This document shows, one piece after another, positions 1 through 64,000 of a DNA stretch of 64,000 nucleotides. How positions within the stretch are numbered: the stretch's first letter is position 1; each line of letters begins with the position of its first letter. Origin of the DNA: Elusimicrobiota bacterium (GTDB taxonomy: Bacteria > Elusimicrobiota > Elusimicrobia > UBA1565 > UBA9628). Under the pieces are notes generated by a model that saw nothing but the letters and a program-made list of their open reading frames with translations, did no database searches and had not been told where the DNA came from. The position numbers and the translations under genes are program-made. The stretch covers positions 12,185 through 76,184 of the forward strand of contig JACPFR010000005.1 of assembly GCA_016182905.1 (NCBI GenBank), given 5' to 3'.

Positions 1-854
1 GGCTTGCCTCCTTGGCTGGTTTGCGGCAACCGGGGCTTCGACGTATTTGAAAACAACGGGAACTCGATCATGAGGCCCGCGTAGACGCGCAGCCTCGGCC
101 CTCCCGCATTCCCGCTCCTGAGGCTCTTGCCCGCGGCGGCGTGAAGCTGCAGCCAGGGGCGAACGTTGTGCTTGATCCCGACATCTGCGGCCAGGCGAGC
201 CGATTCCCCCGGGGTCGCGCTCTCGCGCCAATAGACCTCCGACAAGAGCTTGGTGCGAGCCGCCACCTTGTATTCCTGAGCGAAGGCGAGAAACAGCGCG
301 TTGCGCCGCTCCTGCCGAACGTCGTTGATGACGGGCTCGCCGACTACCGTGTAGCCGACGTTCCAGAGCCCGGTAAACCATGCCCACGTCTTTTGGGTCC
401 TGAGCCTGACGTCGTAGTCGACCGCGCCGGCCCCTAGCCCTCTCCCCGCATCTCCGTTATCGAGCTTCGCCTCGCCGGAGAGGGCGATGCCGGGCCTGCG
501 GGCCTGCTCGCGAAGCACGAGCAGCTTGGTCCCGACGACGGCGTCTCCAAACCCGGTCCGCGTTTCCCCTTGCGCCGGCGACAACGAGAGGTAGGGGACC
601 TCCAGCGTGAGCTCCTGCCAGGACGAGACCCCAAGAACGAGTTCGATGAACGGTAGTTGCCGTTCGGCAACGCTCGTTCTCAGGTAGCGCGTCCCGAGGA
701 AAATCTCAGCCACGCCCTTGCCCGCCGTAGGGACGTCACCCGCGACGAGGGGAGGCACGGCGTGAGCGTCCCGCGAGGCCGCGGCGAGGAATCCGGCCGC
801 GACAAGGACCCTAGCGCCCGCTCTTGCCGACCTGAGGCTTGATTTCAATGTCAT
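1..854 (-). CDS. Exported protein, possibly an outer-membrane beta-barrel; 5' part only, gene runs off the window edge
   Basis: Reverse frame open from ATG (revcomp of cat at 852-854) to position 1 with no stop over >280 codons. N-terminus MTLKSSLRSARAGARVLVAAGFLAAASRDAHA is a signal peptide. Not in the ORF track because no stop lies within the window. Overlaps the upstream gene end by ~44 nt. Confidence 0.45.
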   Translation of the reverse strand, partial: MTLKSSLRSARAGARVLVAAGFLAAASRDAHAVPPLVAGDVPTAGKGVAEIFLGTRYLRTSVAERQLPFIELVLGVSSWQELTLEVPYLSLSPAQGETRTGFGDAVVGTKLLVLREQARRPGIALSGEAKLDNGDAGRGLGAGAVDYDVRLRTQKTWAWFTGLWNVGYTVVGEPVINDVRQERRNALFLAFAQEYKVAARTKLLSEVYWRESATPGESARLAADVGIKHNVRPWLQLHAAAGKSLRSGNAGGPRLRVYAGLMIEFPLFSNTSKPRLPQTSQGGK

Positions 855-1551
855 CGAGATAGACCACCGAGTCTGCTTTAGACCACAGTCCCACCTTGCC
901 GGAGATCGAGTCCTCCCACTCATGCTCGAGGGTCAGCTTGCCGTTGAGATAACCTTCGATCCTCTTGCCTCGGACGACCAGCTTCAGGTCGTGCCATTGC
1001 AGCGTCGGCGTGGGTGTTTTCTTGATCCATTGGACCGAGCTGCGCTTGCCGCGGATGTACTTGAAGAGCACCAGGTTATCCTCGAGCGCGTTGCCCCGCA
1101 GCACGAGATAGTCCCCGTTGGGCTTCAGGTTGAAGACGATCCCGGCCGCTTGGTCGACGCGACCGCTCATGGGCTTGAACCTCAGGCTGATCTCGCCGTC
1201 GCGGAAGTCGTCGATCTCCTTGGCCACCGCCAGCGGGAAATAGGCGTAGGCTTTGACGTTGTCCAGGAACTCGGCGTAGCGCTCTCCATACAGGGCGCGC
1301 GCCTTGTCCGCCAGGCCCGCGGACGCCTGTCCCTGCTTCCATTTGCCGCCGTCGATGACGAGCACCTTGTTCTTTCCCTCGACTCCGATCCGCCAGACGC
1401 CCACGACCGGGGTGAAAGCGGATGGCTCGGCGCCGACCGTATCCGCCGAGAAGTCGTAGCGGCTGGGAGCGGCGACGCATACGGCGGCGCTCAGCAGCGG
1501 CCACAGCGCGACGGCTATTCGCAGCTTCGATTTGGCATGGTGCATGGTCAT
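811..1551 (-). CDS. Secreted hypothetical protein, DUF1080/LamG-jellyroll-like
   Basis: Start at MTMHHAK with GGAGG RBS (tctaggagg) upstream. Signal peptide RIAVALWPLLSAAVCVAAPS. The long ORF N-terminus upstream of that M is unsupported. Confidence 0.6.
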   Translation of the reverse strand: MTMHHAKSKLRIAVALWPLLSAAVCVAAPSRYDFSADTVGAEPSAFTPVVGVWRIGVEGKNKVLVIDGGKWKQGQASAGLADKARALYGERYAEFLDNVKAYAYFPLAVAKEIDDFRDGEISLRFKPMSGRVDQAAGIVFNLKPNGDYLVLRGNALEDNLVLFKYIRGKRSSVQWIKKTPTPTLQWHDLKLVVRGKRIEGYLNGKLTLEHEWEDSISGKVGLWSKADSVVYLDDIEIKPQVGKSGR

Positions 1552-2897
1552 CCTCCTAGAATCCATCTCATCGGGGCGCCGCGCCCGTTGAACCAGCACC
1601 CGAGCCCGGCAATAAGCGGCAGAACTCCATAGAACCACCATTCCCACCAGCCGGTATCGGCCACGAGCGGATAACCGGGATAGTCGGTACCAGCCTCGGT
1701 CGATACGGTCTGCCCGGAGAGGTTGAAAAGAATGGGGAGTATCTCTTCCTCGCTGTTGGAGCGGCTTTGCTCCCTTTTCCCATCGTAGTCGTAGGCGATG
1801 ACGCCGTAGTCGTCTTGGCCCTCAGCCTGCCCGGAAAGTCTCCGCGCGTCGGCATACACGACCGCCAGCTTGGGGACCAAGCGGCGCAGCTTGTCTAAGA
1901 TGTTGCGCTCCAAGTCGGCGAGGCGGGAATCCTCCGGAGAAAGGCGAACCGTGATCCGAAGCGGCTTATTCAGACGCCGTAGCGCCAGCTCCACCGCCGG
2001 AGGAAACGAGTTGCGCCGGTCCTCGGTAACGTCCCTCGATACGTTCAGCATCGCCCCCAGCGTCCAGACGCCGGCGATCGCCAATGCCGCGAAGAGCCCC
2101 AAAGCCGCCCTTCGCCTCGGCGCCGCGCCGAGCCACGCGCCGGTCAGGAAGATCAGCCCGAGTCCGAGGGCCGCCAGCGCGAGGGCCGATTCGAGAGAGA
2201 AAAGTCCGCGTTCGAACGGCCTCAAAGCCGCGGTAAGCGAGAGAAACGAGACCCGACTCAGCAAACCGTCTCCTGCCGCGGCGAAATCAAGCACCCACGA
2301 ACCTGTCGTGCAGGCCAGGGCGATGATGGCGGCCGTGGAAACGGAATCCGCCACGGCGGCCGCGAAGAACGCGATTCCCGCGATGGCCAGAGCGTAGAGA
2401 CTGTGCCCGGCAAGGAGGTTGAGGGTCTCCGGCCAATAGATATGACCTCCCAGCGCCCGCCAGCCGACGAGCGCCGATAAGGCGGGCAGAAGCGCGACAA
2501 CCCAGGCCAAGCCGACCGCCAAGGCCTTCAATGCCGCGAGTACGGAAGGCTTCATCGGAAGCTGAAGCAACAGCTTGATCGAGCCGCTCTGCTTCTCGCC
2601 TCCGATCAGCCGGATAGCGATGAAGGGGAATAGCAACGTCGCGACCAAGTAATAGGCACCGAATGTCGGCACAAGGACGCCGTCCAGGGGCGTCATGGCT
2701 CGCGCCATCTCCGGGAACGGAAGGGCGGAGCGGCTCGCCTCGCCATAGAGCCGGACGGCCTGGCTGAAGCTGTAGCCGGTGACTATAGAGAGAAGGACCA
2801 GCATCACCCAGAGGGACCTCGAACGAAGCAGCTCTCGGACCTCTTCTTGGAGCAAGGCGCCGACACGTCCAACGACCATGCCGTCAGGTGAACGCAA
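1548..2897 (-). CDS. ABC-2 type transporter permease with C-terminal GldG-like (ABC_transp_aux) domain
   Basis: Multiple TM helices in the N-terminal half. C-terminal soluble domain resembles the GldG N-terminus. ATGA overlap with the upstream ATPase gene; start could be M1 or M7. Confidence 0.65.
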   Translation of the reverse strand: MRSPDGMVVGRVGALLQEEVRELLRSRSLWVMLVLLSIVTGYSFSQAVRLYGEASRSALPFPEMARAMTPLDGVLVPTFGAYYLVATLLFPFIAIRLIGGEKQSGSIKLLLQLPMKPSVLAALKALAVGLAWVVALLPALSALVGWRALGGHIYWPETLNLLAGHSLYALAIAGIAFFAAAVADSVSTAAIIALACTTGSWVLDFAAAGDGLLSRVSFLSLTAALRPFERGLFSLESALALAALGLGLIFLTGAWLGAAPRRRAALGLFAALAIAGVWTLGAMLNVSRDVTEDRRNSFPPAVELALRRLNKPLRITVRLSPEDSRLADLERNILDKLRRLVPKLAVVYADARRLSGQAEGQDDYGVIAYDYDGKREQSRSNSEEEILPILFNLSGQTVSTEAGTDYPGYPLVADTGWWEWWFYGVLPLIAGLGCWFNGRGAPMRWILGG

Positions 2898-3633
2898 GGA
2901 AGACCTCCTCGAGGGTCCCGGCAGGGCTGGGTGCCCGGGTCTTCAGTTCATCGAGCGTACCGCTTCCCAACAGCTTCCCTTCCTTCAAAAGCAGGAACCG
3001 GTCGCAGACTCTCTCCGCGTCCGCAAGCTGGTGGATGGACAGGAGCAAAGTCCGCCCAAGAGCGCGGACCTCCTTAAGCAGGGCCATCACGCTTCGGGTC
3101 TGCCGGAGATCAAGGCCGTCGAAAGGCTCGTCGAGCAGGAGCAGCGGCTGAGGCGTCAGCAGACCGATGGCCAATAGCAGCCTCTTGAGCGTCCCCTTGG
3201 ACAGCGCGCCGACCCGCTTCTCCAGGGCCGAGCGCAGGTCCAATCTCCTGATGAGATCTTCGACGCGACCTAGGTCTGCTCCATACAGTTGGGCGTAAAG
3301 CCGGAGAGTCTCCGATGAACAGAGCTCACGGTGCGGCAGAATCCCATCAGGCAGGTAGAACAGTTCTTCCTTCCTGCGTCCTGAGGGGAAATCGCCGCCT
3401 CGCCAACTCAGCGCGCCGGACTCGTGGTGCATGAGGCCGGCCATGCATTCGAGAAGCGTCGTCTTTCCAGCTCCATTGGGACCGATCAGTCCAAGAATCT
3501 GGCCCGGATAAACTTCGAAGCTCACCTCATCAAGCGCGGAAAAACCGGCGAACCGCTTCGAGAGGCCTTGGACCTTAAGCAGTGCCTCAGCCACGGTTCG
3601 ACTCCTCTTGCGCCAAGCTCGCGTGTACGGCAT
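2884..3633 (-). CDS. ABC transporter ATP-binding protein
   Basis: Walker A GPNGAGKTT, ABC signature LSKGTLKRL, Walker B LLLLDEPFDGLD. Alternative GTG start at 3594 would reduce the overlap with the upstream gene. Confidence 0.85.
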   Translation of the reverse strand: MPYTRAWRKRSRTVAEALLKVQGLSKRFAGFSALDEVSFEVYPGQILGLIGPNGAGKTTLLECMAGLMHHESGALSWRGGDFPSGRRKEELFYLPDGILPHRELCSSETLRLYAQLYGADLGRVEDLIRRLDLRSALEKRVGALSKGTLKRLLLAIGLLTPQPLLLLDEPFDGLDLRQTRSVMALLKEVRALGRTLLLSIHQLADAERVCDRFLLLKEGKLLGSGTLDELKTRAPSPAGTLEEVFLAFT

Positions 3634-4582
3634 CGAAGAAGGCGATGCCTGCTTCCAGCCGGTCCGCGTCCTTCTTATACAGGCGGCAGAGTCCCTGCAC
3701 GGCCATCGCCACTCCAGGCGCCTCCGGTCGGCCGAACTTGCCGTCTTTCAGGTCGATGTCGTGTACGATCTCGGCCAGCCCGCGCAGCGCCGGGTCGGTG
3801 AGCTTCAGGCGGTGGATCAGCGCCTCGAACGTACACCAGTCTCCGAAGTGCGTGAACTCGGCGTCCGCCATGTCGAAGCGCAATTCACCACGGCCCGGCG
3901 TGTAAGGCTCCGCCGCGAATTTGAACCGGGCGCTTCGATCGACGTAGCGGCGGATCAGCCAAGCCGAGACGAGGCGGTCGATGTGGGGAGAGGGCCTCGT
4001 GACCCATACGCGGCCTTGGAGTTCGGCCGCCGAGATCAGCGGGGGAGGCTCGGGCGCCGCCTGGCGCCGCATTGAATCCGCCTGCGCGATGAGCTTTTGG
4101 ACCTTGTGAACGGCCGCTTCCGCCTTGCCGCGCTCAGGAGCCGTGAAGAAATCGATCTTACGCAGGCGCTCACACTCGGCTTTCGCCGCCAGCCACTGCT
4201 TGTTCAGGCGCTGAAACGTCTCTTCGGAAGGCCTTCCGCCTTCCAAGCTGTTGCGCACGGTATGCGCCAGAGCGGCCGCGGCGTTCGCCAATTCCGCGAA
4301 GTCCTCATCGCGCGCCTTGCGGAACGCGGCGATAATGTCATTATTTTCCGCCTCGGTGATGGAATCCGCGACGAATACCGAGGCCTCGCCGCCGAGCTGG
4401 AGAATCTCCTTTCTCAGCCACTCGAAGTCTTCCCTTGTCTCCGCCTGATTGGGGAGCGCATAGATCGAGTTCTTGATGGGCACCGCGCCGAGTGCCTTGA
4501 GCTTTCGCCACACCCGCACCCTGACATTGGATGGATGGGCCGGAAGTTGGTGCGTCAACAGCAGCCACCGCGACGTCTTCAT
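3587..4582 (-). CDS. chrB: ChrB-like chromate-resistance regulatory domain protein
   Basis: N-terminus WLLLTHQLPAHPSNVRVRVWRKLKALGAVPIKNSIYALP matches the ChrB family pattern. ~330 aa, typical for the family. No chrA nearby. Confidence 0.6.
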   Translation of the reverse strand: MKTSRWLLLTHQLPAHPSNVRVRVWRKLKALGAVPIKNSIYALPNQAETREDFEWLRKEILQLGGEASVFVADSITEAENNDIIAAFRKARDEDFAELANAAAALAHTVRNSLEGGRPSEETFQRLNKQWLAAKAECERLRKIDFFTAPERGKAEAAVHKVQKLIAQADSMRRQAAPEPPPLISAAELQGRVWVTRPSPHIDRLVSAWLIRRYVDRSARFKFAAEPYTPGRGELRFDMADAEFTHFGDWCTFEALIHRLKLTDPALRGLAEIVHDIDLKDGKFGRPEAPGVAMAVQGLCRLYKKDADRLEAGIAFFDAVHASLAQEESNRG

Positions 4583-4818
4583 GGAACAGGATGCTATATA
4601 AAACAGCTGTTACACTTCAACGTTTTGTTACATGCTCATCGGCAGCTGTGATTTAAGCCGGCACAAACGCTATACCTTACCCAGCCGCGCTCCTCGACTA
4701 AGTCGCGGTGTATGTAGCCGATCAAGGGCCGGACGGCGGCCTATGTCTGCGTGGACTACGCCTGCGAGCTGCCGACGAGCGACCTGGAGACCTTCAAGGC
4801 CATCCTGGACGGGAAGAG

Positions 4819-5388
4819 CTAATATCGATAGCCGCTCCACTCTTCCTCAAGTCCGACGCCCAGTCCGAGCACGAGCCGGTTGACGAAGTTGAAGTAGGCC
4901 GCGATCTGCGCGGCGTCGAGGATCGACCGGTCGTCGAGGCCCGTATCACGCAGAAGCGCGACGTCGGCCTCGCGCACGGACGCGGGATTCCGGGTGAGCT
5001 TCTCGGCGTATTGGCAGAGGCGCGCGGTCCGGGGATCAAGGGCGTTCCAGCGGCCTTCACGGACCGCGGTCATGACCTCCGGACTTTTCTCGTAGCGCGA
5101 CAGTGCCTCGGCGTGGTGCGCGACGCAGTAGGGACAGCCGTTGGTCCTCGATACGGCCACGGCGATCGCCTCTCGCTCGCGGCGCGTCAGCGGGGATTGC
5201 CCGAACAACAGCTCCATATAGAGCGCCATGTGCGCCGTTAAAGTCTCCGGGTGGAGGCCGTGTATCTTATGCACGGCGGCCAATGCGCCGCGCTTGCCCA
5301 CGGTCGCCTCATAGACGGCCTTAAGCTCGCCCTCGGCCTCCTCGGGCTCGATGACGCGGATCCAGGCGCGGCTTTTTTCGCCGCTCAT
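4819..5388 (-). CDS. Carboxymuconolactone decarboxylase (CMD)/AhpD-like family protein
   Basis: Real start at MSGEKS, with ATGA overlap to the upstream M28 gene stop. The long N-terminal extension of the listed ORF is an Arg-rich artefact. Motif GCPYCVAHH. Confidence 0.75.
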   Translation of the reverse strand: MSGEKSRAWIRVIEPEEAEGELKAVYEATVGKRGALAAVHKIHGLHPETLTAHMALYMELLFGQSPLTRREREAIAVAVSRTNGCPYCVAHHAEALSRYEKSPEVMTAVREGRWNALDPRTARLCQYAEKLTRNPASVREADVALLRDTGLDDRSILDAAQIAAYFNFVNRLVLGLGVGLEEEWSGYRY

Positions 5389-6596
5389 GACGGGCCGAGC
5401 GGCCGCGCCGGCGGCGCGGCCTTGGCCGTCTCCACCGCGAACGCCACGGCGAGCCTGGCGAATTTCACCGAGTGGGCGGCGCCGGATGCGGCCAAAGTGT
5501 CGCGTTCGGTGTGGATGTTCGGGTTGACCCCGTCGAAGTTCGACTCGAAGACCGCGCTCGCCGGGTAGCCGCTGCGCGTCCATGAGGCGTGGTCGGAACA
5601 GGCGTAGCCGCAGGCCACCTCTCCCCGCCGGGCGCCCGTGTAGGCGTCGGACAGGCGGCCGAGATAGTCGGTCAGCGCCGGCTCGACGTTGTCGGTGACG
5701 AGGAACAGCCTGTCGCCGGAGCCGGCGAAGTTGGTCATGTCGAACTGGATGACGCCGGCGACCGCGCGGCCCTCGGCGCGCCAACGCTTGGCGATGTCTC
5801 CGGACCCGCGCAGGCCGACCTCTTCCGCCGCGTAGCCGATGAACGCGACCGTGCGCCGGGGACGGAAGCCTCCCTCGGCGAGCACGCGCAAGGCCTCGGT
5901 CAGGACGGCGATGCCGGACGCATTGTCGTCGGCGCCGGGCGCGCGCCCCTGGGCCCCCGCGCGGGAGTTGATCGAGTCGAGGTGGCCTCCAAGAACGACG
6001 GTCTCCCCGGACAGGTCCGTGCCGGGGAGAACGGCCATGACCGAGGGCTGCTTCCAGCCCGCGTGTTCGACGAGCTCCACGGCGGCCCCGGGGACGCCCT
6101 TGAGGATCGCGCGCCAGCGCGCGGCCAGGGCGCGCGCCGCGGCGGCGCCGTCCTCGGTCTGATAGAAGCGGTCATGCCGCGTCGAGAGGTCCTCGATCGT
6201 CGCTCTCAGTTCGGACTCTTTCACCGCCGCGGCGAGCGGCCGGACGACGCTCCCCTGATCGACGGTGGGGTTCTCCCCGGCGGGCGCGGCGACGGCCTTA
6301 AGGTCCGTCTCGGCCTCCGCGCGCGTGGCGTGGGCGAAGAATCCTCCGCACTTGTTGAAGCGCTCGTGCATCGCCGACGACAGGACCGGCAGGAGCGCGG
6401 GATCGACGCGGTAGATCGCGAGACGCGCGTCGGACTGGATCGACGCTCCCATCGCTACGCCCGCGGCGGCAAGCCCGGGCAGGTCCGCGCGCGCAAGCGA
6501 GATCCACACCCCCTCGTCCGCCGGTTCCGTCGCCCAGCCCGACGCCGCCACGGCCAGGGCCGCCGTCGCAAGCCGCATCCGCCGCGAGCGGCTCAT
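5385..6596 (-). CDS. M28 family Zn aminopeptidase (secreted)
   Basis: Signal peptide MRLATAALAVAASGWA. M28 motifs HLDS, DDNASG, AEEVGLRGS. Confidence 0.8.
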   Translation of the reverse strand: MSRSRRMRLATAALAVAASGWATEPADEGVWISLARADLPGLAAAGVAMGASIQSDARLAIYRVDPALLPVLSSAMHERFNKCGGFFAHATRAEAETDLKAVAAPAGENPTVDQGSVVRPLAAAVKESELRATIEDLSTRHDRFYQTEDGAAAARALAARWRAILKGVPGAAVELVEHAGWKQPSVMAVLPGTDLSGETVVLGGHLDSINSRAGAQGRAPGADDNASGIAVLTEALRVLAEGGFRPRRTVAFIGYAAEEVGLRGSGDIAKRWRAEGRAVAGVIQFDMTNFAGSGDRLFLVTDNVEPALTDYLGRLSDAYTGARRGEVACGYACSDHASWTRSGYPASAVFESNFDGVNPNIHTERDTLAASGAAHSVKFARLAVAFAVETAKAAPPARPLGPS

Positions 6597-7549
6597 ATTC
6601 CCCGCCCGCTCAACCCGGCTTCGAGCCTGCGCGCGGCGTCAAGCGCCGCGCTCCCGGCCGCGGAGATCCTCGGCGCGGCCGGAACCGGCGGCTTGTACCA
6701 GCATAAGGGACGAACCCCGACCGTGAAGCCCTCCTCGCGGGTGCAGGCGCCCGGACGCGGGTCGCCGAATGCGAAGCTCTCGGCGGCCGGCTTGACGCAA
6801 AGGGCCGATTGGAAGTGGGTGTCCAGCCTGCATTGAGGCGCGGGATGGGCGGCCGACGTCCGAGCCACGCGCGACGGGTCCGGCGCGTCGAACCGGGCGA
6901 GCGCGGCCTGTCCCGACAAGGCCTGCGCGACCTTCGCCATGACGAGCCCTGCCATCGCCGAGCGCGCGCACAGCGCGCGCTGGGATGCCGAATCGAACAC
7001 CACTGAGCAGCGTTTCGCCGCGAACGCGTCGACGCCCGGCCCGGCGCCCGCGCGGAGATTGTCCTTTTCGAGCCAGACGCGGCGATGGCACTTCATGTTG
7101 GCGAAATAGTCCGCCTGTCCCTCCACCGACAGGCCGCGGGCCGGGAAACCTCCGAGGTGATGGCCCATCTCGTGGCAGGCGACCAAGGAGAATCCGTCGG
7201 GCGTGATCGAGGGATGACGCGCCATCCCTCCGAACATGTTGACGATCCAGCGATCGCCGTCGCGGGAGGCCGAGGCGTTGACGGAGCCGTCGTCCCACTT
7301 GCGCCGGATCTCGAGGACGCCGCCCTGCGCGGCGACGATGGGGGCGTAGACCTCCTCCAGGCGATCGAGGATCGCGTCGAATTGGTCCTTGGTCAGTCCG
7401 CCCGCGTCGGCGGCCGACGGCCCGGTCCGGACCGGGATATTGGCCCCGTTCTCCGGGAAATAGCCGGCGCACGCGGCGAAGCCGCGCTGAACGGCGGTCG
7501 AGGGAGACAGGACGGCGGCCAATACTGCGGCGACGAGAGACTTCCTCAT
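6593..7549 (-). CDS. Secreted zinc metalloprotease (HExxH)
   Basis: Start MRKSLVAAVLAAVLS preceded by GGAGGAG RBS. HEMGHHLGG zincin motif. ATGA-coupled to the M28 gene. Confidence 0.65.
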   Translation of the reverse strand: MRKSLVAAVLAAVLSPSTAVQRGFAACAGYFPENGANIPVRTGPSAADAGGLTKDQFDAILDRLEEVYAPIVAAQGGVLEIRRKWDDGSVNASASRDGDRWIVNMFGGMARHPSITPDGFSLVACHEMGHHLGGFPARGLSVEGQADYFANMKCHRRVWLEKDNLRAGAGPGVDAFAAKRCSVVFDSASQRALCARSAMAGLVMAKVAQALSGQAALARFDAPDPSRVARTSAAHPAPQCRLDTHFQSALCVKPAAESFAFGDPRPGACTREEGFTVGVRPLCWYKPPVPAAPRISAAGSAALDAARRLEAGLSGRGI

Positions 7550-8409
7550 TTCACTCCTCCATTTTCGCCCCACCGCGGCGCCAGGGCGTCCGGCGGCGTC
7601 TCGGTCGGGCGCTCATGAGCCCGCGGCTCCAGCCGGACCCAGGTTCGCGGCGGCGAGTAGGGCTGATCGCGGGAAAGGACCCGCGCGTCGGGAAAGCGCG
7701 CGCGAGCGTCGCCCCAGGTCGTCTGGGACCACAGCGACCTTTCCAGCACCGTCATCGGCGCGTCCAGCATGGCGCCCGAAACGGCCCGGCCCGCCGTCGG
7801 AAGCCACAAGCTCTCGGTTTCCCGGTCCCAGAGAACGAAGGCGTCGAGGCCGCTCCAGAGTTCCGGCGAGAAATAGGTGTAGCCGCTCAAGGCGAAGGTG
7901 TGGACGCGCCCGTGGACGCGGCGATCGTAGACCGCGGCCAGATCGGCCAGGGGGCAGAACGCCGCGAAGATTTCCCGGCCGCCGAGCTCGTCGTTGACCA
8001 CTTCGTGACGCTCCAACAGAGACAGCGGATAGATGCGTGTCTCGCCGGCGATGGTCGCCGTCAAAACGCGCTCGCCGGCCTCCAGCCGCTTGCTCGCGCT
8101 CGAGACGGGCTCGAATCGGGGCTCGAGCAGCGCGGGGAAAGCCTCGCGGCCGATGCCGTAATGGAGCTGAGCCGGGCGCAGCCGCGATTCGGTGATGTCG
8201 AAGTTCTGAGCCGCGGCCTTGCCTCCCCACAGCCAACGCCGTCCGCCGGCCTGAAACACCTTGCCGTGATCGACGCTGATCGGCCGCCGGTCCCGTCCGC
8301 GGTTGGCCAAGGCCGCCTCGGGATCGAGGCCCGCGCAGCCGCCCAAAGTCAGCGCCGTCAACGCCAGCGGGAGAGCGGCTGTCAGCGCGACCGTGACCGT
8401 GTTCCTCAT
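7546..8409 (-). CDS. Lipoprotein, degenerate DUF3179-like paralog
   Basis: Lipobox LTLGGC after MRNTVTVALTAALPLALTA. Similar to the 34594..35532 DUF3179 protein, but the CPLC motif is replaced by CPLADL. Alternative ATG at 8445. Confidence 0.55.
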   Translation of the reverse strand: MRNTVTVALTAALPLALTALTLGGCAGLDPEAALANRGRDRRPISVDHGKVFQAGGRRWLWGGKAAAQNFDITESRLRPAQLHYGIGREAFPALLEPRFEPVSSASKRLEAGERVLTATIAGETRIYPLSLLERHEVVNDELGGREIFAAFCPLADLAAVYDRRVHGRVHTFALSGYTYFSPELWSGLDAFVLWDRETESLWLPTAGRAVSGAMLDAPMTVLERSLWSQTTWGDARARFPDARVLSRDQPYSPPRTWVRLEPRAHERPTETPPDALAPRWGENGGVK

Positions 8410-8531
8410 GCGCGAAAGAATATGTCTTTCCACGCGACGCGTCATGAGGCATTCGCTCTAGAAGCGCGGCAGGCGCGCGGCGAATAAAAATAGGAAGTCT
8501 CGCTTCCTCTCGATCTGCTAAAATTCCCCTC

Positions 8532-9389
8532 ATGAAGGAGTTCTCCGCGATACTCCGGGGCTTGCGCCTCGACGCCGGCCACAAGACGCCCCGGCGCTTC
8601 TTCCTCGCCCAGGGCGGGCGGGCGTTCTTCGGCTGCACCTACCGCAACTACGCGAACGTCGAGTACGGACGCTCCCTGCCGAGCCCAGCGCTCATGGAGA
8701 AGATCGCCGCGGCTTTACGCCTGATCAGCGACGACGCCCGCGCGCGGCCGCTCCTGAGCGCCTACCTGCGCGCTTTATTGGAGGGCACGTCCCTGTTCGA
8801 CCACATCCTCCGGGCGCTCGGCCGGGGTCCTCACTCAGCCGCGGACCGCTGGTCCCCCATGAGAAGGGCGTTGGAAGAAAACGTCCGGTCGCGCGCCTTC
8901 TCCTTGACGCGCGATCAAACCGACGCCGTCGCCGGGAGCATCGAGGGGCACTGGGCCTTCGGCGTCCTCATTCACGACGGCGGCCGGTGGACCGCGAAGC
9001 GCCTGGCGCAGGTCACGGGCCTGCGCGCCGATCGCCTGCGGCGCGTCCTCGAGCGATTGACGAAGCTCGGGCTTTTCGAGCGCGACTCCGAAGGCGGGTA
9101 CCACTGCCGGCATCACGGAAAGGATTTTCACCTCGCCAAGGGCGGGATGAGTCAGGCGCGCCTGGACGCCCTTCGCCGCCATTTCGTCGAGTCCGGAGAG
9201 AAGCACGGCGGGACGAAGGTCTCCCGGTTCCTCTGTCTGCGCGCCTCCGAGCGCGAACTCCAGGCCTACCTTCCGCAGATCTTCGAGGCTTCGTTCAAGG
9301 AACTCGGTCTGCTCTCGACCGACGAGAAAAGCGAGGACACGGCCTTCTTCCACGTGGAGGCCGTATATAGGAAAATCCTCCAGTTCTGA
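8532..9389 (+). CDS. Hypothetical protein with N-terminal HTH-like region
   Basis: 285-aa ORF with typical codon usage. Divergent from the DUF3179-like lipoprotein gene. Family not recognised. Confidence 0.5.
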   Translation: MKEFSAILRGLRLDAGHKTPRRFFLAQGGRAFFGCTYRNYANVEYGRSLPSPALMEKIAAALRLISDDARARPLLSAYLRALLEGTSLFDHILRALGRGPHSAADRWSPMRRALEENVRSRAFSLTRDQTDAVAGSIEGHWAFGVLIHDGGRWTAKRLAQVTGLRADRLRRVLERLTKLGLFERDSEGGYHCRHHGKDFHLAKGGMSQARLDALRRHFVESGEKHGGTKVSRFLCLRASERELQAYLPQIFEASFKELGLLSTDEKSEDTAFFHVEAVYRKILQF

Positions 9390-9787
9390 AGGCCGGCACT
9401 GACCGCGCAGGCCGCTTGAGCGCCGCCTAAAGGGACGCCGGCGACGCCTCCGCCGCGGGGACCTGGAGCGCGCTGAGCAAGCCGGGGCCGAAGCCTCCCT
9501 TGAAGGCCGCCAGCGCCACGGCGAGAAGATGCACGGGCGAGGCGCCCGGCACGGCTTCCGGGGGCAGCCGCGAGATGAAGAGAGCGGCCAGAACCGAGAC
9601 CGCCGCGGCGGCGAGCCATTGCTTCACATCCTCTCCGTTCATAGAACGCAAATATTACATGCCGGGCCGACCGATCGGGAATGGACGGAATGTCAGGGCC
9701 TGATGACGTTCCTGCGACCGCCGCTTTTCCGGAAGGTTCACATCTCCTCCATGGCGCTTCATGAGGCGGCTTCGCTAAAACCGGACC

Positions 9788-10741
9788 ATGAACGCTTTCA
9801 AGCAATTGAGCCGCTGGCTGGCGCCCGATGCAAACCACGAATCCGCCGATGCTCTCACCCATTACAGCCATTTGCTGGCCAGTTTGTTGACCATGGCCTG
9901 GTTCGTCGAAGCGCGCGACCCTTATACCGGCGGGCATCTGTGGCGCGTGTCGCGTTATGCGCGGCTGCTGGCGGAGGATGCCGGTTACGGCGATGCCGAT
10001 GCGGCGCGGATCAGTCTCGGCGGGTTTTTGCACGATCTGGGAAAAATCGGCGTGCCCGATGCGATCCTGCGCAAGCCTGAACGTCTGACCGACGACGAGT
10101 ATGCGGTCATCAGGACCCACCCGGATATCGGCATGCGCATGCTCGCCGGCCATCCGCTGGCCCGACTCGTCAGCGACGCCGTGTTTTTGCATCACGAGCG
10201 CCCTGACGGCAAGGGTTATCCGCGCGGCCTGGTTGGCGGCGCGATTCCCGAAATGGCGCGCATCGTCGGCATCTGCGATGCGTTTGACGCGATGACCAGC
10301 CATCGCCCTTATCGACCCGGCATGCCGCGCGACAAGGCCGTCGCCGTCATTCGCGAATTTCGCGGAACGCAGTTTGACGCCCGCTTTGCCGACGTCGTCA
10401 TCGCGCTGGGCGCGGCGGGAAGCCTCGACCATGTGATGGGCCATAGCGATACGGGCATCCCGCTGAGGTCGTGCCCCATGTGCGGCCCCACTTTGGTGGT
10501 GCAGCGCGAGCACCGGCGGGGCGATCACATCTACTGCCGCAACTGCAGCGGCGAATTCGTACTGGAAGAAGAAGACAACTTCCTGGTGGCGGCCCCTACC
10601 GGCAAGCAAGGCCGCGCCGTTGACCTGGAACCCGAAGCCGATACGGCGCTGATCGCACGCACGGTACGCGCGGCTGCAGAAGCGTTGCCTATTGCGGATA
10701 TGCTCAGATCTTCAGCCCTGCCGCTCGGAGCCGGTCGATGA
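9788..10741 (+). CDS. HD-GYP domain phosphodiesterase with C-terminal zinc-ribbon
   Basis: HD..LHDLGK..HHERPDGKGYP..DAFDAMTSHRPYR motifs. C-terminal CPMCG...CRNCSG. Confidence 0.85.
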   Translation: MNAFKQLSRWLAPDANHESADALTHYSHLLASLLTMAWFVEARDPYTGGHLWRVSRYARLLAEDAGYGDADAARISLGGFLHDLGKIGVPDAILRKPERLTDDEYAVIRTHPDIGMRMLAGHPLARLVSDAVFLHHERPDGKGYPRGLVGGAIPEMARIVGICDAFDAMTSHRPYRPGMPRDKAVAVIREFRGTQFDARFADVVIALGAAGSLDHVMGHSDTGIPLRSCPMCGPTLVVQREHRRGDHIYCRNCSGEFVLEEEDNFLVAAPTGKQGRAVDLEPEADTALIARTVRAAAEALPIADMLRSSALPLGAGR

Positions 10742-11061
10742 AGTTTTTCACCCGCTGGGTTGTCAGAGCGAAAATGAGGACCTGCTACTGTCATATCCCG
10801 CCGGATCTCTTGGTCGAGCTCGTCCGGGCGAAGTTCTTCGACCGCGTTCCCACTATCGAGCTCGTGAAGAGGTATCCGAGCGAGCGCGAGCGGGAGTACG
10901 TCCGCACGATCGCGCTGCTGGACGTGCCGGAAGCCGAGGTCCGCGAGCTTCTGAAAGGCGACGCCGCGTTCCTGGCGCACTTCCTGGACTGCCGTCGGCA
11001 CGCGCTTCAGGTCTTGAAGGGGAGGATGAACGACCTCGAGGCGCACCTGAGATCGGCTTAG
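10738..11061 (+). CDS. Hypothetical protein
   Basis: ATGA overlap with the HD-GYP stop. Helical charged protein. No family recognised. Confidence 0.4.
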   Translation: MKFFTRWVVRAKMRTCYCHIPPDLLVELVRAKFFDRVPTIELVKRYPSEREREYVRTIALLDVPEAEVRELLKGDAAFLAHFLDCRRHALQVLKGRMNDLEAHLRSA

Positions 11062-11384
11062 GTGGAAAAACCGATGCGGTGCAGCCCCTCCTGCGCGGGC
11101 AGTTCCGCCGTCCCCATCGGGAAGGCGACGGCCGATATGATGACGCCGGCCGGGATGAAGACGTGGGCATGGCAGAAGTCCTCGCCCTTCGCGTCGGGAA
11201 GCTTGCCCGTCCCGGCGGGGCAGACGCTGAACCGGGGGCTGTCGAGCCAGAGACCGTGGCTTTCGACCTTGTGCACGGTGGCCAGCAGCGGGGAGCCGTT
11301 GATGCCGAGCGGTCTCAGCCGCGAGACGACATCGTCGGAAAGGACGAGGATGACCTGCTTGCCCTTCAAGTCGTAGTCGAACAT
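11058..11384 (-). CDS. Hypothetical protein (last gene of the bufferin-type operon string)
   Basis: 108-aa ORF MFDYDLKGKQVILVLSDD... in the same strand series as the buf genes. Confidence 0.45.
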   Translation of the reverse strand: MFDYDLKGKQVILVLSDDVVSRLRPLGINGSPLLATVHKVESHGLWLDSPRFSVCPAGTGKLPDAKGEDFCHAHVFIPAGVIISAVAFPMGTAELPAQEGLHRIGFST

Positions 11385-11465
11385 GGGCCTCCGTGACTCT
11401 CCGCGCTCTCTCCAGTTCGTCTCGTCCGCGGGCCGAACGTTACAGCGAGCCTGCTCGAGCGCCCC

Positions 11466-11633
11466 TCATGAGACGGGCTTCAATGTCCCGCCCACGCAGC
11501 TGGAGCAGCGATCCTCGACCGGCGCGCAGCGCGGGCACCACAGCTCCCCGCACTTATCGCACTTCCTCCAGCCCGTCTGCCCGGACTCCGGGCTCATGTT
11601 GCAGTGATTGCACGCCAGCGCGTTGTCTTCCAT
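11466..11633 (-). CDS. Cysteine-rich mini-protein, 55 aa, four CxxC pairs (zinc-ribbon-like)
   Basis: Not in the ORF track (<60 aa). Translation by hand: MEDNALACNHCNMSPESGQTGWRKCDKCGELWCPRCAPVEDRCSSCVGGTLKPVS. GGAGG RBS 4 nt upstream. 29 bp after the CMD gene stop. Confidence 0.5.
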   Translation of the reverse strand: MEDNALACNHCNMSPESGQTGWRKCDKCGELWCPRCAPVEDRCSSCVGGTLKPVS

Positions 11634-11662
11634 GATGCCTCCTTCTTTGGTTGCCCCTCGCG

Positions 11663-12208
11663 TCAGCCCTTCGTCGCCGGCGCGAACTCCAGCTCCGCGC
11701 CCAGGTTCTTGCCGATTCGTTGAATGAAGTTCCCGGCCGCCACGACGAAGGCGAGCTCGGCGATCTCCTTGGGTGAGAAGTTCCGTTTGAGCGCCTCCAA
11801 GGCCTGGTCATCGGCCTTGATCACTTGCGTGGTCTGGTAGGCGAAGCGGATCACGGCGCGTTCCGCCTCATTGAACGCGGGGTTGTCGAATCCCTGCGGC
11901 CCCAGCAAGGCGATTTGCGCGTCGGTCAGGCCCGCCGCTTTCCCCATCGGGACGTGGTGGCCCTGACAGTAGGCGCACTCGTTGGCGCGGGCGACGGTCA
12001 GGTAGGCGATCTCCCGCACGCGCGGCGTCAGCGAGAGCTTGTTGAAGTAGACATCGAGGAGGCCGCCGAAGGCCTGGGTGACGGGCCCGGAGTGACCGAC
12101 GAGCTTGACGACGTTGGGCACCATTCCGAATCCCTTCTTGAGGTTCTCATAGACCGGCTTGGCTTCGGGAGCTTCCTGTCCTTCGTGAGCGTAGGTCGTT
12201 CGCGGCAT
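11663..12208 (-). CDS. CMD/AhpD-like family protein
   Basis: CAYCQGHH motif and AhpD-like fold signature. Immediately downstream of the DUF2063 gene. Confidence 0.75.
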   Translation of the reverse strand: MPRTTYAHEGQEAPEAKPVYENLKKGFGMVPNVVKLVGHSGPVTQAFGGLLDVYFNKLSLTPRVREIAYLTVARANECAYCQGHHVPMGKAAGLTDAQIALLGPQGFDNPAFNEAERAVIRFAYQTTQVIKADDQALEALKRNFSPKEIAELAFVVAAGNFIQRIGKNLGAELEFAPATKG

Positions 12209-12288
12209 GTCGATTCCTCCTGTACGTCATCCAAGGCGGACGTCGGCGGGTCCGGGACCGAGAGACCCGGACCCGCCGACGGGCCGTC

Positions 12289-13146
12289 TTAACAGCCGCC
12301 CACTTTCGTCATGGGGTCCTTCCGAGTCGGCGGCTCGATTCCTTTGATAAGGCCGCGGGCGACCCAAGATGAGAACCAGCGGCGGACCTCGGCGGCCCCG
12401 GCAACGCCCACCGACTTCGAGGCGCGGGCAAGCACGGCGCCAAGCCGAGCCCCTTCCTTGAGCCGTCGCAGCGTAATCCACTCCAGCCTGGAAATCTCAT
12501 ACACCTTCACCCAGGTCTCATCTCGAAAGAGCAGCAGCCATTGCGCCCGATCATTGCGGAGGATTTTGCCTCCGGCCTTAAGGGGAAGCTCGCGGCGGCG
12601 CCAAAGACGCTCGACGGGCCAATCGACTTTGAGGAGCAGGACCGTCGGATCCAGGATCAGTCTCACGCGCGCCCAATCCTCGTCCCGAATATTTCCGATG
12701 GTTTTAGGATCGAGGGGGAGCAGGCGATCGGCGAAAAGCCGGGTCATGGCGTCCCGCTCGAGCCGGGAGAGGTCCGCCAGGAACGGGTATTTCCGGCCGA
12801 GCGGATGGGAGCGCACGAAGCGAGGAAGGGCCGCGCCTAGATCCGCCAGAGAGGACGACCTCGATGGATTCGAGAGGAGGTAGTCGGCGACGAGAACGCG
12901 AAATTCGTATTCGCCCAGCGTCCTTCTCACGGCGGGGAAATCTGAGGTCAAGGCCTCGTGCAGGCGCAGAAAATAGCCGTCGCCATAGACGCTCAGACGC
13001 GTCGGCGCATCTAGCGGGGGGGGATCTGTGATCCAGCGCAGCGCCGCGGGTCTATTCTTCACGGCCGCCCGCACGCCTTGCGGGTCAGTGAATATCTCTC
13101 GTAAGGATCGCTGGAGACGGGCCAGGTTAGGCGGCGACGGCGGCAT
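12289..13146 (-). CDS. bufC: DUF2063 family protein (MNIO partner, BufC-like)
   Basis: Start MPPSPPNLARLQRSL overlaps the DUF692 gene end by 20 nt. DUF2063-type sequence. The listed N-terminal extension is unsupported. Confidence 0.7.
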   Translation of the reverse strand: MPPSPPNLARLQRSLREIFTDPQGVRAAVKNRPAALRWITDPPPLDAPTRLSVYGDGYFLRLHEALTSDFPAVRRTLGEYEFRVLVADYLLSNPSRSSSLADLGAALPRFVRSHPLGRKYPFLADLSRLERDAMTRLFADRLLPLDPKTIGNIRDEDWARVRLILDPTVLLLKVDWPVERLWRRRELPLKAGGKILRNDRAQWLLLFRDETWVKVYEISRLEWITLRRLKEGARLGAVLARASKSVGVAGAAEVRRWFSSWVARGLIKGIEPPTRKDPMTKVGGC

Positions 13147-13963
13147 CGCGCACCTCCGTGGCCCGCGCCGCTTCGCGCTGAAGCCGCGCAAAGGACGGTA
13201 TCTTGTCATCCCATTCGATGAGCGTCGGCACGCGCCCGAAGCGCCGGATCGCCGCCGCATAGAGCTCCCAAACCGGGTCCGAGACCGGATGATCGTGCGT
13301 GTCGATAAGAAAGCCTCCCTCGTCGGAGTAGCCGGCCAGATGCATCTGCCCTACCCGTTTCAACGGTATGGCGTTGATGTAATCGAGAGCGTCGAAGCCG
13401 TGGTTCACGGCGCTGACGTGGATGTTGTTGACGTCCATCAGTATCCCGCAGTCGGCGCGGGCGGCGATCTCCGCCAGAAACTCCCATTCCGGCATCTCGG
13501 AGTGCCGATAGGTCAGATAGCTGGAGACGTTTTCGATGAGAATCCGGCGGCCGAGGTATTCCTGCACTCGTCTCAGGCGCGCGGCGACATGGTCGACGAC
13601 CGCTTCGGTGTAGGGCAGTGGAAGCAGGTCATGAAGATTCCGCCCGCCGACCCCCGTCCAGCAAAGATGATCGGACACGATGGCGGGCTCGATGATACGG
13701 ATGAGGCTCTTGAGCCGTTTCAGATAGTTCCGGTTCAAAGGATCGGCTGAGCCGATGCTGAGCGAGACGCCGTGAAGCATCACCGGATAGTCGCGGCGGA
13801 CGCGCCCGAGCACCTCGAGGGGCCGTCCCCCTGAGGAGCCGCCCCGCAGTCCCATGTAGTTCTCGGAGTTCACCTCGAACCAGGAGACCGCGGGACGGCG
13901 TGAGAGCACATGATCGTAGTGGGCGGGCCGCAGTCCGAGGCCGACGCCGAGTTCCGGGTTCAT
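13127..13963 (-). CDS. bufB: DUF692/MNIO (multinuclear non-heme iron oxidative) enzyme, BufB/MbnB-like
   Basis: Start MNPELGVGLGLRPAHY with AAGGAGAG RBS. TIM-barrel DUF692 motifs HLSIGS, DHLCW, IENVSSY, MDVNNIHV. Confidence 0.8.
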   Translation of the reverse strand: MNPELGVGLGLRPAHYDHVLSRRPAVSWFEVNSENYMGLRGGSSGGRPLEVLGRVRRDYPVMLHGVSLSIGSADPLNRNYLKRLKSLIRIIEPAIVSDHLCWTGVGGRNLHDLLPLPYTEAVVDHVAARLRRVQEYLGRRILIENVSSYLTYRHSEMPEWEFLAEIAARADCGILMDVNNIHVSAVNHGFDALDYINAIPLKRVGQMHLAGYSDEGGFLIDTHDHPVSDPVWELYAAAIRRFGRVPTLIEWDDKIPSFARLQREAARATEVRDAAVAA

Positions 13964-13986
13964 GTCTCTCCTTGAGGCCGCCGGTC

Positions 13987-14313
13987 CTACTTGCTGCCCA
14001 GGTCCTTCATCGGCTCGGCGCCGGTCTTCGCGGCCTTCTTCTCCGGAGGAGTCAGCGTCCCTCCTTCGATGTTCTCGCAGGACTCCTTGGGCATGTACAG
14101 CCAGCCCTGGCCCTTGCAGGAGTTCTTTCCCGCGCATTCGTGCCCCGGGCCGCCGCATTGCCCGTGGCCGCCGCACTTATTGACGCCGTAGCACTTGACG
14201 TTCTTGTCGCTCTTCTTGGCCTTCGACTCCTTGGCCCAACTCGGCGTCGACACGACCGCCGCTCCGACGATTCCCGCCACCGCCGCCTTCAATAACATGT
14301 TGCCTTTCGCCAT
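13987..14313 (-). CDS. bufA: DUF2282-type secreted Cys-rich RiPP precursor (bufferin BufA1-like)
   Basis: AAGGAGG RBS. Sec signal peptide MAKGNMLLKAAVAGIVGAAVVSTPSWA. Core KCYGVNKCGGHGQCGGPGHECAGKNSCKGQGWLYMPKESCENIEGGTL matches the DUF2282 CYGV...C...CAG...VPKG.CE.I.GG pattern. Confidence 0.8.
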   Translation of the reverse strand: MAKGNMLLKAAVAGIVGAAVVSTPSWAKESKAKKSDKNVKCYGVNKCGGHGQCGGPGHECAGKNSCKGQGWLYMPKESCENIEGGTLTPPEKKAAKTGAEPMKDLGSK

Positions 14314-14403
14314 TTGTTCAGCGCCTCCTTTTCTTATTGATGAATGCCTGACCCACCGATTTTAGTGCGTTTGGACGCGGAAACGTTACATGCCCGAGGT
14401 GAA

Positions 14404-15144
14404 TTATTTGTCGCAACGCGCCGTCGAGCCCCCGCGCTCATTCCGCTCTCCCGTCCAGGGGTCGACGCCGTCCCCGACGGGCATCCGGAGAAGATCCTCG
14501 ATGATGAGGTCTTGAATGGCCGCGCGTGAATGGGGCGCGGCGCTCTCGCCTGAGAACAGGCGTCGCGCGAGCGCCTTCAGGTCGCCGAAGGTGTCCACAT
14601 CGGAGCGCACGGACAGGAGCCGGAAGCTTTCGCCGCGCAGGCGCTCGAGTGTTCGATTGAGAACATCGGGGCCCGACCACTCCATCTTCGCGAAGAGGCG
14701 CGGCATGGGCGCGCGCAGACCGATGAGATAATAGCCGCCGTCCTCGGCGGGGCCCAGGACGGCCTGGACGTCATCGAGGCGCGCGAAGGCCTGGCGCAAA
14801 ATATCGGGCTCCAAGTCGGGGCAGTCGCTGCCGATGACGACGACCTTCTCGGCGCCCGCGCGAAAGGCCTTGTCGAAGGCCGCGACGAGGCGCGCGCCGA
14901 GGTCGCCTTCCGCCTGCGGGAACCACGGCGGCGCGTCCTCGAGCCAGGCCAGGCCGGGGCGTTCGGGGTGCGGCTCGTAAGCGATCGAGACGGCCGCCTC
15001 GCTCGTCAGCCGGGCGCAGGCGACCGTATCCCGCACGAAGGCTTCGTAGACGCGGGCGACCTGCGAGGCGGAGAGAGGAATCTGGAGACGAGTCTTGACC
15101 TTCCCAGGGACCGGCGCCTTGACGAAAAGGATCAGCGAGTTCAT
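14404..15144 (-). CDS. TIGR04282-type rSAM/selenodomain-associated transferase 1 (DUF2064)
   Basis: Start MNSLILFVKAPVPGKVKTRL, ATGA-coupled to the upstream GT2 gene. Family hallmark N-terminus. The listed upstream extension is an artefact. Confidence 0.7.
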   Translation of the reverse strand: MNSLILFVKAPVPGKVKTRLQIPLSASQVARVYEAFVRDTVACARLTSEAAVSIAYEPHPERPGLAWLEDAPPWFPQAEGDLGARLVAAFDKAFRAGAEKVVVIGSDCPDLEPDILRQAFARLDDVQAVLGPAEDGGYYLIGLRAPMPRLFAKMEWSGPDVLNRTLERLRGESFRLLSVRSDVDTFGDLKALARRLFSGESAAPHSRAAIQDLIIEDLLRMPVGDGVDPWTGERNERGGSTARCDK

Positions 15145-15824
15145 GAATAAAGCCTCCTCAGCCTCTCCGGCGAGACCCCGGCCTTGAAGAGCGCGATGAT
15201 GACGACATTTCTCAGGGCGTTGAACACGGGACCGTTGCGCTCGTAGCGCCGCACCGAGGTCAGCACGGCATCCTCCATGACGACGACGGGGCCCAGCCTC
15301 GCGAGCATGGGGAGCAGGTAATACTCCTCCATGATGCTGACGGGCGGGTATCCTCCGACGCGCACGTAGTCTTCCCGCCTGCAGGCGACCGCCTGATCGC
15401 CGTGCGGCACCCCGGTCTTCCGCGAGCGCCAATGCCCCAAAGCGGCGATGAGCCGGTAGATCGGCCTCGCCGAATCGAAGTCGAGGCGGTAGGCGGTCGC
15501 GCCCGGCCGCGGCTTGGCGGCCCAGGCGTCGAGCAGCGCGCCGAGCCAGCCTCCGGGCAGGCGGGTGTCGGCGTGCAGGAACAGAAGAAGGTCTCCGGCC
15601 GCGGCAAGAGCGCCTCGATGCATCTGCACCGCCCGTCCGCGCGCGGGAGACTCGATCAGCTTGTCGGCGACGCGGCGGGCGATCTCGATCGTGCCGTCCG
15701 TGCTGCCGCCGTCGGCCACGATGATCTCGATGTCGCCTTTGCCGGCGGTCAGGCGCAGGCGCGCGACCGCCTCCTCCAGGCGCCGGCGTTCGTTGACGGT
15801 CGGGATGACGACGGAGACCTTCAT
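15141..15824 (-). CDS. Glycosyltransferase family 2, TIGR04283-type rSAM-associated transferase 2
   Basis: Start MKVSVVIPTVNE. GT2 motifs. ATGA overlaps on both sides. Confidence 0.7.
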   Translation of the reverse strand: MKVSVVIPTVNERRRLEEAVARLRLTAGKGDIEIIVADGGSTDGTIEIARRVADKLIESPARGRAVQMHRGALAAAGDLLLFLHADTRLPGGWLGALLDAWAAKPRPGATAYRLDFDSARPIYRLIAALGHWRSRKTGVPHGDQAVACRREDYVRVGGYPPVSIMEEYYLLPMLARLGPVVVMEDAVLTSVRRYERNGPVFNALRNVVIIALFKAGVSPERLRRLYS

Positions 15825-16540
15825 GGCGCGGACCTCGCGGTCTTCGCCATCCACTGGATCAGGCCCGCCGTCAGGGCCGGGCCGGAGACGGGACGGGAGA
15901 GGATATCGGTGCCGTGTCCTCCGACGGACAGCCGCAGGCGTTTGACCGGGCCCGCGACAGAGGAGGCCAGGCGGCCCGCGATCGCGTCGAAATCGGGGTC
16001 GTCGGCGGCGGAGGTGACGAAGAGAGGCCGCCGGCCGTAGGCCGCGACAAATTCCGAGACCGGAACGCGCTTGGGATTGTCGCCCGGGGAGATCAATGCC
16101 GCGCCGCCGAGACGGGGGTCGGAGGCGGCGCGGCGGAAAGCCAGGGATGCGCCGATGCTGGCGCCGCCCAGGAAGATCGAAGAGGGGGAAAAACCGCGAC
16201 CTTCGAGCCAGGCGACGGCGGCGGCGGGATCGCGGTCTACCTCGCGCCAGCGGGCTTTATCCCAGTCACCGGGACCCTGCCCGTAGGGATTCGCGCTGTC
16301 ACCATGACCGCGAGGATCGAGCAAGAGTACGGCTATCCCGGACGCCGCGGCCTTGACCGCGGACGGCTCCCAGTCCTTGCGCGCGCCCCCGAGCATGGGC
16401 ATGAGCACGAGGACGGCGCCGGGAACGCCGGCGGACTCGTGGTAGGTCGCGGCAAGCGCGACGCCGTCCTCCGTTTTGAGAACGACCTCGATCGGGGCCG
16501 CGGCGACCGCGGCGACGGCGAGAGGGGCCAAGAATATCAT
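15821..16540 (-). CDS. Secreted alpha/beta hydrolase (dienelactone hydrolase-like)
   Basis: Signal peptide MIFLAPLAVAAVAAAP. Nucleophile elbow GGASIGAS. Confidence 0.6.
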   Translation of the reverse strand: MIFLAPLAVAAVAAAPIEVVLKTEDGVALAATYHESAGVPGAVLVLMPMLGGARKDWEPSAVKAAASGIAVLLLDPRGHGDSANPYGQGPGDWDKARWREVDRDPAAAVAWLEGRGFSPSSIFLGGASIGASLAFRRAASDPRLGGAALISPGDNPKRVPVSEFVAAYGRRPLFVTSAADDPDFDAIAGRLASSVAGPVKRLRLSVGGHGTDILSRPVSGPALTAGLIQWMAKTARSAP

Positions 16541-16998
16541 CGCGCGACCTCCGCGAGCGAGCGGCGCGCGGCCGCGCTCACCGACTCGTTCTCATCGGCG
16601 AGCGCGGCCGAAAGGTACTGCGCGGCGGCCGGGTCGCGGCGCTCACCGAGGGCCTGGGCAGTCTTGACCCGGACCCACCAGTGACGGTCGCGCAAGGAAC
16701 GGGAGAGCGGGAGCAAGGCGTCTTTGCGCGACACCCGCCCCAGGGCCCGCGCCGCGTTGGCGCGCACTTCCCACCTCGGGTCGCCCAGCGCCTTGACCAA
16801 CGGCCAGTAGGAGCCGTCGGGGCGGCGTTCTCCGAGTTGGAACGCCGCCCGCTGACGGATATCGGATGAGGCGTCCGTCAGGGCGGCGGCCAGGCGCGCC
16901 TCGTCCCAGGACGCGTCCGGACGCGCCCCGGGTCCGCAGGCGGCCAGGGCCGTCAGCAGCATGTACGGGAAAGACGACTCGGCCGTCATGCGGCGCAT
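16537..16998 (-). CDS. HEAT-repeat (PBS lyase-like) protein
   Basis: Repeated ...VRANAARALG... / ...VRVKTAQALG... units. Start at M74/M77 of the listed ORF, with ATGA overlap to the arsS stop. Confidence 0.55.
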   Translation of the reverse strand: MRRMTAESSFPYMLLTALAACGPGARPDASWDEARLAAALTDASSDIRQRAAFQLGERRPDGSYWPLVKALGDPRWEVRANAARALGRVSRKDALLPLSRSLRDRHWWVRVKTAQALGERRDPAAAQYLSAALADENESVSAAARRSLAEVAR

Positions 16999-17876
16999 GA
17001 CCCGCCTCCGAGCACGCAGAACGAGGCGCAGTGCGGGTGCCGCAGGGCGACCGGACGCCACGACTCCCGCACGGTCCGGCCGAGCTCGAAGCGCGCGTCG
17101 TAGGGGATGAGCGTGCAGGCGACGACGGCCGGGCGCTCCGCGCCGCGGCGCTTGACCACCATGCGCGAGGAGGCGCACATCACCGACTCGGGCGACTTGC
17201 CGAGCAGACCCCAGCACTCGGCGGTGATCTCGGGAAGCTCGCCGGAAGCACCCATCTCGGGGAACACCGTCAGCTCGACCTCCCGGCCGATCGCGCGGCG
17301 GTACCCTTCCCGCGCGGCGGCTTCATCCTCGTCGACGAAGGTCCGCCCGGCCACGGAGGCGCTAAATCCCGAGTCGAGCAGCCACCGCAGGCCGGCCACG
17401 GCCTTGTCGAAGGCGCCGGCGCCGCGTTCGGCGTCGTGGACGGCGGCGGTGTGATGGTCGAGCGAGACGCGCAGGCGCAAACCGCGATCGTGCCGCTCGA
17501 GCAAGGCGAGCAGCTCCGCCTTGCGGTTCGTCATCGGCGCCATCGCGTTCGTGAGAATCAAGACCGAAAAGCCCCGCTCCAGGGACTCCTCGGCCATGGC
17601 GAGAAGATCGGGGTTCATGAACGGCTCGCCGCCGGTGAATCCGATCTCTGTCGCTCCCATCTCCCGGGCCTCCTCGAGAAAGGGCCGGATCTCGGCCGAC
17701 TTCAGATACTCGAGACGATCATTGCGCGGGGAGGACTCGATGTAGCAATTCGCGCATTGGATGTTGCACCGGGTCCCCGTGTTGAACCACAGCGTTTTCA
17801 ACGCGCCGGGCGGCACGACGGCGCGGGCCTTTCCCTGGGCCGTGGTCTCGGCGTCGGCCCACTTAGCAGCAGGCAT
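16986..17876 (-). CDS. arsS: Radical SAM protein, arsenosugar-biosynthesis ArsS-like
   Basis: CNIQCANCY (CxxxCxxC) rSAM motif. Adjacent to arsM and the rSAM-associated transferases 1/2. Confidence 0.7.
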   Translation of the reverse strand: MPAAKWADAETTAQGKARAVVPPGALKTLWFNTGTRCNIQCANCYIESSPRNDRLEYLKSAEIRPFLEEAREMGATEIGFTGGEPFMNPDLLAMAEESLERGFSVLILTNAMAPMTNRKAELLALLERHDRGLRLRVSLDHHTAAVHDAERGAGAFDKAVAGLRWLLDSGFSASVAGRTFVDEDEAAAREGYRRAIGREVELTVFPEMGASGELPEITAECWGLLGKSPESVMCASSRMVVKRRGAERPAVVACTLIPYDARFELGRTVRESWRPVALRHPHCASFCVLGGGSCAA

Positions 17877-18909
17877 CGCCGTTCCTCGCTTTCGTCGAGA
17901 ACGGCATGTTCGTCCCGCAGCCCGGGAAGATGCCGAAATGCTTCGTCGTGTCGCCGAAGAAGTCGAAGTGGCGGCGGTAGCGGCTCTTTTCGAGCATCGA
18001 CGCGGTGTTGCCGCACACCGTCATGATCCGCCCGGCCTCGAAGCGGTGATGGCCGTCGAGCTGAAACGCCTGCGGCGCGTCCGCGATCGTCCCTTTATAC
18101 CTCACGGCCTGGCCGTAGTCTTCGCAGGCGGGCTCAAGACCCGTGAGCTTGAACAGCCGGTAGGTCGCCGAGTAAAAGCCGATGTGGCCGGCGCGCTCCC
18201 GGATCGGGCCCTTGTCGAGAGCCAGCGGCCGCGACTCGACGAGCCGCGGGTCGGCGAAGCCCGCGCTCTTGGCGAGAGGAAGAAAATCGCTCCAATACAA
18301 CGCGCCTCCCAGGCATTCTCCGTACAGCACGGGGTCGTTCCTCAATTCCTGAGGTACGCGTCGGTCGGCGTAGACGTCAGAGAAATACATCTCGCCGCCT
18401 TCCTTGAGAACGCGCCGGGCCTGGCGCAGGACAGCCGCCTTGTCGCGCGCGAGGTTGATCACGCAGTTGGACACGACCAGGTCGAACGAGGCGTCCTTGA
18501 GGCCGATCTCATCGAGGCGCGAGATGTCGCCTTTGATGAACTCCACGTTCCCGTAGCCGAACGCCTTCGCGTGATGCGCGCGGTTGCGCTCGGCGACCTC
18601 GAGCTGCTCGTCGGTCATGTCGACGCCGGTCACGCGTCCCGCTCGGCCGACCAGTTGGGAGAGGACATAGCAGTCCCGTCCGGAGCCGGAGCCAAGGTCG
18701 AGGACGCTCAGACCCGTCAGCTCGCTCGGGATGGTCAGGCCGCAGCCGTAGTAGCGGGAGACGACCTCCTCGCTCACCCTCGATAGCGCCGCGCGCACGG
18801 CGCGCGGCAGGTCCGAAGGCGAGCAGCAGGCGTCGGTTTTCAGGTCGGCGCCGCTTTTCAGGGTCTTTCCGTAATAGTCGCGGACTCCGGCTTCGATGTC
18901 GGCGGGCAT
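17863..18909 (-). CDS. arsM: Arsenite S-adenosylmethionine methyltransferase ArsM
   Basis: VLDLGSGSGRDCY SAM motif I. Conserved Cys DACCSP, NCVINL and a C-terminal Cys. Confidence 0.85.
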   Translation of the reverse strand: MPADIEAGVRDYYGKTLKSGADLKTDACCSPSDLPRAVRAALSRVSEEVVSRYYGCGLTIPSELTGLSVLDLGSGSGRDCYVLSQLVGRAGRVTGVDMTDEQLEVAERNRAHHAKAFGYGNVEFIKGDISRLDEIGLKDASFDLVVSNCVINLARDKAAVLRQARRVLKEGGEMYFSDVYADRRVPQELRNDPVLYGECLGGALYWSDFLPLAKSAGFADPRLVESRPLALDKGPIRERAGHIGFYSATYRLFKLTGLEPACEDYGQAVRYKGTIADAPQAFQLDGHHRFEAGRIMTVCGNTASMLEKSRYRRHFDFFGDTTKHFGIFPGCGTNMPFSTKARNGDACC

Positions 18910-18941
18910 AAGTCAAACCTCCATGGAAATATCAGCCGTCA

Positions 18942-19934
18942 TCACAAAAGATGTAGATGCGTTAAAGTCCAGTAGGCCGCCACGCCGATCACTCCGGCGG
19001 TCGGCAAGGTCACGAGCCAGGCCAGCGCGATCTGGCCGACCATGGCCCGGTTCACTCCGGCCGACCCCTTGCGCAGGCCCATGCCCATGATCGCGGAGCT
19101 CGACACATGGGTCGTCGAGACCGGGAAGCCGTGGAGGGCGGTGCCCACGACCATCGCGGTCGTGGCGAGATTGGCCGCGAAGCCCTCCAGATGATCCATC
19201 TTGGCGACCTTGTGCGCGAGGGTGTCGGTGACCGCGAGCCCCAGGATGATCCCGCCCGCCGCGTTGGCGACGGCGAGGACGAGGAAGAACCAGCGCGGCG
19301 CCACCGTCGCGCTGGGATCGAGCACGGCGTAAAAGAAGAAGCCGAGACCGGCGATCTTCGGGGTGTCGTTCAAGCCCCGCGCGAAGCCGCTCGAAATCGC
19401 GCTCGCCCAATGCGCCCAGTGGCAATTAAGACAGTACTGTTCGCGGCAGAGCCAGTTCAATCCGCGGAACAACAGCCAGGCCGTGCCGAACGCGGCGACG
19501 GGCGAAAGCAGCAACGGTAAGGCGACTTTCTTCCACACGCTTCCCCAAAGCACCTGGTCGAAGCCGAAGGCGTACAGGCCGGTCAGGAGCGTGGCGCCCA
19601 CGATGGCGTGCGTGGTCGAGACCGGCATGCCGATACGCGTCGACAGCAGGACCCAGCCGACCGCCCCGGCGAGGATGGCGAGCGCGAAGGTCTGGTTGAG
19701 CTGAACCTGAGGGGAGAGCATTCCCGTGGTGAAGAGCAAGGTCATCTTCACGGCCCAGGCGGAGGCGAGCACAGCGCCGGCCGCGACGGCCAGAGAAGCA
19801 ACGACGACGGCCTTCTTGTAATCCGACTCTCCGCTCCCGACCAAGGTCGCGATCGACTTGGAGATGTCGTTGGCGCCGTTGGCGAAGGCGAGGCCGGCGG
19901 CGGTGGTCAGTCCCACGACGGCGACGATGTTCAT
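18942..19934 (-). CDS. Inorganic phosphate transporter, PiT family
   Basis: GANDISKSIATLVGSG PHO4 signature, present twice. Confidence 0.85.
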   Translation of the reverse strand: MNIVAVVGLTTAAGLAFANGANDISKSIATLVGSGESDYKKAVVVASLAVAAGAVLASAWAVKMTLLFTTGMLSPQVQLNQTFALAILAGAVGWVLLSTRIGMPVSTTHAIVGATLLTGLYAFGFDQVLWGSVWKKVALPLLLSPVAAFGTAWLLFRGLNWLCREQYCLNCHWAHWASAISSGFARGLNDTPKIAGLGFFFYAVLDPSATVAPRWFFLVLAVANAAGGIILGLAVTDTLAHKVAKMDHLEGFAANLATTAMVVGTALHGFPVSTTHVSSSAIMGMGLRKGSAGVNRAMVGQIALAWLVTLPTAGVIGVAAYWTLTHLHLL

Positions 19935-21286
19935 TTGATCTCCACGGTCATTAAGTGAGTCCGTCCGGGCCGCCGTTCGTTACACGCGTTGTAAAGACCT
20001 CGGCCGAGCAGGCCGTAGACCACGGCGTATTCGCCGATCCACAGCCAGCGCCACCACGGCAGGCGAGCCGACGATTCTCTCAGCGCGGGATCGATCGCGA
20101 AATACATGAAGCCGACGATCCAGGCCCAGGCCAAGGCGGCCGGCGAGGGAGTCAGGAGGGCGAACGGCAAGGCCCAGAGCACGTACCAGGGCTGGACCAC
20201 GGGACTGGCAAGGAGGACGGCGAGGATCATCCCGCACAGGTAGCGTACGGCGTCCTCGCCGCAGCGCCGGGCCCATGGCAGGCTGAACGTGATGACGATC
20301 AGTACGAGGAGGAGCCGTCGCAAGGAGGGGGATTCGACGAGAGTCGACAAGGCGGCGTACAGGCTGGGATTAGCCAGCCAGTCGGATGCGAACGCGGCGA
20401 TGCCGCTCTCAGGTACGGCGTGCAGCGCCGCGGCAAGACCGGAAACGACCGGAATCAGGCCGAAGCATGCGACTGAGAGAAAAACCACCGCGTAGCGCGG
20501 GCGCCGAAGGAACAGCCATGGCAGCAGGACGATCGGGACGACTTTCACCAGCGCCGCCGCCGCCCATACCGCGGCGCCGATTCCGCGGCGCCCGGATTCC
20601 CACAGGTCGAGGCCGGCAAGGAGCCCGAGGATCATCAGGGAGTCGAGATGCCCCGCCGCCGAGAACTCGACGAGCACGAGGGGATGCCAGGCGTAGACCG
20701 CGGCCCAAGCGACGGACAAACCGCGGCGGCGCAGAAGCCGCATGAGCAGGACGCAGGCAAGGAGGTCGCAGAGGGAGAAAAATCCCTTTTGGGCTCGCGC
20801 GTCGGCCGTGACGGCGGCGACAATACGGAAAGCCGCCAGGGCCAACGGGGGATAGATCGCGGTCAGGCCCTGATTGTTGATCCGTTCGTCCTGTCCTTGG
20901 CGAAGGAACGCGAGATCCGGAGAAGACGGCGGGAGAAGATAGGGATTGCGTCCCGCGTTGGCGACCCGGCCCTCCCATGAATATCGATAGGCGTCGGTCG
21001 ATGGGGTCGGGGGAACGAGAACGAGCGCAAGACGACAGAAAGCCGCGACGACGAGGATAAGCGCCTTCCGATCGCCCTCGTCCTTCCCAGGATGAGGCTC
21101 ATGCGCAAGCCTTCGCCAGGTCAGCCACGACACGCAGGTCCAGAGGGCCAAAACGCACAGGAACGCCGGAACATGGTCCACCAGCGGAGCCCGGAGGGCC
21201 AACGCGACGGCGCCGAGCGCCGAGGCAAGGCCGGCTCGAAGCAGAATACGGGTCACCAGAGTGAGTCCGCGCCGGCGGAGGAACAT
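19931..21286 (-). CDS. Integral-membrane glycosyltransferase, GT87/DUF2029-like
   Basis: ~10 TM helices. ATGA-coupled to the PiT gene. Confidence 0.6.
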   Translation of the reverse strand: MFLRRRGLTLVTRILLRAGLASALGAVALALRAPLVDHVPAFLCVLALWTCVSWLTWRRLAHEPHPGKDEGDRKALILVVAAFCRLALVLVPPTPSTDAYRYSWEGRVANAGRNPYLLPPSSPDLAFLRQGQDERINNQGLTAIYPPLALAAFRIVAAVTADARAQKGFFSLCDLLACVLLMRLLRRRGLSVAWAAVYAWHPLVLVEFSAAGHLDSLMILGLLAGLDLWESGRRGIGAAVWAAAALVKVVPIVLLPWLFLRRPRYAVVFLSVACFGLIPVVSGLAAALHAVPESGIAAFASDWLANPSLYAALSTLVESPSLRRLLLVLIVITFSLPWARRCGEDAVRYLCGMILAVLLASPVVQPWYVLWALPFALLTPSPAALAWAWIVGFMYFAIDPALRESSARLPWWRWLWIGEYAVVYGLLGRGLYNACNERRPGRTHLMTVEIK

Positions 21287-21307
21287 TACAGAGGTCTGAC
21301 TCCATAC

Positions 21308-22147
21308 CTAAAGCACGCTGGGCGCGATTTCCTCCACCATGTCGCCGATCAGATCAGGATCACTGTCAGGAGCCAACATGCCGGCATCGCCCATCTTTCC
21401 GGTCATCTCCAGCTTGAAGGCATCGCCGGTCTTGCGCAGGCGCGACTCGCCCCCGCAGGCGCGGCAATAAATGCATTCGCCGCCATGCTGGGCGCGACGC
21501 AGCGCGATCGGCGCGCTGCATGAGGGACAGCCTTGCAGCGGAAGTCCCGGCTCGCTGTGTCCGACGATGCAAGCGACCTCCGAAGAACGATCCCATGCCA
21601 GGGCGTGCCGTCCGAATTGAGCGTCGAACTGGCCGCCGAGCTCGTCGCCGATGACGGTCAATGCCTTCGCCATCGGCATTCCCTTTCGATAGGGACGAGC
21701 GCTGGTCATGGCATCGAAGGCGTCGGCGATGCCGACGATGCGCGCGACTTCGGGGATCGCCTCGCCCGCGATGCCGCTCGGATAGCCCTTGCCGTCCGGA
21801 CGCTCGTGATGACCGACCACGGCATCCATCGCCAGACCGGCAAGCGGATGATGCGACAGCAGCCGTCCGCCGACCGTCAGGTGGGTTTTCATGACGGCGT
21901 ATTCAGCATCGGCCAGGCGATCCCGTTTGTTGAGGACCGAATCCGGCACGCCGACCTTGCCGAGGTCGTGCAGGAAGCCGCCGATCTCGCACAGCGCGAC
22001 ATCGCGGGGGGACAACCCGGACTGCCGCGCCAGCAGCTTCGAGAGCTGAGAGACGCGCCACAGGTGTCCTCCGGTATAAGGGTCGCGCGCTTCGACGATC
22101 ATCGCCGAACCCAGCAAGGCATGCAGCAACGATTCTTTTTCCGCCAT
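21308..22147 (-). CDS. HD-GYP phosphodiesterase with C-terminal zinc-ribbon (paralog of 9788..10741)
   Basis: Same motifs as the first copy (HHERPDGKGYP; CPSCS...CRACGG). Stretches of identical DNA with the first copy. Confidence 0.85.
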   Translation of the reverse strand: MAEKESLLHALLGSAMIVEARDPYTGGHLWRVSQLSKLLARQSGLSPRDVALCEIGGFLHDLGKVGVPDSVLNKRDRLADAEYAVMKTHLTVGGRLLSHHPLAGLAMDAVVGHHERPDGKGYPSGIAGEAIPEVARIVGIADAFDAMTSARPYRKGMPMAKALTVIGDELGGQFDAQFGRHALAWDRSSEVACIVGHSEPGLPLQGCPSCSAPIALRRAQHGGECIYCRACGGESRLRKTGDAFKLEMTGKMGDAGMLAPDSDPDLIGDMVEEIAPSVL

Positions 22148-22230
22148 GATACGCCCCCCTGCTCACGGAAGTCTAATCCGGGCGGCCGGGCGCCGGCCAT
22201 AGCGGGCGCGTGAATTAATTTTAACGGCCC

Positions 22231-22262
22231 TTGACTCAATACCCAGGTATTGGGTCTATACT
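22231..22262 (+). promoter_or_regulatory. MerR-type promoter/operator: -35 TTGACT, 20-bp spacer with dyad CAATAC-C-CAG-GTATTG, -10 TATACT
   Basis: Read directly from the sequence upstream of merR1. A long spacer with a palindrome is the MerR-family signature. Confidence 0.7.
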
Positions 22263-22279
22263 GGAAGCAAGGAGGCGCG

Positions 22280-22687
22280 ATGAAAGAATATCTGACGGTC
22301 GGAAAGGTCGCCCGGCAGGCCGGAGTCAACCTGCAGACCGTTCTTTATTACGAGAGGCGGCGCTTGCTGTCGCCGGCCCGGCGCTCCGACTCCGGCTACC
22401 GCTTATACGCGCCGGAAACGGTGCGCGTCATCCGCTTTATTAAGAATGCCCAGGCGTTGGGCTTTACGCTCGAAGAGGTCGCCAAGCTCTTGCGGCTGAG
22501 GGTCAACCATCGCAGCCAATGCGAATCGGTCAAGCGGCAGGCCCGATCGCGGTTGGAGCTGGTGCAGGAGAAGATCGGGGGATTGAGGGCGATGGAAAGG
22601 ACTCTGAAGCGGCTGCTCAAGACTTGCACGGCGCGCGGCACTACGGACTCCTGCCCGATCCTGGAAAGTCTGGAATCAAGGAGATGA
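22280..22687 (+). CDS. merR: Hg(II)-type MerR family transcriptional regulator
   Basis: Start MKEYLTVGKV with AAGGAGG RBS. Cys81/Cys117/Cys126 spacing identical to MerR Hg-binding cysteines. Confidence 0.85.
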   Translation: MKEYLTVGKVARQAGVNLQTVLYYERRRLLSPARRSDSGYRLYAPETVRVIRFIKNAQALGFTLEEVAKLLRLRVNHRSQCESVKRQARSRLELVQEKIGGLRAMERTLKRLLKTCTARGTTDSCPILESLESRR

Positions 22688-22691
22688 TCAT

Positions 22692-23279
22692 ATGGACAAG
22701 AAATTCGTCGGATTGGCGGCGCTGGCTTCGGCCGGACTGGCCTCGGTGTGCTGTCTCGGTCCACTCGTCGTGACGGGCCTGGGGCTGGGAAGCTTGGGTC
22801 TGGCGGCGGGCTTGACCAAGTACAGACCGCTCTTCCTGGCGCTGACCGGCATCATCCTCGCCGTCGCCTTCTACCTCGCCTATCGCAGACGTTCCGTGAC
22901 GTGCGTCGACGGCAGCTGCGAGCTCCGCTCGGGCAGCCGGGCGATGAAGGCCGGCGTGTGGACGTTGGCGGCGCTGGCGGCGGCCATGGCGACTTTCCCA
23001 AGTTGGTCGGGGCGATTCGTCTCAAGCGCTCCGGTCGCCGTCCCGGCGGGGACTCAAGTCCTGTCCCTGAAAGTCACTGGCATGGACTGCGAGGCCTGCA
23101 CCGCGGCGATCAAGCAGTCGGTGGAGAAGGTGCCGGGCGTCCTCTCGGCGCGTATCGACTTCACCGGACAGCGGGCGACGGTCGTTTCCGACGGCAACGC
23201 CGATCCCAGGGCGGTGATTCAAGCCGTGGCGACCGCAGGATACAAGGCCGAATTGATCAACGGAGGCGGTCATGACTAA
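22692..23279 (+). CDS. merT: MerT mercuric transport protein fused to C-terminal HMA (MerP-like) domain
   Basis: TM1 with GLASVCCLGP (MerT CC motif). Second Cys pair CVDGSC. C-terminal GMDCEAC HMA domain. Confidence 0.8.
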   Translation: MDKKFVGLAALASAGLASVCCLGPLVVTGLGLGSLGLAAGLTKYRPLFLALTGIILAVAFYLAYRRRSVTCVDGSCELRSGSRAMKAGVWTLAALAAAMATFPSWSGRFVSSAPVAVPAGTQVLSLKVTGMDCEACTAAIKQSVEKVPGVLSARIDFTGQRATVVSDGNADPRAVIQAVATAGYKAELINGGGHD

Positions 23280-23736
23280 TCCTGACGAGCACGAGGCGTG
23301 CTGCCGTCTTCCGGCCGTCGCCCTTGCCTGTCCCGTCTGCGGCAAGCAAGGCCGAAAGGTGGGGAAAGAAACCTTGGATCAGCACTTAGCTCCCGGGCCG
23401 CGGGCTCTGCTTGGTGATGAAGCCGGCTTCTGTCCGAACCCGGCCTGCGAGGTCGTGTACTTCGACGGTACCGCAACCGTCCGCAAGGGCGAAACGTTGC
23501 ATGCCGTCACGCAGAAGGATCCGGGCGATGAAGTCTTCGTGTGCTACTGCTTCGAACATAAGCGCGGCGACCTGAGGCGCGATCTGGCGGAGAAAGGCAT
23601 GACGGACATTCCGGACCGGGTCAAGCGGGGTGTTAAGGAAGGGCGCTGCGATTGCGCGCGAAAGAACCCGCAGGGAGCCTGCTGCCTGGGCAATATCGTT
23701 GCGGCGATCAACGAGATAAAAGGAAAAAAATCATGA
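23272..23736 (+). CDS. CopZ-N-terminal-domain-like Cys-rich metal-binding protein (zinc-ribbon + putative [2Fe-2S] site)
   Basis: CPVCGK...CPNPACEVVYFD zinc ribbon. C-terminal VCYCFE...GRCDCARKNPQGACC resembles the Archaeoglobus CopZ N-terminal domain. GGAGG RBS. Confidence 0.6.
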   Translation: MTNPDEHEACCRLPAVALACPVCGKQGRKVGKETLDQHLAPGPRALLGDEAGFCPNPACEVVYFDGTATVRKGETLHAVTQKDPGDEVFVCYCFEHKRGDLRRDLAEKGMTDIPDRVKRGVKEGRCDCARKNPQGACCLGNIVAAINEIKGKKS

Positions 23737-24104
23737 AAAGCGCGCTGCTCGCCGTCGGGTTGGCGTTCGCGACGACGGCGGCCGTTGGATCTTCCGTGCT
23801 TGCCGCGAACGTCGCCTCGGACGCCGCGCGGGCGGAGCCGGCCGAACTGTCCGGAGCGGTGCTCGTCCGCGTAAAAGGCATGGACTGCCCCATGTGCGCC
23901 TTCGGCTTCAAGAGGCGGCTCAAGAAACTGCCGGGGGCTGAGGCCGTGCGGCTCGACTATAAGGCAGGCACGGCGCGCATCACGTTTAAGTCCGGCGCAC
24001 GGATCAATCCGGACGATATCCGCAAATCCGTCAAGGACGCCGGATTCGAGGCGATCGAGATCGGCCCGGCCATACCGGCGCAGATCAAAGGAGAAAAACA
24101 ATGA
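23733..24104 (+). CDS. Periplasmic heavy-metal-associated (HMA/MerP-like) protein
   Basis: Start MKSALLAV (ATGA overlap). Signal peptide. GMDCPMC motif. Confidence 0.8.
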   Translation: MKSALLAVGLAFATTAAVGSSVLAANVASDAARAEPAELSGAVLVRVKGMDCPMCAFGFKRRLKKLPGAEAVRLDYKAGTARITFKSGARINPDDIRKSVKDAGFEAIEIGPAIPAQIKGEKQ

Positions 24105-24622
24105 AACGGATACTTGTCGTTCTCGGGGCGGTCGCGGCACTTTGCGCGCTTTCCCCGCTGGCACAGGCGCAAACCTTCCGCAACGTCCTCATCCACGTCA
24201 AGACGTCGCTGTCGCTTGACGACGCGCAGATCTGCGCCGCGCCGAACGTCGCCCTCGCCTCGCTCAAGGCCGGCCACAAGGTGACGATGCTCTTCGACGC
24301 CAGCGCGGTGACCTCCGTCACGAGGGGGTTCGGCTGGAAGCGTAAGTTCTCGAGCACGAGCGCCATGGACCGGGCGAAGCTCCCGGAGCGCGAACGGCGC
24401 AGCCTGTCCGAGCAGCTCGGCGTCCCGCTCGAGCAAGTCCCGCACGACTACGGCGAATACCTGGGCTTCCTGAAGGGCAAGGGCGTCGAGATCTACGGGA
24501 ACAAGACGATGATGCTGCTCTACAACATCGACCCGGCCAAAGCGGATTCCGCCGTCGTGCCCGTCGGCTTGGAAAAAATGGTCGAGCTGTTCAACGCGGC
24601 GGAGCGCACCATCGTATATTGA
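24101..24622 (+). CDS. Exported hypothetical protein, possibly DsrE/YchN-like fold
   Basis: Signal peptide MKRILVVLGAVAALCALSPLAQA. ATGA-coupled. Confidence 0.45.
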   Translation: MKRILVVLGAVAALCALSPLAQAQTFRNVLIHVKTSLSLDDAQICAAPNVALASLKAGHKVTMLFDASAVTSVTRGFGWKRKFSSTSAMDRAKLPERERRSLSEQLGVPLEQVPHDYGEYLGFLKGKGVEIYGNKTMMLLYNIDPAKADSAVVPVGLEKMVELFNAAERTIVY

Positions 24623-24667
24623 CGTAGCCGACATATCGAAGCGCCCGCTGAAATGGTGGAATCGATA

Positions 24668-26440
24668 ATGGCAACGGCGACGAGCGGATGCGGCGTGGAG
24701 AGCCTTCGCGCGCGCAGTCCGGAGGCGCTGACGGCGATGGTCAACGAGCACCTCCCGGCCTTGCTCGCGGGGGCGCTCGCCATTGGGCTGTCTCGGGCCG
24801 ACGCGGAAGAGGCCGTCCAGGAGACCTTCGTGGCCTTCCTCTCCGCGTCGGACCGTTTCCAGGTCCGATCGAGCCTGCGGACCTACTTGTTCGGCATCCT
24901 TTATTATAAGGCGTCCCACTTGCGCGCCAAGGCCCGGCGGGAGGAGGGGCGCGACGACCTTGAGGCCGTGCTCGAGGCGCGCCTCGACGCGGGCGGGATG
25001 TGGCCGCCGCGCGGGCCGGAGGCCGAGATGCTCGGAGCCGAGACTCGGAGCCGGATCAAGGAGGCCGCGGAAAGCCTCTCGACGGCCCAGAGAACGGCGT
25101 TTTTTCTCAAGGAAGTCGAGGGAGCGACTCCGGCGGCTATCTGCGGCGTTTTGAACGTTACACCGACGTATCTTAGAGTGCTGCTCTATCGCGCCCGCAT
25201 GAAACTGCGCTTATGCCTCGGTCCGCGGGTTCTTGGAGCCGTCTTTGCTTTGTGCGCGTTTTCACCGGCGACCGCCGGCGCGCAGGGCTATGGCCTCATC
25301 GCCGCATGGGGGACGAGCGGCTCCGGCCCCGCGCAGTTCCGGGAGCCTATGGGGATCGCCATAGACGGCCAAGGAAACGTCTACGCGGCAGATTCGCGCA
25401 ATCGCCGCGTCCAGAAGTTATCGCCGGACGGCAGGTTCCTCGCGGAGTTCGGCGGGCCGGATGTGTTAAAAAAGCCGGTGGACACAGCGGTCGGTCCCGA
25501 GGGGACGCTTTATGTCTGCGACTATGAAGCGGACCGCGTCGAGGTTTTTTCCCGGGATGGCGAGCGCCTTTACGGCTGGGGAGAGCCGGGAGAGGGGAAC
25601 GGCCAATTCCGTTCTCCGGCCGGTATCGCGGCGGACAGGACCGGCAACGTTTACGTGGCCGACTTCTACAATCACCGCATCCAGGTTTTCGACTCCAAAG
25701 GCGGATGGCTCAAGTCCATCGGCAAGAAAGGGCGCGGGAAAGGAGAATTCACTTATCCCACGGATCTGGATTTCGACGACTCGGGCAATCTGGTCGTAGC
25801 CGACGCCTACAACCATCGAATCCAGAAGATCTCGCCGGACGGACGGTCCCTGGAAATATGGGGCTCCGCCTGGAAGCGCTTCTTCTCACGCGGCGCTTTT
25901 CGCGTGCCCAGCGGCGTCGCGGTGGACGCTCGCGGCGACATCCACGTCGCCGACTCGGCCAATAAGCGCGTCGTTTTGCTGGGAGCCAAGGGAGACTTTA
26001 AGGGCGAATGGAGACCGGCGGACGACAGGCGTCCCGACGTCTATTCCCCGACCCATATCGCCGCCGGATCGGATGGACGCATCTTTGCGGCCGACACCGC
26101 CAATGACCGCATACTGGTCCTGGGTCTTGGAGCCTCCGAGGTCGCCGGCGAGGGCCGGGAAGCTCGGGAGCCTCCTGCCGCCGAGCATGTTTCCGGGGAC
26201 GTGCTGGTGCGGATCGAAGGAATGGCCTGCCCATTCTGCGCCTACGGCATCGAGAAACACTTAGGCCGCCTGGCCGGCGTGCGTTCCGCCCGCGTGAACC
26301 TGGGCCAGGGGACGGCGATACTGTATCTCGAGCCGGGTAAGACCGTTTCCTTCGACGATGTCCGCAAGGCCGTGGAGAAGGCCGGGTTCAAGGCCGCGGA
26401 ACTCAAGGGAATGCCGCCCGTCCGTAAGGAGCACCCATGA
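24668..26440 (+). CDS. ECF sigma-70 factor fused in frame to TM segment, NHL-repeat beta-propeller and C-terminal HMA domain
   Basis: N-terminal 190 aa are ~75% identical to the ECF sigma at 33723. No stop after region 4; the ORF continues through MKLRLCLGPRVLGAVFALCAFSPATAGA into NHL repeats and ends with GMACPFCAYG. Confidence 0.6.
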   Translation: MATATSGCGVESLRARSPEALTAMVNEHLPALLAGALAIGLSRADAEEAVQETFVAFLSASDRFQVRSSLRTYLFGILYYKASHLRAKARREEGRDDLEAVLEARLDAGGMWPPRGPEAEMLGAETRSRIKEAAESLSTAQRTAFFLKEVEGATPAAICGVLNVTPTYLRVLLYRARMKLRLCLGPRVLGAVFALCAFSPATAGAQGYGLIAAWGTSGSGPAQFREPMGIAIDGQGNVYAADSRNRRVQKLSPDGRFLAEFGGPDVLKKPVDTAVGPEGTLYVCDYEADRVEVFSRDGERLYGWGEPGEGNGQFRSPAGIAADRTGNVYVADFYNHRIQVFDSKGGWLKSIGKKGRGKGEFTYPTDLDFDDSGNLVVADAYNHRIQKISPDGRSLEIWGSAWKRFFSRGAFRVPSGVAVDARGDIHVADSANKRVVLLGAKGDFKGEWRPADDRRPDVYSPTHIAAGSDGRIFAADTANDRILVLGLGASEVAGEGREAREPPAAEHVSGDVLVRIEGMACPFCAYGIEKHLGRLAGVRSARVNLGQGTAILYLEPGKTVSFDDVRKAVEKAGFKAAELKGMPPVRKEHP

Positions 26441-27330
26441 AAACGGCGCGGATTCTGCTCTCCCTATCCTTGCTAGCCTCCCACATCCCGCCCCTTGAGG
26501 CCGCTCCCATCAGCTTCAACACCGCCCTTCCCGTGCATGAGGGAGGACTCCTCTTTCGCGGGCTGGGAGTTTGGATGAACATGCATGACGACCCCTCTCC
26601 CATGGGTCGGGAAATGGATGTCGCGGCGGTTGCCTCCGTGCTGGTTTACGGGGCCGGCTCCAAGCTGGCGCTGATGGGCGTATTCCCGTACATGGACAAA
26701 AGACTTGCGATCAAGTCGACCGGCGTCGTCCGGCGAGCTTCCGGGCTCGGAGACATCTTGACCGTCGGCCGATACGAGATCTTTGCGCGCAGCGGCCCCG
26801 GACAGACCACCCGCGGAGCGGTCCTCGCCGGGGTCAAGTGGCCGAGCGGCAGAAACGCCGAAACCGACGCCCTCGGGGTCCTGCCGCCCTCCGTGCAGCT
26901 TGGGTCCGGTTCCTACGATCCCATCCTGGGCACCGTGTGGACCGGCCAGTGGCTCGCCTTTCAAGTGGATACGGACGTCTCCTATCGGAGAAACACGAAG
27001 GCCGATGACTTCAAGTTCGGCGATGCCCTGGAGCAGAATATTTCCGTTCAGTATCGCCTTTGGCCCAGGGTGTTGGAGGCGGAGGGCCTGCCCAGCTACC
27101 TCTACGGAGTCTTGGAAGCCAACAACATCTACTCGGCGAAGAACGAGGCGGGCGGCGTCACGGACGGGGACTCAGGCGGATACCAGTTGTTCCTGACGCC
27201 CGGTCTGCAATGGGTCGCCAAAAGAGCCGTGGTCGAAGTCGCGGCGCAGTTGCCGGTCGTGCAGAGCCTCAACGGGACCGCTCTCAGGACCGACTACCGC
27301 CTGTTAGGCGGCTTTCGTCTCTGGTTTTGA
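26437..27330 (+). CDS. Outer-membrane beta-barrel protein (MetA-pathway/transporter-like)
   Basis: Signal peptide. Alternating beta-strand pattern. C-terminal ...GGFRLWF aromatic terminus. Confidence 0.65.
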   Translation: MKTARILLSLSLLASHIPPLEAAPISFNTALPVHEGGLLFRGLGVWMNMHDDPSPMGREMDVAAVASVLVYGAGSKLALMGVFPYMDKRLAIKSTGVVRRASGLGDILTVGRYEIFARSGPGQTTRGAVLAGVKWPSGRNAETDALGVLPPSVQLGSGSYDPILGTVWTGQWLAFQVDTDVSYRRNTKADDFKFGDALEQNISVQYRLWPRVLEAEGLPSYLYGVLEANNIYSAKNEAGGVTDGDSGGYQLFLTPGLQWVAKRAVVEVAAQLPVVQSLNGTALRTDYRLLGGFRLWF

Positions 27331-27339
27331 ATCCACCGT

Positions 27340-29484
27340 TTAGAAGTCCAACTGCGCCGATAACCTGTACGTCCGCGGCGCGCCGAGATGGAGGTAGCCG
27401 TCCCCGAAGTACTCTCCGACGTCTTTCCAATAGACCGCGTCGAGGACGTTTTCCACTCGGAAGCGCCAGGTGACGCGGCTCGGGCCGACGGCCAGGGCGT
27501 AGCGGGCGCCCAGATCGAACCGATTGTAAGCGGGAACCGACAGTGAGTTGTCGCGCGAGGCGTATTTCTCCGAGACGCGCGCCCAGGTGCCGTTGAGGGA
27601 AGCGCCGGGAAGACGGGAGATGCTCCACTCGAGCGTCGCTTGACCGCGCAGCCAGGGGACGTTGAGCGGGGCCCTGCCGTCGAAGGCTGACACGCCCGTG
27701 CCGCTCTGCCGGGCGTGGATCAACGTCGCGCCGGCGAATACGCGGAGGTCGTCGGTGACGCGTCCGGCGGCCGAAAACTCCAGGCCGCTGTGCTTGACGG
27801 TCCCCCGTTGGACGAAGACGTTGCCGGGATCGACGAACTCGTAAGGCTTCCAGATGTGGAACGCCGCCGCCGCGACCAGAAGCCGCTTGGACATGTCGCG
27901 CTTGACGCCCAGCTCGACCTGACGGGTGACCTTGGGATCCAGGGTCCGGCCGGCGTTGGCGGTCGTGACGCCCGCGGTGCCGCCGAGCTCGAGGCCTTGG
28001 CTGTAGGAGGCATAGCCCATCAGGTCGGATCGCGGCATGAAGGCAAGCGCGACCTGCGGCGAAAGAAACGATCGCCGATAACGCGAGACGGGAGCTCCGT
28101 CCACCTTGCTGAAGCGGTCGTCGACGAGGATGCCGGCACGCAGCCCGGCATGGACCTTCCACCGGGAAGAAAGGGAGATCGAATCCCGGGCGAAGGCGGC
28201 GGACTCGGCGTAGTCCTGGACCCGGTGGACGACGCCCGTCCCCCGCGCCGAGGGCGCGAAGACCAGCGGGCTCGGGCTGTAGATGTTGTCGGTGCCGACG
28301 TAGTCGTAGACCTCGGCGCCCAGATTCACCGCGCGCTCGAAGCGCGAGAGGCCGACCGCGGCCTCGTGCCGCACGGACCCCCATTCGCGGTCGCCGCTCA
28401 AGACCGCCTGGGCGTGGGTCGCGGCGCGGACCTCACCCGAGCTGCGATAGTCGTAGAGGTCGTAATCGCCGTTGCCGCAGAATGTGGCGAGGTAGACGGG
28501 ACCGCTTGAGCAGCCGTAGGGGAAGGCGGCCTTGTCCTCGGAGGCGACGCGGTTTCGGTTGACCGCCGCCTCGAAGCGCCAGTCCGTGTCGGCTCCATAG
28601 GCGAAGCGCGCGCCCATATTATGGGCCTCGACGGCGACCGGCCCGCTCCAGGGCTGATTGTTGAGCATCTTCTCCGGCCGGACGCCGGGCGGCAGAGCGG
28701 TCCCGCCCAGCGGCTGGTAGCCGGGGACGGACAACTGGCTTTTCTTCTGCCAATCCGCGTCGATTCCAAAAACCGCGTTTTCGCTTAGTCGCCAGTCCAG
28801 CGCCGCGCTCAAAAAGTCGCGATGTCCGACCGCTTCCTTGACGTAAGGATGAAACTCCTCACGCGCCGCGTTGACGCGCCAGCCGAAGCGGCCGAAGCGG
28901 CCTCCCAGGTCCGCATGGCCGTAGCGGGTTCCGCGGTCACTCATTTCCAAGGTGACGCGGCGCAGGGGCGCTTCCGTCGGCTGCTTGGTGATGTAATTCA
29001 CCACTCCGCCCGGGGCCGCCAGTCCCGCCTCGAAGCCGGCGACGCCCTTCAATATCTCGATCCGCTCCTTGTTCTCCAGGGGCATGCTCGACTCGTTGGC
29101 GATCGTCAGGCCGTCGCGCTTGTAGCCGCTGGCGTTATCGAGGGCGAAGCCGCGTATCGAGAGGCTCTCGTAATAGCCGAGGGGAGCGTAGTTCTCGCCC
29201 ACGGAAGCATCGTTTCCGATCAGGCCCAGGACGCCGCGCGCGCCCTGGTCGTCGATGAGCCCTCGCGGGAAGATGGTCGCCGAAGCGGGCGTCTCGAGGA
29301 GCGACCGTCCAGTGAGGCCGAGCCGGGTGAGCGTGGAGCCGTAGTCGTTGGGCTCGCGCGGCGCGGTGATGACGATCGGAGCGAGCGGTCCCGAGGCGGG
29401 CTGCGCCGCTAAGGCCAGCGACGCGGTGTTCAGGACATGGGAGAGACAAAGACAGAGGACGTATGATTTGGCGGTTTTTGACAT
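27340..29484 (-). CDS. TonB-dependent receptor
   Basis: Signal peptide. N-terminal plug region. C-terminal ...YRLSAQLDF barrel terminus. 714 aa. Confidence 0.85.
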   Translation of the reverse strand: MSKTAKSYVLCLCLSHVLNTASLALAAQPASGPLAPIVITAPREPNDYGSTLTRLGLTGRSLLETPASATIFPRGLIDDQGARGVLGLIGNDASVGENYAPLGYYESLSIRGFALDNASGYKRDGLTIANESSMPLENKERIEILKGVAGFEAGLAAPGGVVNYITKQPTEAPLRRVTLEMSDRGTRYGHADLGGRFGRFGWRVNAAREEFHPYVKEAVGHRDFLSAALDWRLSENAVFGIDADWQKKSQLSVPGYQPLGGTALPPGVRPEKMLNNQPWSGPVAVEAHNMGARFAYGADTDWRFEAAVNRNRVASEDKAAFPYGCSSGPVYLATFCGNGDYDLYDYRSSGEVRAATHAQAVLSGDREWGSVRHEAAVGLSRFERAVNLGAEVYDYVGTDNIYSPSPLVFAPSARGTGVVHRVQDYAESAAFARDSISLSSRWKVHAGLRAGILVDDRFSKVDGAPVSRYRRSFLSPQVALAFMPRSDLMGYASYSQGLELGGTAGVTTANAGRTLDPKVTRQVELGVKRDMSKRLLVAAAAFHIWKPYEFVDPGNVFVQRGTVKHSGLEFSAAGRVTDDLRVFAGATLIHARQSGTGVSAFDGRAPLNVPWLRGQATLEWSISRLPGASLNGTWARVSEKYASRDNSLSVPAYNRFDLGARYALAVGPSRVTWRFRVENVLDAVYWKDVGEYFGDGYLHLGAPRTYRLSAQLDF

Positions 29485-29730
29485 CGTTCGCTCCTTTGGC
29501 CGGCGGCCAGGGGAACGAATAATGTGTCAGAGCGCTCTGTGCTTCCCTTCGCTGGCATTACCCAGATCAGGTTCAGAGGGTTTCTCTCACCCAAAGCTCG
29601 AAAGCTTTAGGACCCCTAGCATGGGAAAGTTTAGGTAATAGGCGGGGAGGTGTCCATGGGAATGTCCCGGGATGTAACGATTTCCAGACCGAGCGGACTC
29701 ATCGTTGACGCGATGAAGAAGGAGAACGCC

Positions 29731-30210
29731 ATGACAGAGCCGCAGAACGGACGCCCGCCGTTTCCGCCCTTCACCCGGGAAACCGCGGCGAGGAAGGTGC
29801 GCATGGCGGAGGACGGCTGGAACATGCGCGACCCGGAGCGAGTGTCGCTCGCTTACGCCGAGGACAGCGTCTGGCGCAACCGCGCCGAGTTCCTATCGGG
29901 GCGTAAGGAGATCGTGCAGTTCCTCCGGCGCAAGTGGTCCAAGGAGCTGGACTACCGCCTGATCAAGGAACTATGGACGTTCGACGGCGCGCGAATCGCG
30001 GTGCGCTTCGCCTACGAGTGGCACGACGGCGCGGGCGGCTGGTTCCGGTCCTACGGCAACGAGAACTGGGAATTCGACGCGGCGGGGCTGATGCGCCTGC
30101 GCCTCGCCAGCATCAACGACCTTCCGATCCCGGAGTCCGCGCGCAAGTACCGCTGGCCGCTCGGCCGGCGGCCGGACGATCACCCGGGGCTTTCGGAGCT
30201 CGGTCTCTGA
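29731..30210 (+). CDS. DUF1348 family (NTF2-like) protein
   Basis: Start [17 protein letters not shown] with AAGGAG RBS. DUF1348 consensus PFTRETA..KVR.AED.WN.RDPERV. Confidence 0.7.
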
Positions 30211-30770
30211 CGGGACTGTCGTATCAGCGAGCCGGCCGCTTTCTTCGCGGCCGAGGCGGAGCGGACGTCCCCGGTCATTGCCGCCCTGACGATGGCCCCG
30301 TCCGCCAGCAATAGGAGCTGGTCGGCCAACAGGCCGGGATCCCGGACTTTCGCCTCGTCCGATAATGCCCGCAGATAATCACGGAATCCCGTTTTGAACG
30401 CAGAGGCTGCCTTCGCCGCCGGGTTCGAGCGGTTCGAGATCTCCGCCGACGTGTTGATGAAGGGGCAGCCTCTGAACGTCGGCGTGCGGAACCACTCGCC
30501 CAAAGCGTCGAACACGGCCAGCAGCCGCGCACGCGGCTGAACCGAAGCTCCTTCCACGCGTTCCTTCAGCCAGGCCGACCACTCGCGGTTTATTCGTCCG
30601 AGAAACGCGACGACGAGGATCTCTTTCGATGGAAAGTGACGGTATAGGCTGGTCTTCGTCACCTCGGCCTCCGCGACGATCCGGTCCACGCCGACGCTGT
30701 TGACGCCGTGAGCGTAGAAAAGACGGGTGGCGGCGGCCAGGATTCTCTCCCGCGCTCCTCGTCCGTTCAT
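30180..30770 (-). CDS. TetR family transcriptional regulator
   Basis: N-terminal [44 protein letters not shown]. Confidence 0.85.
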
Positions 30771-31417
30771 GTCCCTTCCGCCGGCCGGCGCAGCATGCCG
30801 GCGAATTTTTCACGCCACGGCGATGGCAGAGACTTCGCCGTCAACGCGCGCCTCAAGGTCTCGGCCGACGGCGTCTCCGACAGCATGAGCCGGAGGACTT
30901 CCGGCACGGGCAGGCGCGCCGGATCACGACTTATCGGCGCGACCTCGTCGCCGACGCTCAAGACACCCTCCTCGAGCACGCGGAAGTAGACGCCCCATCT
31001 CTCGCTGTCCAGGAACCGCTCGATGATCGAGTCGTCCTCGAACTTCATGCCGAGCTTATAGCACGGAAAGCGCGGCTGAACTGCCTCCAAGACCGCGCCG
31101 CCGATCCGGAAGCGGTCTCCGACGCACACCTCCTCCTCCGGGAAACCCTCGATCGTGAGATTCTCGCCGAAGGCCCCGAAGGGGAGGGTACGTCCGAGCT
31201 CCTTGCGCCACCACTCGTAGTGAGCGGCCGAATACGCGTAGACCGCCTTATACTCTCCGCCGTGGACGCGCAGGTCCGACTGCTTGTCTCCCTCGAGGTT
31301 CATGCGCCCGACCCGCACGGGTCCCTCGACGGGCTCTTTGAATATGCCCGTCTCGATCTCCCGCCCTTTCCAGCGGACCGTCCGGCCGAGCGAAACGTTG
31401 ACGGAGACGAGTTTCAT
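30767..31417 (-). CDS. MOSC domain-containing protein (YiiM-like)
   Basis: MOSC beta-barrel motifs GENLTIEG and PCYKLG. Confidence 0.75.
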   Translation of the reverse strand: MKLVSVNVSLGRTVRWKGREIETGIFKEPVEGPVRVGRMNLEGDKQSDLRVHGGEYKAVYAYSAAHYEWWRKELGRTLPFGAFGENLTIEGFPEEEVCVGDRFRIGGAVLEAVQPRFPCYKLGMKFEDDSIIERFLDSERWGVYFRVLEEGVLSVGDEVAPISRDPARLPVPEVLRLMLSETPSAETLRRALTAKSLPSPWREKFAGMLRRPAEGT

Positions 31418-31423
31418 GCCGTG

Positions 31424-31603
31424 TTAGCCCTCTTTGATGGCCGCTTTGAGCTTCTTGAGAATCTCGGGCGTGACCTCCTTGATCCCGTGGTCGGGCCCGG
31501 CATGGGCCGCGACCTTCTGCAGCAACTCCTGCTCGCTGTCCGCCTCCGCGGTGAACGAGCAGCCCGGAACCACGTCGGCGCAGCTGATCTTCTTCTTGCT
31601 CAT
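31424..31603 (-). CDS. DUF1059 family small protein
   Basis: Start MSKKKISCADVVPGC with AGGAGG RBS. 59 aa. Confidence 0.65.
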   Translation of the reverse strand: MSKKKISCADVVPGCSFTAEADSEQELLQKVAAHAGPDHGIKEVTPEILKKLKAAIKEG

Positions 31604-31760
31604 AACTCCTCCTGTCGCTTCTCTCGGGAGCATCGCCCCCGAGAGTATGTGTACAGGTCTGTCTATATGTTACACCCGATCGATGGAAATAAAAAGCCCT
31701 CAACGCTGAATGGCCTTCATCAGTGTAACGAACTCGAGATCGCGCGGACTCATAGGAGCC

Positions 31761-32153
31761 ATGAACGAAATGACGCGGGACCTCATGACTCAGATGAACG
31801 CGCTGCCGCTTTGGGTCCGTCTTTGGACGGCCTGGATGATGGCCGTGTTCTTCTCGTCCGCGTTTTTCTTCCGCCGGGAAGCGGAGGCTCGCGTCACGTT
31901 GGGGGCGTTTCTCCTTACTATGGGCGTCGCGATGGCGCTCTTCCAGGCGACGGGCACCGTGAAGATGATCGCCGCGGCGCACCTGCTCGTCTGGACGCCG
32001 CTGTTGGTTTATCTTGTCAGGGCGAGGTTGAATCGCGCGTCCGCCGGGGCCGGGAGTCCGTTGGCGGCCTGGCTCGGTCTGCTGATCGGCACGATCGGAA
32101 TCTCGCTCATGTTCGACGTGAGAGAAGTCGTCCTTTTTATGGGTGGGTCTTGA
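31761..32153 (+). CDS. Small integral membrane protein, unknown function
   Basis: AGGAG RBS before MNEMTRDL. Four predicted TM segments. Confidence 0.5.
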   Translation: MNEMTRDLMTQMNALPLWVRLWTAWMMAVFFSSAFFFRREAEARVTLGAFLLTMGVAMALFQATGTVKMIAAAHLLVWTPLLVYLVRARLNRASAGAGSPLAAWLGLLIGTIGISLMFDVREVVLFMGGS

Positions 32154-32194
32154 ATAATCGTTCCAGACCGGATATCCTCAAACAACGACGCCAT

Positions 32195-32776
32195 ATGCCC
32201 TGGGAAAAAAAATTCGATCGAGCCAAAGTCCTCGACAAGGCCATGCAGGCCTTTTGGAGCCGGGGCTATGAGGCGACTTCCATGCAGACGCTCGTGGAGC
32301 GGACGGGGATCAACCGCGGAAGCCTTTACGCCACCTACGGCGACAAGCGCGCGCTGTTCCTGGCTTCGCTTCATATGTACGACGACCGGATACGGCGCAA
32401 ACGCCTGGCCGCCCTCGAGTCATCCGCGCCGCCGCGGGAAGCCGTGCGGAGGCTTCTCCAGACCTTCGCGGAAGTCAAGTCCGCCGGCGAGGAGAATTGC
32501 GGCTGCTTCCTGACCAACACGGCGTTGGAACTCGCCGCGCACGACCCGGAGGCCGGGGCGATCGTCGCCAAGGCGCAGAAGGAGATCGAGGAATTCTTCG
32601 AGCGGATGATCCTCAAGGGACAGACTGAGGGGGACATCCCGGCCGGCGTGAACCCGAAGAAGACCGCTCGCGGTCTTCTCGCCGCTTTGATCGGGCTCGC
32701 GGTGCTGTCTCGCAGTCGTCCGGAGCGGGAACTGCTCAATGGCATCGTGGAGGAGGCCGTCGGGAGGCTCGGTTGA
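32195..32776 (+). CDS. TetR family transcriptional regulator
   Basis: Start MPWEKKFDRAKVLDKAMQAFWSRGYEATSM. Only the C-terminal part of the listed 518-aa ORF is real. Confidence 0.8.
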   Translation: MPWEKKFDRAKVLDKAMQAFWSRGYEATSMQTLVERTGINRGSLYATYGDKRALFLASLHMYDDRIRRKRLAALESSAPPREAVRRLLQTFAEVKSAGEENCGCFLTNTALELAAHDPEAGAIVAKAQKEIEEFFERMILKGQTEGDIPAGVNPKKTARGLLAALIGLAVLSRSRPERELLNGIVEEAVGRLG

Positions 32777-32852
32777 TTTTTTTTGATTTGTGTGGAACGA
32801 ATGTTCCAGACAAAAGATCCGCACGACAGTCGTTGAGACATGGAAAAATAGA

Positions 32853-33416
32853 ATGGAATACAAAACATACGCCGTCGAAGACGCGCCCGCGGGGTACAAG
32901 GAACTTCTGGTCGCCGCGAAGAAGAAGTACGGCTTCGTGCCGAACCTGCTCGGCAAGATGGCCGAGGCGCCGCCGCTGTTGAAGGCCTACATGACGCTCT
33001 CGGGGATATACGAGGAGTCCACCCTCGACGCGTCCGAGCGCCAGGTCGTGCTCCTGGCCGCGAGCCGGGTGAACGGGTGCGAGTACTGCGTCGCCGCGCA
33101 CACGGTGATCGCCTCGATGCAGAAGGTGCCGTCCGACGTCGTGGCCTCGGTCCGCACGGGCGGTCCCGTCGGCGACGGGCGGCACGAAGCCCTGCGCGCG
33201 TTCGCCGAGGCGGTCACGGAGTCGCGGGGCTGGCCGAGCGAGGAGCGGACGAAGGCGTTTCTCGCGGCGGGCTACGAGCGGCGCCAGGTCCTGGAGGTCG
33301 TCCTCGGCGTGGGCCTCAAGACGCTGTCGAACTACACCAACCACATCGCCGGAACGGGTTTGGACGCCGCCTTCAGCCAAGCGGCCTGGTCCAAGGAGGG
33401 CGCGGCATGCCATTAG
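32853..33416 (+). CDS. CMD/AhpD-like family protein
   Basis: Start MEYKTYAVEDAP. Motif GCEYCVAAH. Confidence 0.75.
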   Translation: MEYKTYAVEDAPAGYKELLVAAKKKYGFVPNLLGKMAEAPPLLKAYMTLSGIYEESTLDASERQVVLLAASRVNGCEYCVAAHTVIASMQKVPSDVVASVRTGGPVGDGRHEALRAFAEAVTESRGWPSEERTKAFLAAGYERRQVLEVVLGVGLKTLSNYTNHIAGTGLDAAFSQAAWSKEGAACH

Positions 33417-33622
33417 TCCAAATCAAGGGCGTCGGGGGCTACCTGACGCTGGCGCAGAAGCAGGAGATGATCCGCAAGGTGACGGACGCGGTGCTCTCGG
33501 TCGAGGGAGAGGGGCTGCGTCAGGTGACCTGGGTGACCATCGAGGATGTTCAGCCGGGCGCGTGGGGCGTCGGGGGCCAGCCGGTGACCGACGACGACCT
33601 TCGAACCATGGCCAGGGGCTAG
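33408..33622 (+). CDS. 4-oxalocrotonate tautomerase family protein
   Basis: MPLVQIKG Pro1 N-terminus. AAGGAGG RBS. Overlaps the CMD gene stop. Confidence 0.75.
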
Positions 33623-33722
33623 GCGACCGCGGGAAGGGGCGGCGTCCGCGCCGATGGGCGCCGCCCCGCGGGCCGGATGTCGGGATCGAGCGACTTTGGA
33701 AAAGGAATGGTAGAATCCGCGC

Positions 33723-34307
33723 ATGGCAACGACACCGGGCCGATCGAGCGTTGAGGACCTCCGCGCTCGCAAGCCGGAGGCGCTGACGGCCATGGTGAAT
33801 GAGAATCTCCCGACTTTGCTCGCCGGGGCGCTCGCCATCGGGTTGTCGCGCGCCGACGCGGAAGAGGTCGTCCAGGAGACTTTCGTCGCCTTCCTTTCGG
33901 GCCTGGATCGTTTCGAGGGGCGCTCGAGCCTGCGCACCTACCTGTTCGGCATCCTCTACCACAAAGCGTCCAACCTGCGCGCCAAGGCGCGGCGCGAGGA
34001 GGGGAGCGACGACATCGAGGCCGTCGTCGCCGCGCGTTTTGATGAGGCCGGAATGTGGTCTCGTCCGCCGCGCGGCCCGGAGGCCGCGGCGCTCGACGCC
34101 GAGACCCGGAGCTGGGTCGAGAAGTGCGCGGAGGGCCTCCCGGACGCGCAGCGGGCGGCCTTTTTCCTCAAAGAGGTCGAGGGCGAGACCTCGGAATCGG
34201 TCTGTAACGTTTTGGGCGTGAACCCGACCAACTTGCGAGTGATGCTCCATCGAGCCCGTCTGAAGCTGCGGGAATGCCTGGAGCGGAATTGGGAACAAGG
34301 CCGATGA
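33723..34307 (+). CDS. ECF sigma-70 factor
   Basis: Regions 2 and 4 (FVAFLSGLDRF...; NVLGVNPTNLRVMLHRARLKLRECL). Confidence 0.85.
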   Translation: MATTPGRSSVEDLRARKPEALTAMVNENLPTLLAGALAIGLSRADAEEVVQETFVAFLSGLDRFEGRSSLRTYLFGILYHKASNLRAKARREEGSDDIEAVVAARFDEAGMWSRPPRGPEAAALDAETRSWVEKCAEGLPDAQRAAFFLKEVEGETSESVCNVLGVNPTNLRVMLHRARLKLRECLERNWEQGR

Positions 34308-34564
34308 TGAAGCTCATGATGGCGTTCATGCCGAACTGCCGCGAGGTCGCCAAGACCTTATGCGGCGACGGCTTGGCGGCCGAGCCCTGGCATCGACGGC
34401 TGCTGATCCGCGTCCACCTGTCTCAGTGCGAGTTCTGCGCCCGCTTCGCCCGTCAGATGGATCGCATCTGCGAGGCTTTGAAGGAGGCTTGGTCCGAGCC
34501 TCAGGGCGGGGACGTCGAGGCGTTCAAGCGCCGCGTCATCGACCAACTGGGCCGCCGGCTGTAA
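34304..34564 (+). CDS. Soluble ZAS-type (RsrA-like) anti-sigma factor
   Basis: ATGA-coupled to the sigma gene. HLSQCEFC = HxxxCxxC ZAS motif, plus upstream Cys. No TM segment. Confidence 0.7.
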   Translation: MMKLMMAFMPNCREVAKTLCGDGLAAEPWHRRLLIRVHLSQCEFCARFARQMDRICEALKEAWSEPQGGDVEAFKRRVIDQLGRRL

Positions 34565-34593
34565 CGATCCCGCGTCCGGCGGGACTCACCTCT

Positions 34594-35532
34594 GTGGATA
34601 TCCGCTTCGCCGTGACGGCCGCGCTTTCGATGGCAGCCGTGTCCTGGGCCGAGCATGCGCCGCTCGACCCCTTCGCGGCTTTCCTGCCGCGCGGCGTCCG
34701 GGTCTCGGTGCCGCGCGAGGAGATCCGCGGCGGCGGCCCGCCAGTCGATGGGATCCCGGCGCTGGTCCGGCCGCGGAAGGCCTCCGTCGAGGAGTCCGAC
34801 CGCGCTCTTAAGGCCGACGACGCCGTGCTCGGCCTGGTCGTGAACGACGAGGCCGTCGCCTACCCGATCCGCCTGCTCGACTGGCACGAGCTGGTCGACG
34901 ACGAGGTGGGCGGCGTCCCGGTCGCCGTGACCTACTGCCCGCTCTGCCGCAGCGGCATCGTCTTCGACCGCCGGGTCGCGGGAGGCGTCCTGGAGTTCGG
35001 CGTGTCGGGCCTCCTCTACAACAGCGATCTCGTGATGTACGACCGGGGAACGCGCAGCCTCTGGTCTCAGATCATGGCCGAGGCGATCGCCGGCGGATCG
35101 ACGGGGACCAAGCTCGCGCGCCTGCCCGCGCGCCGGACGAGTTGGGCTCGCTGGAAGGCGGCGCGTCCGGACACTCGGACGGTCCTCTTCGACACGGGGC
35201 ACGCGCGGGACTACGGCAAGGATCCCTACGCGGGCTACGAAAAATCTCCGGAGCTCTATTTCCCCGTCGGTCACGAGGACTCCCGGCTTCCTCGAAAGAC
35301 GGTCGTCTTCGGCGTCTCCCTGCCCGAAGGGGCGGCGGCCGCGCCCGTCTCCGCGCTCGGCGGCGAGGGCGTGCGCCTCCGGATCGGGAAACGGCTGATC
35401 GTCATGCGCGACGACGGCGGGGCGCGCGCCTTCGACGAGGAGGGACGGGAGATCGCGGGCCTCGAGGCCTACTGGTTCGCGTGGGCCGCCTTTCATCCCC
35501 GGACTTCGCTGGCCGGCGCGGAGAAGCGGTGA
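34594..35532 (+). CDS. DUF3179 family protein (secreted)
   Basis: VAVTYCPLCRSGIVFDRRV and SGLLYNSDLVMYDRGTRSLWSQ are DUF3179 hallmarks. Proposed GTG start gives signal peptide VDIRFAVTAALSMAAVSWA; the start position is uncertain. Confidence 0.65.
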   Translation: MDIRFAVTAALSMAAVSWAEHAPLDPFAAFLPRGVRVSVPREEIRGGGPPVDGIPALVRPRKASVEESDRALKADDAVLGLVVNDEAVAYPIRLLDWHELVDDEVGGVPVAVTYCPLCRSGIVFDRRVAGGVLEFGVSGLLYNSDLVMYDRGTRSLWSQIMAEAIAGGSTGTKLARLPARRTSWARWKAARPDTRTVLFDTGHARDYGKDPYAGYEKSPELYFPVGHEDSRLPRKTVVFGVSLPEGAAAAPVSALGGEGVRLRIGKRLIVMRDDGGARAFDEEGREIAGLEAYWFAWAAFHPRTSLAGAEKR

Positions 35533-35762
35533 ACGGGGAGCTCCGCGAGGCGGCGGCCTATGCGGCGCGTCCCGCCGTCCTGCGACGGAGCGCGGCGATC
35601 GCGCTTTTCGTGGGCGTCGTCTTGTCGGCGGCGAACCAGGGCGACGTCGTGCTGCGCGGGCCGTGGACGGCGCGATTGTGCGCTAAAATCGCGTTCAATC
35701 TTCTCGTGCCCTTTGTCGTCTCATCCGCGAGCGCCGCGGCCAACAGGGAAAGACGCCGTTGA
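35529..35762 (+). CDS. Putative small 2-TM membrane protein
   Basis: GTGA overlap with the DUF3179 stop. Fills the gap before the TTG-start redoxin gene. Weak. Confidence 0.3.
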   Translation: MNGELREAAAYAARPAVLRRSAAIALFVGVVLSAANQGDVVLRGPWTARLCAKIAFNLLVPFVVSSASAAANRERRR

Positions 35763-36262
35763 AGATCCCGAACCTGCTCTGGAAGCTCCTCTGGCCCTTG
35801 CGGACGAGGCTCCATCCAGGCGCGGACATCGGCGGATGCTTTCCCGACTTCACCTTGCGCGACACTTTCGGGCGGGAGCATTCGCTCTACGCCGGCGGGA
35901 GGGAGAAGCACACGGTGCTGTGGCTCACGAACTTGTGCGGGGACTGCCGGGCGAAGATTCCCCTTCTGGAGGAAGTCAGGTCCGAGTCAGGCGGCCGTGT
36001 CCGCGTCCTGGCCGTCAGCCTCCTGGATCTCGACGACCCTTTGCCCATGACGGTATCGCTGGTCTGCGGTTTCCCGATACTTCTGGACCCCGACGACGTC
36101 GTCGCGCGCCGGCTCGGCCAAACGCATCCGCCGGGGGCCTGTCCCTTGCGCAATATCTACATCGTCGACGGAGCCGGAACCATCCGCTTCAAGCACCACT
36201 TGTCGGCGGTAAAGCCGGAGGAATTCCGCGCCGTTTGGAGAAAGTTGGGCGCGGCCCCGTAA
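35759..36262 (+). CDS. Redoxin/thioredoxin-fold thiol-disulfide oxidoreductase (TlpA-like)
   Basis: NLCGDC CxxC motif. Apparent TTG start overlapping the upstream stop. Confidence 0.6.
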   Translation: MKIPNLLWKLLWPLRTRLHPGADIGGCFPDFTLRDTFGREHSLYAGGREKHTVLWLTNLCGDCRAKIPLLEEVRSESGGRVRVLAVSLLDLDDPLPMTVSLVCGFPILLDPDDVVARRLGQTHPPGACPLRNIYIVDGAGTIRFKHHLSAVKPEEFRAVWRKLGAAP

Positions 36263-36304
36263 CAAAGCCGGCGCGAGACGGACTTACTATCAGGAGCATA
36301 TGAC

Positions 36305-37051
36305 ATGAACCGCTCGATCCTCATCGTTTCCCTGATCCTGTCGACGGGCGAAGTCTCTCGGGCCGCGGAGCCCGACGGAGCGCGAGCGCGATTGAACGCG
36401 ACGCTCGCGGCGCGGGTGCTCGAGGGCCGCGTCGACTACGCCGGCCTCAAGAAGGACTCGTCCGGCCTGGACGCCTGGCTCGCCGCCGCCGCCGCGGCCG
36501 ACGAGGACGAATTCAAGGGCCGGCCGCGAGATCAGCGGCTGGCCTTCCTGATCAACCTGTACAACGCCGCGACCCTGCGCCTCATACTGGACCGCTATCC
36601 GATCGCCTCCATCCGGGACATCGGACCGGCATGGGACCCGAACAAGGCCTGGAAGCTCCCGGCGGTGAAGGCGTTCGGGCGGACCGTCACGCTCAACCAG
36701 CTCGAGCACGAGATGATCCGCCCGGTCTATAACGAGCCGCGCGTCCATTTCGCGCTCGTTTGCGCGGCCAAGGGCTGCCCGCCCCTGCGCTCCGAGTCCT
36801 ACGACGGGACGCGGCTCGACGCGCAGCTCGACGATCAGGCCCGGACCTTCCTGTCTCAGAGGGCCAAGAACGACGCCAGCAAGGCGGGGGAGACGGCCTA
36901 TCTTTCCCCGATCTTCAAATGGTACATGAAGGACTTCGGCGGCTCGAAGAAAGCCGTCCTGAGATACGTGAAGAAGTGGCTGCCGGTCGAGGAAGGCTGG
37001 GCGGTCGATTGGACGGCGTACGATTGGGCGCTCAACGAGGATAAGAAATGA
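36305..37051 (+). CDS. DUF547 family protein
   Basis: Signal peptide. LINLYNA and HFALVCAAKGCPPL DUF547 motifs. Confidence 0.8.
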   Translation: MNRSILIVSLILSTGEVSRAAEPDGARARLNATLAARVLEGRVDYAGLKKDSSGLDAWLAAAAAADEDEFKGRPRDQRLAFLINLYNAATLRLILDRYPIASIRDIGPAWDPNKAWKLPAVKAFGRTVTLNQLEHEMIRPVYNEPRVHFALVCAAKGCPPLRSESYDGTRLDAQLDDQARTFLSQRAKNDASKAGETAYLSPIFKWYMKDFGGSKKAVLRYVKKWLPVEEGWAVDWTAYDWALNEDKK

Positions 37052-37671
37052 GGGAGTTCCTGGCGTCGGCGCTGGCGTGGACCGCGGCCGCCGGTCCCCT
37101 GGGACAGGCGGCTTTCGTGGGGCTTTACGTCCTGGCCACCGTGGCCTTCCTGCCCGGCTCGGTGTTGACCTTGGGGGCGGGCGCGGCCTTCGGCCTTTGG
37201 AAGGGATTCATTTTGGTCTCGATCGGCTCGACCGTGGGGGCGAGCGCCGCGTTCCTGGTGGGGCGCTACCTGCTGCGGGACTGGGTTTCCCGTAAGCTGG
37301 AGAACGTCCCCGCGTTCGGCGCGATCGCAGGAGCCGTGGGCCAGGAGGGCTGGAAGGTCGTGCTTCTGACGCGCCTGTCGCCCGTGCTGCCGTTCAACCT
37401 GCTCAACTACGCCTACGGCCTGACCACGGTGGGCTTCGGGGAATACGTCCTGGCTTCTTGGCTCGGGATGATCCCGGGCACCTTCTTGTACGTCTACCTC
37501 GGCGCCGTCGCCGGCGAAGCCGCGCGGGGTGGCTCTCGCGCGCGCACGCCCGCCGAGTGGGCGCTGTACGCGGGGGGGCTGGCCGCCACCGCCGTCGCCG
37601 CCTGGCTGGTGGGCCGCACCGCCAAGCGCGCGCTGTCCGCCAAGACGGCGCCGAACGCAAAGGAGAAATGA
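37048..37671 (+). CDS. TVP38/TMEM64 (DedA/SNARE-associated) family membrane protein
   Basis: TM-rich. ATGA-coupled. Classic partner of mercuric-reductase-like oxidoreductases. Confidence 0.8.
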   Translation: MREFLASALAWTAAAGPLGQAAFVGLYVLATVAFLPGSVLTLGAGAAFGLWKGFILVSIGSTVGASAAFLVGRYLLRDWVSRKLENVPAFGAIAGAVGQEGWKVVLLTRLSPVLPFNLLNYAYGLTTVGFGEYVLASWLGMIPGTFLYVYLGAVAGEAARGGSRARTPAEWALYAGGLAATAVAAWLVGRTAKRALSAKTAPNAKEK

Positions 37672-39189
37672 ATGTCGAACGACCTGATCTCGCCCATGGA
37701 CGAGCACAACCGCAAGCTTCTGTCCAACGTCCATCCGCCGGACTGGGTCAACCCCGAGCCCGCGGGGCGCTACAATCTCGTCGTCATCGGAGGCGGGACG
37801 GCCGGGCTCGTCACCGCCGTCGGCGCGGCGGGCCTGGGCGCCAAGGTCGCCCTGATCGAGAAGCACCTGATGGGCGGCGACTGCCTCAACGTCGGGTGCG
37901 TGCCGTCGAAGGCCCTGATCTCCGCTTCGCGCGCCGCCGCCCGGGTCCGGAGCGCGGGAGAGTTCGGCGTCAAGGTTCCGGACGGCGTGACGGTGGATTT
38001 CCCGGCGGTGATGGAGCGCCTGCGTCGTCTGCGCGCGGACATCAGCAGGAACGACTCGGCGGCGCGCTTCAAGAGTCTCGGGGTCGACGTGTTCGTCGGC
38101 CAGGGCCGGTTCACGGGCTCGGACAGCGTCGAGGTCGGCGGCAAGACCTTGCGCTTCGCCAAAGCCGTGATCGCCACGGGCGCGCGCGCAGTGACCTTGC
38201 CCATCCCCGGTCTCAAGGAGTCCGGGGCGCTGACCAACGAGACGGTGTTCAACCTCACCGAACTGCCCAAGCGCCTGCTCGTCATCGGCGCCGGCCCCAT
38301 CGGCGTGGAGATGGCTCAGGCCTTCGCGCGCCTGGGCTCCCAGGTGACTTTGTTCGAGGCCCTGCACGGCATCCTCAACCGGGAGGACCAGGACGCCGCC
38401 GAGCTCGTGCGCAAGTCCCTCGACCGCGACAAGGTCGAGTTCCTGTGCTGCGTCGACATCGAGCGAGTCGAGCGCTCCGGCGCCGTGAGCACGGCGCATT
38501 TTAAGAGCAAACACGGGCCTTCCGGCACGAAGGAATTCGACGCGGTCCTCGTCGGCGTAGGGCGCGCGCCCAACGTCGAAGGCCTCGAGCTCGACGCGGT
38601 CGGCGTGGCCTTCGACAAGACCGGCGTCAAGGTCGACGATCAGCTGCGCACGACGAACCCGAACATCTACGCCGCGGGCGACATCTGCCTGGCGCCGAAG
38701 TTCACCCACACCGCCGATTTCGCGGCGCGCATCGTGATCCAGAACGCGCTGTTCATGGGGCGCAAGCGCTTCAGCGCGCTGACCATCCCCTGGTGCACCT
38801 ACACCGATCCCGAGATCGCCCACGTCGGCCTGTACGAGAAGGAGGCGCTGGCCAGGGGGCTCAAGGTCCGGACCTTCGTCCAGAAGCTCGACGAGGTGGA
38901 CCGCGCCATCCTCGACGGCGAATCCGAGGGGTTCGTGAAAGTCCATGTCGAGGACGGGACCGATAAGATCCTGGGCGCCACCATCGTCGCCTCTCACGCG
39001 GGCGACATGATCGGCGAGATCTCGGTGGCGATGAACAACGGCGTCGGGCTTTCCGGCATCGGGGCGACCATCCACCCGTACCCGACCCAGGCCGAGGCCG
39101 TGCGCAAGCTCGGCGACGCCTACAACCGCACGCGCCTGACGCCTTTCGCCAAGTCCGCGCTCGGCGCCTGGCTGCGATGGAGCCGGTAG
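37672..39189 (+). CDS. FAD-dependent pyridine nucleotide-disulfide oxidoreductase (mercuric reductase-like / dihydrolipoamide dehydrogenase family; not MerA)
   Basis: GGGTAG FAD motif. Redox-active CLNVGCVPSK. NAD motif GAGPIGVE. C-terminal dimerisation domain. Lacks the MerA C-terminal CC pair and the NmerA domain. Confidence 0.85.
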   Translation: MSNDLISPMDEHNRKLLSNVHPPDWVNPEPAGRYNLVVIGGGTAGLVTAVGAAGLGAKVALIEKHLMGGDCLNVGCVPSKALISASRAAARVRSAGEFGVKVPDGVTVDFPAVMERLRRLRADISRNDSAARFKSLGVDVFVGQGRFTGSDSVEVGGKTLRFAKAVIATGARAVTLPIPGLKESGALTNETVFNLTELPKRLLVIGAGPIGVEMAQAFARLGSQVTLFEALHGILNREDQDAAELVRKSLDRDKVEFLCCVDIERVERSGAVSTAHFKSKHGPSGTKEFDAVLVGVGRAPNVEGLELDAVGVAFDKTGVKVDDQLRTTNPNIYAAGDICLAPKFTHTADFAARIVIQNALFMGRKRFSALTIPWCTYTDPEIAHVGLYEKEALARGLKVRTFVQKLDEVDRAILDGESEGFVKVHVEDGTDKILGATIVASHAGDMIGEISVAMNNGVGLSGIGATIHPYPTQAEAVRKLGDAYNRTRLTPFAKSALGAWLRWSR

Positions 39190-39213
39190 GCCGGCGCCCG
39201 GGCAGGTGAGATC

Positions 39214-40077
39214 GTGAGCGGGCGGACGGCCTTCGTTTTCGCGGGGGGAGGGAGCCTCGGCGCGGTGCAGGTGGGGATGCTCAAGGCCCTGGCGCGGGCG
39301 GGGGTCGTGCCGGACTTGGTGGTGGGAGCGTCGGTCGGCGCGATCAACGGAGCCTTTTACGCCGGCGACCCGACGCCCGCCGGCGTCGAGCGCATCGAGC
39401 GCATCTGGCTCGGCCTGTCGCGGCGGGACGTGTTCCCGTTCCCCTTCGTCCAGGGCTGCCTCGGCCTGGCGGGCCGCTCGTCCCATGTCTCGGATCCCGG
39501 ACGCCTGCGCTCGATCCTGGAGCCTGAGCTGCCGTGCCGCAGGCTCGAGGAGTGCTCCGTGCCCTGCGCGGTCGTGACGACCGATCTCATGGACGGCTCC
39601 GAGCGCGTCTACCGGGAAGGCCCGGCGATGAACCTGCTGTTGGCCAGCGCGGCGATCCCGGCCGTCTTCCCGCCGGTCCTTCACGAGGGACGCTATCTCG
39701 GCGACGGGGGCTTGGCCAACAATGAGCCCGTCTCGACCGCCGTCGCTCTCGGCGCGACGAAGGTGATCGTGCTCTCGACCGGGTTCTCCTGCGCGCTGGC
39801 GCGGCCGCCCCTCGGCGCCGTCGCGACGGCGCTCCACGCTCTTAATCTTCTCGTCAATCGGCGCCTGGTCCGCGACCTGGAAGGAGCGGGGGCCGGCGTC
39901 GAGGTGGCCGTGGTGCCGCCACTGTGTCCGGTCGCGGTGACCCCGTTCGATTTTTCGGCGACCGCCGACCTGATCCGCCGGGCCGAAGCCTCGACGCGGC
40001 TGTGGCTTCGCCAGGGCGGGCAGTCCCGGCGGGGCATACCGGACGAGTCCATTCCGCACAGCCACGGCATCGCCTAA
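39214..40077 (+). CDS. Patatin-like phospholipase
   Basis: GGGSLG oxyanion motif. GASVG (GxSxG). Asp dyad DGG. GTG start. No signal peptide. Confidence 0.8.
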   Translation: MSGRTAFVFAGGGSLGAVQVGMLKALARAGVVPDLVVGASVGAINGAFYAGDPTPAGVERIERIWLGLSRRDVFPFPFVQGCLGLAGRSSHVSDPGRLRSILEPELPCRRLEECSVPCAVVTTDLMDGSERVYREGPAMNLLLASAAIPAVFPPVLHEGRYLGDGGLANNEPVSTAVALGATKVIVLSTGFSCALARPPLGAVATALHALNLLVNRRLVRDLEGAGAGVEVAVVPPLCPVAVTPFDFSATADLIRRAEASTRLWLRQGGQSRRGIPDESIPHSHGIA

Positions 40078-40112
40078 GGGCGCTCGGCCGGCGATTTGGT
40101 ATCTTGGCTCCC

Positions 40113-41381
40113 ATGGCCGCCGTCTTCGCCGCCCTGCTCTTTCTTCTCGTCCCGCCGCTGCGCGCGACGACGGTCTCGCGCATCGAGGTCGAAGGCGCGC
40201 GTACGCGGACGGAGACCATCCTCGCGCTGCTCGACACCCGGCCGGGCGAGCCGTTCGACCCGGCCGCGTGGGAGCGGGACCTGCGGCGCCTGCGCAACCT
40301 CGACTACTTCTACGACGTGGAGGGCGCGGCCGCCGAGTCCGACGGGAAGGTCGACCTGACGCTGCGGCTGCGCAACAAGCACTCCACCTTGCCGGTGTTC
40401 AAGTTCAAGCGCGGGGGAGGGTCTTCCCTCATCACCGCCGGGCTGTACGAAATCAACTTCCTCGACCGCCTGCTCGAGGTCGGCGGCCAGTACGAGCGGT
40501 TCAACGGCCAGCCCGGTTACGCGCTGTGGTTCCGCCATCCCTATTTCCTGTCGCGCCGCAACCGTCTCGGCACCGAGGTCCTTTCGCACATGATCGACCT
40601 TCCGCTGCTGACGGACAAGGGAGCGGAGGAGGCGTTCTTCTCGAACCAGGAGACGCGTTGGAACGGGCGGCTGCAGCGCGAGCTGACCGAGCGGCTCAGG
40701 CTCGGGTTGGAACTGTCCGTCTACCGCAACGAGTTCGCCCGCGACGACGCGACGCCCGCGATGGCCGCGGCCAACGACGCTTTCCTGCGCTCGAGGGGCC
40801 TTCGCTCGGGACGGACGGTCTCGCTGACGCCGAGCGTGACCGTCGGACGCCTCGACCGGGACCGCCACCACGTCGTCGGTCACGAGGGCTTCGCGCAGGC
40901 CGAGCTGGCCCATCGCGCCTTCGGCTCGGACTTCGGCTTCGCCAAAGGTCTCCTGGGCGCCGCGGGGGGGTGGAGGCCGGCGGAGCGCTGGAACCTCGTC
41001 TACCAAGCCCGTCTCGGCAGCAAGACGGGCCGGGAGTTCCAGCATAAGTTCTACCTCGGCGGGCTGGACACCGCCCGGGGCTTCCTGGACAGGCAGTTCC
41101 GCGGCGAGCACATGTGGCTGGCCAACCTGGAGGCCCGCCCGACTCTCGTGGACAAGCCGCTGTGGGTGCTGCAGGGCGCGCTGTTCACGGACCTGGCCAA
41201 GACCTGGGACGCCCGAAATTTCGGGACGGAAGGCTTCGGCGACCCGATCTTCAGCTACGGGATCGGGGCGCGGGTGATCTTCCCGCGCGTCTACCGGGCG
41301 ATCCTGCGCCTGGACGCGGCGCGCACCCAGCGGCCGGTCCGGCAGACGGGCGTGAGCCTAGGCCTGCAGCAGTTCTTCTAG
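40113..41381 (+). CDS. Omp85/BamA-family outer-membrane protein (POTRA + surface antigen barrel)
   Basis: Signal peptide MAAVFAALLFLLVPPLRA. C-terminal ...LGLQQFF aromatic terminus. Confidence 0.75.
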   Translation: MAAVFAALLFLLVPPLRATTVSRIEVEGARTRTETILALLDTRPGEPFDPAAWERDLRRLRNLDYFYDVEGAAAESDGKVDLTLRLRNKHSTLPVFKFKRGGGSSLITAGLYEINFLDRLLEVGGQYERFNGQPGYALWFRHPYFLSRRNRLGTEVLSHMIDLPLLTDKGAEEAFFSNQETRWNGRLQRELTERLRLGLELSVYRNEFARDDATPAMAAANDAFLRSRGLRSGRTVSLTPSVTVGRLDRDRHHVVGHEGFAQAELAHRAFGSDFGFAKGLLGAAGGWRPAERWNLVYQARLGSKTGREFQHKFYLGGLDTARGFLDRQFRGEHMWLANLEARPTLVDKPLWVLQGALFTDLAKTWDARNFGTEGFGDPIFSYGIGARVIFPRVYRAILRLDAARTQRPVRQTGVSLGLQQFF

Positions 41382-42358
41382 GCCGGGACGGCGTGGCCTT
41401 TGCGGGCCTTGATCTCGTTGGTGATGAGGGGGAGGAGCTCGGCGTACTCGCCCTGGACGGAGATCGAGGCCATCTGCATCAGCGGGCAGTCCTTGTCCGT
41501 GTTGATGGCGATAATGGTCCCGGAGGAGGCCATGCCCGCCAGGTGCTGGATCTGGCCGGAGATGCCGATCGCCACGTACAGCTTCGGGCGGACGGTGCGG
41601 CCGGTCAGGCCGACTTGATGCTTGTAGGGAATCCAGCCCGAGTCCACCGCGCGGCGGCTCGCGCCGACGGCGGCGCCGAGGGCGTGGGCCAGGTCGAAGA
41701 GGGGCTTGAAGCCCTCGGCGGAGCCGAGGCCGAAGCCGCCGGCGACGACCTTCTCGGCGGCGCCGAGGTCGATCTCCCGGGAGGTCTCTCCCTGGAAGGA
41801 GACGAACTCGGTCTTGGGCGCGCCCGGGTCGAAGGCGACGGCCTCGACGGGGGCGGCGGCGCCCGCGGTCTCGGCGCGGGGGAAGGTCATCGGGGCGACG
41901 GTCAGCACGCCGACGGGCGTCTTGAACTCGACCTCGGCGATGAGGTTTCCGCCGTAGTAGCCGCGGCGGACTCGGCCGTCCGAGAGGATCTCGGTGACGT
42001 CGGTCGCCAGCCCGGCCTTGAGATGGACCGCCAGGCGCGCGGCGAGCGCGCGGCCCGCGATCGTGGAGGGCAGGATGACGCGCGCGGCGCCGGACTTCTC
42101 CGCGGCGGCGGCGGCGGCCTTCGCGTAGGCCTCCTCGGTGAAGTCCTTGAGCGAGGCGTGCTCCACGGTGAACGCCTTGGCGACGCCGCGCGAGGCGACG
42201 TCGCCCGCGAGGGCGGCGGCGTTGCCGCCGACGACGGCGGCCAGCAGCGGCTGCTTGAGCGCGTCGGCCAGGACCTTGCCGGCGCCGAGGAGCTCGTACG
42301 AGGACGGCGACAGCGTTCCCCGCGAGGGGATGACGACGACGAGGATTCCGTTGGCCAT
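41378..42358 (-). CDS. etfA: Electron transfer flavoprotein alpha subunit
   Basis: FAD-binding C-terminal motifs VAIGISGQIQHLAGM and IIAINTDKDCPL. Confidence 0.9.
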   Translation of the reverse strand: MANGILVVVIPSRGTLSPSSYELLGAGKVLADALKQPLLAAVVGGNAAALAGDVASRGVAKAFTVEHASLKDFTEEAYAKAAAAAAEKSGAARVILPSTIAGRALAARLAVHLKAGLATDVTEILSDGRVRRGYYGGNLIAEVEFKTPVGVLTVAPMTFPRAETAGAAAPVEAVAFDPGAPKTEFVSFQGETSREIDLGAAEKVVAGGFGLGSAEGFKPLFDLAHALGAAVGASRRAVDSGWIPYKHQVGLTGRTVRPKLYVAIGISGQIQHLAGMASSGTIIAINTDKDCPLMQMASISVQGEYAELLPLITNEIKARKGHAVPA

Positions 42359-42359
42359 G

Positions 42360-43163
42360 TTAGATGAGCTTCCTTTCGACGAGGATGTCGACGAGTTTGG
42401 CCGCTTTCTCGGCGGCCGTGGCGCCTTCCACCTTGAGCCCGGCGGGGCGGGCGGGGGGAAGGGCGGCTTTGACGACGACGGAGCCGGCGCCCGCGGCGCC
42501 GACCTGCGCGGGCTGCAGGCCGAGGTCGGCCGCCGTCCACTTGGGGAACACGGCCTTCTTCGAGGCCATCTTGCCCTTGAGCGAAGGCAGGCGCGGCTCG
42601 TTGATCTCCTTAATCGTGGAGACGCAGGCGGGAAGCGAGAGCTTCACGGTGTCGACGCCGTCCTCCATGTTGCGCAGGACGGTGACGGACTTGTCGTCGA
42701 CGGCCTCGATCTTCTTGACGGCCGAGACGCTGGCCCAGTCGAGCCACGCGGCGGTCTGGGTGCCGACGACGCCGGCGCCCGCGTCGGAGGTGTTCTTTCC
42801 GAAGAGGACGATGGAGACGGGCTTCTCGGCGTGCAGCTTCTTGAGCGCGGCGGACAGCGCCAGGCTGGTCGCGTAGGAGTCTCCGCCCTCGAACTCGGGG
42901 CCGGTGACGAGCGCGCCGGCGTCCACGCCGCGGGCGATGGCCTCGCGGAGGACCTCGGCGGCGGCGTCGGGGCCGACGGTGAGCGCGGTCGCGGTCGAGC
43001 CGGGCGCGCCCTCCTTGAGGCGGACGGCGGCCTCGACGGCGAACTCGTCGAACGGGTTCAGCGCGGTCGGGACGCCGGCGATCTTCGGCCGGCCTTCGGC
43101 GTCGACGCCGACGTTGACGGTGGAAGGGGTGCTCTTGACGCAGACGACGATGTTGAGTGCCAT
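42360..43163 (-). CDS. etfB: Electron transfer flavoprotein beta subunit
   Basis: Start MALNIVVCVK. EtfB signature. Confidence 0.85.
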   Translation of the reverse strand: MALNIVVCVKSTPSTVNVGVDAEGRPKIAGVPTALNPFDEFAVEAAVRLKEGAPGSTATALTVGPDAAAEVLREAIARGVDAGALVTGPEFEGGDSYATSLALSAALKKLHAEKPVSIVLFGKNTSDAGAGVVGTQTAAWLDWASVSAVKKIEAVDDKSVTVLRNMEDGVDTVKLSLPACVSTIKEINEPRLPSLKGKMASKKAVFPKWTAADLGLQPAQVGAAGAGSVVVKAALPPARPAGLKVEGATAAEKAAKLVDILVERKLI

Positions 43164-43200
43164 GGTTTTTCGAGCATAGCAAATTGGCATAATCGGTCAA

Positions 43201-44313
43201 ATGGCGAACCACAAGGAGCTCAAGCTTCCCACCCGCTTCGGGAAAAAGACCCCCGGCGCCGCTCCCGGCGTGTACCCGGACCAGGTCGGGAAGCTGGCCC
43301 CGGCCAAGCCCGCTGCGCCGGTCAAGGTCACGGTCATCGACTACTCGCCCGAGCAGGTCGAGATGCGCGGCGCGCTCGACTTCGACGATTTCCTCGCCTC
43401 GCACCGCCCGGCGTGGACGACGGTGCGCTGGATCAACATCGACGGCCTCGCGAGCCCCAAGGCGATCGAGGCCTTGGCCAAGAAGTACGAGCTGCATCCG
43501 CTCGCCGTCGAGGACCTGCTCAACACGGGCACGCGCCCCAAGGCCGACGCCTACGGCGGCGACCCCGAGGTCGCGGCGCGGCTGTTCATCGTCGCGCGCA
43601 TGATCGAGCTCAAGGGCGAGCGCCTCGACAGCGAGCAGATCTCGATCTTCCTCGGCCACAAGACCGTGCTCACCTTCCAGGAGACGCCGGGCGACATATG
43701 GGACCCGATCCGCTCGCGGATAAACGCCAGGGGCTCGAGACTAAGGACCGCCGACGCGTCCTTCCTCGTGTACACCTTGCTCGACGCGATCGTCGACCAC
43801 ATCTTCCCGGTGCTCGAGCACTACGGCGACCTTCTCGAGGAGCTCGAGGCGCGCGTGCTCGAGGGCAGCCAGGCGAAGATCCTGCGGGACATCCACGCCC
43901 TGAAGCGGGAGCTGCTTCTGCTGCGGCGGGCGCTGTGGCCGATGCGCGACGTGGTCCACCAACTGCAGAGCGAGCGCCACGAGTGCCTCAGCGAGACCAC
44001 CCGCACCTACATGACCGACCTGTACGACCACGTCGTCCAGGCGATGGACATCCTCGAGACCTACCGTGAGATCGTCGCCGGCCTCGCCGAGACCCACCTG
44101 TCGGCGGTCAACAACCGCCTCAACGAGGTCATGAAGGTGCTGACCGTGATCTCGGTCGTCTTCATCCCGCTGAACTTCATGGCCGGCGTGTTCGGCATGA
44201 ACTTCGAGAACTTCCCCTGGAAGGCGCCGCACGCCTTCGAGATCTTCGCGATCTCCTGCCTCGCGATCATCTTCGCGATGGTCGGCTGGTTCCGCCGCCG
44301 CGACTGGATATAG
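43201..44313 (+). CDS. corA: Magnesium/cobalt transporter CorA
   Basis: GMNFENFPW (GMN motif) followed by two C-terminal TM helices. Confidence 0.9.
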   Translation: MANHKELKLPTRFGKKTPGAAPGVYPDQVGKLAPAKPAAPVKVTVIDYSPEQVEMRGALDFDDFLASHRPAWTTVRWINIDGLASPKAIEALAKKYELHPLAVEDLLNTGTRPKADAYGGDPEVAARLFIVARMIELKGERLDSEQISIFLGHKTVLTFQETPGDIWDPIRSRINARGSRLRTADASFLVYTLLDAIVDHIFPVLEHYGDLLEELEARVLEGSQAKILRDIHALKRELLLLRRALWPMRDVVHQLQSERHECLSETTRTYMTDLYDHVVQAMDILETYREIVAGLAETHLSAVNNRLNEVMKVLTVISVVFIPLNFMAGVFGMNFENFPWKAPHAFEIFAISCLAIIFAMVGWFRRRDWI

Positions 44314-44327
44314 TTATAAAAGAAAAA

Positions 44328-44393
44328 CCACTCGCCCTCCAGCTCGGCTGATTTTCAGCCGTCGGGTTCCGGAAAAGAGATCCGGAGGGCGAG
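44328..44393 (+). terminator. Large GC-rich nested hairpin (CCACTCGCCCTCC ... GGAGGGCGAGTGG) between corA and tRNA-Tyr
   Basis: 13-bp perfect inverted repeat with internal sub-hairpins. Preceded by an A-rich tract. Likely a bidirectional terminator. Confidence 0.6.
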
Positions 44394-44479
44394 TGGTGGT
44401 AGGGACAGGATTCGAACCTGTGTAGGCTATTGCCGCCGGTTTTACAGACCGGTGCTTTTGACCGCTCAGCCACCCTACC
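44394..44479 (-). tRNA. tRNA-Tyr: tRNA-Tyr (anticodon GTA), class II with long variable arm, encoded CCA
   Basis: Reverse complement folds as GGTAGGG acceptor, D-arm GCTGAGCGGTCAAAAGC, anticodon loop CTGTAAA, long variable arm, T-arm GGTTCGAATCC, CCCTACC-A-CCA. Confidence 0.85.
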
Positions 44480-44713
44480 GTTAAAACTAAACGCTTATCT
44501 TTGCTGCGTCTCTTGGCGTCCCGATTTTTCGGGAGTCCGAATTAACCGGATTTTTTGTCGAGATGTCTGTCGAGATTTTCTATCGAGCCGCTTGCTGAGA
44601 CGCCGCTGTTTCGGACGACTTCCGTCTGCTAATCACTGACAATCGCCATTTCCAGGCGCGTTTCAGCGGAACGGGTACATTATGCCAGTTTTCCGCTCGA
44701 TTCGAACAACCTT

Positions 44714-45223
44714 TCACCGTCCAGGCGCGGCGCTCGCCTTTCTCGGGACGGACGCGGCCGGCGCCGCCGGCTTGCGGCCGTTCGGAGTCATCGCTTCAAG
44801 GCGCCAGCGGACCTCGCGCTTGCCGAGCTTGCGGACCGCGATCAAGGCCGCGCGGGCCTTGTCGCGCGGCTTGGAGCGGCCGCCTTCCCATGCCAGCACC
44901 GCGCCCGCGCTGGCGCCGACGAGCTTGCCGAAGGCTTCGCGGGAGAGCCCGAGCCGCGCTCGCTGCGCGCGGATGAGGCTCGGGCCCAGGTGGGCGTGCT
45001 CGAGTTCCTTGCCGGAGGCGACCGCGGGCGCCGCCATCCGCTCTTTGTAGTCCATCAACAGCTTGGCGTTGTCCCGCCGCAGCTGCTCGGCGCTTCGCGT
45101 CAGCTCCGCGACCTTGCGTTTGAGGAACACCACGTCCTTGCGGAGTTTGGCGTCCGCTTGGCGCGAGACGCGGCGCGCCAGCCGCTGGATCTCGTCTTTA
45201 AGGATTACACCGATGTTGGGCAT
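44714..45223 (-). CDS. HTH (XRE-like) domain protein with N-terminal coiled-coil
   Basis: GGAGG RBS. LSREAFGKLVGASAGAVLAWEGGRSKP HTH. Confidence 0.55.
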   Translation of the reverse strand: MPNIGVILKDEIQRLARRVSRQADAKLRKDVVFLKRKVAELTRSAEQLRRDNAKLLMDYKERMAAPAVASGKELEHAHLGPSLIRAQRARLGLSREAFGKLVGASAGAVLAWEGGRSKPRDKARAALIAVRKLGKREVRWRLEAMTPNGRKPAAPAASVPRKASAAPGR

Positions 45224-45734
45224 GGGAACCTCCTGCAGGCGTTACTCGGTCAAGAGCCGATGGACATAATCGACCATCAGCTTCTGACGGCGTTCGCGAA
45301 ATTTTGGAACCAGGATTTCTCGGACGCGCTTTGCTTTCCGCATTTGCCTGATTGTCTCATTTTTATCTGTCCGGGATCGAACCCCCCCGGGTCAGATGGT
45401 TCTATGACGGCTTGTTGCCCAGCGTCGCTACGAGAGGCGGGAGGCCGCGGCTCTCGTCCTGCCCTGGGGGCGGACGGCCCCCAAAACAGTGGCGGACATT
45501 GGTCCGAGACGGTGGCGGTCATCGTCCGAAAAACGCACTTATAAACTTCACAGGATTAGGGTCTAAGTTCACCGCGCGCTCGCGCAAACGTGAATGTCAA
45601 GAATTAGAAATGAAGGCCAAGGCTCCGGCTCAGCGCGAACTTTCCGCACCGACGGGAGCCCCGTGGCAGAGGGCGGATGGAGTAATGGGCTTCCTGAAAG
45701 GCCTGGAGGATGAGGCCGGGAATGCTGCCGGGGC

Positions 45735-45766
45735 TTGACTCTATACCTAGGTATAGGGTGTAAAAT
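45735..45766 (+). promoter_or_regulatory. MerR-type promoter/operator: -35 TTGACT, 20-bp spacer with perfect palindrome CTATACCTAGGTATAG, -10 TAAAAT
   Basis: Read directly from the sequence upstream of merR2. Same architecture as the merR1 promoter. Confidence 0.7.
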
Positions 45767-45772
45767 AGAATC

Positions 45773-46180
45773 ATGATCAAAGAGGCGACGATCGGGACGC
45801 TCGCCAAGGCGGCGGGCGTCAACATCCAGACGGTGCGCTACTACGAGCGGCGGCGGCTGTTGACGCCGGCGCTGCGGCGCGAGTCCGGCTATCGCGTCTA
45901 TCGCGAGGACGCTCTGCAGAAGCTGCGCTTCATCAAGAACGCGCAGGAGCTTGGATTTTCCCTCGAAGAGATTCGCTCGCTGCTGCAGCTGCGCAGCGGC
46001 GGACCGGCGTCCTGCGAAAGGGTCCAGAAGAAGGCCGCCGAGCATGCTCGCGATGTCAGAGCGCGCATCGAACGGCTGCGCGCGATGGAGCGGGTACTCT
46101 CGCAACTCGTCAGGACCTGCCAGAAACGCGGCCGGACGGATGAGTGCCCTATCCTTCGCAGCCTGGAGGCCAAGAAATGA
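45773..46180 (+). CDS. merR: Hg(II)-type MerR family regulator (second copy)
   Basis: Cys81/Cys116/Cys125. HTH IGTLAKAAGVNIQTVRYYERRRLL. Confidence 0.85.
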   Translation: MIKEATIGTLAKAAGVNIQTVRYYERRRLLTPALRRESGYRVYREDALQKLRFIKNAQELGFSLEEIRSLLQLRSGGPASCERVQKKAAEHARDVRARIERLRAMERVLSQLVRTCQKRGRTDECPILRSLEAKK

Positions 46181-46863
46181 CGAGAAACATCCGCTTGCTT
46201 TATTTCAAGAACTGCCCAAACGTGGATGCGGCGAGGAGCAGTCTCCGTGCCGCGTTGGCGCAGGCGGGCCTGCCCGTCCACTGGATCGAAACCGATATCG
46301 AGGCGCCTGACTGTCCGCCTGATTTGAGGACCTTTCCTTCTCCAACCGTGCTCGTGGAAGGTCGGGATGTCTCCGGTGGAGGGCAAGCGCCGGAAGGAAC
46401 CGGGGCCTGCCGCCTGGGAGGCGCGCCCAGCGCAGAAGCAATCTCAAGGGTGCTCAATGATCACTCCTGGCTCGGCTCCGTGGCGGCTCTGCCCGCGGCC
46501 TTGATTGGTCTTCTTCCCGCGACGTTCTGTCCATTCTGCATCCCCGCGCTGGGCGGTCTGCTCGGGGCGCTGGGTCTCGGGGCCTTCGCAGGCCGCATCC
46601 TGGCACCCTTGACCCTGGCTCTCCTGGCAGTCGCCCTGGGTGGATTGGCCTTTCAATCCCGCCGAAGAGGCGATTACCGGCCTCTAATCGCCGGAGCGGC
46701 CGGCGCCGCGGCTCTCTTCGCCGGACAGTTCTTCCTCGAATCGGCGCTGTTGAAGGGTCTCGGCATCTCAGTTTTGGTCGGGTCGTCGCTTTGGAATATC
46801 ATGCCGAGAAGGCAAACTGCAGGCGGAGGACCCTGCTCCGCTTGCGCGAAAGGAGGTGAGTAA
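46177..46863 (+). CDS. MerC-like membrane metal transporter with N-terminal thioredoxin-fold domain
   Basis: GGAGG RBS, ATGA overlap. N-terminal YFKNCPNVD...DCPPD. TM1 FCPFC. C-terminal GGPCSACAKG, analogous to the MerC CAAC/CxxC layout. Confidence 0.55.
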   Translation: MTRNIRLLYFKNCPNVDAARSSLRAALAQAGLPVHWIETDIEAPDCPPDLRTFPSPTVLVEGRDVSGGGQAPEGTGACRLGGAPSAEAISRVLNDHSWLGSVAALPAALIGLLPATFCPFCIPALGGLLGALGLGAFAGRILAPLTLALLAVALGGLAFQSRRRGDYRPLIAGAAGAAALFAGQFFLESALLKGLGISVLVGSSLWNIMPRRQTAGGGPCSACAKGGE

Positions 46864-46864
46864 A

Positions 46865-47140
46865 ATGGCGAAGCGAAGAGTAGAGGTGTTCACTGCCGGT
46901 TGTCCCGTCTGCGAAGACGCGGTCAAGAAGGTCAACTCGGCCGCCTGCTCCGATTGTGAGGTCACGATCTATGACCTCAATCGAGGGTGCGCGACGAATG
47001 AATGCCGCGAGAAGGCCAAGGGATACGGCGTCACGCGGCTTCCCGCCGTCGTGGTGGACGGACGCCTGCTCGACTGTTGCAGCAAGGGTTCTGTCGAGAT
47101 CAAAGAACTCGAGGCTGCTGGAGTCGGCAAGAAGCGATAG
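46865..47140 (+). CDS. Small thioredoxin/glutaredoxin-like protein (CPxC)
   Basis: AAGGAGG RBS. FTAGCPVC active-site motif. Additional Cys pairs. Confidence 0.6.
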   Translation: MAKRRVEVFTAGCPVCEDAVKKVNSAACSDCEVTIYDLNRGCATNECREKAKGYGVTRLPAVVVDGRLLDCCSKGSVEIKELEAAGVGKKR

Positions 47141-47157
47141 AACGCCTGAATCGAAAA

Positions 47158-47197
47158 GGAGCCCCGGCGCGCGGAATCCGCCGGGGCTCTTTCATTC
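47158..47197 (+). terminator. Rho-independent terminator (GAGCCCCGGCG-loop-CGCCGGGGCTC + TTTCATTC)
   Basis: 11-bp perfect stem followed by a T-rich tract, 18 nt after the stop of the Trx-like gene. Confidence 0.7.
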
Positions 47198-47391
47198 GGG
47201 CTGGCCGTTCTACTTATGTTGCCTAGAACCTGCCGCCTTCGTCGAAATTTGCGGCCATCCGCAACATAAGTGCGACCGCAACATAAATGATGCCGGACGA
47301 GGACTAAAGTCGGAGGTCGTCCGCCGAAAGGCGGGCGGCCGCTGCGGCGGGTCGGTCCGCGGCGCTCCACCCCGCAAGCGGGGTCCGAAAG

Positions 47392-47790
47392 TCAGGAAGT
47401 CAGGTCCGGATGATGCTTGAAGCCCGCCTGACGGAGCCGGACATAAAGGGGGAAGGCGTAGTCGTAGATCTCCCGGCCCCGCGCGGATTGCAGGCGGCGG
47501 ATTTTCCGGGCGTCCAGGCCGAGTTCCTCGATCAACCGGTCGATGAGCGCGAAGAGCCGCGCGGGCGTCATGCCGCGGAGCTTCCGACTCGCTTGGGGGT
47601 CGCCGTATGGCTGGTGCAGCTCGTCCGGCCCGAGGATTTTTCTGTAGAGCCCGCCGGGGAGGCGGCAGTGGAAGTTGTTCAGATACGGCCAGCCGTCGCG
47701 CCCGAGCTCCCGGCGCTTATGCGCCGCGATCTCTCGGTCGATCCGTTTGAGCAGGTCGCGCCTGGTCCCGCCGCGCTGTCGATTCCACAT
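47392..47790 (-). CDS. Hypothetical protein
   Basis: 132-aa ORF. No family recognised. Confidence 0.4.
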   Translation of the reverse strand: MWNRQRGGTRRDLLKRIDREIAAHKRRELGRDGWPYLNNFHCRLPGGLYRKILGPDELHQPYGDPQASRKLRGMTPARLFALIDRLIEELGLDARKIRRLQSARGREIYDYAFPLYVRLRQAGFKHHPDLTS

Positions 47791-47888
47791 GGGAGCCTCG
47801 CCTTGATCCTGCGCAGGATATCAATTATGGGCGGCGGAACCATGATAAATAGGAGGCTCCTTCGGACTTCCCGGCGGGTGAATTTCCA

Positions 47889-47917
47889 TTGACAGATCGC
47901 GAAAGGAGCATTATCCT
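47889..47917 (+). promoter_or_regulatory. Candidate sigma70 promoter (TTGACA-17 nt-TATCCT) for the response-regulator gene
   Basis: Consensus -35 hexamer. Spacing reasonable. ~40 nt upstream of the ATG. Confidence 0.4.
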
Positions 47918-47957
47918 GGGTCAGTCAGGTTTGCAATACCCTCTCGAGCCCAAATAA

Positions 47958-49079
47958 ATGATGACGCCCGCCGGCGGCTTCCCCGAATCCCGTGCGCCCA
48001 GCTCCCAAGCGGGGCTCGTCTTGGTCGTTGACGACGACAACAGCGTCAGGCATACGCTGCTCGACCTCCTGCACGGCACCGAGTTCCGGAGCGCCGGCGC
48101 CGCCTCCGCGGCGGAAGCCTTCGAGGCCGTGAAGAAGTGCCAGCCGCGGGCCATCCTCCTTGACTGGGCTCTGCCCGGGGGAATCGACGGCTTGGCCGTG
48201 TTGAAGGCGCTCAAGGCGGCCGCATCGACGAAGCACATCCCTATCATCATGATCTCCGGCCTCAAGCGAAGCGCGGCCGAACGGCTGACGGTCAAGCAGG
48301 CCGGGGCGGAGGACCTTTACGACAAGACGGACTTGATGAGCCGCAGAGCCGACTTCCTGAGCCTCTTGCGCGACGCCGTGGCCAAGAATAAGGCGCCTTC
48401 GACTTGGCGGCTCCTGGTCATAGAGGACGACGCGGAATTCCAGGAGTTCATCCGATTCGCCTTGGCGCGCCGGGAATTCGACGTCCGCTTCGCGGGCACC
48501 GGCCGCGAAGGCTGCGCGATGGCGCGGGACCTCAGGCCGAACCTCGTCATCCTCGACATGACCTTGCCTGATATCAACGGAGTCGACGTCTTCAAGTCCC
48601 TCCACGCCAACCGCGAGACGCAAGGCATTCCCGTCCTGGCCATGAGCGCCCTGGACAGGACGGCGGGGCCCCTCGAAAGCGCCCTCAAGGAGATAGGCGT
48701 CGACGATTACCTGCCCAAACCTTTCGGCGAGAACGAGATCCTCCAGCGCATGTCCAAACTGCTGGGACGAACCGCCGCGGGACAGCCGAACGGCGGAACC
48801 CTCGCGCGCGGGCGCGTGCGCCTGGAGATCGACACCAGGCGCGTTTGGGTCGGGGAACGCCTGATCGAGCATATCGGCTACAAGCAATTCGACCTGCTGC
48901 GCGTCATGATGGAAAGCGCAAGCGGAGTCTCCAGGAAGGAGATTCTCACCCGAGTCTGGGGCGGCGACGAGAACGCCACGGTCGTTAACGTGACCATCCT
49001 CCGGCTGCGTCGGGCGCTGGGGTTCGCCGAGAAAGAGGGAATACTCTCGATTCCCGACGGCTATATGCTCGTCGGCTGA
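47958..49079 (+). CDS. Response regulator with two receiver domains and OmpR/PhoB-type winged-helix output
   Basis: REC1 (VLVVDDD...D) and REC2 (LLVIEDD...ILDMTLPDING). C-terminal trans_reg_C domain. No histidine kinase nearby. Confidence 0.8.
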   Translation: MMTPAGGFPESRAPSSQAGLVLVVDDDNSVRHTLLDLLHGTEFRSAGAASAAEAFEAVKKCQPRAILLDWALPGGIDGLAVLKALKAAASTKHIPIIMISGLKRSAAERLTVKQAGAEDLYDKTDLMSRRADFLSLLRDAVAKNKAPSTWRLLVIEDDAEFQEFIRFALARREFDVRFAGTGREGCAMARDLRPNLVILDMTLPDINGVDVFKSLHANRETQGIPVLAMSALDRTAGPLESALKEIGVDDYLPKPFGENEILQRMSKLLGRTAAGQPNGGTLARGRVRLEIDTRRVWVGERLIEHIGYKQFDLLRVMMESASGVSRKEILTRVWGGDENATVVNVTILRLRRALGFAEKEGILSIPDGYMLVG

Positions 49080-49204
49080 GCCGCTTCCTCCCGCGAACCG
49101 TCGCCCACGGGAGGGTGTAATCAACTGTAATTGACATCCCCGGATTCGGGGGTTATGGTTGGGGTGGCCGTTGCCGGGCGTCGTTGAGTCGCGGCAGGCC
49201 GCCG

Positions 49205-52200
49205 ATGGCTTCAACAGACGAACCGTCTTCGCCGCCGAGCAATCTTCTCCGGCCGCGCCGTCTTTTCGCGGCGGCCGCCGTATCGGCCGCGCTGTCGCTC
49301 TCGGCGCTCGCGCTTGACGCCGAAGCCGCGACGGTCTCCTGGACGGGCGCCTCCGACGGCAACTGGTTCAACGCCGCGAACTGGTCTCCAGCCCAAGTCC
49401 CGACCTCCGCCGACGACGCCGTCATCGACCTGAACGCGACGGTCTCCGCATCCGGCGGGACCTCCATCGCGTTCGCCACTCTGACTCTCGGCGACGCCGC
49501 CGGAAACTTCGCCCCGACTTTGCGCCTCTCGGCGGCCCAGAGCACCAGCGGCTCGGTGACGATCCATCGCGGCGCGAGGCTTCAGCAGGACACGAACCAG
49601 CAGATCGTCTTCGGCGCGCTGGACGTGAAGCCCGGCGGGTTGCTGACTCACACGGCGAACACGTCCGCGCGCTCGTTCCTCCTTAATCTGAGCGTGACGG
49701 GGAACTTCGACCTGCAGGCGGGGGCCACGATCGCGGCCAACGGTCAAGGCTACGCGCCCGGCGTCGGGACGCAGAACGGCTTCGGGCCGGGCGCGGGCGT
49801 GTACGGAGGCGACGGCAGCGGCGCCGGCCACGGCGGCGCGGGCGGACGCGGCAGTTCCGGGGCCCTGGGCGGCGGGGCCTACGACAACACGACGAATCCG
49901 ACGGAGCTGGGGTCGGGCGGCGGCGGAAGCTACAGCACGACGGGCGGTGCGGGCGGCGGCGCGGCGCTGATCACGGTGGGCGGGGCGTTTTCGCTCAACG
50001 GCCTCGTCAACGCCAACGGCAACGACGGCGTCCGCAGCCCCCAGGACTACGGCTCGGGCGGCGGGGCGGGCGGGACCGTCAATATCATGGCGGCGTCGTT
50101 CAGCGGCATGGGCTCGGTCCTGGCCAACGGCGGCACGGGCGGCGCGGGCGGCAACAGCCGCGGCGGCGGGGGCGGCGGCGGACGGGTCTCGATCGCCGTC
50201 ACGGGCTCGGACAGCTCGAACCTGAACCTCCAGGCCAACGCGGGCGGAAACGGCGGCTCGGGCGCCGCGAACGGCGGCGCGGGCGTGATCGCTCTCAAGG
50301 GGCCGGGCGCTTCGATCTACAGCCTGACGATCGGCGGGGCGAGTCTCGCGGCCCAATCGGCCACGCCCATCACGGGCCCTGCGCCGACGTTCGCGAGCGT
50401 CACGATCAACAACGCCGTCGTGACCTTCGACGCGGGGAGCACGGCGAGCATCGACGTCCTCGCGACGACGAACACGGTGAGCATGACGGCGGCGACGCTC
50501 TCCGTCAACGGCCTCGTCGTGACGAGCACGATGAGCCTCACGGTCGGAACGCTCGCCCTGAACGGAGGAACCCTTGAGGTCGCCAAGGGCTCAAGCCTGA
50601 AGCTGACGGCGCAATCCTCCTCCGGCGGCGACTTGGTCGTCGACGGCGGCGGCGCCTTCGTGCAGATGAACACGGCGGCGCTGAACTTCACGGCGGTGAC
50701 GGTCCTGCCCGGGGGCCTGATCACGCAAGCGGCCAATACCAACACGCGCGCGGCGGTCTTGAACCTGAACGTGAGCGGGAACTTCGACCTGCAGCCCGGC
50801 GCGACGGTCTCGGTGAACGGTTTGGGCTACGCGGGCGGGACCGCCAACGGCAGCGGCTACGGCCCAGGCGCGGGAATATACGGCGGGGACGGCAGCGGCG
50901 CCGGCCACGGCGGCGCGGGCGGACGCGGCAGCTCCGGCGCCGGCGGGGGTGCGGCCTACGACAATGTGACGAGCCCGACGGACCTGGGCTCGGGAGGCGG
51001 GAGCAGCTACAACAGCATGGCGGGCGGAGCGGGAGGTGGAGCGGCGCTGATCACCGTGGGCGGGGCCTTCTCGCTCAACGGCGTCATCAGCGCCGGCGGC
51101 AACGACGGCGTCCGCAGTCCCAATGACTACGGCTCGGGCGGCGGCGCGGGCGGGACGGTCAATATCACGGCGGCGACGTTCAATGGCACGGGCTCGATAC
51201 TGGCCAACGGCGGCGCGGGCGGCGCGGGCGGCAATCAGCGCGGCGGCGGAGGCGGGGGCGGACGGATTTCGATCGTCGTTACGGGCGCAGATAACTCGAA
51301 CCTGAATCTCCAAGCCAACGGCGGAACCGGCGGCGGCTCGGGCGCGGCGAGCGGCGGCGCGGGCGTGATCGCGCTGAAGACCTCGGGCGGGGCGAATTAC
51401 AATCTCAGCATCGGCGACTTGAACTCCGCGGCGCAGACTGGAACGGCCGTCGCCGGCTCGACTTTGGCCTTCTCCACGGTCACGCTCAACAACAGCATCG
51501 TCAGCTTCGACGCCGGCAGCACGGTCAACATCAACAATCTGATCGTGGCCGGCGCGGTGAACCTGACGGCGGCGACGCTCGCGTTCAACGGCGGAACGCT
51601 TGAGGTCAAGAGCGGCGGCACCCTGCGGCTTTCCGCCCAGGCGACATCCGGAGGGAACCTCATCGTCGACGGCGGCGGCGTCTTCCAGCAGATGAACGCC
51701 GTGCCGTTGAACTTCGTCTCGATCAACGTCTTGCCCGGAGGCTCGCTCACGCACGCGGCTAACAACGCTTTTCGTTCGGCGGTTCTCAATCTCAACGTGG
51801 CCGGAGACTTCAACCTGCAGGCGGGGGCCACGATCGCGGCCAACTCTCAGGGCTACGCGGGCGGGACCTCCAATGGCAGCGGCTACGGCCCAGGCGCGGG
51901 AATATACGGCGGGGACGGAAGCGGCGGCGGCCACGGCGGCGCGGGCGGGCGCGGCAGTTCCGGCGCCGGCGGGGGTGCGGCCTACGACAACACGACGAGC
52001 CCGACGGACCTGGGCTCGGGAGGCGGGAGCAGCTACAACGGCGCGGTGGGCGGCGCGGGCGGCGGCGCGGTACTGATCATGGTAGGCGGGACGTTCTCGC
52101 TCAACGGCGTCATCAACGCCAACGGCAACGACGGCGTCCACAGTCCCTATGACTACGGGTCGGGCGGTGGAGCGGGCGGGACGGTCAATATCACGGCGGC

Positions 52201-55200
52201 GACGTTCAACGGCACGGGCTCGATACTGGCCAACGGCGGCGTAGGCGGGGCGGGCGGCAATCAGCGCGGCGGCGGGGGCGGAGGGGGCCGGGTCTCAATC
52301 GTCGTCACGGGAGCGGACGGCTCGAACCTGAACCTTCAAGCCAACGGCGGAACGAGCGGCGGCTCGGGCGCCGCCAACGGCGGCGCGGGCGTGATCGCGC
52401 TTAAGACCACTGGCGGGGTCAACTACAGCCTCTCGATCGGCGACCTGACGTCCGTGCCGCAGACAGGCAGCGGCGTCGGCGGAGCGGCGCCGGTATTCTC
52501 GACCGTCACGCTTAACAATAGCATCGTGAATTTTGATCCTGGCAGCAACGTGACGATCAACTCGCTGGTGGTGGTCGGCGGGGCCGTCCTCTCGGGTCAC
52601 AATCTTTCCTTTGGAAGCGCCGTCCCGATCCAGGTACGCTCTGGCTCCTTAAAGGTGACGGCCAACCAATTGACGGTCCCCACCGGCTCGCCCATCGAGG
52701 TCCAAGGCGGCGGAAGTATGGCTTTTGCAGTCGCCGGCAACTCGGGCGGCGCGCTCATCGTGCGCAACGGCGGCTCTTTTCAGCAGCTCAACGCGCAAGT
52801 CCTCAGCTTCGACTCGGTCCTTGTCGAGCGGGGCGGGATGCTCACGCACGCGCCCAACAGCACGACGAGATCTTCCGTCCTGAACCTGGCCGTCAGCGGG
52901 GCCTTCGACCTGCAGGCAGGCGCCACGATCGCGTTGAACGGCTTGGGCTACGCGGGCGGGACCGCCAACGGCAGCGGCTACGGCCCAGGCGCGGGAATAT
53001 ACGGCGGGGACGGCAGCGGCGCCGGCCACGGCGGCGCGGGCGGGCGCGGCAGTTCCGGCGCCGGCGGGGGTGCGGCCTATGACAACGTGACGAATCCGAT
53101 GGACCTGGGCTCGGGCGGCGGGAGCAGCTACAACAGCATGGCGGGCGGAGCGGGCGGCGGCGCGGCGATGATCACCGTGGGCGGGGCATTCTCGCTCAAT
53201 GGCGTCATCAACGCCGGCGGCAACGACGGCGTCCGCAGTCCCTATGACTACGGGTCGGGCGGCGGGGCCGGCGGGACGGTCAATATCACGGCCGCGACGT
53301 TCAACGGCACGGGCTCGATACTGGCCAACGGCGGTGCGGGCGGAGCGGGCGGCAATCAGCGCGGCGGCGGGGGCGCTGGCGGACGCATCGCGATCGCGGT
53401 GACGGGGGCGGACGGTTCGACCCTGACGCTGCAGGCCAACAGCGCGGTCGGCGGCGGCTCGGGCGCCGCGAACGGCGGCGCGGGCGTGATCGCGCGCAAG
53501 GCCCCGAGCGCATCCAGCTACAACCTGACTATCGGCGATCCGAGCGTCACGCCCCAGTCGGCGACGCCGCTTGCGGGGGCTTCTCCGACGTTCGCGAACC
53601 TGACGATCAACAACGGTGTCGTGACCTTCGACGCGGGCAGCACGGCGACGGTGACCGCCCTCGTGGTCAAGGGGACGGCCAGCGTGACGGCGGCGACACT
53701 GGCGCCGGGTACTTTGGAAGTGGCGAGCGGGGCGGTGCTGAAGTTGATGGCGCTGGCGACGAGCGGCGGTCTGCAGGTGGACGGCGGCGGGACGTTCGTT
53801 CAGATGAACACGGCGACGCTCGGCTTTGCATCGGTGTCGGCGCTGCCCGGGAGCGTGCTGACCCACAACATCAACTCCAACACGCGCGCGGCGATCTTGA
53901 ACATGAACGTGGTCGGCGACTTCGACCTGCAGGCGGGCGCGGCGATCGCGTTGAACGGCTTGGGCTACGCGGGCGGGACCGCCAACGGCAGCGGCTTCGG
54001 CCCGGGCGCGGGGATATACGGCGGCGACGGCAGCGGCGCCGGCCATGGCGGCGCGGGCGGGCGCGGCAGTTCCGGCGCCGGCGGCGGCGCGGCTTACGAC
54101 AACGCGACGAGCCCGACGGACCTGGGCTCGGGCGGCGGGAGCAGCTACAACAGCATGGCGGGCGGAGCGGGCGGCGGGGCGGCGCTGATCACCGTGGGCG
54201 GGGCGCTCTCGCTCAACGGCACGATCAACGCCAACGGCGTCAACGGCGCGCGCAGTCCGAATGACTACGGCTCGGGCGGCGGCGCGGGCGGGACGGTTAA
54301 CCTGACGGCGGCCGCGTTCAACGGCTCGGGCACGATCTCGGCGACTGGAGGTTCAGGCGGCCCCGGCGGCAATCAGCGCGGCGGCGGAGGCGGCGGCGGC
54401 CGTGTCGCGCTCGCGGGCTGCAACGCCAACAAGGTGACGAGCGGCGTGAGCGGCGGCGGCGCGGGAGGCTCCAGCGCGGTGGGCGGAAGCACCGGGACCG
54501 TCAACCCCACGATCCCCGCCGGCTGCCCCAGCGCGCCGCCCGCCCCGGTCAATCTCGCGGTCTCATCTGCCGGCGAAGACGCGTCCGGCAGCACCTTCAT
54601 CACGGCGACCTGGGACCCGGCCCCGTCTGCCCTCTCCTATACATTGCAGGCGTCCACCGCCGCCGACTTCAGCGGCATCGTCCATGCCGCGACGAGCGCG
54701 GCGACGACGGCGACCATCCTCGGGGTGACGCCGAACGCGACCTACTTCCTGCAGGTCGCGGCCTACAATATCGTCGGCTTCTCCGCTTTCTCATCCGCCG
54801 TGACGACGCGCACGCCCGCGGACCTCACGTCGCCACAACCGCCGTCGCTCGTGAGCGCCTCAGGCGGGCCTGGGGGCCGCATCTCGTTGTCGTGGCAGGC
54901 TGCGGCGGCCGGCGAGCAGACGACTTCCTTCAACCTCTACCGCGCGACCGAGGCCTACACCTCGACTACGGGCCTGACCTCGATCCAACTCCATGCGGCC
55001 GCGACCTTCTACACGGACGTCCCGCCCACCGATGGGACTTACTTCTACGCCGTGGCGGGACTTGACCCTTCCTTCAACGAGAGCGGGATATCGAACATGC
55101 TCTCCGCGCAGTCCCTGCACGCGGGACCGGCCGCGCCCAGCCTCGCCGCCGTCTTCAGCGCGGCGCAGAAGCATATCGCTCTGTCGTGGACGGCCTCGAC

Positions 55201-58200
55201 CGGCACGGTCGTCGGCTATAACGTCTACCGCGCGACTTTCTCGGCGTCGAGCGTCGCCGGCCGCGCGCCGCTGCTGAGCGGAACAACCGCGACGGCCTTC
55301 GTCGACGCCCCGTCGATCGCGTCGGACTCGACGTACTACTACCTGGTCACGGCCGTAGACCCCGTTGGAAACGAGGGCGCGCCCTCCAACCAGTCCGCCG
55401 TCGCCTTCGACGTTCACTCGCCGGCGATCACGATCACCGGCGTCTCGAACGGCCAGTACGCGAGCGCGAACCTGACCCCGGCCGTGACGATCGCGGACTT
55501 CAGCCCGTATGTCGCCACCGTCAGCCTCAACGGCCAACCCTTCGCGGGCGGCGTGACGCTGACCTTGCCCGGCACCTACTTCCTGTCGGTCGCGGCGTCC
55601 GACGTGTTCGCCAACGCGAGCTCGGCGACCGCCTCCTTCACGATCGACAAGGCCACGCCGACTTTCGTCCTGCTCTCGCCGCAAAACGGCCTGATCACGA
55701 ACCAGAACGTGCCCGTCTCCTACCAAGTCTCCGACGACCTCACGCCCGCCGCCCAGATCGTCGTCAAGGACGAGCTCGGCATCGTGGTTCCATCGTCCTA
55801 CACGATCACGATCGAGGGCGCGCGCAACCTGACTTTGACGGCCCGCGACCTGGCCGGCAACGCGGCTTCGGCGAGCTCCGTCTTCATCCTCGACAAGACG
55901 CCGCCGGTGGTCGTCTCGGACCTGCGCGTGACGGCCAAGAACCCCGCCGCCGGACAGGCGACGTTGGCCTGGACCTCCCCGCACGACGCGCTGAGCGGTG
56001 TGGCGGGCTACATCGTCAAGGCCGCGGGCTACCCGATAGACGCCGCGAACTTCGACGCGGCGCCGACCGTCGCGGTCTCCACGACGCCGCGCGCGGAGGG
56101 TGCCGCCGAGCAGTTCGTCGTCACGGTCCCCACGATCTCGACCGTCTACTTCGTGATGAGGTCGTCCGACGAGGCGGGCAATCTCTCGGCGATCTCCAAC
56201 ATCGCCTTCTGGGACCTCAACGGACCCGTCCTCTCGGGCCTCAATCCCGCTCCCGGGGGCGTCGTCTCCCGTCCGGCGAACGTGACGGTTCAAGCCGGCG
56301 ACCTCACCGGCGTAGCGTGGGCCGCGTTCGCGGTGGACGGCGTGGTCCTTTCCACGATCACGACCGCGCCTTACAGCTTCCTTTGGAACACCCTCGCCTA
56401 CGCCGACGGGACGCACTCGGTCGCGTTCAACGCCCTGGACGTCCTGGGAAACGCCTCTTCGCTCTCAGCCGCTTATACCCTCGCCTATCAGCCGCCGCCG
56501 ACGCCGGTCGTGACCGCGCCGAGCGCGAACTTCACCACGTTCACCGCGACGGTCACGGTCGCGGGCACGGCGGAGCCGGGGACCACCGTCCAGGTGCTCA
56601 TCGACGGCTTCATCCTGGCTTCGGCCCTGACCAGCTCCACCGGAAGTTTCCAGACCGTCGTGACCCTTCCCGCGCAGGGCAGCCCGCTCATGACCGTGCT
56701 CGCGAGCGACTTCAAGGGCGCCGGCACACCCATCTCGCCTATCGTCATCAACTACAACCTGACGCCGCCCGGCGTCCCGGGGAATTTCTCCGCGGCTTCC
56801 TTGCCCGCGGGACGGGTGCGGCTGGCCTGGGACGCGCCGGCGGGCAAGGTGCCTTCGTTCTACCGGATCTATCGAAGCAGCGATGCGGCGGCTTTCTCCC
56901 CGGGCGTCGTCCCCGCCGCGGCGCTGCTGATCAAGGACTCGCTGAACGCGCGGACCTACGACGACCTGCCCGCGCAGGACGGCGTCTATCACTACGCAGT
57001 CACCGCGCTCGACGCGAGCTTGAACCAGAGCGGCGCCTCGGACTCCTCGAGCGCGGTCTCCGACCGCGCCGTCCCGACCGCGGCCTTGACCTTCCTCGAC
57101 GGCGTCCCGCCGTTCGGACCGGGCGCGAAGCGCCTCCAGCTCTCGCTCTCCAAGGTGCTGGCGTCGCCTCCGCTCCTGCTGTTCCGGCCCTTCACCCAGA
57201 CGCCGCTCAGCCTCGCGCTCAGCGCCTCAAGCCCCACGGTCTGGCTCGGCACGCTCACCGTGACCTCGGCCATGAACTCGGGAGTGGGCGCCTTCTCCTT
57301 CCAGGGCTCCGACTTCGTCGGGAACGTGGGGACGAGCCTCACCGCGGGAGCGACGGCGCTCCTCGACCTAGCGGGCCCCTCAGGCTCCATCGCGCTGGTG
57401 CCCGCGTCCCCGGTCAAGGCGGGGACAGTTGCCCTGAGCCTGAACTTGACGGAGCCCGTCCCCGTCGCGCCGCAGTTGGCCTACGTCACAGCCTCAGGCT
57501 CGACCGTGCCCGTGACTCTCTCCGGCGCCGGTACCGCGTGGACGGGAACGCTCACGATCGTCCCCGGCTCCGACGGGCCCGCATCCTTCGCCTTCAGCGC
57601 GACGGACGCATTGGGCAACGTCGGCGCGAGCTTGACCGCGGGCGGGAGTTTCGTCATCTTGACCGAGGCTCCCGGCGCGCCGCTGTTCCTGCGCGCGATC
57701 CCGCAGAAGGCGGGCGCGGTGCGGGTGACCTGGAGCGCGCCGGTCGGCGGGACGCCGGCCTCCTACAACGTCTACCGCGACTCGGTCAGGATCTCGTCCG
57801 GCGTCGCGCCGCTGTCCGACGGCAGCGGCCTGTTCGTCGACAATCCCGCGGACGGCCCTTACGTCTACGCGGCCAGTGCCGTCGATGCCGCGGGCAACGA
57901 GAGCCCCCTGTCCACGGCCGTCTCCGCGACCGCCAAGTCCTCCTCTCCGGCCGCTCCGACGGCCTCGACCGCGACCTTCTCGTCGTTCGGCCACATCGAG
58001 GTGAGCTGGGAGGCGGGCAGCGCGGACTCGACGCTCTACCGTATCCACCGGACGAGCGCGGCGGGAGGCTCCTTCGCGAGCGCCTCCTTCAGCGCGCTCG
58101 CCAGCACTCCGCCGTTCGTCGATACGCCGCCCCAGAACGCGCGCTACTTCTACTACATCACGGCCCTGGACTCCGCGGGCAACGAGTCCAGCCCGTCTCA

Positions 58201-61200
58201 GGCGGCCGAGATCGTCTGGGACCGCGCCCCGCCCTCGATCGTGATCGCGGGCGTGCAGAACGGCGTCCTCTACAACCTGGACGTGGCCCCGGTGTTTACC
58301 GCGACGGGCTCGGCCACGGCCGTCACATTGAGCGCGACCCTGAACGCGGCGCCGTTCGTCTCCGGCTCCACCGTGAGCGCAGAGGGGGACCATACTCTGA
58401 CGGTGAACGCCGTCAACCAGTCCGCCGCCGGCTCGACGACGACGGTCCACTTCACGATCGACAAGACCTTCCCGGCCGTCTCGATCACGGGCATCCCGTC
58501 GGGGACCTCGGTCTCGCCGGTCCTGCCTCAGGTCACGGTGACCGACCTGCACCTGGGCGCGGTGACCTTGACCCTCGACGGCGGCTCGTATCCGCAGGGA
58601 ACGCCCATCAGCGCCAACGGCGCCCACGTGTTCACGGTGACCGCCGCGGACCTGGCCGGGAACGTCTCCGTCTCGAGCAAGACCTTCACTTTGAACCTCC
58701 CTCCGTCCGCGCCGGCCAACTTCACGCTCACGGGCGCGGAAGGCGCGGGCGCGGCCTTCACCTGGGAGAGCCCCGCCTCTGGCCTCGCCGGCTACCGCTT
58801 CTACAAGGACGGAGTGCTGCAGTCCCAGGGCCTGCTGAGCGGGCTGCAGTTCCAAGACGCCGCCTTCGCTCTGGGAACCGCCCACGTCTACGAGGTCCTG
58901 GCGGTGGACGCCTCGGGCCAGGACGGCGCCCGCGCCCGGATCAGCGTGCCCGCCGTCGACTTCACGCTCGACTCCTACGGCGTCAACTTGAACGGCGTCC
59001 AGGCGCTGACGCGCGGCTTCTTCGACACGGTGCGCTTCCGGGTTAGTAACACCGGCGCGCAAAGCGCGCCGGTGGGGCCGGCGGCCATCGAACTCGTCTC
59101 GGCGGGAGCGACGGTATTCAGCGGACAGGCGCCGTCGGTTTCCGTGCCCGCGGGGGGAGCCGTCTTGATGCCCGCGGTCGTGGCCGTGACGCCGGACATC
59201 GCGGACGCGCCGACTTTGCGCGCGACGCTGACTTTGCCCGTCGGTCTCGGCAGCCGGGCGACGGTGAAGAAGACCTTCCCGCTCGCCGCCCGCACGCCGC
59301 TGGGCTCGCCGGTCGAGCTCTTCGCGGGCCCCATGATCTTCGGCGCCAACGCCGCGGTGCAGGTCAAGTTCAACAACAAGGGCTCGGCGCCCATGGAGGT
59401 CCGCACGGCCATCAACAGCGACGTGTCGGTCTCGCTCGCGACGCCGCAGGGCACGGTGCTCTCGCAGGCGACGTTGTCCCAGACGGGCAACGGCGCGCAG
59501 GCGGGTCCCACCGGCTATTTCGTGTCGATCGCGCCCGGCGCGAGCTTCCTCTTCGACGGGGTTCAAGTTTTCGTGCCCGAGGCGCTGGGAAGCGGCGCGG
59601 TGCTGGCGGCTTCGATCAGCCGGACCTTCAACGGCTTGATCGGAGACACGATAGACGGCACGCGCGCCTTCGACGCCTCTCAGACGATCACTGGCGTCGC
59701 GGCGCCCGCCTACTCCGCCACGATCTCGCCGGACCGGCCGGTGTACGACCAGGGCCCGACCGTGATCCTCTCAGGCGAAGCCCGGGACACGGCCGACGCG
59801 CTCGTGCCCGGCGCGACCGTCCAGGTCGGCGTCTCGGTGCAGGGCTTCGTTCGCAGCCTCAGCGCGAAGACCGACGAGACCGGGCATTATTCCATCCCGT
59901 TCAACCCGGCCCCGACCGAGGCCGGCACCTACACGCTATGGGCCTCGAACCCGGCTGTGGTGAGCCGCGTTCCCCAGTCGAGCTTCACCATCGCCGGCTT
60001 CTCGTTCCAGTACACAAGCTTCAACGCCGCCGTGGTCCGCAACTCGACCTTGCCGTTCACCGTCTCGCTGCTCAACACCGGACAAACCGCCTTGACCGAT
60101 CTGACGGCGCTGGTCATCTCCACCTCGGGCGTCGCCGGGGTCGGCCTGACGCTGAACCCGGCGAGCGTTCCTTCTTCCTTGGCGGGCGGGCAGAGCGCGG
60201 CGCTCTCCTTCTCCGCCTCCGCGACGGCGGACGCGCCGCTGGGACCGGTGTCGTTCACCGTGGAGGCCCGGGAGTCCAACGGCTTCGTGCGCCGGATGCC
60301 GGTGACCTTGAACGTCTCGGCCGGCGCGCCCGGCCCTTCCGCCGACCCCCAGGCCTTCACCATCGGCATGAACGCCGGCCAGACCCGCGTCCAGACGGTC
60401 GTGCTCAAGAACCTGGGCACCTCGGCGTGGACCGGGGTCTCCGTCAGTTCCTCGGCCCTGAGTTGGGTGGCGGTCCAGGGCAACAACACTCCCAGCGCCG
60501 CGTACACTTTGGGCGACGTTCCCGCCGGCGGCCAGGTCCAGTTCAACCTCGTCGTGGCGCCGCCCCTGGGTCTTGCCAGCCAGGCCTTGGCGCTCAATCC
60601 TCTGGTCACGGTGAACTCGACCAATGCCCCGGCCCTTCCTGTCAACGCGCTCATCACCATCACGGCCGGCACCGACGGCGGGATCATCTACAACGTCATC
60701 AACGCGGACAAGCCCCGCAACCAGTTCGGCAGCGGCGTCCCCGTTCCGGGCGCTCAGGTCCAGCTCGTCAGCCTGGACATCGCGGGCCTGAGCTTCAGTG
60801 CGGTCGTCGATGCAAACAGCGTCGCTCGCTTCAACAGCGTCCCCGCGGGCCGCTACAACTTGACGGCCAAGGCCGCGGGCTTCAGCGACTTCCTCGGCAC
60901 CGAGACCATCCAGCCGGGCGTCACCAACACCCGCGAGGTCCTGCTCCTGACCGAGATGGTCAGCTACGTCTGGTCCGTCACGCCGACCACGATCATCGAC
61001 CAGTACACGATGAAGCTCTCCATGACCTTCAAGACCGACGTCCCGGCGCCGGCGGTCATCATCTCGCCCGCCGTATTCAACTTCAATTTGGAGTCGGAAG
61101 GCAGCGTCGACGCGCAGTTGACCGTGAGCAATCAGGGCCTCATCTCGGCGTTCGACGTCGCGCTCCTGCCCAAGATCGACCATCCGCATCTCACGATCGA

Positions 61201-62953
61201 CATGCCTTACTCGACGATCGCCGAGCTCAAAGCGGGGCAGACGATCACCGTTCCGATTCGCGTCACGCTTCACTCAGATCCGTTGGTCTGTTACAAAGGC
61301 AAAATCGTCGGCTCCGGCACGTATCTCGCAGCCTGCGGCACCGCCGTGAATGCTGTATGGCCAGGACCTGAGTTCAACGCGAACTGCGGCGTTACTCCGA
61401 GCCTTATCGTGCCCGAGACGACCACGGGCCCCGCTCTTCCGATCCCCGATATCGCCGGCGTCCTTCCCGCCGCCCCGCTCGTCACCGCGGCGGTCGTGAA
61501 CGTGATCGCCGCCGCCGCTCCGGCCGTCACCGGCTGCTCCTGCTCGATGAAGATCACGGGCGACGATAGGCTGCCGCTCGGAACCGGCACGAAGACCTAT
61601 ACCGCGACGCTCAATGCCGACGCCAGCTGTCCGTCCTGCTCCCGCCCGTGCGCTCTCGGCACCGAGTGGATTGCGTCGGGCGTGGAGATCGTGAGCAAGA
61701 GCGGCTGCGTCGTCGAGGTGCGGCCCACGAGCGCAAGCGGTGGAACGCTGAACGTCACGAACGGAGCTCCGAACTTCTGCAAGTCGGACATGAAGAAGAT
61801 ATCGGTCTGCGAGCCGATCATCACGCGAAGCTCAGAGCTTACCGGCATCAGTGGGGGACCGATTACGCTGACCGCTGCACTTCCATCGGGGTGCCAGTCG
61901 CAGAGCATTTCATGGTCTCCGGCTTCTTCTCCTCAGGGAACGCTCGACCCGACGACCGGACCTTCAACTACCTTTACACCGTCGTCGACTTCCGGCGAAC
62001 TAGTGATTACTGCACACGATACCACTGCAGGTTCGACTCTGGCGACCAGCACTACGGTTTTAGTCGCGCAATTAGTCATTGTGCATCCTACTGGTGATCC
62101 CAGGGTTCCCTCACAACGATCAACCACAAACCAATTCGTATTTACTGGCGCAAACGGTATTGTCCCTATCCGAGTCGAAGCTGATATCCAGCCAGCAAGT
62201 GCACGTGCAATTGTGGATGGAACCCAGATAAAGTGGCATTTGAACAGAATTCCATCGGGGCCGGCGCTCTCGTGGAACAATGCGTGGCCCGCGGAACCTA
62301 CTGCGGGCATGACTTACAATGCAGTTGCGACTCTCACCGGTTATCCAACCAATAATTCAGATTTCGGAAACTTCGGGATGATTGCCCAGGTCTTAAGCGG
62401 AGGTGCCGTTAGCTCGCAGTCGACTCCAATACAATTGTTCTTTGATGCTCTAACTGTTGCGGCTGGGCGAACTGTTCCGAATTGGTTTGTTTACTGGACC
62501 AACGCACTCGGATTTACAGGACAGTTTTCATTTGACCCGAGCCTGGCAACCAACGATACGACCGTAACATCCGCAACCACCTGGACGATAAGAATTGCAC
62601 CAAGCGCTTATTGGCCGGACGTAGCGGGCAACCCTCCGACCGGACATAGATACATAGATGGCTTCAGAGCCAGCATCTATCATGAATTCTGGCATCGCGA
62701 CCACCGTGTGCATAACTTTACGGTTCACGGCGCTTGGACTCCGCCCATCACCGAGGATATTGATGGCGATGGCATTTGTGATCGCGAACCGACTGATCCG
62801 CCAGGTCATAACGGGGGCTACGAAGCGATGATTGGAAGTAACCCGAACTCCGCCGACAGCACCGAGGTCGGTGCTGATTGGGCAGAGGCGCATGGAACGT
62901 ACGGAAACGAGGGACTCGACTGGGCGCATCCGGGTAGTCAATGGGAGCCATGA
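49205..62953 (+). CDS. Giant secreted surface protein (~4,583 aa): five ~350-aa Gly-rich tandem repeats, then FN3, Ig-like, CARDB-like and CarboxypepD_reg-like domains, and a Cys-rich C-terminus with HExxH
   Basis: ATG at 49205 (the ORF-track TTG at 49184 is less likely). N-terminus with RRLF plus a hydrophobic stretch. Continuous ORF of 13.7 kb. Domain calls from recurring ...YRA...Y.Y.V.A.D..GN.S FN3 motifs and the ARFNSVPAGRYNL motif. Confidence 0.8.
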   Translation: MASTDEPSSPPSNLLRPRRLFAAAAVSAALSLSALALDAEAATVSWTGASDGNWFNAANWSPAQVPTSADDAVIDLNATVSASGGTSIAFATLTLGDAAGNFAPTLRLSAAQSTSGSVTIHRGARLQQDTNQQIVFGALDVKPGGLLTHTANTSARSFLLNLSVTGNFDLQAGATIAANGQGYAPGVGTQNGFGPGAGVYGGDGSGAGHGGAGGRGSSGALGGGAYDNTTNPTELGSGGGGSYSTTGGAGGGAALITVGGAFSLNGLVNANGNDGVRSPQDYGSGGGAGGTVNIMAASFSGMGSVLANGGTGGAGGNSRGGGGGGGRVSIAVTGSDSSNLNLQANAGGNGGSGAANGGAGVIALKGPGASIYSLTIGGASLAAQSATPITGPAPTFASVTINNAVVTFDAGSTASIDVLATTNTVSMTAATLSVNGLVVTSTMSLTVGTLALNGGTLEVAKGSSLKLTAQSSSGGDLVVDGGGAFVQMNTAALNFTAVTVLPGGLITQAANTNTRAAVLNLNVSGNFDLQPGATVSVNGLGYAGGTANGSGYGPGAGIYGGDGSGAGHGGAGGRGSSGAGGGAAYDNVTSPTDLGSGGGSSYNSMAGGAGGGAALITVGGAFSLNGVISAGGNDGVRSPNDYGSGGGAGGTVNITAATFNGTGSILANGGAGGAGGNQRGGGGGGGRISIVVTGADNSNLNLQANGGTGGGSGAASGGAGVIALKTSGGANYNLSIGDLNSAAQTGTAVAGSTLAFSTVTLNNSIVSFDAGSTVNINNLIVAGAVNLTAATLAFNGGTLEVKSGGTLRLSAQATSGGNLIVDGGGVFQQMNAVPLNFVSINVLPGGSLTHAANNAFRSAVLNLNVAGDFNLQAGATIAANSQGYAGGTSNGSGYGPGAGIYGGDGSGGGHGGAGGRGSSGAGGGAAYDNTTSPTDLGSGGGSSYNGAVGGAGGGAVLIMVGGTFSLNGVINANGNDGVHSPYDYGSGGGAGGTVNITAATFNGTGSILANGGVGGAGGNQRGGGGGGGRVSIVVTGADGSNLNLQANGGTSGGSGAANGGAGVIALKTTGGVNYSLSIGDLTSVPQTGSGVGGAAPVFSTVTLNNSIVNFDPGSNVTINSLVVVGGAVLSGHNLSFGSAVPIQVRSGSLKVTANQLTVPTGSPIEVQGGGSMAFAVAGNSGGALIVRNGGSFQQLNAQVLSFDSVLVERGGMLTHAPNSTTRSSVLNLAVSGAFDLQAGATIALNGLGYAGGTANGSGYGPGAGIYGGDGSGAGHGGAGGRGSSGAGGGAAYDNVTNPMDLGSGGGSSYNSMAGGAGGGAAMITVGGAFSLNGVINAGGNDGVRSPYDYGSGGGAGGTVNITAATFNGTGSILANGGAGGAGGNQRGGGGAGGRIAIAVTGADGSTLTLQANSAVGGGSGAANGGAGVIARKAPSASSYNLTIGDPSVTPQSATPLAGASPTFANLTINNGVVTFDAGSTATVTALVVKGTASVTAATLAPGTLEVASGAVLKLMALATSGGLQVDGGGTFVQMNTATLGFASVSALPGSVLTHNINSNTRAAILNMNVVGDFDLQAGAAIALNGLGYAGGTANGSGFGPGAGIYGGDGSGAGHGGAGGRGSSGAGGGAAYDNATSPTDLGSGGGSSYNSMAGGAGGGAALITVGGALSLNGTINANGVNGARSPNDYGSGGGAGGTVNLTAAAFNGSGTISATGGSGGPGGNQRGGGGGGGRVALAGCNANKVTSGVSGGGAGGSSAVGGSTGTVNPTIPAGCPSAPPAPVNLAVSSAGEDASGSTFITATWDPAPSALSYTLQASTAADFSGIVHAATSAATTATILGVTPNATYFLQVAAYNIVGFSAFSSAVTTRTPADLTSPQPPSLVSASGGPGGRISLSWQAAAAGEQTTSFNLYRATEAYTSTTGLTSIQLHAAATFYTDVPPTDGTYFYAVAGLDPSFNESGISNMLSAQSLHAGPAAPSLAAVFSAAQKHIALSWTASTGTVVGYNVYRATFSASSVAGRAPLLSGTTATAFVDAPSIASDSTYYYLVTAVDPVGNEGAPSNQSAVAFDVHSPAITITGVSNGQYASANLTPAVTIADFSPYVATVSLNGQPFAGGVTLTLPGTYFLSVAASDVFANASSATASFTIDKATPTFVLLSPQNGLITNQNVPVSYQVSDDLTPAAQIVVKDELGIVVPSSYTITIEGARNLTLTARDLAGNAASASSVFILDKTPPVVVSDLRVTAKNPAAGQATLAWTSPHDALSGVAGYIVKAAGYPIDAANFDAAPTVAVSTTPRAEGAAEQFVVTVPTISTVYFVMRSSDEAGNLSAISNIAFWDLNGPVLSGLNPAPGGVVSRPANVTVQAGDLTGVAWAAFAVDGVVLSTITTAPYSFLWNTLAYADGTHSVAFNALDVLGNASSLSAAYTLAYQPPPTPVVTAPSANFTTFTATVTVAGTAEPGTTVQVLIDGFILASALTSSTGSFQTVVTLPAQGSPLMTVLASDFKGAGTPISPIVINYNLTPPGVPGNFSAASLPAGRVRLAWDAPAGKVPSFYRIYRSSDAAAFSPGVVPAAALLIKDSLNARTYDDLPAQDGVYHYAVTALDASLNQSGASDSSSAVSDRAVPTAALTFLDGVPPFGPGAKRLQLSLSKVLASPPLLLFRPFTQTPLSLALSASSPTVWLGTLTVTSAMNSGVGAFSFQGSDFVGNVGTSLTAGATALLDLAGPSGSIALVPASPVKAGTVALSLNLTEPVPVAPQLAYVTASGSTVPVTLSGAGTAWTGTLTIVPGSDGPASFAFSATDALGNVGASLTAGGSFVILTEAPGAPLFLRAIPQKAGAVRVTWSAPVGGTPASYNVYRDSVRISSGVAPLSDGSGLFVDNPADGPYVYAASAVDAAGNESPLSTAVSATAKSSSPAAPTASTATFSSFGHIEVSWEAGSADSTLYRIHRTSAAGGSFASASFSALASTPPFVDTPPQNARYFYYITALDSAGNESSPSQAAEIVWDRAPPSIVIAGVQNGVLYNLDVAPVFTATGSATAVTLSATLNAAPFVSGSTVSAEGDHTLTVNAVNQSAAGSTTTVHFTIDKTFPAVSITGIPSGTSVSPVLPQVTVTDLHLGAVTLTLDGGSYPQGTPISANGAHVFTVTAADLAGNVSVSSKTFTLNLPPSAPANFTLTGAEGAGAAFTWESPASGLAGYRFYKDGVLQSQGLLSGLQFQDAAFALGTAHVYEVLAVDASGQDGARARISVPAVDFTLDSYGVNLNGVQALTRGFFDTVRFRVSNTGAQSAPVGPAAIELVSAGATVFSGQAPSVSVPAGGAVLMPAVVAVTPDIADAPTLRATLTLPVGLGSRATVKKTFPLAARTPLGSPVELFAGPMIFGANAAVQVKFNNKGSAPMEVRTAINSDVSVSLATPQGTVLSQATLSQTGNGAQAGPTGYFVSIAPGASFLFDGVQVFVPEALGSGAVLAASISRTFNGLIGDTIDGTRAFDASQTITGVAAPAYSATISPDRPVYDQGPTVILSGEARDTADALVPGATVQVGVSVQGFVRSLSAKTDETGHYSIPFNPAPTEAGTYTLWASNPAVVSRVPQSSFTIAGFSFQYTSFNAAVVRNSTLPFTVSLLNTGQTALTDLTALVISTSGVAGVGLTLNPASVPSSLAGGQSAALSFSASATADAPLGPVSFTVEARESNGFVRRMPVTLNVSAGAPGPSADPQAFTIGMNAGQTRVQTVVLKNLGTSAWTGVSVSSSALSWVAVQGNNTPSAAYTLGDVPAGGQVQFNLVVAPPLGLASQALALNPLVTVNSTNAPALPVNALITITAGTDGGIIYNVINADKPRNQFGSGVPVPGAQVQLVSLDIAGLSFSAVVDANSVARFNSVPAGRYNLTAKAAGFSDFLGTETIQPGVTNTREVLLLTEMVSYVWSVTPTTIIDQYTMKLSMTFKTDVPAPAVIISPAVFNFNLESEGSVDAQLTVSNQGLISAFDVALLPKIDHPHLTIDMPYSTIAELKAGQTITVPIRVTLHSDPLVCYKGKIVGSGTYLAACGTAVNAVWPGPEFNANCGVTPSLIVPETTTGPALPIPDIAGVLPAAPLVTAAVVNVIAAAAPAVTGCSCSMKITGDDRLPLGTGTKTYTATLNADASCPSCSRPCALGTEWIASGVEIVSKSGCVVEVRPTSASGGTLNVTNGAPNFCKSDMKKISVCEPIITRSSELTGISGGPITLTAALPSGCQSQSISWSPASSPQGTLDPTTGPSTTFTPSSTSGELVITAHDTTAGSTLATSTTVLVAQLVIVHPTGDPRVPSQRSTTNQFVFTGANGIVPIRVEADIQPASARAIVDGTQIKWHLNRIPSGPALSWNNAWPAEPTAGMTYNAVATLTGYPTNNSDFGNFGMIAQVLSGGAVSSQSTPIQLFFDALTVAAGRTVPNWFVYWTNALGFTGQFSFDPSLATNDTTVTSATTWTIRIAPSAYWPDVAGNPPTGHRYIDGFRASIYHEFWHRDHRVHNFTVHGAWTPPITEDIDGDGICDREPTDPPGHNGGYEAMIGSNPNSADSTEVGADWAEAHGTYGNEGLDWAHPGSQWEP
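49560..54420 (+). repeat. Five tandem direct repeats (~1,020-1,080 bp each) inside the giant gene
   Basis: Recurring DNA/protein blocks NLNVSGNFDLQ.GAT...NG.GYAGGTANGSGYGPGAGIYGGDGSGAGHGGAGGRGSSGAGGGAAYDN.T.PTDLGSGGGSSYN... starting near 49.68, 50.76, 51.79, 52.87 and 53.89 kb. Confidence 0.8.
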
Positions 62954-62954
62954 A

Positions 62955-63896
62955 ATGAATTCACGCCTTAGCTGTTTCATATTCTTAGGCCTTGCAATCG
63001 GCCACATGCCGGCAGCAGCCGAAGGGAAGCTCGATCATGAATCGTCTTTGATGTCCCATGCCCGAAAGATTCAAAATTTTGAAACCGCGCTGAAGACCGG
63101 CGCAGGCTGTTCCGCCGCATTGCGAATTGTCCTCAAGGACACCGACCCTTACTCCCGTCGAGTTGCAGTCGAGCGTTGTGGGGATCAGCTTGATGCTCGC
63201 GACGAGGACCTGCTAAAGAAGGACGGCTCTTGGATATTGCAGGACGCTCTGCGATCTCGTCGTGTTAAATCGCAACTCGCCAAGCTGCCGCCAGAAGCGC
63301 GTTGGAAATATTTTCAGCGAATTACTCGAGTGGCTCCGCAAAGAATCCCCGATACGGCCGAGATGTTCATAAATCAAGGCTGGGCTAAATCCATCGACGA
63401 TGTGCATCTGCGGATACCGGAAGCGACGAACAAAACCGAGAGACTTCGCGACAAAGCACGTGCCGCGTCGAAACTCAAGGCGCTATCATCTTCGGCTGAA
63501 ATCGCCGAAGCACTACGTATGCTCGGTGATCCAGAATCTCCTGCGGCTGCGGAGGAAGCCTTGCGCAGCCTTGTCACGCTTGGAGGACCTGCGCTTCAAG
63601 CCGCCCTCTCGGGACTAAAAGCCGCAACCCCCCGGCCCGAACCTCCTCCCTGGACTCCCGAGCATACAGCCTTTCAGCGCCGCATGAAGCTAATTATGGC
63701 TTTGCCTGACGTCCGCTCAGTTCCAGTGCTTGAAGAAATTCAGTCTTCCGGATCTGCGTTCGTGCGCCGCGAAACGTCGCGAGCTTTGAAATGGGTTCGA
63801 TCTGGGACCAGGTATCCGGTTGACCACGAGTCCATCTTGCTTCTCTCTGAGGATGATAGATCACCGTTATTGCCGGAGGCTGATGAACCCCCGTAG
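62955..63896 (+). CDS. Secreted hypothetical protein (low-GC), candidate partner of the giant protein C-terminal module
   Basis: ATG 2 nt after the giant-gene stop. Signal peptide MNSRLSCFIFLGLAIGHMPAAA. ~47% GC versus ~69% for the window. Confidence 0.55.
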   Translation: MNSRLSCFIFLGLAIGHMPAAAEGKLDHESSLMSHARKIQNFETALKTGAGCSAALRIVLKDTDPYSRRVAVERCGDQLDARDEDLLKKDGSWILQDALRSRRVKSQLAKLPPEARWKYFQRITRVAPQRIPDTAEMFINQGWAKSIDDVHLRIPEATNKTERLRDKARAASKLKALSSSAEIAEALRMLGDPESPAAAEEALRSLVTLGGPALQAALSGLKAATPRPEPPPWTPEHTAFQRRMKLIMALPDVRSVPVLEEIQSSGSAFVRRETSRALKWVRSGTRYPVDHESILLLSEDDRSPLLPEADEPP

Positions 63897-64000
63897 GCTA
63901 ATGAGCGCGTCTCTCACAACTCCGTCGCCTGCCGTCAGGCTAGCGACAATGGGAACGGTGCTGTTCACCCTCCTTTGTGTCGGCATTGCCACAGCGGCCG

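What the first reader, a model, noticed from the sequence alone, without database searches (positions are those of the whole stretch)
12289..14313. Bufferin-type RiPP operon: DUF2282 Cys-rich secreted precursor + DUF692/MNIO enzyme + DUF2063 partner
Three co-directional genes with RBSs and overlapping ends encode a recognisable bufferin-type set. The first is a 108-aa Sec-signal-peptide protein whose core KCYGVNKCGGHGQCGGPGHECAGKNSCKGQGWLYMPKESCENIEGGTL fits the DUF2282 pattern. The second is a DUF692 TIM-barrel (MNIO, MbnB-like) enzyme. The third is a DUF2063 protein. This is the gene triad of the bufferin class of copper-binding ribosomal peptides, in which Cys residues are converted to thiooxazoles. 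Here it sits inside an arsenic/mercury-rich locus rather than a classic copper locus, and the usual DoxX partner is absent.
Basis: partly seen in the sequence, partly recalled or inferred. Interest (0 to 1): 0.85.

Follow-up and report, generated by a model that had tools for sequence, protein, structure and literature searches.

The report
Buf2-type bufferin metal-binding peptide operon
Three minus-strand genes in an Elusimicrobia genome form an ordinary member of the known bufferin family of secreted metal-binding peptides; what is unusual is that they sit in an arsenic/mercury gene island conserved in related genomes.

Summary
On the minus strand, 12289-14313 carries bufA (13987-14313, 108 aa), bufB (13127-13963, 278 aa) and bufC (12289-13146, 285 aa).

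All three pass curated HMM cut-offs:
- bufA: Pfam DUF2282, and NCBIfam BufA2 at 67.7 bits (cut-off 60).
- bufB: MNIO_BufB at 384 bits (cut-off 310).
- bufC: DUF2063 at 63.5 bits.

The precursor is the six-Cys Buf2 (BUF_6/12Cys) type, not the four-Cys DUF2282/Buf1 type. The founding Caulobacter buf2 operon also lacks DoxX, so the missing DoxX is no anomaly.

Thousands of such clusters are published. GenBank already holds these proteins (MBI2384642-645) under domain names. This is a new member of a known kind.

The arsenic/mercury setting is real. It recurs in Elusimicrobia-type relatives, including a 50.6% GC genome where merR-merTP-merA runs straight into bufABC. Only 2 of about 79 relatives from other phyla show even a weak trace of it.

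Other clade-specific features:
- a C-terminal PMKDxGS tail on BufA;
- an AhpD-like gene downstream;
- a conserved promoter-like motif upstream of bufA;
- a conserved hairpin after bufC;
- relatives in which bufA survives without bufBC.

Copper sequestration is the default function. A mercury or arsenic role is possible but untested.

The parts
14364..14390 (-). Candidate promoter of bufA: TGTAACGTTTCCGCGTCCAAACGCACT, followed by AAAAT. It ends 50 nt upstream of the bufA ATG. The GTAAC element resembles the -35 of ECF-sigma promoters.
   Evidence: The motif is unique in the window, with 0 matches in 100 shuffles. The same 27-nt pattern lies upstream of the DUF2064-adjacent bufA in L005/L006/L088 and L089. 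The sigma-70 consensus scan found nothing. Promoter function is inferred, not tested.
14233..14313 (-). bufA signal peptide, residues 1-27: MAKGNMLLK / AAVAGIVGAAVV / STPSWA, with predicted SPase I cleavage after Ala27.
   Evidence: The n-, h- and c-region layout and the hydropathy peak at residues 6-15 are shown. An A/S-x-A site aligns across homologues. No SignalP run was possible.
13987..14232 (-). bufA core, residues 28-108 (81 aa). It holds six invariant Cys (41, 47, 53, 60, 66, 79) and a C-terminal tail ...EPMKDLGSK.
   Evidence: NF050166 BufA2 scores 67.7 bits against a cut-off of 60, and PF10048 scores 27.6 against 22.4. The six Cys are invariant in 45 homologues. The tail motif was found.
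13127..13963 (-). bufB, an MNIO (DUF692) maturase of 278 aa.
   Evidence: NF050167 MNIO_BufB scores 384 bits against a cut-off of 310. PF05114 scores 368 bits. PDB 3BWW matches at E=1.7e-45. The metal-ligand motifs HG, DH, EN, DvNN, HlaG, DTHD and EWDD are all kept.
12289..13146 (-). bufC, the partner protein of 285 aa: a DUF2063 N-domain followed by an RRE-type C-domain ('PME-type 1').
   Evidence: PF09836 scores 63.5 bits against 27.2. A family profile hits PDB 3DEE (NGO1945) over both domains at E=2e-4.
12241..12281 (-). GC-rich hairpin just after the bufC stop codon and before the AhpD-like gene. It has a 16-bp perfect stem and no U-tract. It may terminate, attenuate or stabilise the transcript.
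   Evidence: The 91-nt junction segment that contains the hairpin folds at -49 kcal/mol, z = -4.15. Equivalent stems with base changes occur in L089 and L001. Its function is inferred.
11663..12208 (-). Carboxymuconolactone-decarboxylase/AhpD-like protein of 181 aa with a CxxC motif (C78, C81). It is cytoplasmic. It is a clade-specific neighbour, not a general bufferin partner.
   Evidence: PF02627 scores 49.4 bits. Copies that are at least 81% identical and have upstream flank follow a bufA or bufC gene. Copies at 75% identity or less never do.
11466..11633 (-). A 55-aa ORF with eight Cys in four CxxC pairs (zinc-ribbon-like), with a strong RBS. It is conserved near the AhpD-like gene in relatives.
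   Evidence: Sequence. tblastn identity is 81-92% in L001, L090/L091 and L127, downstream of the AhpD-like gene, and 57% in L093/L094, where it lies upstream of it. It has no family hit.
14404..15144 (-). The upstream gene, a TIGR04282 (DUF2064) 'arsenosugar biosynthesis' glycosyltransferase-like protein. It ends 90 nt before bufA.
   Evidence: TIGR04282 scores 189.8 bits against 134. In L001 and L087 this gene abuts or overlaps bufA.
15141..15824 (-). TIGR04283 family GT2 glycosyltransferase. Its end overlaps the start of the DUF2064 gene by 4 nt.
   Evidence: TIGR04283 scores 215.7 bits against 182. Coordinates were checked.

Best explanation
This is a Buf2-type (BUF_6/12Cys, 'Cys-Lys' captophorin) bufferin biosynthetic operon, bufA-bufB-bufC, in an Elusimicrobia genome.

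Proposed mechanism:
1. The 108-aa precursor is made in the cytoplasm with a Sec signal peptide.
2. BufB is an O2-dependent multinuclear non-haem iron enzyme. Held on the substrate by BufC (DUF2063 plus RRE-type domain), it converts the four central cysteines (C47, C53, C60, C66) into 5-thiooxazoles. Each conversion costs 4 Da.
3. The Sec system exports the peptide and signal peptidase cuts after Ala27.
4. C41 and C79 form a disulfide.
5. The resulting 81-residue periplasmic mini-protein sequesters thiophilic metal ions.

Shown here: the gene content, the family membership, the conserved Cys and iron-ligand residues, and the genomic context.

Inferred from the characterised Caulobacter Buf1/Buf2 and related systems: the chemistry, the export route and the metal binding.

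The default metal is copper. The conserved mer/ars-type setting makes Hg(II) and/or As(III) plausible additional or alternative targets in this lineage.
For: - Curated HMM hits all exceed cut-off: BufA2 67.7>60, BufB 384>310, DUF2063 63.5>27.2.
- Six Cys are invariant in 45 homologues, all of which hit BufA2. The ~155-aa relatives are duplicated 12-Cys forms, exactly as the family is defined (PMC11626156; PMC12452194).
- BufB keeps every MNIO ligand motif. Aligned to 3BWW, it reads E-W-D-D where 3BWW reads E-R-D-F. That retains the proposed catalytic Asp and carries the Phe-to-Asp change reported for Cys-Lys (Buf2) MNIOs (PMC13097082). Of 85 BufB relatives, 70 share E-x-D-D.
- The BufC profile reaches 3DEE over both domains.
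- The signal-peptide layout is present.
- The gene order is A-B-C, each gene has an RBS, and bufB/bufC overlap by 20 nt.
- A low-confidence AF2 model places C41 in the first strand and C79 in a short helix. This matches the published disulfide geometry.
Against: - No chemistry or expression data exist for this locus.
- The AF2 model is weak (mean pLDDT 58).
- The signal peptide was judged by eye and hydropathy only.
- Nothing here identifies the metal. There are no copper-specific genes nearby (no CopA or CueO), and the regulator next door is MerR-like.
- Relatives keep bufA without adjacent bufBC (L087, L090). In some genomes, therefore, the peptide may act unmodified or be modified from a distance.
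- MNIO enzymes need O2, and the lifestyle of this uncultured organism is unknown.
Confidence: 0.85

Rival explanations
1. The chemistry is the same, but the job differs. In this Elusimicrobia lineage the bufferin is a component of a mercury/arsenic defence island. It buffers periplasmic Hg(II) and/or As(III) rather than copper.
For: - bufABC lies within 8 kb of MerR(3-Cys)-MerTP-CopZ-like genes. It directly follows PHO4-ArsM-like-rSAM-TIGR04283-TIGR04282 genes.
- The same association recurs in L001, L005 and L089.
- It also recurs, with a different gene order, in L008 (50.6% GC against 66%). There merR-merTP-merA (TIGR02053 523.6>454) and a Trx-like gene are followed co-directionally by bufA2-bufB-bufC.
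- The BufA copies that follow the DUF2064 gene share a private C-terminal PMKDxGS tail.
- Published MerC|Buf2 fusions already hint at mercury (PMC12452194).
Against: - Synteny is not function, and metal-resistance genes commonly cluster in islands.
- Of about 79 BufB loci from other phyla, only two show a trace of these neighbours (L009, L071).
- The Elusimicrobia locus L003 has bufABC with YceI and no such island.
- bufA appears to have its own promoter-like element, and a hairpin follows bufC.
- The window lacks MerA proper.
- No bufferin has been shown to bind Hg or As.
Confidence: 0.25
2. It is a DUF2282/Buf1-type bufferin cluster, that has lost its DoxX gene.
For: Pfam PF10048 (DUF2282, renamed BufA1 in newer releases) matches above its gathering score, 27.6 against 22.4. 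GenBank names the protein 'DUF2282 domain-containing'.
Against: - Buf1 is defined by four conserved Cys. This protein and 45 homologues have six, with 12-Cys duplicated relatives.
- The NCBIfam BufA2 equivalog is the only NCBIfam hit for the precursor, and all 45 homologues match it.
- BufB carries the Cys-Lys-class Asp.
- No sigma/NrsF pair flanks the operon.
- The founding Caulobacter buf2 operon lacks DoxX (PMC11626156).
Confidence: 0.05
3. It is an HvfABC/oxazolin-type cluster, an EGKCG-repeat virulence-factor type.
For: BufB gives a strong sub-threshold hit to HvfB (254.9 bits). BufC's only NCBIfam hit is HvfC (45.9 bits). The best solved relative, 3BWW, belongs to that branch.
Against: - Both hits are below cut-off (360 and 142), while BufB is above its own.
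- The precursor has no EGKCG repeats.
- The enzyme has Asp where the Lys-Cys class has Phe.
Confidence: 0.03
4. BufA acts mainly as an unmodified Cys/His-rich periplasmic metal-binding protein, and bufBC are dispensable passengers.
For: In L087 and L090/L091 the tailed bufA is followed directly by the AhpD-like gene, with no bufB or bufC between them. The literature notes many precursor genes that are not linked to an MNIO gene (PMC12452194).
Against: - In this window bufB and bufC are intact and carry RBSs, and the bufB and bufC reading frames overlap by 20 nt.
- All ligand residues are conserved.
- Among complete genomes, none of 864 with Buf2 precursors lacks an MNIO gene (PMC12452194, Table 3). 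Orphan genes are therefore probably served from another locus.
Confidence: 0.07

Closest known systems
Caulobacter vibrioides buf2 operon (bufA2-bufB2-bufC2, CCNA_03001-02999): Buf2 / BUF_6/12Cys bufferins (PMC11626156, PMC12452194)
   Same: - Gene order A-B-C with no DoxX.
- Sec-signal precursor with six conserved Cys.
- BufB-type MNIO enzyme with a DUF2063-RRE partner.
- The NCBIfam BufA2 and BufB equivalogs are matched above cut-off.
   Different: - The host phylum is Elusimicrobia, which is not named in the text of the papers read here.
- The precursor has a Lys-rich N-terminal stretch and a private C-terminal PMKDxGS tail.
- Caulobacter buf2 is SigF-regulated and copper-induced (PMC11626156); here the neighbours are arsenic- and mercury-type genes and no SigF/NrsF pair was found.
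- An AhpD-like gene lies downstream.
Buf1 / DUF2282 bufferins (C. vibrioides buf1ABCD; the 'gig' gold-induced operons)
   Same: The enzyme-partner pair and the thiooxazole chemistry are the same. The predicted fold is similar (two short strands, a short helix and a terminal disulfide). The Pfam DUF2282 model cross-matches.
   Different: Buf1 has four Cys, often has DoxX (bufD), and often has sigma and NrsF genes. None of these features is present here.
Captophorins with EGKCG repeats: oxazolin (HvfABC), fontiphorin, gonophorin (PMC13097082, PMC11252979)
   Same: These also use an MNIO plus a PME-type 1 partner, install 5-thiooxazoles and are linked to copper. 3BWW and 3DEE are the solved relatives of BufB and BufC.
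   Different: Their precursors are repeat peptides. The enzyme has Phe at the FonB-250 site, where this BufB has Asp. The HvfB and HvfC cut-offs are not reached.
MerC|Buf1 and MerC|Buf2 fusion proteins in mercury-detoxification clusters (PMC12452194)
   Same: They link a bufferin domain to mercury-handling genes.
   Different: Here the link is by neighbourhood (MerR-MerTP; in L008 merR-merTP-merA-bufABC), not by fusion. It also includes arsenic-type genes, which none of the papers found here mentions.

Membership tests
Buf2 (BUF_6/12Cys) bufferin cluster | The precursor matches the BufA2 family model above its curated cut-off. | tested here: met
   NF050166 scores 67.7 bits against 60, E=7e-19. 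All 45 aligned homologues match it.
Buf2 (BUF_6/12Cys) bufferin cluster | Six conserved Cys, or twelve in duplicated forms. | tested here: met
   C41, C47, C53, C60, C66 and C79 are invariant in 45 sequences. The ~155-aa relatives repeat the domain.
Buf2 (BUF_6/12Cys) bufferin cluster | An N-terminal Sec (or lipoprotein) signal peptide on the precursor. | tested here: met
   The n-, h- and c-regions are present, the hydropathy maximum is 2.5 at residues 11-21, and an SWA|K site is conserved as AxA in homologues. This was judged without SignalP.
Buf2 (BUF_6/12Cys) bufferin cluster | An adjacent MNIO (DUF692) enzyme of the BufB type with intact iron ligands. | tested here: met
   NF050167 scores 384 against 310. 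The ligand motifs align with 3BWW, TglH and MbnB.
Buf2 (BUF_6/12Cys) bufferin cluster | The Cys-Lys-class enzyme signature: the catalytic Asp is kept, and Asp replaces Phe at the FonB-Phe250 site. | tested here: met
   E250-W-D252-D253 aligns to E-R-D-F of 3BWW. Of 85 relatives, 70 read E-x-D-D. The criterion comes from PMC13097082.
Buf2 (BUF_6/12Cys) bufferin cluster | [quoted passage not shown] | tested here: met
   PF09836 scores 63.5 bits on residues 32-111. The family profile matches both domains of 3DEE at E=2e-4. The protein is 285 aa. The RRE fold itself was not modelled.
Buf2 (BUF_6/12Cys) bufferin cluster | The central Cys are converted to 5-thiooxazoles (-4 Da each, ~305 nm absorbance), with a disulfide between the terminal Cys. 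| not testable with these tools
   This needs expression and MS/UV/NMR. The predicted product is 8460.92 Da, against 8479.06 Da unmodified.
Buf2 (BUF_6/12Cys) bufferin cluster | Copper induction and copper binding. | not testable with these tools
   The context here is mer/ars-type, with no copper-specific gene nearby.
Buf1 (DUF2282) bufferin cluster | The Pfam PF10048 match. | tested here: met
   27.6 bits against a gathering score of 22.4.
Buf1 (DUF2282) bufferin cluster | Four conserved Cys in the core. | tested here: not met
   Six invariant Cys are present.
Buf1 (DUF2282) bufferin cluster | Frequent DoxX (bufD) and sigma/NrsF genes in the cluster. | tested here: not met
   None is found among the ORFs scanned between 8.5 and 23.7 kb. 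The ECF sigma-like ORFs lie 10 and 20 kb away.
HvfABC / oxazolin (EGKCG) cluster | An EGKCG-repeat precursor, with HvfB and HvfC equivalog scores reached. | tested here: not met
   There are no repeats. HvfB scores 254.9 against 360 and HvfC scores 45.9 against 142.
mer operon (as context) | MerR with the three metal-binding Cys, a MerT/MerP transporter, and MerA reductase. | tested here: inconclusive
   The MerR-like protein has C-x35-C-x8-C spacing, as Tn501 C82/C117/C126 (my own knowledge), but scores 120 against 150.85. MerTP scores 87 against 180. No MerA proper is present in the window (382 against 454). A true MerA is present in relative L008.

The most novel reading that the evidence does not exclude
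A clade of Elusimicrobia has recruited a Buf2 bufferin into a mercury/arsenic defence module. The BufA variant carries a conserved C-terminal PMKDxGS tail and sits behind the TIGR04283/TIGR04282 'arsenosugar' genes. It is paired with an AhpD-like CxxC protein in place of DoxX. In one relative it is transcribed after merR-merTP-merA. On this reading, thiooxazole metallophores would buffer Hg(II) and/or As(III) in the periplasm, extending the class beyond copper.
Probability: 0.2. Interest if true: 0.6.

Novelty: new member of a known kind. Interest (0 to 1): 0.3.

Why it matters
As a bufferin cluster it adds little. The family is the largest known group of MNIO-modified peptides and is now named automatically by NCBI's models.

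Its value is as a test case for an open question stated in the bufferin papers: which metals do thiooxazole metallophores handle besides copper? Here the cluster is tied across deeply diverged Elusimicrobia to mercury-transport genes and arsenic-methylation-type genes, with mercury reductase itself in relative L008. It also carries a lineage-specific tail on the peptide.

That gives a concrete, cheap experiment: express the three genes, weigh the peptide, and titrate it with Cu, Hg and As. A positive result for Hg or As would broaden the function of the class.

Tried and rejected
- **AF2 model of BufA.** The model from a 45-sequence alignment came out at mean pLDDT 58. It was too weak for a fold search, so none was run. 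Only the secondary-structure layout was used.
- **BufC against PDB.** phmmer with the single sequence found nothing useful. A 24-sequence profile was needed to reach 3DEE.
- **Promoter and terminator scan.** The sigma-70 scan found no promoter. It found only chance-level terminators (2 against 2.9 expected). The promoter-like motif came from aligning the upstream regions of relatives instead.
- **AhpD-like gene as a general bufferin partner replacing DoxX.** I rejected this. None of the 80 genome loci from the BufB scan has it next to bufC. Copies at 75% identity or less have no buf genes nearby. In L087 and L090 it follows bufA without bufBC. It belongs to the island, not to the bufferin core.
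- **Arsenic-type neighbours outside Elusimicrobia.** Only L009 (a DUF2064 gene 6 kb away, with unrelated genes between) and L071 (GT2 and DUF2064 8 kb away on the other strand) showed any. This is too weak to generalise.
- **MerA in the window.** The 505-aa flavoprotein at 37672-39189 is a PRK06370-type oxidoreductase, not MerA.
- **Literature link between bufferin/DUF2282 and arsenic.** I found none.
- **Foreign island.** Base composition shows no sign of one.
Full report
**What is in the sequence**

All genes of the finding lie on the minus strand.

- bufA is 13987-14313 (108 aa). It has an ATG start with AGGAGG upstream.
- After a 23-nt spacer containing GGAG comes bufB, 13127-13963 (278 aa). 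The mechanical ORF reaches 14176. The HMM and the homologues start at the ATG at 13963.
- bufC is 12289-13146 (285 aa). It overlaps the end of bufB by 20 nt and has its own GGAGG.

Third-position GC is 0.73-0.88, as in neighbouring genes.

The precursor reads MAKGNMLLKAAVAGIVGAAVVSTPSWA | KESKAKKSDKNVKCYGVNKCGGHGQCGGPGHECAGKNSCKGQGWLYMPKESCENIEGGTLTPPEKKAAKTGAEPMKDLGSK. It has a basic n-region, a hydrophobic h-region and an S-W-A cleavage motif. Six Cys lie at residues 41, 47, 53, 60, 66 and 79.

**Family assignment**

- BufA matches Pfam PF10048 (DUF2282) at 27.6 bits (gathering score 22.4). Its only NCBIfam hit is NF050166, 'BufA2 family periplasmic bufferin-type metallophore', at 67.7 bits (cut-off 60).
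- BufB matches PF05114 at 368 bits and NF050167 'MNIO family bufferin maturase' at 384 bits (cut-off 310). The HvfB, ApyH, MbnB and ChrH models all fall below their cut-offs.
- BufC matches PF09836 (DUF2063) at 63.5 bits.

An alignment of 45 homologues shows all six Cys invariant, along with V44, N45, G62, G68, G70, G84 and G85. Relatives of about 155 aa carry the domain twice (12 Cys). All 45 match BufA2.

This is the published definition of the Buf2 / BUF_6/12Cys family. The Caulobacter buf2 operon is bufA2-B2-C2 without a bufD/DoxX gene. Its core has six Cys. The first and last Cys are unmodified and probably disulfide-bonded, and the four central ones each carry -4.03 Da (PMC11626156).

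**Enzyme and partner**

Against solved structures, BufB is closest to 3BWW (E=1.7e-45). TglH and MbnB follow. The metal-ligand motifs align: mlHGv, sDHl, iEN, mDvNN, mHlaG, DTHD and iEWDD.

In the 3BWW alignment, E-W-D-D of BufB lies over E-R-D-F. [quoted passage not shown] There, 'Cys-Lys' (BufA2-type) MNIOs are reported to have Asp, modelled as contacting the substrate Lys (PMC13097082). K67 follows C66 and is nearly invariant.

Of 85 BufB relatives, 70 read E-x-D-D.

BufC alone finds nothing in the PDB. A 24-sequence family profile reaches 3DEE (NGO1945), the archetypal DUF2063-plus-RRE partner. Collinear matches cover both domains at E=2e-4.

An AlphaFold2 model of BufA is of low confidence (mean pLDDT 58). 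It shows a strand at 38-42 (with C41), a strand at 71-75 and a short helix at 76-81 (with C79). This matches the layout described for bufferins, with the disulfide between the first strand and the helix (PMC11626156). I did not run a fold search on such a weak model.

**How common it is**

The best were only 55-66% identical and spread over many phyla.
- The literature counts thousands of Buf1 and Buf2 bufferins, and 864 complete genomes with Buf2 precursors (PMC12452194).
- The exact proteins of this window are in GenBank from an Elusimicrobia MAG:
  - MBI2384645.1, 'DUF2282 domain-containing'
  - MBI2384644.1, 'DUF692 domain-containing'
  - MBI2384643.1, 'putative DNA-binding domain-containing'
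  - MBI2384642.1, 'carboxymuconolactone decarboxylase family'

The object is therefore a new member of a known kind.

**Surroundings**

Upstream on the same strand:

- GT87 (19931-21286).
- A PHO4-type transporter (18942-19934).
- An ArsM-like methyltransferase (17863-18909). It is below the NCBIfam cut-offs. It does carry Cys at 28/29, 56, 149 and 199, with the spacing of the four catalytic Cys of ArsM as I recall it from CmArsM.
- A radical-SAM protein (16986-17876), which is not ArsS.
- A HEAT-repeat protein and a hydrolase.
- A TIGR04283 glycosyltransferase (15141-15824; 215.7>182).
- A TIGR04282/DUF2064 protein (14404-15144; 189.8>134).

Divergent from this block are a MerR-family regulator, MerTP, a CopZ-N-like protein and HMA proteins.

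- The regulator's Cys spacing, C-x35-C-x8-C, equals that of Tn501 MerR C82/C117/C126 (my own knowledge).
- Its HMM score is below cut-off.

There is no MerA proper in the window.

Downstream of bufC lie an AhpD/CMD-like CxxC protein (11663-12208) and a 55-aa eight-Cys ORF (11466-11633).

**Is the setting conserved?**

Yes, within the lineage.

- L001/L002, L005/L006/L088 and L089 repeat the order: (MerR-MerTP-CopZ | GT87-PHO4-...)-GT2-DUF2064-bufA-bufB-bufC-CMD.
- L008 is an Elusimicrobia MAG of only 50.6% GC, with BufB 66% identical. The same gene sets are present but rearranged. merR-merTP-merA (TIGR02053, 523.6>454) and a thioredoxin-like gene are followed on the same strand by bufA2-bufB-bufC. 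Next come a divergent AhpC/TSA gene and an ECF sigma. After those come PHO4, an rSAM/ArsM fusion, GT2, DUF2064, DUF547 and VTT.
- Another Elusimicrobia locus, L003, has only YceI-bufABC.
- Of about 79 loci from other phyla, only L009 and L071 show a distant DUF2064 or GT2 gene.

The linkage is real but lineage-restricted. Metal-resistance genes often cluster, so this is suggestive and not proof of a shared function.

**Clade-specific details**

1. The AhpD-like gene is not a general bufferin partner. Copies that are at least 81% identical and have upstream flank follow a bufA or bufC gene. In L087 and L090/L091 the order is DUF2064-bufA-CMD with no bufB or bufC. More distant copies have no buf genes nearby.
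2. The BufA copies that follow DUF2064 end in a conserved tail, PMK[DN]xGS[KQRH]. This holds for the window, L001, the first copy in L005, L087, L089 and L090. L008 has PMKKMSGQ. The second BufA of L005 (directly before bufB) and the island-less L003 copy lack the tail. Eleven of 120 homologues carry it. I have no function for it.
3. The 90-nt gap before bufA holds TGTAACGTTTCCGCGTCCAAACGCACTAAAAT. The 27-nt pattern is unique in the window (0 of 100 shuffles). It recurs upstream of the equivalent bufA in L005/L088 and L089. Its GTAAC element recalls ECF-type -35 boxes (my own knowledge). Caulobacter buf operons are SigF-dependent (PMC11626156). Where DUF2064 abuts bufA (L001, L087, L090), the motif is absent.
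4. A 16-bp GC hairpin sits right after the bufC stop (12241-12281). The 91-nt junction segment that contains it folds at -49 kcal/mol, z = -4.15. It is kept with base changes in L089 and L001. It has no U-tract.

Points 3 and 4 suggest that bufABC can be expressed as its own unit inside the island. Neither has been tested.

**Mechanism**

The steps are as set out under the best explanation. Gene content, family membership, conserved residues and context are shown by the sequence. The chemistry, the export route and the metal binding are inferred from the characterised Caulobacter system (PMC11626156, PMC13097082).

Copper is the metal by precedent. Published MerC|Buf fusions (PMC12452194), together with the mer/ars setting here, keep Hg(II) and As(III) open. 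I put about 0.2-0.25 on a primarily Hg/As role.

**Verdict**

The novelty is low: a new member of a known kind. The context and the tail make the locus a reasonable test case for the metal range of bufferins, which earns moderate-to-low interest (0.3).

Noticed in passing
L008 6628-11642 (Elusimicrobia MAG DAHZHT010000002.1): merR, merTP, a bona fide merA (TIGR02053 523.6>454) and a small thioredoxin-like gene are followed co-directionally by bufA2-bufB-bufC. A bufferin cluster appears to be appended to a mer operon.
   Followed up: partly
L087 6590-7546; L090 6598-7540; L091: A tailed BufA2 precursor gene lies between the DUF2064 gene and the AhpD-like gene with no bufB or bufC. The precursor is retained in the arsenic-type operon without its local maturase.
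   Followed up: partly
window 13990-14016 (C-terminus of BufA) and homologues: A conserved C-terminal tail, PMK[DN]xGS[KQRH], occurs only on BufA2 copies that follow the DUF2064 gene. Eleven of 120 homologues carry it. Its function is unknown.
   Followed up: partly
window 16986-18909 (-); L005 3566-6076; L008 14128-16653: An ArsM-like methyltransferase and a radical-SAM protein (not ArsS; best hit is the Rv1681 family) are separate, overlapping genes here. In relatives they form a single 836-841-aa rSAM-methyltransferase fusion, only about 33-36% identical.
   Followed up: no
window 24653-26440 (+): One 595-aa reading frame combines ECF sigma regions 2 and 4, a hydrophobic segment, NHL beta-propeller repeats and a C-terminal HMA metal-binding domain. 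It is either an unusual fusion or two genes that the ORF finder has run together.
   Followed up: no
window 29527-29627 (-): A TPP riboswitch (67.9 bits, gathering 54.3) lies directly upstream of a TonB-dependent receptor gene (27340-29484).
   Followed up: no
window 49184-62953 (+): A giant 4589-aa ORF shows only weak fn3 and bacterial Ig-like domain matches. It is probably a huge surface protein.
   Followed up: no
window 11466-11633 (-): A 55-aa ORF with four CxxC pairs and a strong RBS is 81-92% identical in L001, L090 and L127, downstream of the AhpD-like gene, and 57% in L093/L094, where it lies upstream of it. It has no family assignment.
   Followed up: partly
window 37672-39189 (+), 36305-37051 (+): A MerA-like flavoprotein of the PRK06370.1-3 type (813 bits; MerA model 382<454) follows a DUF547 gene. 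DUF547 also follows the arsenic-type operon in L008.
   Followed up: partly
window 3587-5784 (-), 32790-33416 (+): Further stress-related genes: ChrB (a chromate-resistance regulator) next to a CMD/sestrin-like protein, and a third AhpD-like CMD protein. Two DUF3179 genes are also present (7546-8445, 34360-35532).
   Followed up: no
window 9788-10741 (+), 21308-22147 (-): Two HD-GYP-type (HD_5) domain proteins flank the metal island on either side.
   Followed up: no

Follow-up and report, generated by a model that had tools for sequence, protein, structure and literature searches.

A mosaic operon joining ArsM, a radical-SAM enzyme and bufferin genes in an Elusimicrobiota bacterium, and its possible link to arsenosugar-like organoarsenicals

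The window analysed here, a 64,000-nucleotide stretch from the genome of an uncultured Elusimicrobiota bacterium, carries a minus-strand operon in which arsM and a radical-SAM (rSAM) gene of an unnamed family, here termed G4, lie among genes for a PiT transporter, a GT87-like glycosyltransferase, a HEAT protein, a hydrolase, two putative transferases and a bufferin (copper-binding peptide) system (Table 1). Comparison with related loci indicates that this operon is a mosaic and not one fixed biosynthetic unit. Arsenosugar-like organoarsenical synthesis by such a mosaic, plugged into a metal-stress operon, has in our assessment about an even chance of being correct. The initial annotation had proposed a glycosylated organoarsenical; this is still the best single reading, and its overall interpretation is partly supported. 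The combination of ArsM, G4 rSAM, transferases and bufferin genes in one operon points to a variant route to complex organoarsenicals.

Table 1. Features of the operon and of a second operon in the same window.
Feature	Position	Strand	Remarks
HD-GYP-type (HD_5) protein	21308..22147	-	HD_5, 115 bits; 21 nt upstream of GT87
GT87-family (GT-C type) polytopic membrane glycosyltransferase	19931..21286	-	PF09594, 35.4 vs 25 bits
PiT/PHO4-family inorganic anion transporter	18942..19934	-	330 aa; PF01384, 196 vs 33.7 bits
ArsM, As(III) S-adenosylmethionine methyltransferase	17863..18909	-	348 aa, CC at end
Radical-SAM enzyme, unnamed family G4	16986..17876	-	296 aa; CNIQCANC, tail HPHCASFCVLGGGSCAA
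HEAT-repeat protein, putative lipoprotein-type N-terminus (LTALAAC)	16537..16989	-	HEAT_2, 93 bits; lipobox read from sequence
Alpha/beta-hydrolase (ABH), hydrophobic N-terminus	15821..16540	-	Hydrolase_4, 31.4 vs 27 (weak)
TIGR04283-family GT2 glycosyltransferase ("transferase 2")	15141..15824	-	215.7 vs 182 bits
TIGR04282-family DUF2064 protein ("transferase 1"), CofC/MobA-like nucleotidyltransferase fold	14404..15144	-	189.8 vs 134 bits
BufA2-type bufferin precursor	13987..14313	-	NF050166, 67.7 vs 60; DUF2282, 27.6 vs 22.4
BufB, MNIO maturase	13127-13963	-	NF050167, 382.9 vs 310
BufC (DUF2063)	12289-13146	-	PF09836
CMD/AhpD-like protein	11663-12208	-	PF02627
DUF547 - VTT/DedA - pyridine-nucleotide-disulfide oxidoreductase operon	36305..39189	+	17 kb away

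Eight minus-strand ORFs occupy positions 14404-21286 at the coordinates first assigned to them, and the gene order and translational coupling described in the initial annotation were right. Five ATGA overlaps can be read from the sequence (GT87/PiT, rSAM/HEAT, HEAT/ABH, ABH/GT2 and GT2/DUF2064), 14 nt are shared by the arsM and rSAM genes, the arsM stop overlapping the rSAM start, and 32 nt separate PiT from arsM. Corrected starts are 16989 or 16998 for HEAT, 15824 for GT2 and 15144 for DUF2064. The reported run-on into the bufferin operon is also real: the gap between the DUF2064 gene and bufA measures 90 nt, holds an AAGGAGG ribosome-binding site and yielded no terminator-like site, and in the relative L096 the end of the DUF2064 gene and bufA share 4 nt (ATGA). 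Both the bufferin precursor and the MNIO maturase exceed their NCBIfam cut-offs.

The methyltransferase in the window is, judged by its sequence, a true As(III) SAM methyltransferase, as had been proposed. In phmmer searches of the PDB it aligns with 5evj over residues 5-334 (E=6e-108) and with CmArsM (4fr0, E=5e-86), so that the similarity to solved ArsM structures is full-length and includes the C-terminal domain. All four catalytic or arsenic-binding Cys (C44, C72, C174 and C224 of CmArsM) align with 4kw7/4fr0 and 5evj, within the motifs DACC, YGCG, SNCVINL and GECLGG. The protein stays below the NCBIfam cut-offs of PRK11873 (181 vs 263 bits), a 272-position subfamily model that leaves out the C-terminal domain, and of AsSugarArsM (87 vs 400), yet the full-length match and the four Cys make it an ArsM outside the named subfamilies. 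A 62%-identical homologue in Hahella is encoded between ArsR and an LMWP ArsC.

The rSAM protein, initially labelled ArsS-like, matches PF04055 (61.7 bits) and has a CxxxCxxC motif whose C37, C41 and C44 are kept without exception across 49 homologues; six more invariant Cys are found besides those of CNIQCANC. Membership of ArsS was rejected. TIGR04167 reaches 72.9 bits, far short of its cut-off of 300, and this match covers only residues 25-174 (model positions 6-151 of 303, the N-terminal core); DUF3641 (PF12345) could not be detected at the C-terminus, with no Pfam match even at E<=10, and the best NCBIfam match scores 108 bits against a cut-off of 380. The protein therefore falls, formally, outside the ArsS clade, a placement that the initial annotation had named as speaking against its proposal. 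This is softened by distant full-length homology: a narrow profile detected no G4-ArsS homology in the C-terminal part, and a diversified profile aligned the two families over their full length (hhalign, prob 99.6). The C-terminal domain alone aligns with ArsS over 61 columns (E=9e-5; shuffle maximum score 14.8) with five Cys in register, which indicates distant homology rather than ArsS membership. Profile comparison places G4 as a separate family and a distant full-length sister of ArsS, with the ArsS architecture of a CxxxCxxC core and a Cys-rich C-terminal domain ending in an HC-x3-C-x6-C tail. In an AF2 model (pLDDT 88.6), the nearest folds are BlsE, SkfB and MoaA. An assignment to ArsL (NF040542) was likewise rejected, as the tail is HPHCASFCVLGGGSCAA and lacks the RCCLKC motif; NF040542 lies outside the best 25 of 57 NCBIfam matches, among which ArsS ranks second and the 25th scores 38 bits.

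At least 590 species carry G4 proteins, and most of these species are Alphaproteobacteria from the sea or from soil. Among about 80 G4 loci from other species, ArsM adjoins G4 in eight distinct loci across phyla and GT2/DUF2064 genes do so in 9-12, and in about 60 of the 80, ArsM, GT2 and DUF2064 are all missing within 10 kb. Gene fusions also occur elsewhere, including TIGR04282::G4 (P0361), ArsM::G4-like, G4-like::ArsM and Pyr_redox::G4-like, and the ArsM/G4 fusions keep all ArsM Cys in both orders. The recurrence of the pairing in eight loci, together with these fusions, argues that the ArsM-rSAM adjacency is not due to chance. Moreover, G4 takes the place of ArsS beside TIGR04282/TIGR04283, MTA-phosphorylase-type and DedA/disulfide-reductase genes; the accessory genes around annotated arsS are those around G4, and divergent TIGR04283-like GT2 genes lie directly 3' of ArsM-G4 in L005, L007 and L061. 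The rSAM of the window shares the genomic partnership of ArsS, with its arsM overlap and both transferases in the operon. G4 may tentatively be viewed as a further class of As-C bond-forming enzymes beside ArsS and ArsL, a proposal we hold with somewhat less than even confidence. If true, the ability to make adenosyl-arsenicals or arsenosugar-type compounds would be far more widespread among bacteria than is apparent from cyanobacteria and algae, and Elusimicrobiota and Burkholderia would combine this chemistry with the bufferin metallophore system in one metal(loid) response.

Both transferase calls of the initial annotation hold, with full-length matches above the NCBIfam cut-offs (model positions 1-221 of 221 for TIGR04283 and 1-189 of 189 for TIGR04282). 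The NCBI record of the identical protein P0241 bears the TIGR04282 name. TIGR04283 genes adjoin G4-type rSAMs in Sphingomonas (231 bits) and arsS on Burkholderia and Hymenobacter plasmids, and arsS is present in 10 of 39 TIGR04283 loci; HD_5 genes were also found repeatedly near TIGR04283 loci. A literature search found no experimental paper on any TIGR04282 or TIGR04283 protein, and the "arsenosugar" in their names rests on association only.

The PiT, GT87-like and HEAT assignments were correct as well (Table 1). The GT87 gene heads the coupled chain, as do its orthologues in L096 and L097 (85% and 74% identity), and its relatives also match MptA_B_family. HEAT orthologues hold the same position in these two loci (87% and 79% identity). 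PiT is the single constant partner in all Elusimicrobiota variants (L003, L008, L096 and L097), and the ArsS-type cluster L118 also holds a PiT. The hydrolase, whose N-terminus is probably a signal peptide, is encoded in the window only and is missing from L096 and L097. Among the relatives, the scaffold GT87-PiT-HEAT-GT2-DUF2064-bufferin is conserved, and the slot after PiT is empty, filled by ArsM and a G4 rSAM, or filled by a different rSAM::ArsM fusion. The scaffold of L097 contains neither ArsM nor rSAM, so the transferases do not need them; L003 has PiT-ArsM-rSAM without transferases, and the same PiT-HEAT slot is filled in L096 by an rSAM::ArsM fusion of independent origin. The idea of one biosynthetic unit was therefore not borne out.

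In the arsenosugar-like route, ArsM would convert As(III) to methylated As(III), which the C-terminal thiols of the rSAM would bind for the addition of a SAM-derived radical. This would most likely be the 5'-deoxyadenosyl radical, by comparison with ArsS, which adenosylates DMAs(III) (PMC13598754), and the product would be an adenosyl-arsenical; that of ArsS is 5'-deoxy-5'-dimethylarsinoyl-adenosine. Once adenine has been lost, the arsenoribose would be activated by the nucleotidyltransferase-like DUF2064 protein and passed on by the TIGR04283 GT2, so that an acceptor becomes an arsenosugar-type glycoside. The secreted hydrolase, GT87 and the HEAT lipoprotein would act on the envelope side, PiT, initially taken as a potential arsenate importer, would carry an oxyanion (arsenate/phosphate) or metal-phosphate, and the bufferin genes would be co-transcribed in the same metal(loid) stress response. 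The ArsM identity, the TIGR04282/TIGR04283 scores, gene coupling, G4 fusions and ArsS homology support this route, as do the recurrent ArsM-G4 and transferase neighbourhoods, the accessory genes shared by arsS and G4, the rSAM::ArsM slot of L096, the adenosylation of DMAs(III) by ArsS and the binding of As(III) by the C-terminal Cys tail of ArsL. It is weakened by the ArsS HMM result, the absence of DUF3641, the narrow-profile result for the C-terminus, the many G4 loci without partners, the L097 scaffold and the naming of the transferase families by association. MTA phosphorylase, nucleosidase, ArsR and ArsC genes were not found in the 64-kb window, which also weakens the route. An MTAP beside an rSAM could simply clear 5'-deoxyadenosine, which counts against the arsenosugar reading.

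A rather unlikely but weighty alternative is a co-regulated stress island of several functions, in which ArsM, with or without the rSAM, would only detoxify arsenic, GT87, HEAT, GT2 and DUF2064 would modify a glycoconjugate of the envelope or work for the bufferin system, and PiT would handle phosphate or metal-phosphate, the operon being shared because the same metal or oxidative stress triggers the genes. The L097 scaffold with its bufferin genes and the transferase-free L003 triad fit such an island, as do the metal genes surrounding the operon (MerR, MerT-HMA, an ECF sigma::NHL::HMA protein and a TonB receptor), a GT87::polyprenyl-phosphate-sugar-synthase fusion adjoining DUF2064 without an rSAM (L089) and the inclusion of bufferins in a copper-stress regulon (PMC11626156). 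However, two unrelated rSAM+ArsM insertions in exactly the same PiT-HEAT slot (window and L096) speak against it, as do the natural TIGR04282::G4 fusion, which ties the transferase to the rSAM, and the share of TIGR04283 loci with arsS.

Quite improbable is another substrate (Se, Te, Sb or a non-metalloid lipid or cofactor) for the rSAM family and TIGR04282/3, with arsenic a side activity or confined to the ArsM-linked minority. The majority of G4 loci lack ArsM, the ArsS family includes selenoproteins by NCBIfam name, the Burkholderia gene after TIGR04282 encodes a TIGR03169 "N-terminal-to-SelD" oxidoreductase, sterol-desaturase-type genes recur, and DedA/VTT, MerA-like, MsrA/B and thioredoxin partners would suit chalcogen or redox stress. 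Yet the rSAM gene of the window overlaps a bona fide arsM, the ArsM Cys are intact in fusions of both orders, and ArsS, the sole characterised relative, works on arsenic. We give least weight to arsinothricin-like chemistry, a very improbable case in which the rSAM would cut the C-gamma-S bond of SAM and place 3-amino-3-carboxypropyl on As(III) in the manner of ArsL, ArsM would methylate the product and PiT would export it. The permease-ArsM-rSAM order is that of arsQML (PMC8552651), the triad stands alone in L003, and the extreme C-terminus is Cys-rich, like that of ArsL, where an RCCLKC tail serves to bind As(III) (bioRxiv 10.1101/2024.02.01.577332). Nevertheless, that tail is missing, the NCBIfam ranking favours ArsS over ArsL, the AST-type ArsM model scores 140 vs 500, PiT and ArsQ are unrelated, and the partners (TIGR04282/3, MTAP/PNP and VTT-reductase) are typical of ArsS, not ArsL.

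Parallels to known systems are partial. Like the cyanobacterial arsM-arsS clusters (Synechocystis type; annotated on Pseudanabaena galeata plasmid pPg_02, L094), the window pairs ArsM with an rSAM whose Cys-rich C-terminus ends in HC..C..SC, and it has VTT/DedA and MerA-like reductase companions, here 17 kb off; the link to TIGR04282/TIGR04283 resembles ArsS loci other than L094. In contrast, its rSAM comes from a separate family (26% identity, confined to the core), its ArsM is general AS3MT-like and not AsSugarArsM, and its operon adds PiT, GT87, HEAT, hydrolase and bufferin genes. A bufferin link was found in just one other lineage, Burkholderia. Its plasmid cluster (B. glumae and B. thailandensis; L090, L091) has the order arsS ... 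MTA phosphorylase - TIGR04283 - TIGR04282 - oxidoreductases - DoxX-DUF2063-DUF692-DUF2282, and shares both transferases, an rSAM partner and a bufferin operon within 16 kb. It differs in its true ArsS, an MTAP, an ECF sigma/anti-sigma pair and a BufA1/DoxX-type bufferin operon on the opposite strand, and ArsM, PiT, GT87 and HEAT are absent from the stretch shown. The arsQML cluster of Burkholderia gladioli GSRB05 is similar in its transporter-ArsM-rSAM triad and Cys-rich rSAM tail, whereas its ArsL transfers an aminocarboxypropyl group, its permease is of another family and transferases 1/2 are lacking. As in buf1/buf2 of Caulobacter vibrioides, a BufA2 precursor, a BufB MNIO maturase and a BufC partner occur in a metal-stress context, although the cluster in the window closes a longer operon, and its last gene is CMD/AhpD-like instead of DoxX. 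Published bufferin surveys make no mention of arsenic, DUF2064, glycosyltransferase or radical-SAM neighbours.

At the upstream end of the operon, the sole sigma-70-like match (22175-22146) lies just upstream of the HD_5 gene, with which the transcription unit may begin. In other loci, the DUF547-VTT/DedA-oxidoreductase trio, here on the plus strand, is a companion of ArsS or G4 clusters; it adjoins arsM/arsS in Pseudanabaena and is also found in L118, L165, L174, Roseomonas and L097.

In the window, which belongs to an Elusimicrobiota metagenome-assembled genome, the minus-strand genes from HD-GYP through CMD/AhpD-like form an unbroken chain in which five junctions are ATGA overlaps and arsM overlaps the radical-SAM (rSAM) gene by 14 nt. 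No terminator-like sites were detected in any intergenic gap of this chain, where promoter and terminator scans stayed at chance level, and no Rfam elements in 10000-24000 of the window. ORFs and junctions read from the sequence reproduce the eight genes, coordinates and gene order of the initial annotation; its TIGR04283 and TIGR04282 assignments both exceed the model cut-offs, and the PiT, GT87-like and HEAT calls are likewise supported. NCBI names for identical proteins include 'radical SAM protein' and 'TIGR04282 family arsenosugar biosynthesis glycosyltransferase'.

Genes of the chain in the window and the matches of their products (scores in bits, against the model cut-off where given)
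Gene	Position	Strand	Match
HD-GYP	21308-22147	-	
GT87	19931-21286	-	35 vs 25
PiT	18942-19934	-	196
ArsM	17863-18909	-	full-length match to arsenite methyltransferase structures
Radical-SAM	16986-17876	-	unnamed family
HEAT	16537-16989	-	HEAT_2, 93
Alpha/beta-hydrolase	15821-16540	-	weak call, 31 vs 27
GT2	15141-15824	-	TIGR04283, 215.7 vs 182
DUF2064	14404-15144	-	TIGR04282, 189.8 vs 134
BufA2	13987-14313	-	
BufB	13127-13963	-	
BufC	12289-13146	-	
CMD/AhpD-like	11663-12208	-	

The whole operon is flanked by HD_5 (HD-GYP-type) paralogues, one heading the chain and the other at 9788-10741 (+), each with a C-terminal Cys-rich extension; HD_5 genes recur by TIGR04283 loci elsewhere (L088, L128, L151, L155). 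Directly upstream, in divergent orientation, lie a regulator of the MerR family and a MerT::HMA fusion, followed by a 595-aa protein in which ECF sigma regions 2 and 4 are joined to NHL repeats and to an HMA domain at the C-terminus (the three at 22250-23279 and 24653-26440, +), and the same trio stands beside the operon of the relative L096. A pair of convergent ORFs, each about 107 aa long, at 10738-11061 (+) and 11058-11384 (-), have coding-like GC3 and no Pfam match, and the pair is kept 3' of the bufferin genes in L086 and L087.

Judged by its sequence, the methyltransferase is ArsM, because it is homologous over its full length to crystallised arsenite methyltransferases (5evj, E=6e-108; CmArsM 4fr0, E=5e-86), all four catalytic Cys align, and a 62% identical Hahella homologue lies between ArsR and ArsC phosphatase. 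The original ArsM call thus holds despite a score under the NCBIfam subfamily cut-offs. Like the window protein, all 120 closest ArsM homologues (P0121-P0240), among them some from ordinary ars operons, have a vicinal Cys pair at the extreme C-terminus.

The same kind of evidence indicates that the radical-SAM protein is not ArsS. The ArsS model TIGR04167 matched its core alone (72.9 bits vs a cut-off of 300), and the ArsS C-terminal domain DUF3641 was not detected even at E<=10, which places the enzyme, initially described as ArsS-like, outside the ArsS clade. BLASTP against a real ArsS (Burkholderia glumae plasmid) gave 26% identity over residues 25-171 only, and the top NCBIfam model was the Rv1681 family (108 vs 380). 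The protein belongs to a family without an NCBIfam or Pfam model; GTDB species representatives contain at least 590 relatives, for the most part in Alphaproteobacteria, and clustering at 50% identity leaves 183 family representatives with E<=1e-30. Members share six invariant Cys beyond CxxxCxxC and the tail HPHCAxFCVLGGASC. The AF2 model of the window protein (pLDDT 88.6, confident bar the last five residues) resembles the twitch/SPASM-type enzymes BlsE, SkfB and MoaA. Our literature search gave no paper describing the family, and a search for contigs encoding the window's own protein returned none on record.

Nevertheless, moderate evidence suggests that the family is ArsS-like. With a narrow family profile, BLASTP and hhalign aligned only the radical-SAM core to ArsS, with no C-terminal signal; this gap was bridged only by a profile widened with members at 32-46% identity, which have the tails HHRCFSCFAYGASCS and HKRCMACFANGVSCS. 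The widened profile aligned with four ArsS sequences over 291 columns (hhalign, probability 99.6), and the C-terminal domain alone reached E=9e-5 with a score of 27.4, compared to a maximum of 14.8 over 30 column shuffles, pairing C234-C251, C254-C266, C283-C305, C287-C308 and C294-C316 (family to ArsS). We consider this alignment moderate evidence because the ArsS profile is small (four sequences) and the alignment setting was greedy.

Annotated arsS loci (Burkholderia, Thiodictyon, Hymenobacter, Pseudanabaena) and loci of the rSAM family (Sphingomonas, Roseomonas) share the same accessory genes, namely TIGR04282/3, MTA phosphorylase or PNP, a sterol-desaturase-type gene, DUF547, and VTT/DedA with a MerA-like reductase; a DUF547-VTT-reductase set is found in the window at 36305-39189. 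Among about 80 family loci, a TIGR04283(-like) GT2 adjoins the family member in 12, DUF2064 in nine and ArsM in eight distinct loci, and the majority have none of the three. Natural fusions include TIGR04282::rSAM, ArsM::rSAM and rSAM::ArsM, the latter two with every ArsM Cys intact, as well as Pyr_redox::rSAM, Metallophos::rSAM and rSAM::HD_3. A metagenome scan with the GT2 alignment, from which 39 loci that have a TIGR04283-like gene and span at least 6 kb were kept, found DUF2064 in 24, arsS in 10, the VTT-reductase pair in seven, ArsM in four and the rSAM family in one. A GT87::GT2 fusion (L089) was rejected as a TIGR04283-GT87 link: its GT2 domain is of the AglJ/dolichyl-phosphate-hexose type, so that the fusion ties DUF2064 to GT87 and not to TIGR04283. 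On a Roseomonas haemaphysalidis plasmid (L095), one run at 6043-13003 encodes TIGR04282, DUF547, a TrsS-like radical SAM, the family's own radical SAM, a phosphonate-type ABC transporter and a metallophosphoesterase; the family is thus joined here by another rSAM as well as by an oxyanion importer.

In relatives, the place between PiT and HEAT is empty, holds ArsM with this rSAM, or holds another rSAM::ArsM fusion, and this variable slot offers a natural experiment for assigning a role to each module. L097 carries GT87-PiT-HEAT-GT2-DUF2064-BufABC-CMD without ArsM or rSAM, and L003 has PiT-ArsM-rSAM alone. The genes, their coupling and the continuity into the bufferin operon stand as first described; the initial interpretation is borne out in part, and the cluster is a mosaic, not a single biosynthetic unit. 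L096 has the L097 scaffold with an 836-aa fusion (6398-8908) of a SPASM-type radical SAM and an ArsM domain (PRK11873, 234 bits) in the slot, 34-37% identical to the window genes and not orthologous to them. Among the loci compared, only the window has the alpha/beta-hydrolase. In L008, PiT is followed by a 335-aa hybrid (P0068) of the ArsM N-terminus and rSAM residues 68-296, then by BufABC-CMD; the hybrid has lost CxxxCxxC and looks like a decayed copy, and the same MAG (also L007) holds an intact ArsM-rSAM-GT2 set elsewhere. That the scaffold occurs independently of ArsM and rSAM argues that the transferases also have a role without them, and would be compatible with a co-regulated stress island instead of one pathway. 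We regard such an island as rather unlikely; two different rSAM and ArsM solutions were inserted at one point, which speaks for a functional connection with the genes on either side.

Arsenosugar-like organoarsenical synthesis, to which we give about an even chance, could proceed along a route inferred from ArsS chemistry, ArsL tail function and the family folds. ArsS adenosylates DMAs(III) (PMC13598754), and the C-terminal Cys tail of ArsL binds As(III) (bioRxiv 10.1101/2024.02.01.577332). As(III) would be methylated by ArsM; the rSAM would hold the methylated arsenical via its terminal thiols and add the 5'-deoxyadenosyl radical; adenine would then be removed, the sugar activated by the DUF2064 protein and handed to an acceptor by the GT2. 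The literature search gave no paper characterising TIGR04282/3 proteins. ArsL-like chemistry seems very improbable. It is also improbable, given the adjoining ArsM, that another element is the substrate. For ArsS-type clusters without ArsM, a selenium connection is hinted at by an oxidoreductase after TIGR04282 on a Burkholderia glumae plasmid (L091, 9385-10476), which passes TIGR03169, the 'N-terminal-to-SelD' pyridine nucleotide-disulfide oxidoreductase (347 vs 310).

The bufferin link is real, yet limited to particular lineages: it was found in this Elusimicrobiota clade and on Burkholderia plasmids. The run into the bufferin operon recurs in L096, where the DUF2064 gene and bufA are coupled through ATGA and CMD comes next after bufA, without BufB or BufC. 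A general association with TIGR04283 was rejected, as not one of the 39 metagenome loci carries BufB. The bufferin literature searched mentions neither this repeated link in two phyla nor arsenic, DUF2064 or glycosyltransferase neighbours.

To our knowledge, only two radical-SAM enzymes, ArsS and ArsL, form As-C bonds. The ArsM and rSAM pair is short, expressible and from a third radical-SAM family, found in hundreds of species, with natural fusions to ArsM and to a TIGR04282 protein; its function would tell which organisms outside algae and cyanobacteria make complex organoarsenicals and offer a first clue to what the uncharacterised TIGR04282/TIGR04283 pair does. Elsewhere in the window, a single giant ORF of 4589 aa (49184-62953, +), whose only matches are fn3, Big_13 and Big_7, probably encodes a huge surface or adhesin-like protein, and G+C drops to 0.54 right after it (62001-64000).

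Follow-up and report, generated by a model that had tools for sequence, protein, structure and literature searches.

Can one polypeptide combine an ECF sigma factor with the sensor that controls it, or does such a frame record the joining of a sigma gene to the gene of a secreted protein? An open reading frame (ORF) of an Elusimicrobiota bacterium raises this question. We analyzed the 64,000-nucleotide stretch of contig JACPFR010000005.1 in which it lies (the window, to which all coordinates refer unless another locus is named) and compared the ORF, its two halves, and its operon with relatives and with known sigma-factor systems.

An Uninterrupted Sigma–NHL–HMA Frame

The ORF list, Pfam, and NCBIfam bear out an earlier sequence-only reading in which one open frame leads from a sigma factor into NHL repeats and an HMA (heavy-metal-associated) domain (Table 1). 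Reading from the N terminus, regions 2 and 4 of an ECF sigma are followed by a hydrophobic segment, then by an NHL propeller of six blades, and finally by an HMA domain that carries a CxxC motif. An alternative upstream ATG at 24653 gives a 595-aa frame in the ORF list (24653..26440, + strand); the NCBI start is 24668. In the 595-aa numbering used for Pfam, all matches exceed the gathering threshold: Sigma70_r2 at 29–96, Sigma70_r4_2 at 134–185, HMA at 519–580, and NHL in five stretches (E = 8e-43). The ECF (group 4) class is defined by sigma regions 2 and 4 in a protein without region 3 or region 1, and the ORF has this composition (Sigma70_r2, 35.9 bits, cutoff 24; Sigma70_r4_2, 32.4 bits, cutoff 25.7); NCBIfam TIGR02937 (sigma70-ECF) matches residues 24–189 with 62.8 bits (cutoff 42.9). 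AlphaFold2 places 24 strands in residues 208–487, forming six four-stranded blades (pLDDT >90), and the HMA domain is also well predicted.

Table 1. Coordinates of the fused ORF, its parts, its operon, and the sigma genes compared with it
Feature	Coordinates	Strand	Remarks
Putative MerR-type promoter	22231..22261	+	TTGACT, 19-bp spacer with dyad CAATAC/GTATTG, CTATAC; read from sequence
Upstream operon genes, whole block	22280..24622	+	MerR through 173-aa protein
MerR-family regulator	22280..22687	+	
MerT/HMA fusion	22692..23279	+	
zf_CopZ metallochaperone	23272..23736	+	
Exported HMA protein	23733..24104	+	
173-aa protein	24101..24622	+	No family assigned
Fused sigma–NHL–HMA ORF	24668..26440	+	590 aa, single uninterrupted frame; NCBI protein MBI2384660.1
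ECF sigma region 2	24737..24940	+	Pfam Sigma70_r2
ECF sigma region 4.2	25052..25207	+	Pfam Sigma70_r4_2
Internal in-frame ATG (M178)	25199..25201	+	Possible second start for NHL–HMA pre-protein
Fusion junction	25220..25237	+	Sigma homology over; homology to 5' end of orthologous NHL–HMA genes starts
Signal-peptide core inherited from NHL–HMA	25229..25282	+	V188–F198 hydrophobic; c-region SPATAGA; predicted signal-peptidase I site A205|Q206 (25282/25283)
Six-bladed NHL beta-propeller	25289..26128	+	Pfam, AlphaFold2, fold search
HMA domain	26207..26392	+	Pfam, NCBIfam, AlphaFold2; GMACPFC cysteines at 26228..26239
Phenol_MetA_deg-type outer-membrane channel	26437..27330	+	297 aa; overlaps fused ORF stop (ATGA)
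Paralogous stand-alone sigma	33723..34307	+	Reference state of sigma family
ZAS anti-sigma of paralogue	34304..34564	+	86 aa, small, cytoplasmic; overlaps paralogue stop (ATGA); HLSQCEFC; NCBIfam anti-sigma family, E = 4e-7
Sigma–POTRA-Omp85 fusions, sister Elusimicrobia	L086 4415..6202; L094 8001..9776		Database entries; L086 protein is MBI5246244.1

A frame of this kind could be an artefact, with two separate genes joined by a chimeric contig, a missed stop, or an indel. It is a singleton from a metagenome-assembled genome: only one fused protein, the window's own (P0001), occurs among ~5.8 billion proteins searched, and in 80 more distant loci sigma and NHL genes were seldom adjacent and never fused. 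An independent Logan assembly of run SRR12113419 (L083, 8155 bp) is identical to window positions 18872..27026 (0 mismatches), although both contigs probably trace back to one short-read data set. No shared repeat of at least 13 bases was found at the junction, which gives no sign of a repeat-driven mis-join. About 10 sigma codons and the cargo start codon are gone cleanly in frame, beyond the reach of a single base error, and the flanking synteny is coherent. Because the two assemblies are identical and the join lacks a repeat, mis-sequencing or mis-assembly is unlikely, and we regard an artefact as extremely improbable. The earlier suggestion that the sigma stop was lost or mis-sequenced thus holds in its first part, as an evolutionary loss of the stop and the last 8–10 codons, and is probably wrong in its second. 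On balance, we lean toward a real, in-frame, lineage-specific gene fusion.

Junction and Predicted Signal Peptide

Sigma-family homology extends to L184 (25217..25219, ending RLCL184), and NHL–HMA homology reaches back to within ~6 codons, including the conserved ATAGA c-region that the fused ORF has in common with the signal peptides of free NHL–HMA orthologues. The sigma stop and terminal codons and the cargo start codon are all absent, and sequence comparison reveals neither residual homology to the lost sigma tail nor microhomology at the join. No more than three residues (GPR) separate sigma region 4.2 from the hydrophobic segment, whose core runs for 11 residues (V188–F198) before AGA|Q; AlphaFold2 limits the helix to residues 186–196.

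In its predicted shape, the hydrophobic segment is a cleavable signal peptide and not a 20-residue membrane anchor. It had been described as a perfect signal peptide or TM helix; the former description applies, as the signal peptide of the NHL–HMA protein, and the latter does not. A stable TM anchor of ~20 residues, a trait of sigma/anti-sigma hybrids, was rejected on the 11-residue core, the short helix, and the AGA|Q that follows. A lipoprotein signal was likewise rejected from sequence reading, since FALC lacks the G, A, or S that a lipobox requires at −1. Everything from the hydrophobic segment onward corresponds to the complete predicted pre-protein of a secreted NHL–HMA protein, one that stands alone in all relatives found. 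Because this signal peptide begins three residues past region 4.2, an anti-sigma domain has no space, and Pfam and NCBIfam gave no domain match of any kind in that interval. The sigma domain would be expected to stay cytoplasmic on account of the five Arg/Lys residues ahead of the hydrophobic core.

Initiation of the NHL–HMA protein at the internal Met, also proposed earlier, is possible at M178, which stands in place of a Leu (CTG) whose conservation across the sigma family is 91% or more. However, no Shine–Dalgarno sequence was found upstream of this ATG, in contrast to the sigma start, the orthologous NHL–HMA genes, and other operon genes. Near the junction, neither an internal promoter nor a terminator stood out above shuffled background.

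Divergence of the Sigma Half and Constraint on the Cargo

The fused and stand-alone sigma factors of the window are 73% identical (135/186), close to the ~75% estimated by the sequence-only reading, which had also correctly noted a separate ZAS anti-sigma gene after the stand-alone copy and none after the fused one, where the next gene encodes the Phenol_MetA_deg channel. A ZAS gene (84–86 aa, HxxxCxxC) directly downstream, over the stop codon, is a family trait that follows the paralogue and the sigma genes of loci L084 and L086. All 85 relatives of the sigma part are 171–229 aa long, none of them fused. The paralogue family (P0121–P0189) carries a ~10-aa tail, LExxWExxR (E 100%, W 99% conserved), which is missing from the fused sigma; GPR and the signal peptide stand in its place.

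Substitution patterns set the fused copy apart from its relatives. It keeps 75 of the 85 columns that are at least 90% conserved, with 10 deviations (including E65Q, G66V, C133A, and N168Y), whereas close family members deviate at 0–5 of these columns. Its branch has dS 0.35, dN 0.147, and ω ~0.42, compared with ω ~0.05 for the paralogue and ~0.12 for orthologues; its protein-sequence rate is 4–8 times theirs, and its terminal branch measures 0.179 against a median of 0.046. AlphaFold2 pLDDT for sigma 4 is 31–58 in the fused copy versus ~90 in the paralogue, which is weak evidence, as the alignment contexts differ and the comparison is not a clean control. A recent in-genome duplication of the paralogue was rejected: dS to the fused sigma is 0.71, a between-species value, and the tree is star-like, so the copy is either old or acquired from a relative. 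The fused sigma is probably under relaxed constraint, weakly active or heading to decay, and is most likely a doubtful passenger of the fusion. It may still work: the ORF is intact over 184 codons, most conserved columns are kept, and ω is below 1.

For the mature NHL–HMA half, ω on the window branch (0.12–0.16) equals that of orthologues, so the cargo appears to be still functional. Close orthologues (59–85% identity over the whole mature part) are without exception stand-alone, secreted proteins of ~405 aa, and the nearest ~20 homologues, of 397–450 aa, each have their own signal peptide. With a signal peptide, a six-bladed NHL propeller, a C-terminal HMA domain bearing GMACPFC, and a Phenol_MetA_deg channel gene next to it, the cargo belongs to the elusimicrobial secreted NHL–HMA proteins of a mer-like operon (P0002–P0024).

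Comparison with Sigma Factors Carrying Their Own Sensor

One of the two earlier alternatives was a membrane-tethered metal-sensing sigma factor that supplies its anti-sigma function in cis. In such a model, comparable to IutY or ECF52, the protein would be stably anchored in type-II orientation, and its periplasmic NHL–HMA part would sense metal and control the tethered sigma. The topology would fit (N terminus in, C terminus out), the HMA domain is predicted to bind metal, and NHL propellers are known as extracytoplasmic sensor domains, for example in PknD (1rwi, fold search). Yet GPR is all that lies between sigma and signal peptide, leaving neither linker nor anti-sigma domain; the 11-residue core ends in a conserved signal-peptidase site; the orthologues are free periplasmic proteins; and the fused architecture, confined to one genome, is not conserved. 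These results do not support a tethered sensor, which we consider very unlikely.

In favor of the sensor model, metagenomes do contain a conserved family (P0009, P0031, P0053, P0067) in which a single polypeptide carries an ECF sigma on one side of a membrane segment and NHL repeats on the other. This family differs in its unrelated sigma family, a conserved 35-aa linker, a 19-aa transmembrane segment, at least 10 NHL repeats, a T9SS-type C-terminal tail (Por_Secre_tail), and the lack of an HMA domain. IutY of Pseudomonas putida (ECF243), which is activated by proteolysis (Prc and RseP), and the ECF48/52/53 hybrids such as SCO4117 resemble the window fusion in joining an N-terminal ECF sigma, one membrane-spanning segment, and an extracytoplasmic C-terminal part in one polypeptide with no separate anti-sigma gene (PMC8999054, PMC5411451, PMC5826349). 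Unlike the window fusion—three residues, a predicted cleavable signal peptide, a single genome—they are conserved families in which a cytoplasmic FecR-like or ZAS anti-sigma domain separates sigma 4 from the membrane segment. CorE/ECF238 (formerly ECF44) also has a metal-binding C-terminal extension that replaces the anti-sigma (PMC8999054), but this is a short cytoplasmic Cys-rich tail contacting the sigma domains, whereas the HMA domain here is 330 residues away, across the membrane.

Operon Context

The MerR-type promoter lies upstream of merR and probably serves the whole operon. Five related loci share the order MerR, MerT/HMA, zf_CopZ, a variable slot, NHL–HMA, and Phenol_MetA_deg; in L084, a homologue of the 173-aa gene directly abuts NHL–HMA. 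This synteny supports insertion of the sigma gene upstream of NHL–HMA. The Phenol_MetA_deg gene lies 3' of NHL–HMA in every relative as well; in the window, a convergent TonB-dependent receptor gene follows it. A ZAS-regulated ECF sigma habitually adjoins the mer-like operon in these Elusimicrobia.

Assignment to a canonical mer operon was rejected. MerR scores 120 bits (cutoff 150.85), with nearly equal scores for ZntR, CueR, and CadR; MerTP scores 87 bits (cutoff 180); and the operon contains no MerA. Because of these subthreshold scores and the missing MerA, we call the operon only mer-like and leave its metal unspecified. An FAD oxidoreductase at 37672..39189 reaches 382 against the MerA cutoff of 454 and fits NF004991 instead.

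A Second Sigma Fusion in Sister Elusimicrobia

In L086 and L094, a second ECF sigma is fused to POTRA-Omp85 through the junction YRARMRLIRHLG, a hydrophobic region, and AFA|A. As in the window, and within the same clade, the last helix of region 4.2 passes without a linker into a signal-peptide hydrophobic region with an AxA motif, and the partner is an exported protein that stands alone in other genomes, including this window (~40116..41381). The cargo is different, and the sigma, which matches that of the window with E = 1e-12, belongs to another ECF family. Between L086 and L094, the frame is kept, the sigma halves are 53% identical, ω is at most 0.16, and dS is saturated. Because the sigma half is under purifying selection in at least two diverged genomes, such fusions can be maintained; the window fusion, by contrast, is a singleton with relaxed constraint. 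A search of 1.84 billion representatives placed the Omp85 fusion in a single 50%-identity cluster and nowhere else, with an unfused protein representing that cluster, and loci L091 and L092 carry sigma remnants upstream of Omp85, the decayed sigma half of two other lineages.

This second fusion is evidence for a reading in which one functional polypeptide serves as an export-coupled pro-sigma factor. The sigma would be held at the membrane by the cargo's signal peptide and released only once signal peptidase has removed NHL–HMA and the stub has been cleared by a site-2 or signal-peptide protease, yielding one active sigma per exported cargo under MerR control with no need for an anti-sigma. 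The conserved junction type in L086 and L094 would agree with this, as would the intact fused sigma ORF with ω <1; and because an Omp85 barrel cannot stay attached to the inner membrane, the Omp85 fusion must either be cleaved or use a separate start. Published precedents exist for single steps: site-1 cleavage of the anti-sigmas RsiV and RsiP is carried out by signal peptidase (PMC4183432, PMC8844934), and RseP removes remnant signal peptides (PMC8144685). The whole mechanism, however, is without experimental precedent anywhere; the window fusion is a singleton that has lost the sigma tail and evolves 4–8 times faster than its relatives; and the decay of the sigma half in two lineages implies that the Omp85 fusion is dispensable. 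We judge this reading, taken as a whole, unlikely.

The closest mechanistic parallels are RsiV/sigma-V and RsiP/sigma-P, in which the extracytoplasmic part of a type-II protein is likewise cut by signal peptidase and a site-2 protease frees the sigma (PMC4183432, PMC8844934, PMC6066255). There, however, a ligand gates the cleavage, which acts on a separate anti-sigma, whereas in the window fusion the signal peptide would sit on the sigma itself. Nothing in the window fusion suggests gating of its cleavage. More doubtful still is the broader proposal that these Elusimicrobia have a small undescribed class of ECF sigma factors, each fused to an exported cargo through the cargo's cleavable Sec signal peptide. 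Such a sigma would be bound to the membrane from its synthesis on and freed only once signal peptidase and a site-2 or signal-peptide protease had processed the exported cargo, thereby reporting on export or envelope assembly without an anti-sigma. The cargoes of such a class would be NHL–HMA in the window and POTRA-Omp85 in sister genomes, with neither linker nor anti-sigma domain. In the literature covered, which is incomplete, no ECF sigma is described as joined to NHL, HMA, or Omp85, nor as attached directly to a signal peptide.

Discussion

With moderate confidence, we favor a lineage-specific fusion whose cargo would still be exported and then released by cleavage; the sigma would be a doubtful passenger and not part of a designed sigma/sensor. 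Sequence comparison shows that an orphan, diverged copy of a ZAS-regulated ECF sigma landed directly upstream of the NHL–HMA gene, lost its stop and last 8–10 codons, and became joined to the first residues of the NHL–HMA signal peptide. The operon would be transcribed from the MerR-type promoter and the fusion translated from 24668, the sigma domain being kept in the cytoplasm. Residues 178–205 would act as a Sec signal peptide, and a signal peptidase I cut after AGA205 would free a 385-aa NHL–HMA protein into the periplasm, to handle metal beside the outer-membrane channel like its stand-alone orthologues. A start at Met178 may provide a minor route. What is left would be a ~22-kDa sigma by-product with a hydrophobic C-terminal stub, having neither an anti-sigma partner nor an anti-sigma domain in cis. 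By analogy, decay of such a sigma has a precedent in the sister lineages in which the sigma half of the Omp85 fusion has already decayed.

If this fusion reading is right, the locus is a clean natural example of a sigma gene fusing with the gene of a secreted protein, in which the basic last helix of region 4.2 can replace a signal-peptide n-region, so that the fusion spares the cargo and leaves the sigma to drift. The annotation of the 590-aa protein as "sigma-70 family" in a metagenome-assembled genome should then not be taken to denote a designed one-component regulator. Were the export-coupled reading true instead, the Omp85 fusion and the window protein would define anti-sigma-free ECF control via Sec, signal peptidase, and a site-2 protease, a new regulatory logic. 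The conserved operon of MerR, MerT/HMA, zf_CopZ, NHL–HMA, and an outer-membrane channel represents an uncharacterized envelope metal-handling system of groundwater Elusimicrobia.

A Single Reliable Frame Joins the Sigma Factor to an NHL-HMA Protein

The sequence-only reading placed an ECF sigma factor, a hydrophobic segment, NHL repeats, and an HMA domain in one frame. A single ORF, its domain matches, and an identical Logan assembly confirm this arrangement. The NCBI start at 24668 yields 590 aa, whereas Pfam coordinates follow 595-aa numbering; the general ECF model of NCBIfam covers residues 24–189. AlphaFold2, run on an alignment that took in both halves, predicts a six-bladed propeller (residues 208–487, 24 strands, pLDDT >90) and an HMA fold. 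Foldseek matches to this model include the NHL domains of TRIM71, Thin, and TRIM2, together with that of Mycobacterium tuberculosis PknD, an extracellular sensor. Because window positions 18872..27026 are identical to a Logan contig of run SRR12113419 (L083) and the sigma/NHL-HMA join contains no repeats of ≥13 bases, the DNA is reliable, and an artefact is scarcely credible as the explanation.

Features of the fused ORF, its surroundings, and the stand-alone paralogue
Feature	Position	Strand	Remarks
Fused ORF	24653..26440	+	Single open frame, 595 aa
Sigma70_r2	Residues 29–96		Pfam, 595-aa numbering
Sigma70_r4_2	Residues 134–185		Pfam, 595-aa numbering
NHL repeats			Pfam, five significant
HMA domain	Residues 519–580		Pfam, 595-aa numbering
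173-aa protein	24101..24622		N-terminal signal peptide
Phenol_MetA_deg outer-membrane channel	26437..27330		Neighbour of fused ORF
TonB-dependent receptor		Convergent	Neighbour of fused ORF on channel side
ZAS-type anti-sigma	34304..34564		86 aa, HLSQCEFC; overlaps end of paralogue (33723..34307)
Extended −10-like motif, paralogue	33708..33716		TGGTAGAAT
Corresponding site, fused copy	24654..24662		TGGTGGAAT

The Two Halves Have Separate Relatives

Among ~5.8 billion proteins, the whole-protein search returned one fused sequence: the window's own, from an Elusimicrobia MAG (P0001, MBI2384660.1). The next-best matches were NHL-HMA proteins of 397–450 aa (53–85% identity), all of them starting with a signal peptide of their own. 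Five related loci carry NHL-HMA as a separate gene within a conserved operon ordered MerR-family regulator, MerT/HMA fusion, zf_CopZ metallochaperone, variable slot, NHL-HMA, and Phenol_MetA_deg channel, the channel gene overlapping the NHL-HMA stop codon. The window carries the same operon, headed by a MerR-type promoter of textbook form (22231..22261; 19-bp spacer with a dyad). The operon spans window positions 22231..27330 and recurs in L001, L084, and L087–L090; its zf_CopZ protein is 2Fe-2S metallochaperone-like. Scores against the NCBIfam mer models all fell below the equivalog cut-off for operon genes, and the operon contains no MerA; by these cut-offs it is rated only mer-like.

The slot upstream of NHL-HMA is a gene-turnover hot spot: in the window it is occupied by genes for an exported HMA protein and the 173-aa protein, plus the sigma gene; in L001, the closest orthologous locus, it holds a 90-aa CxxC protein (9703..9975), glutaredoxin-like by eye. 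The 173-aa protein has no match in Pfam or NCBIfam; a 170-aa homologue directly 5′ of NHL-HMA in the related locus L084 assigns it to the variable slot.

A sigma-only search recovered 85 proteins of 171–229 aa, all ≤74% identical to the fused sigma, which shares 73% identity with the stand-alone paralogue. Members of this sigma family regularly lie beside the mer-like operon: the sigma/anti-sigma pair comes straight after MerR, MerT, zf_CopZ, and HMA in a sister MAG (L086) and a few genes downstream in L084. The earlier observation that no anti-sigma gene lies 3′ of the fused copy was borne out, its neighbours being the channel and the TonB-dependent receptor.

The anti-sigma partner of the stand-alone sigma (84–86 aa, HxxxCxxC) lacks a membrane segment and is therefore cytoplasmic and ZAS-type. 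Genes downstream of the pair include DUF3179 or AhpC/DUF547, VTT, a 505-aa FAD-dependent disulfide oxidoreductase (NF004991), and patatin (both observations: window 34304..39189, L086 10585..14374); the neighbourhood resembles a regulon for thiol or oxidative stress adjoining the metal operon. An extended −10-like motif, TGnTAGAAT, lies 5–6 nt 5′ of the sigma ATG and is conserved in the paralogue and orthologues (L086, L084), an arrangement that suggests transcription from a housekeeping-type promoter into a leaderless mRNA. At hexamer position 2 the fused copy has G in place of the key A; this substitution weakens the −10 element but produces an SD-like GGTGGA.

The Junction Retains the Signal Peptide of the NHL-HMA Protein

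Sigma-family homology extends to ...YRARMKLRLCL184. Family members then continue ...RARLKLRECLERNWEQGR, a tail whose E and W are 99–100% conserved and are missing from the fused copy. After three residues (GPR), VLGAVFALCAF-SPATAGA followed by QGYGLIAAWG aligns with the hydrophobic region, c-region (ATAGA, ATARA), and mature N terminus of orthologous pre-proteins. The supposed transmembrane helix is thus the NHL-HMA protein's own signal peptide, with a hydrophobic core of 11 residues, a modelled helix at 186–196 only, and an AxA site. Five basic residues before the core predict an N-in, C-out topology. Internal Met178 (25199) replaces a CTG Leu codon that ≥91% of the sigma family retain; no Shine-Dalgarno sequence precedes it, unlike merR and the channel gene, the start of the sigma, and the NHL-HMA genes of orthologous loci.

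Constraint Is Relaxed on the Sigma Half

We partitioned branch lengths among the fused sigma, its paralogue, and the orthologues from L086 and L084 (three-taxon comparisons). The synonymous branch of the fused sigma matched the others (dS ~0.35), whereas its dN was 0.147 (ω ~0.42); the paralogue had a dN of 0.018 (ω ~0.05) and the orthologues one of 0.04 (ω ~0.12). Its terminal branch was 0.179 against a median of 0.046. At columns at least 90% conserved, it departs from consensus in 10 of 85 (close relatives, 0–5), among them an invariant Cys, the FxGxS-turn Gly, and two positions in the recognition helix of region 4.2. Mature NHL-HMA showed a window-branch ω of 0.12–0.16, equal to its orthologues: constraint is normal on this half and relaxed on the sigma. 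A fresh duplication of the paralogue was rejected; dS between the two sigmas (0.71) exceeds that between the window and L001 NHL-HMA genes (0.38), so the fused sigma is old or imported.

We lean toward a lineage-specific fusion in which the NHL-HMA protein survives because its signal peptide was kept and the sigma is a passenger. We infer that the pre-protein would insert in the membrane with the sigma on the inner side of the cell, that signal peptidase I would cleave after A205, and that the 385-aa NHL-HMA product would act in the periplasm as in its relatives. The sigma, lacking tail, anti-sigma, and linker, would be left to drift. The sequence comparisons themselves establish that the fusion is unique, where its parts came from, how the junction is built, and how selection acts on each half.

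Other Sigma Fusions and Known ECF Hybrids

In L086, a POTRA-Omp85 outer-membrane protein has a different ECF sigma joined directly to its signal peptide (MBI5246244.1, 595 aa, 4415..6202), through a junction of exactly the same type as the window's (...VMVYRARMRLIRHLG-QAAAVVALLSAVAVPGAFA, then AP). Its fused orthologue lies on a 3.1-Mb contig (L094, 8001..9776; 67% identity). The two sigma halves share 53% identity (dN 0.41, dS saturated); ω ≤0.16 over this distance indicates that frame and sigma are maintained. This conserved case, together with published work on how signal peptidase and RseP activate sigmas and clear signal peptides (PMC4183432, PMC8844934, PMC8144685), supports the main alternative, that such fusions are a functional, export-coupled route to sigma release; we consider this reading unlikely. 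All instances of the sigma~Omp85 form fall in a single 50%-identity cluster. In two other lineages the same chimeric signal peptide is preceded by no more than a degenerate piece of region 4: L091 (about 5880..6000; region 2 lost, in-frame stop) and L092 (about 380..631). The window's Omp85 orthologue (about 40116..41381) is unfused.

A third, unrelated metagenomic family (JGI, NCBI, ENA; P0009, P0031, P0053, P0067; 860–1000 aa) combines an ECF sigma (59–66% identical), a conserved 35-aa linker, a 19-aa transmembrane segment, 7–10 or more NHL repeats, and a FlgD_ig/Por_Secre_tail (T9SS-type) end. These proteins may be true one-component ECFs that carry an NHL ectodomain.

Among described systems, the sigma/anti-sigma hybrids IutY (ECF243) and ECF48/52/53 come closest (PMC8999054, PMC5411451, PMC5826349); their defining features include an anti-sigma domain, a membrane anchor that is stable, and a conserved fused architecture. 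The window protein has none of these, and the stable, metal-sensing sigma/sensor originally proposed is very improbable. The main text of the main ECF reclassification paper mentions neither NHL domains, propellers, nor Elusimicrobia. The feature is real, and we class it with ECF sigmas bearing a C-terminal membrane and extracytoplasmic extension; its chief interest stems from the conserved sigma~Omp85 precedent.
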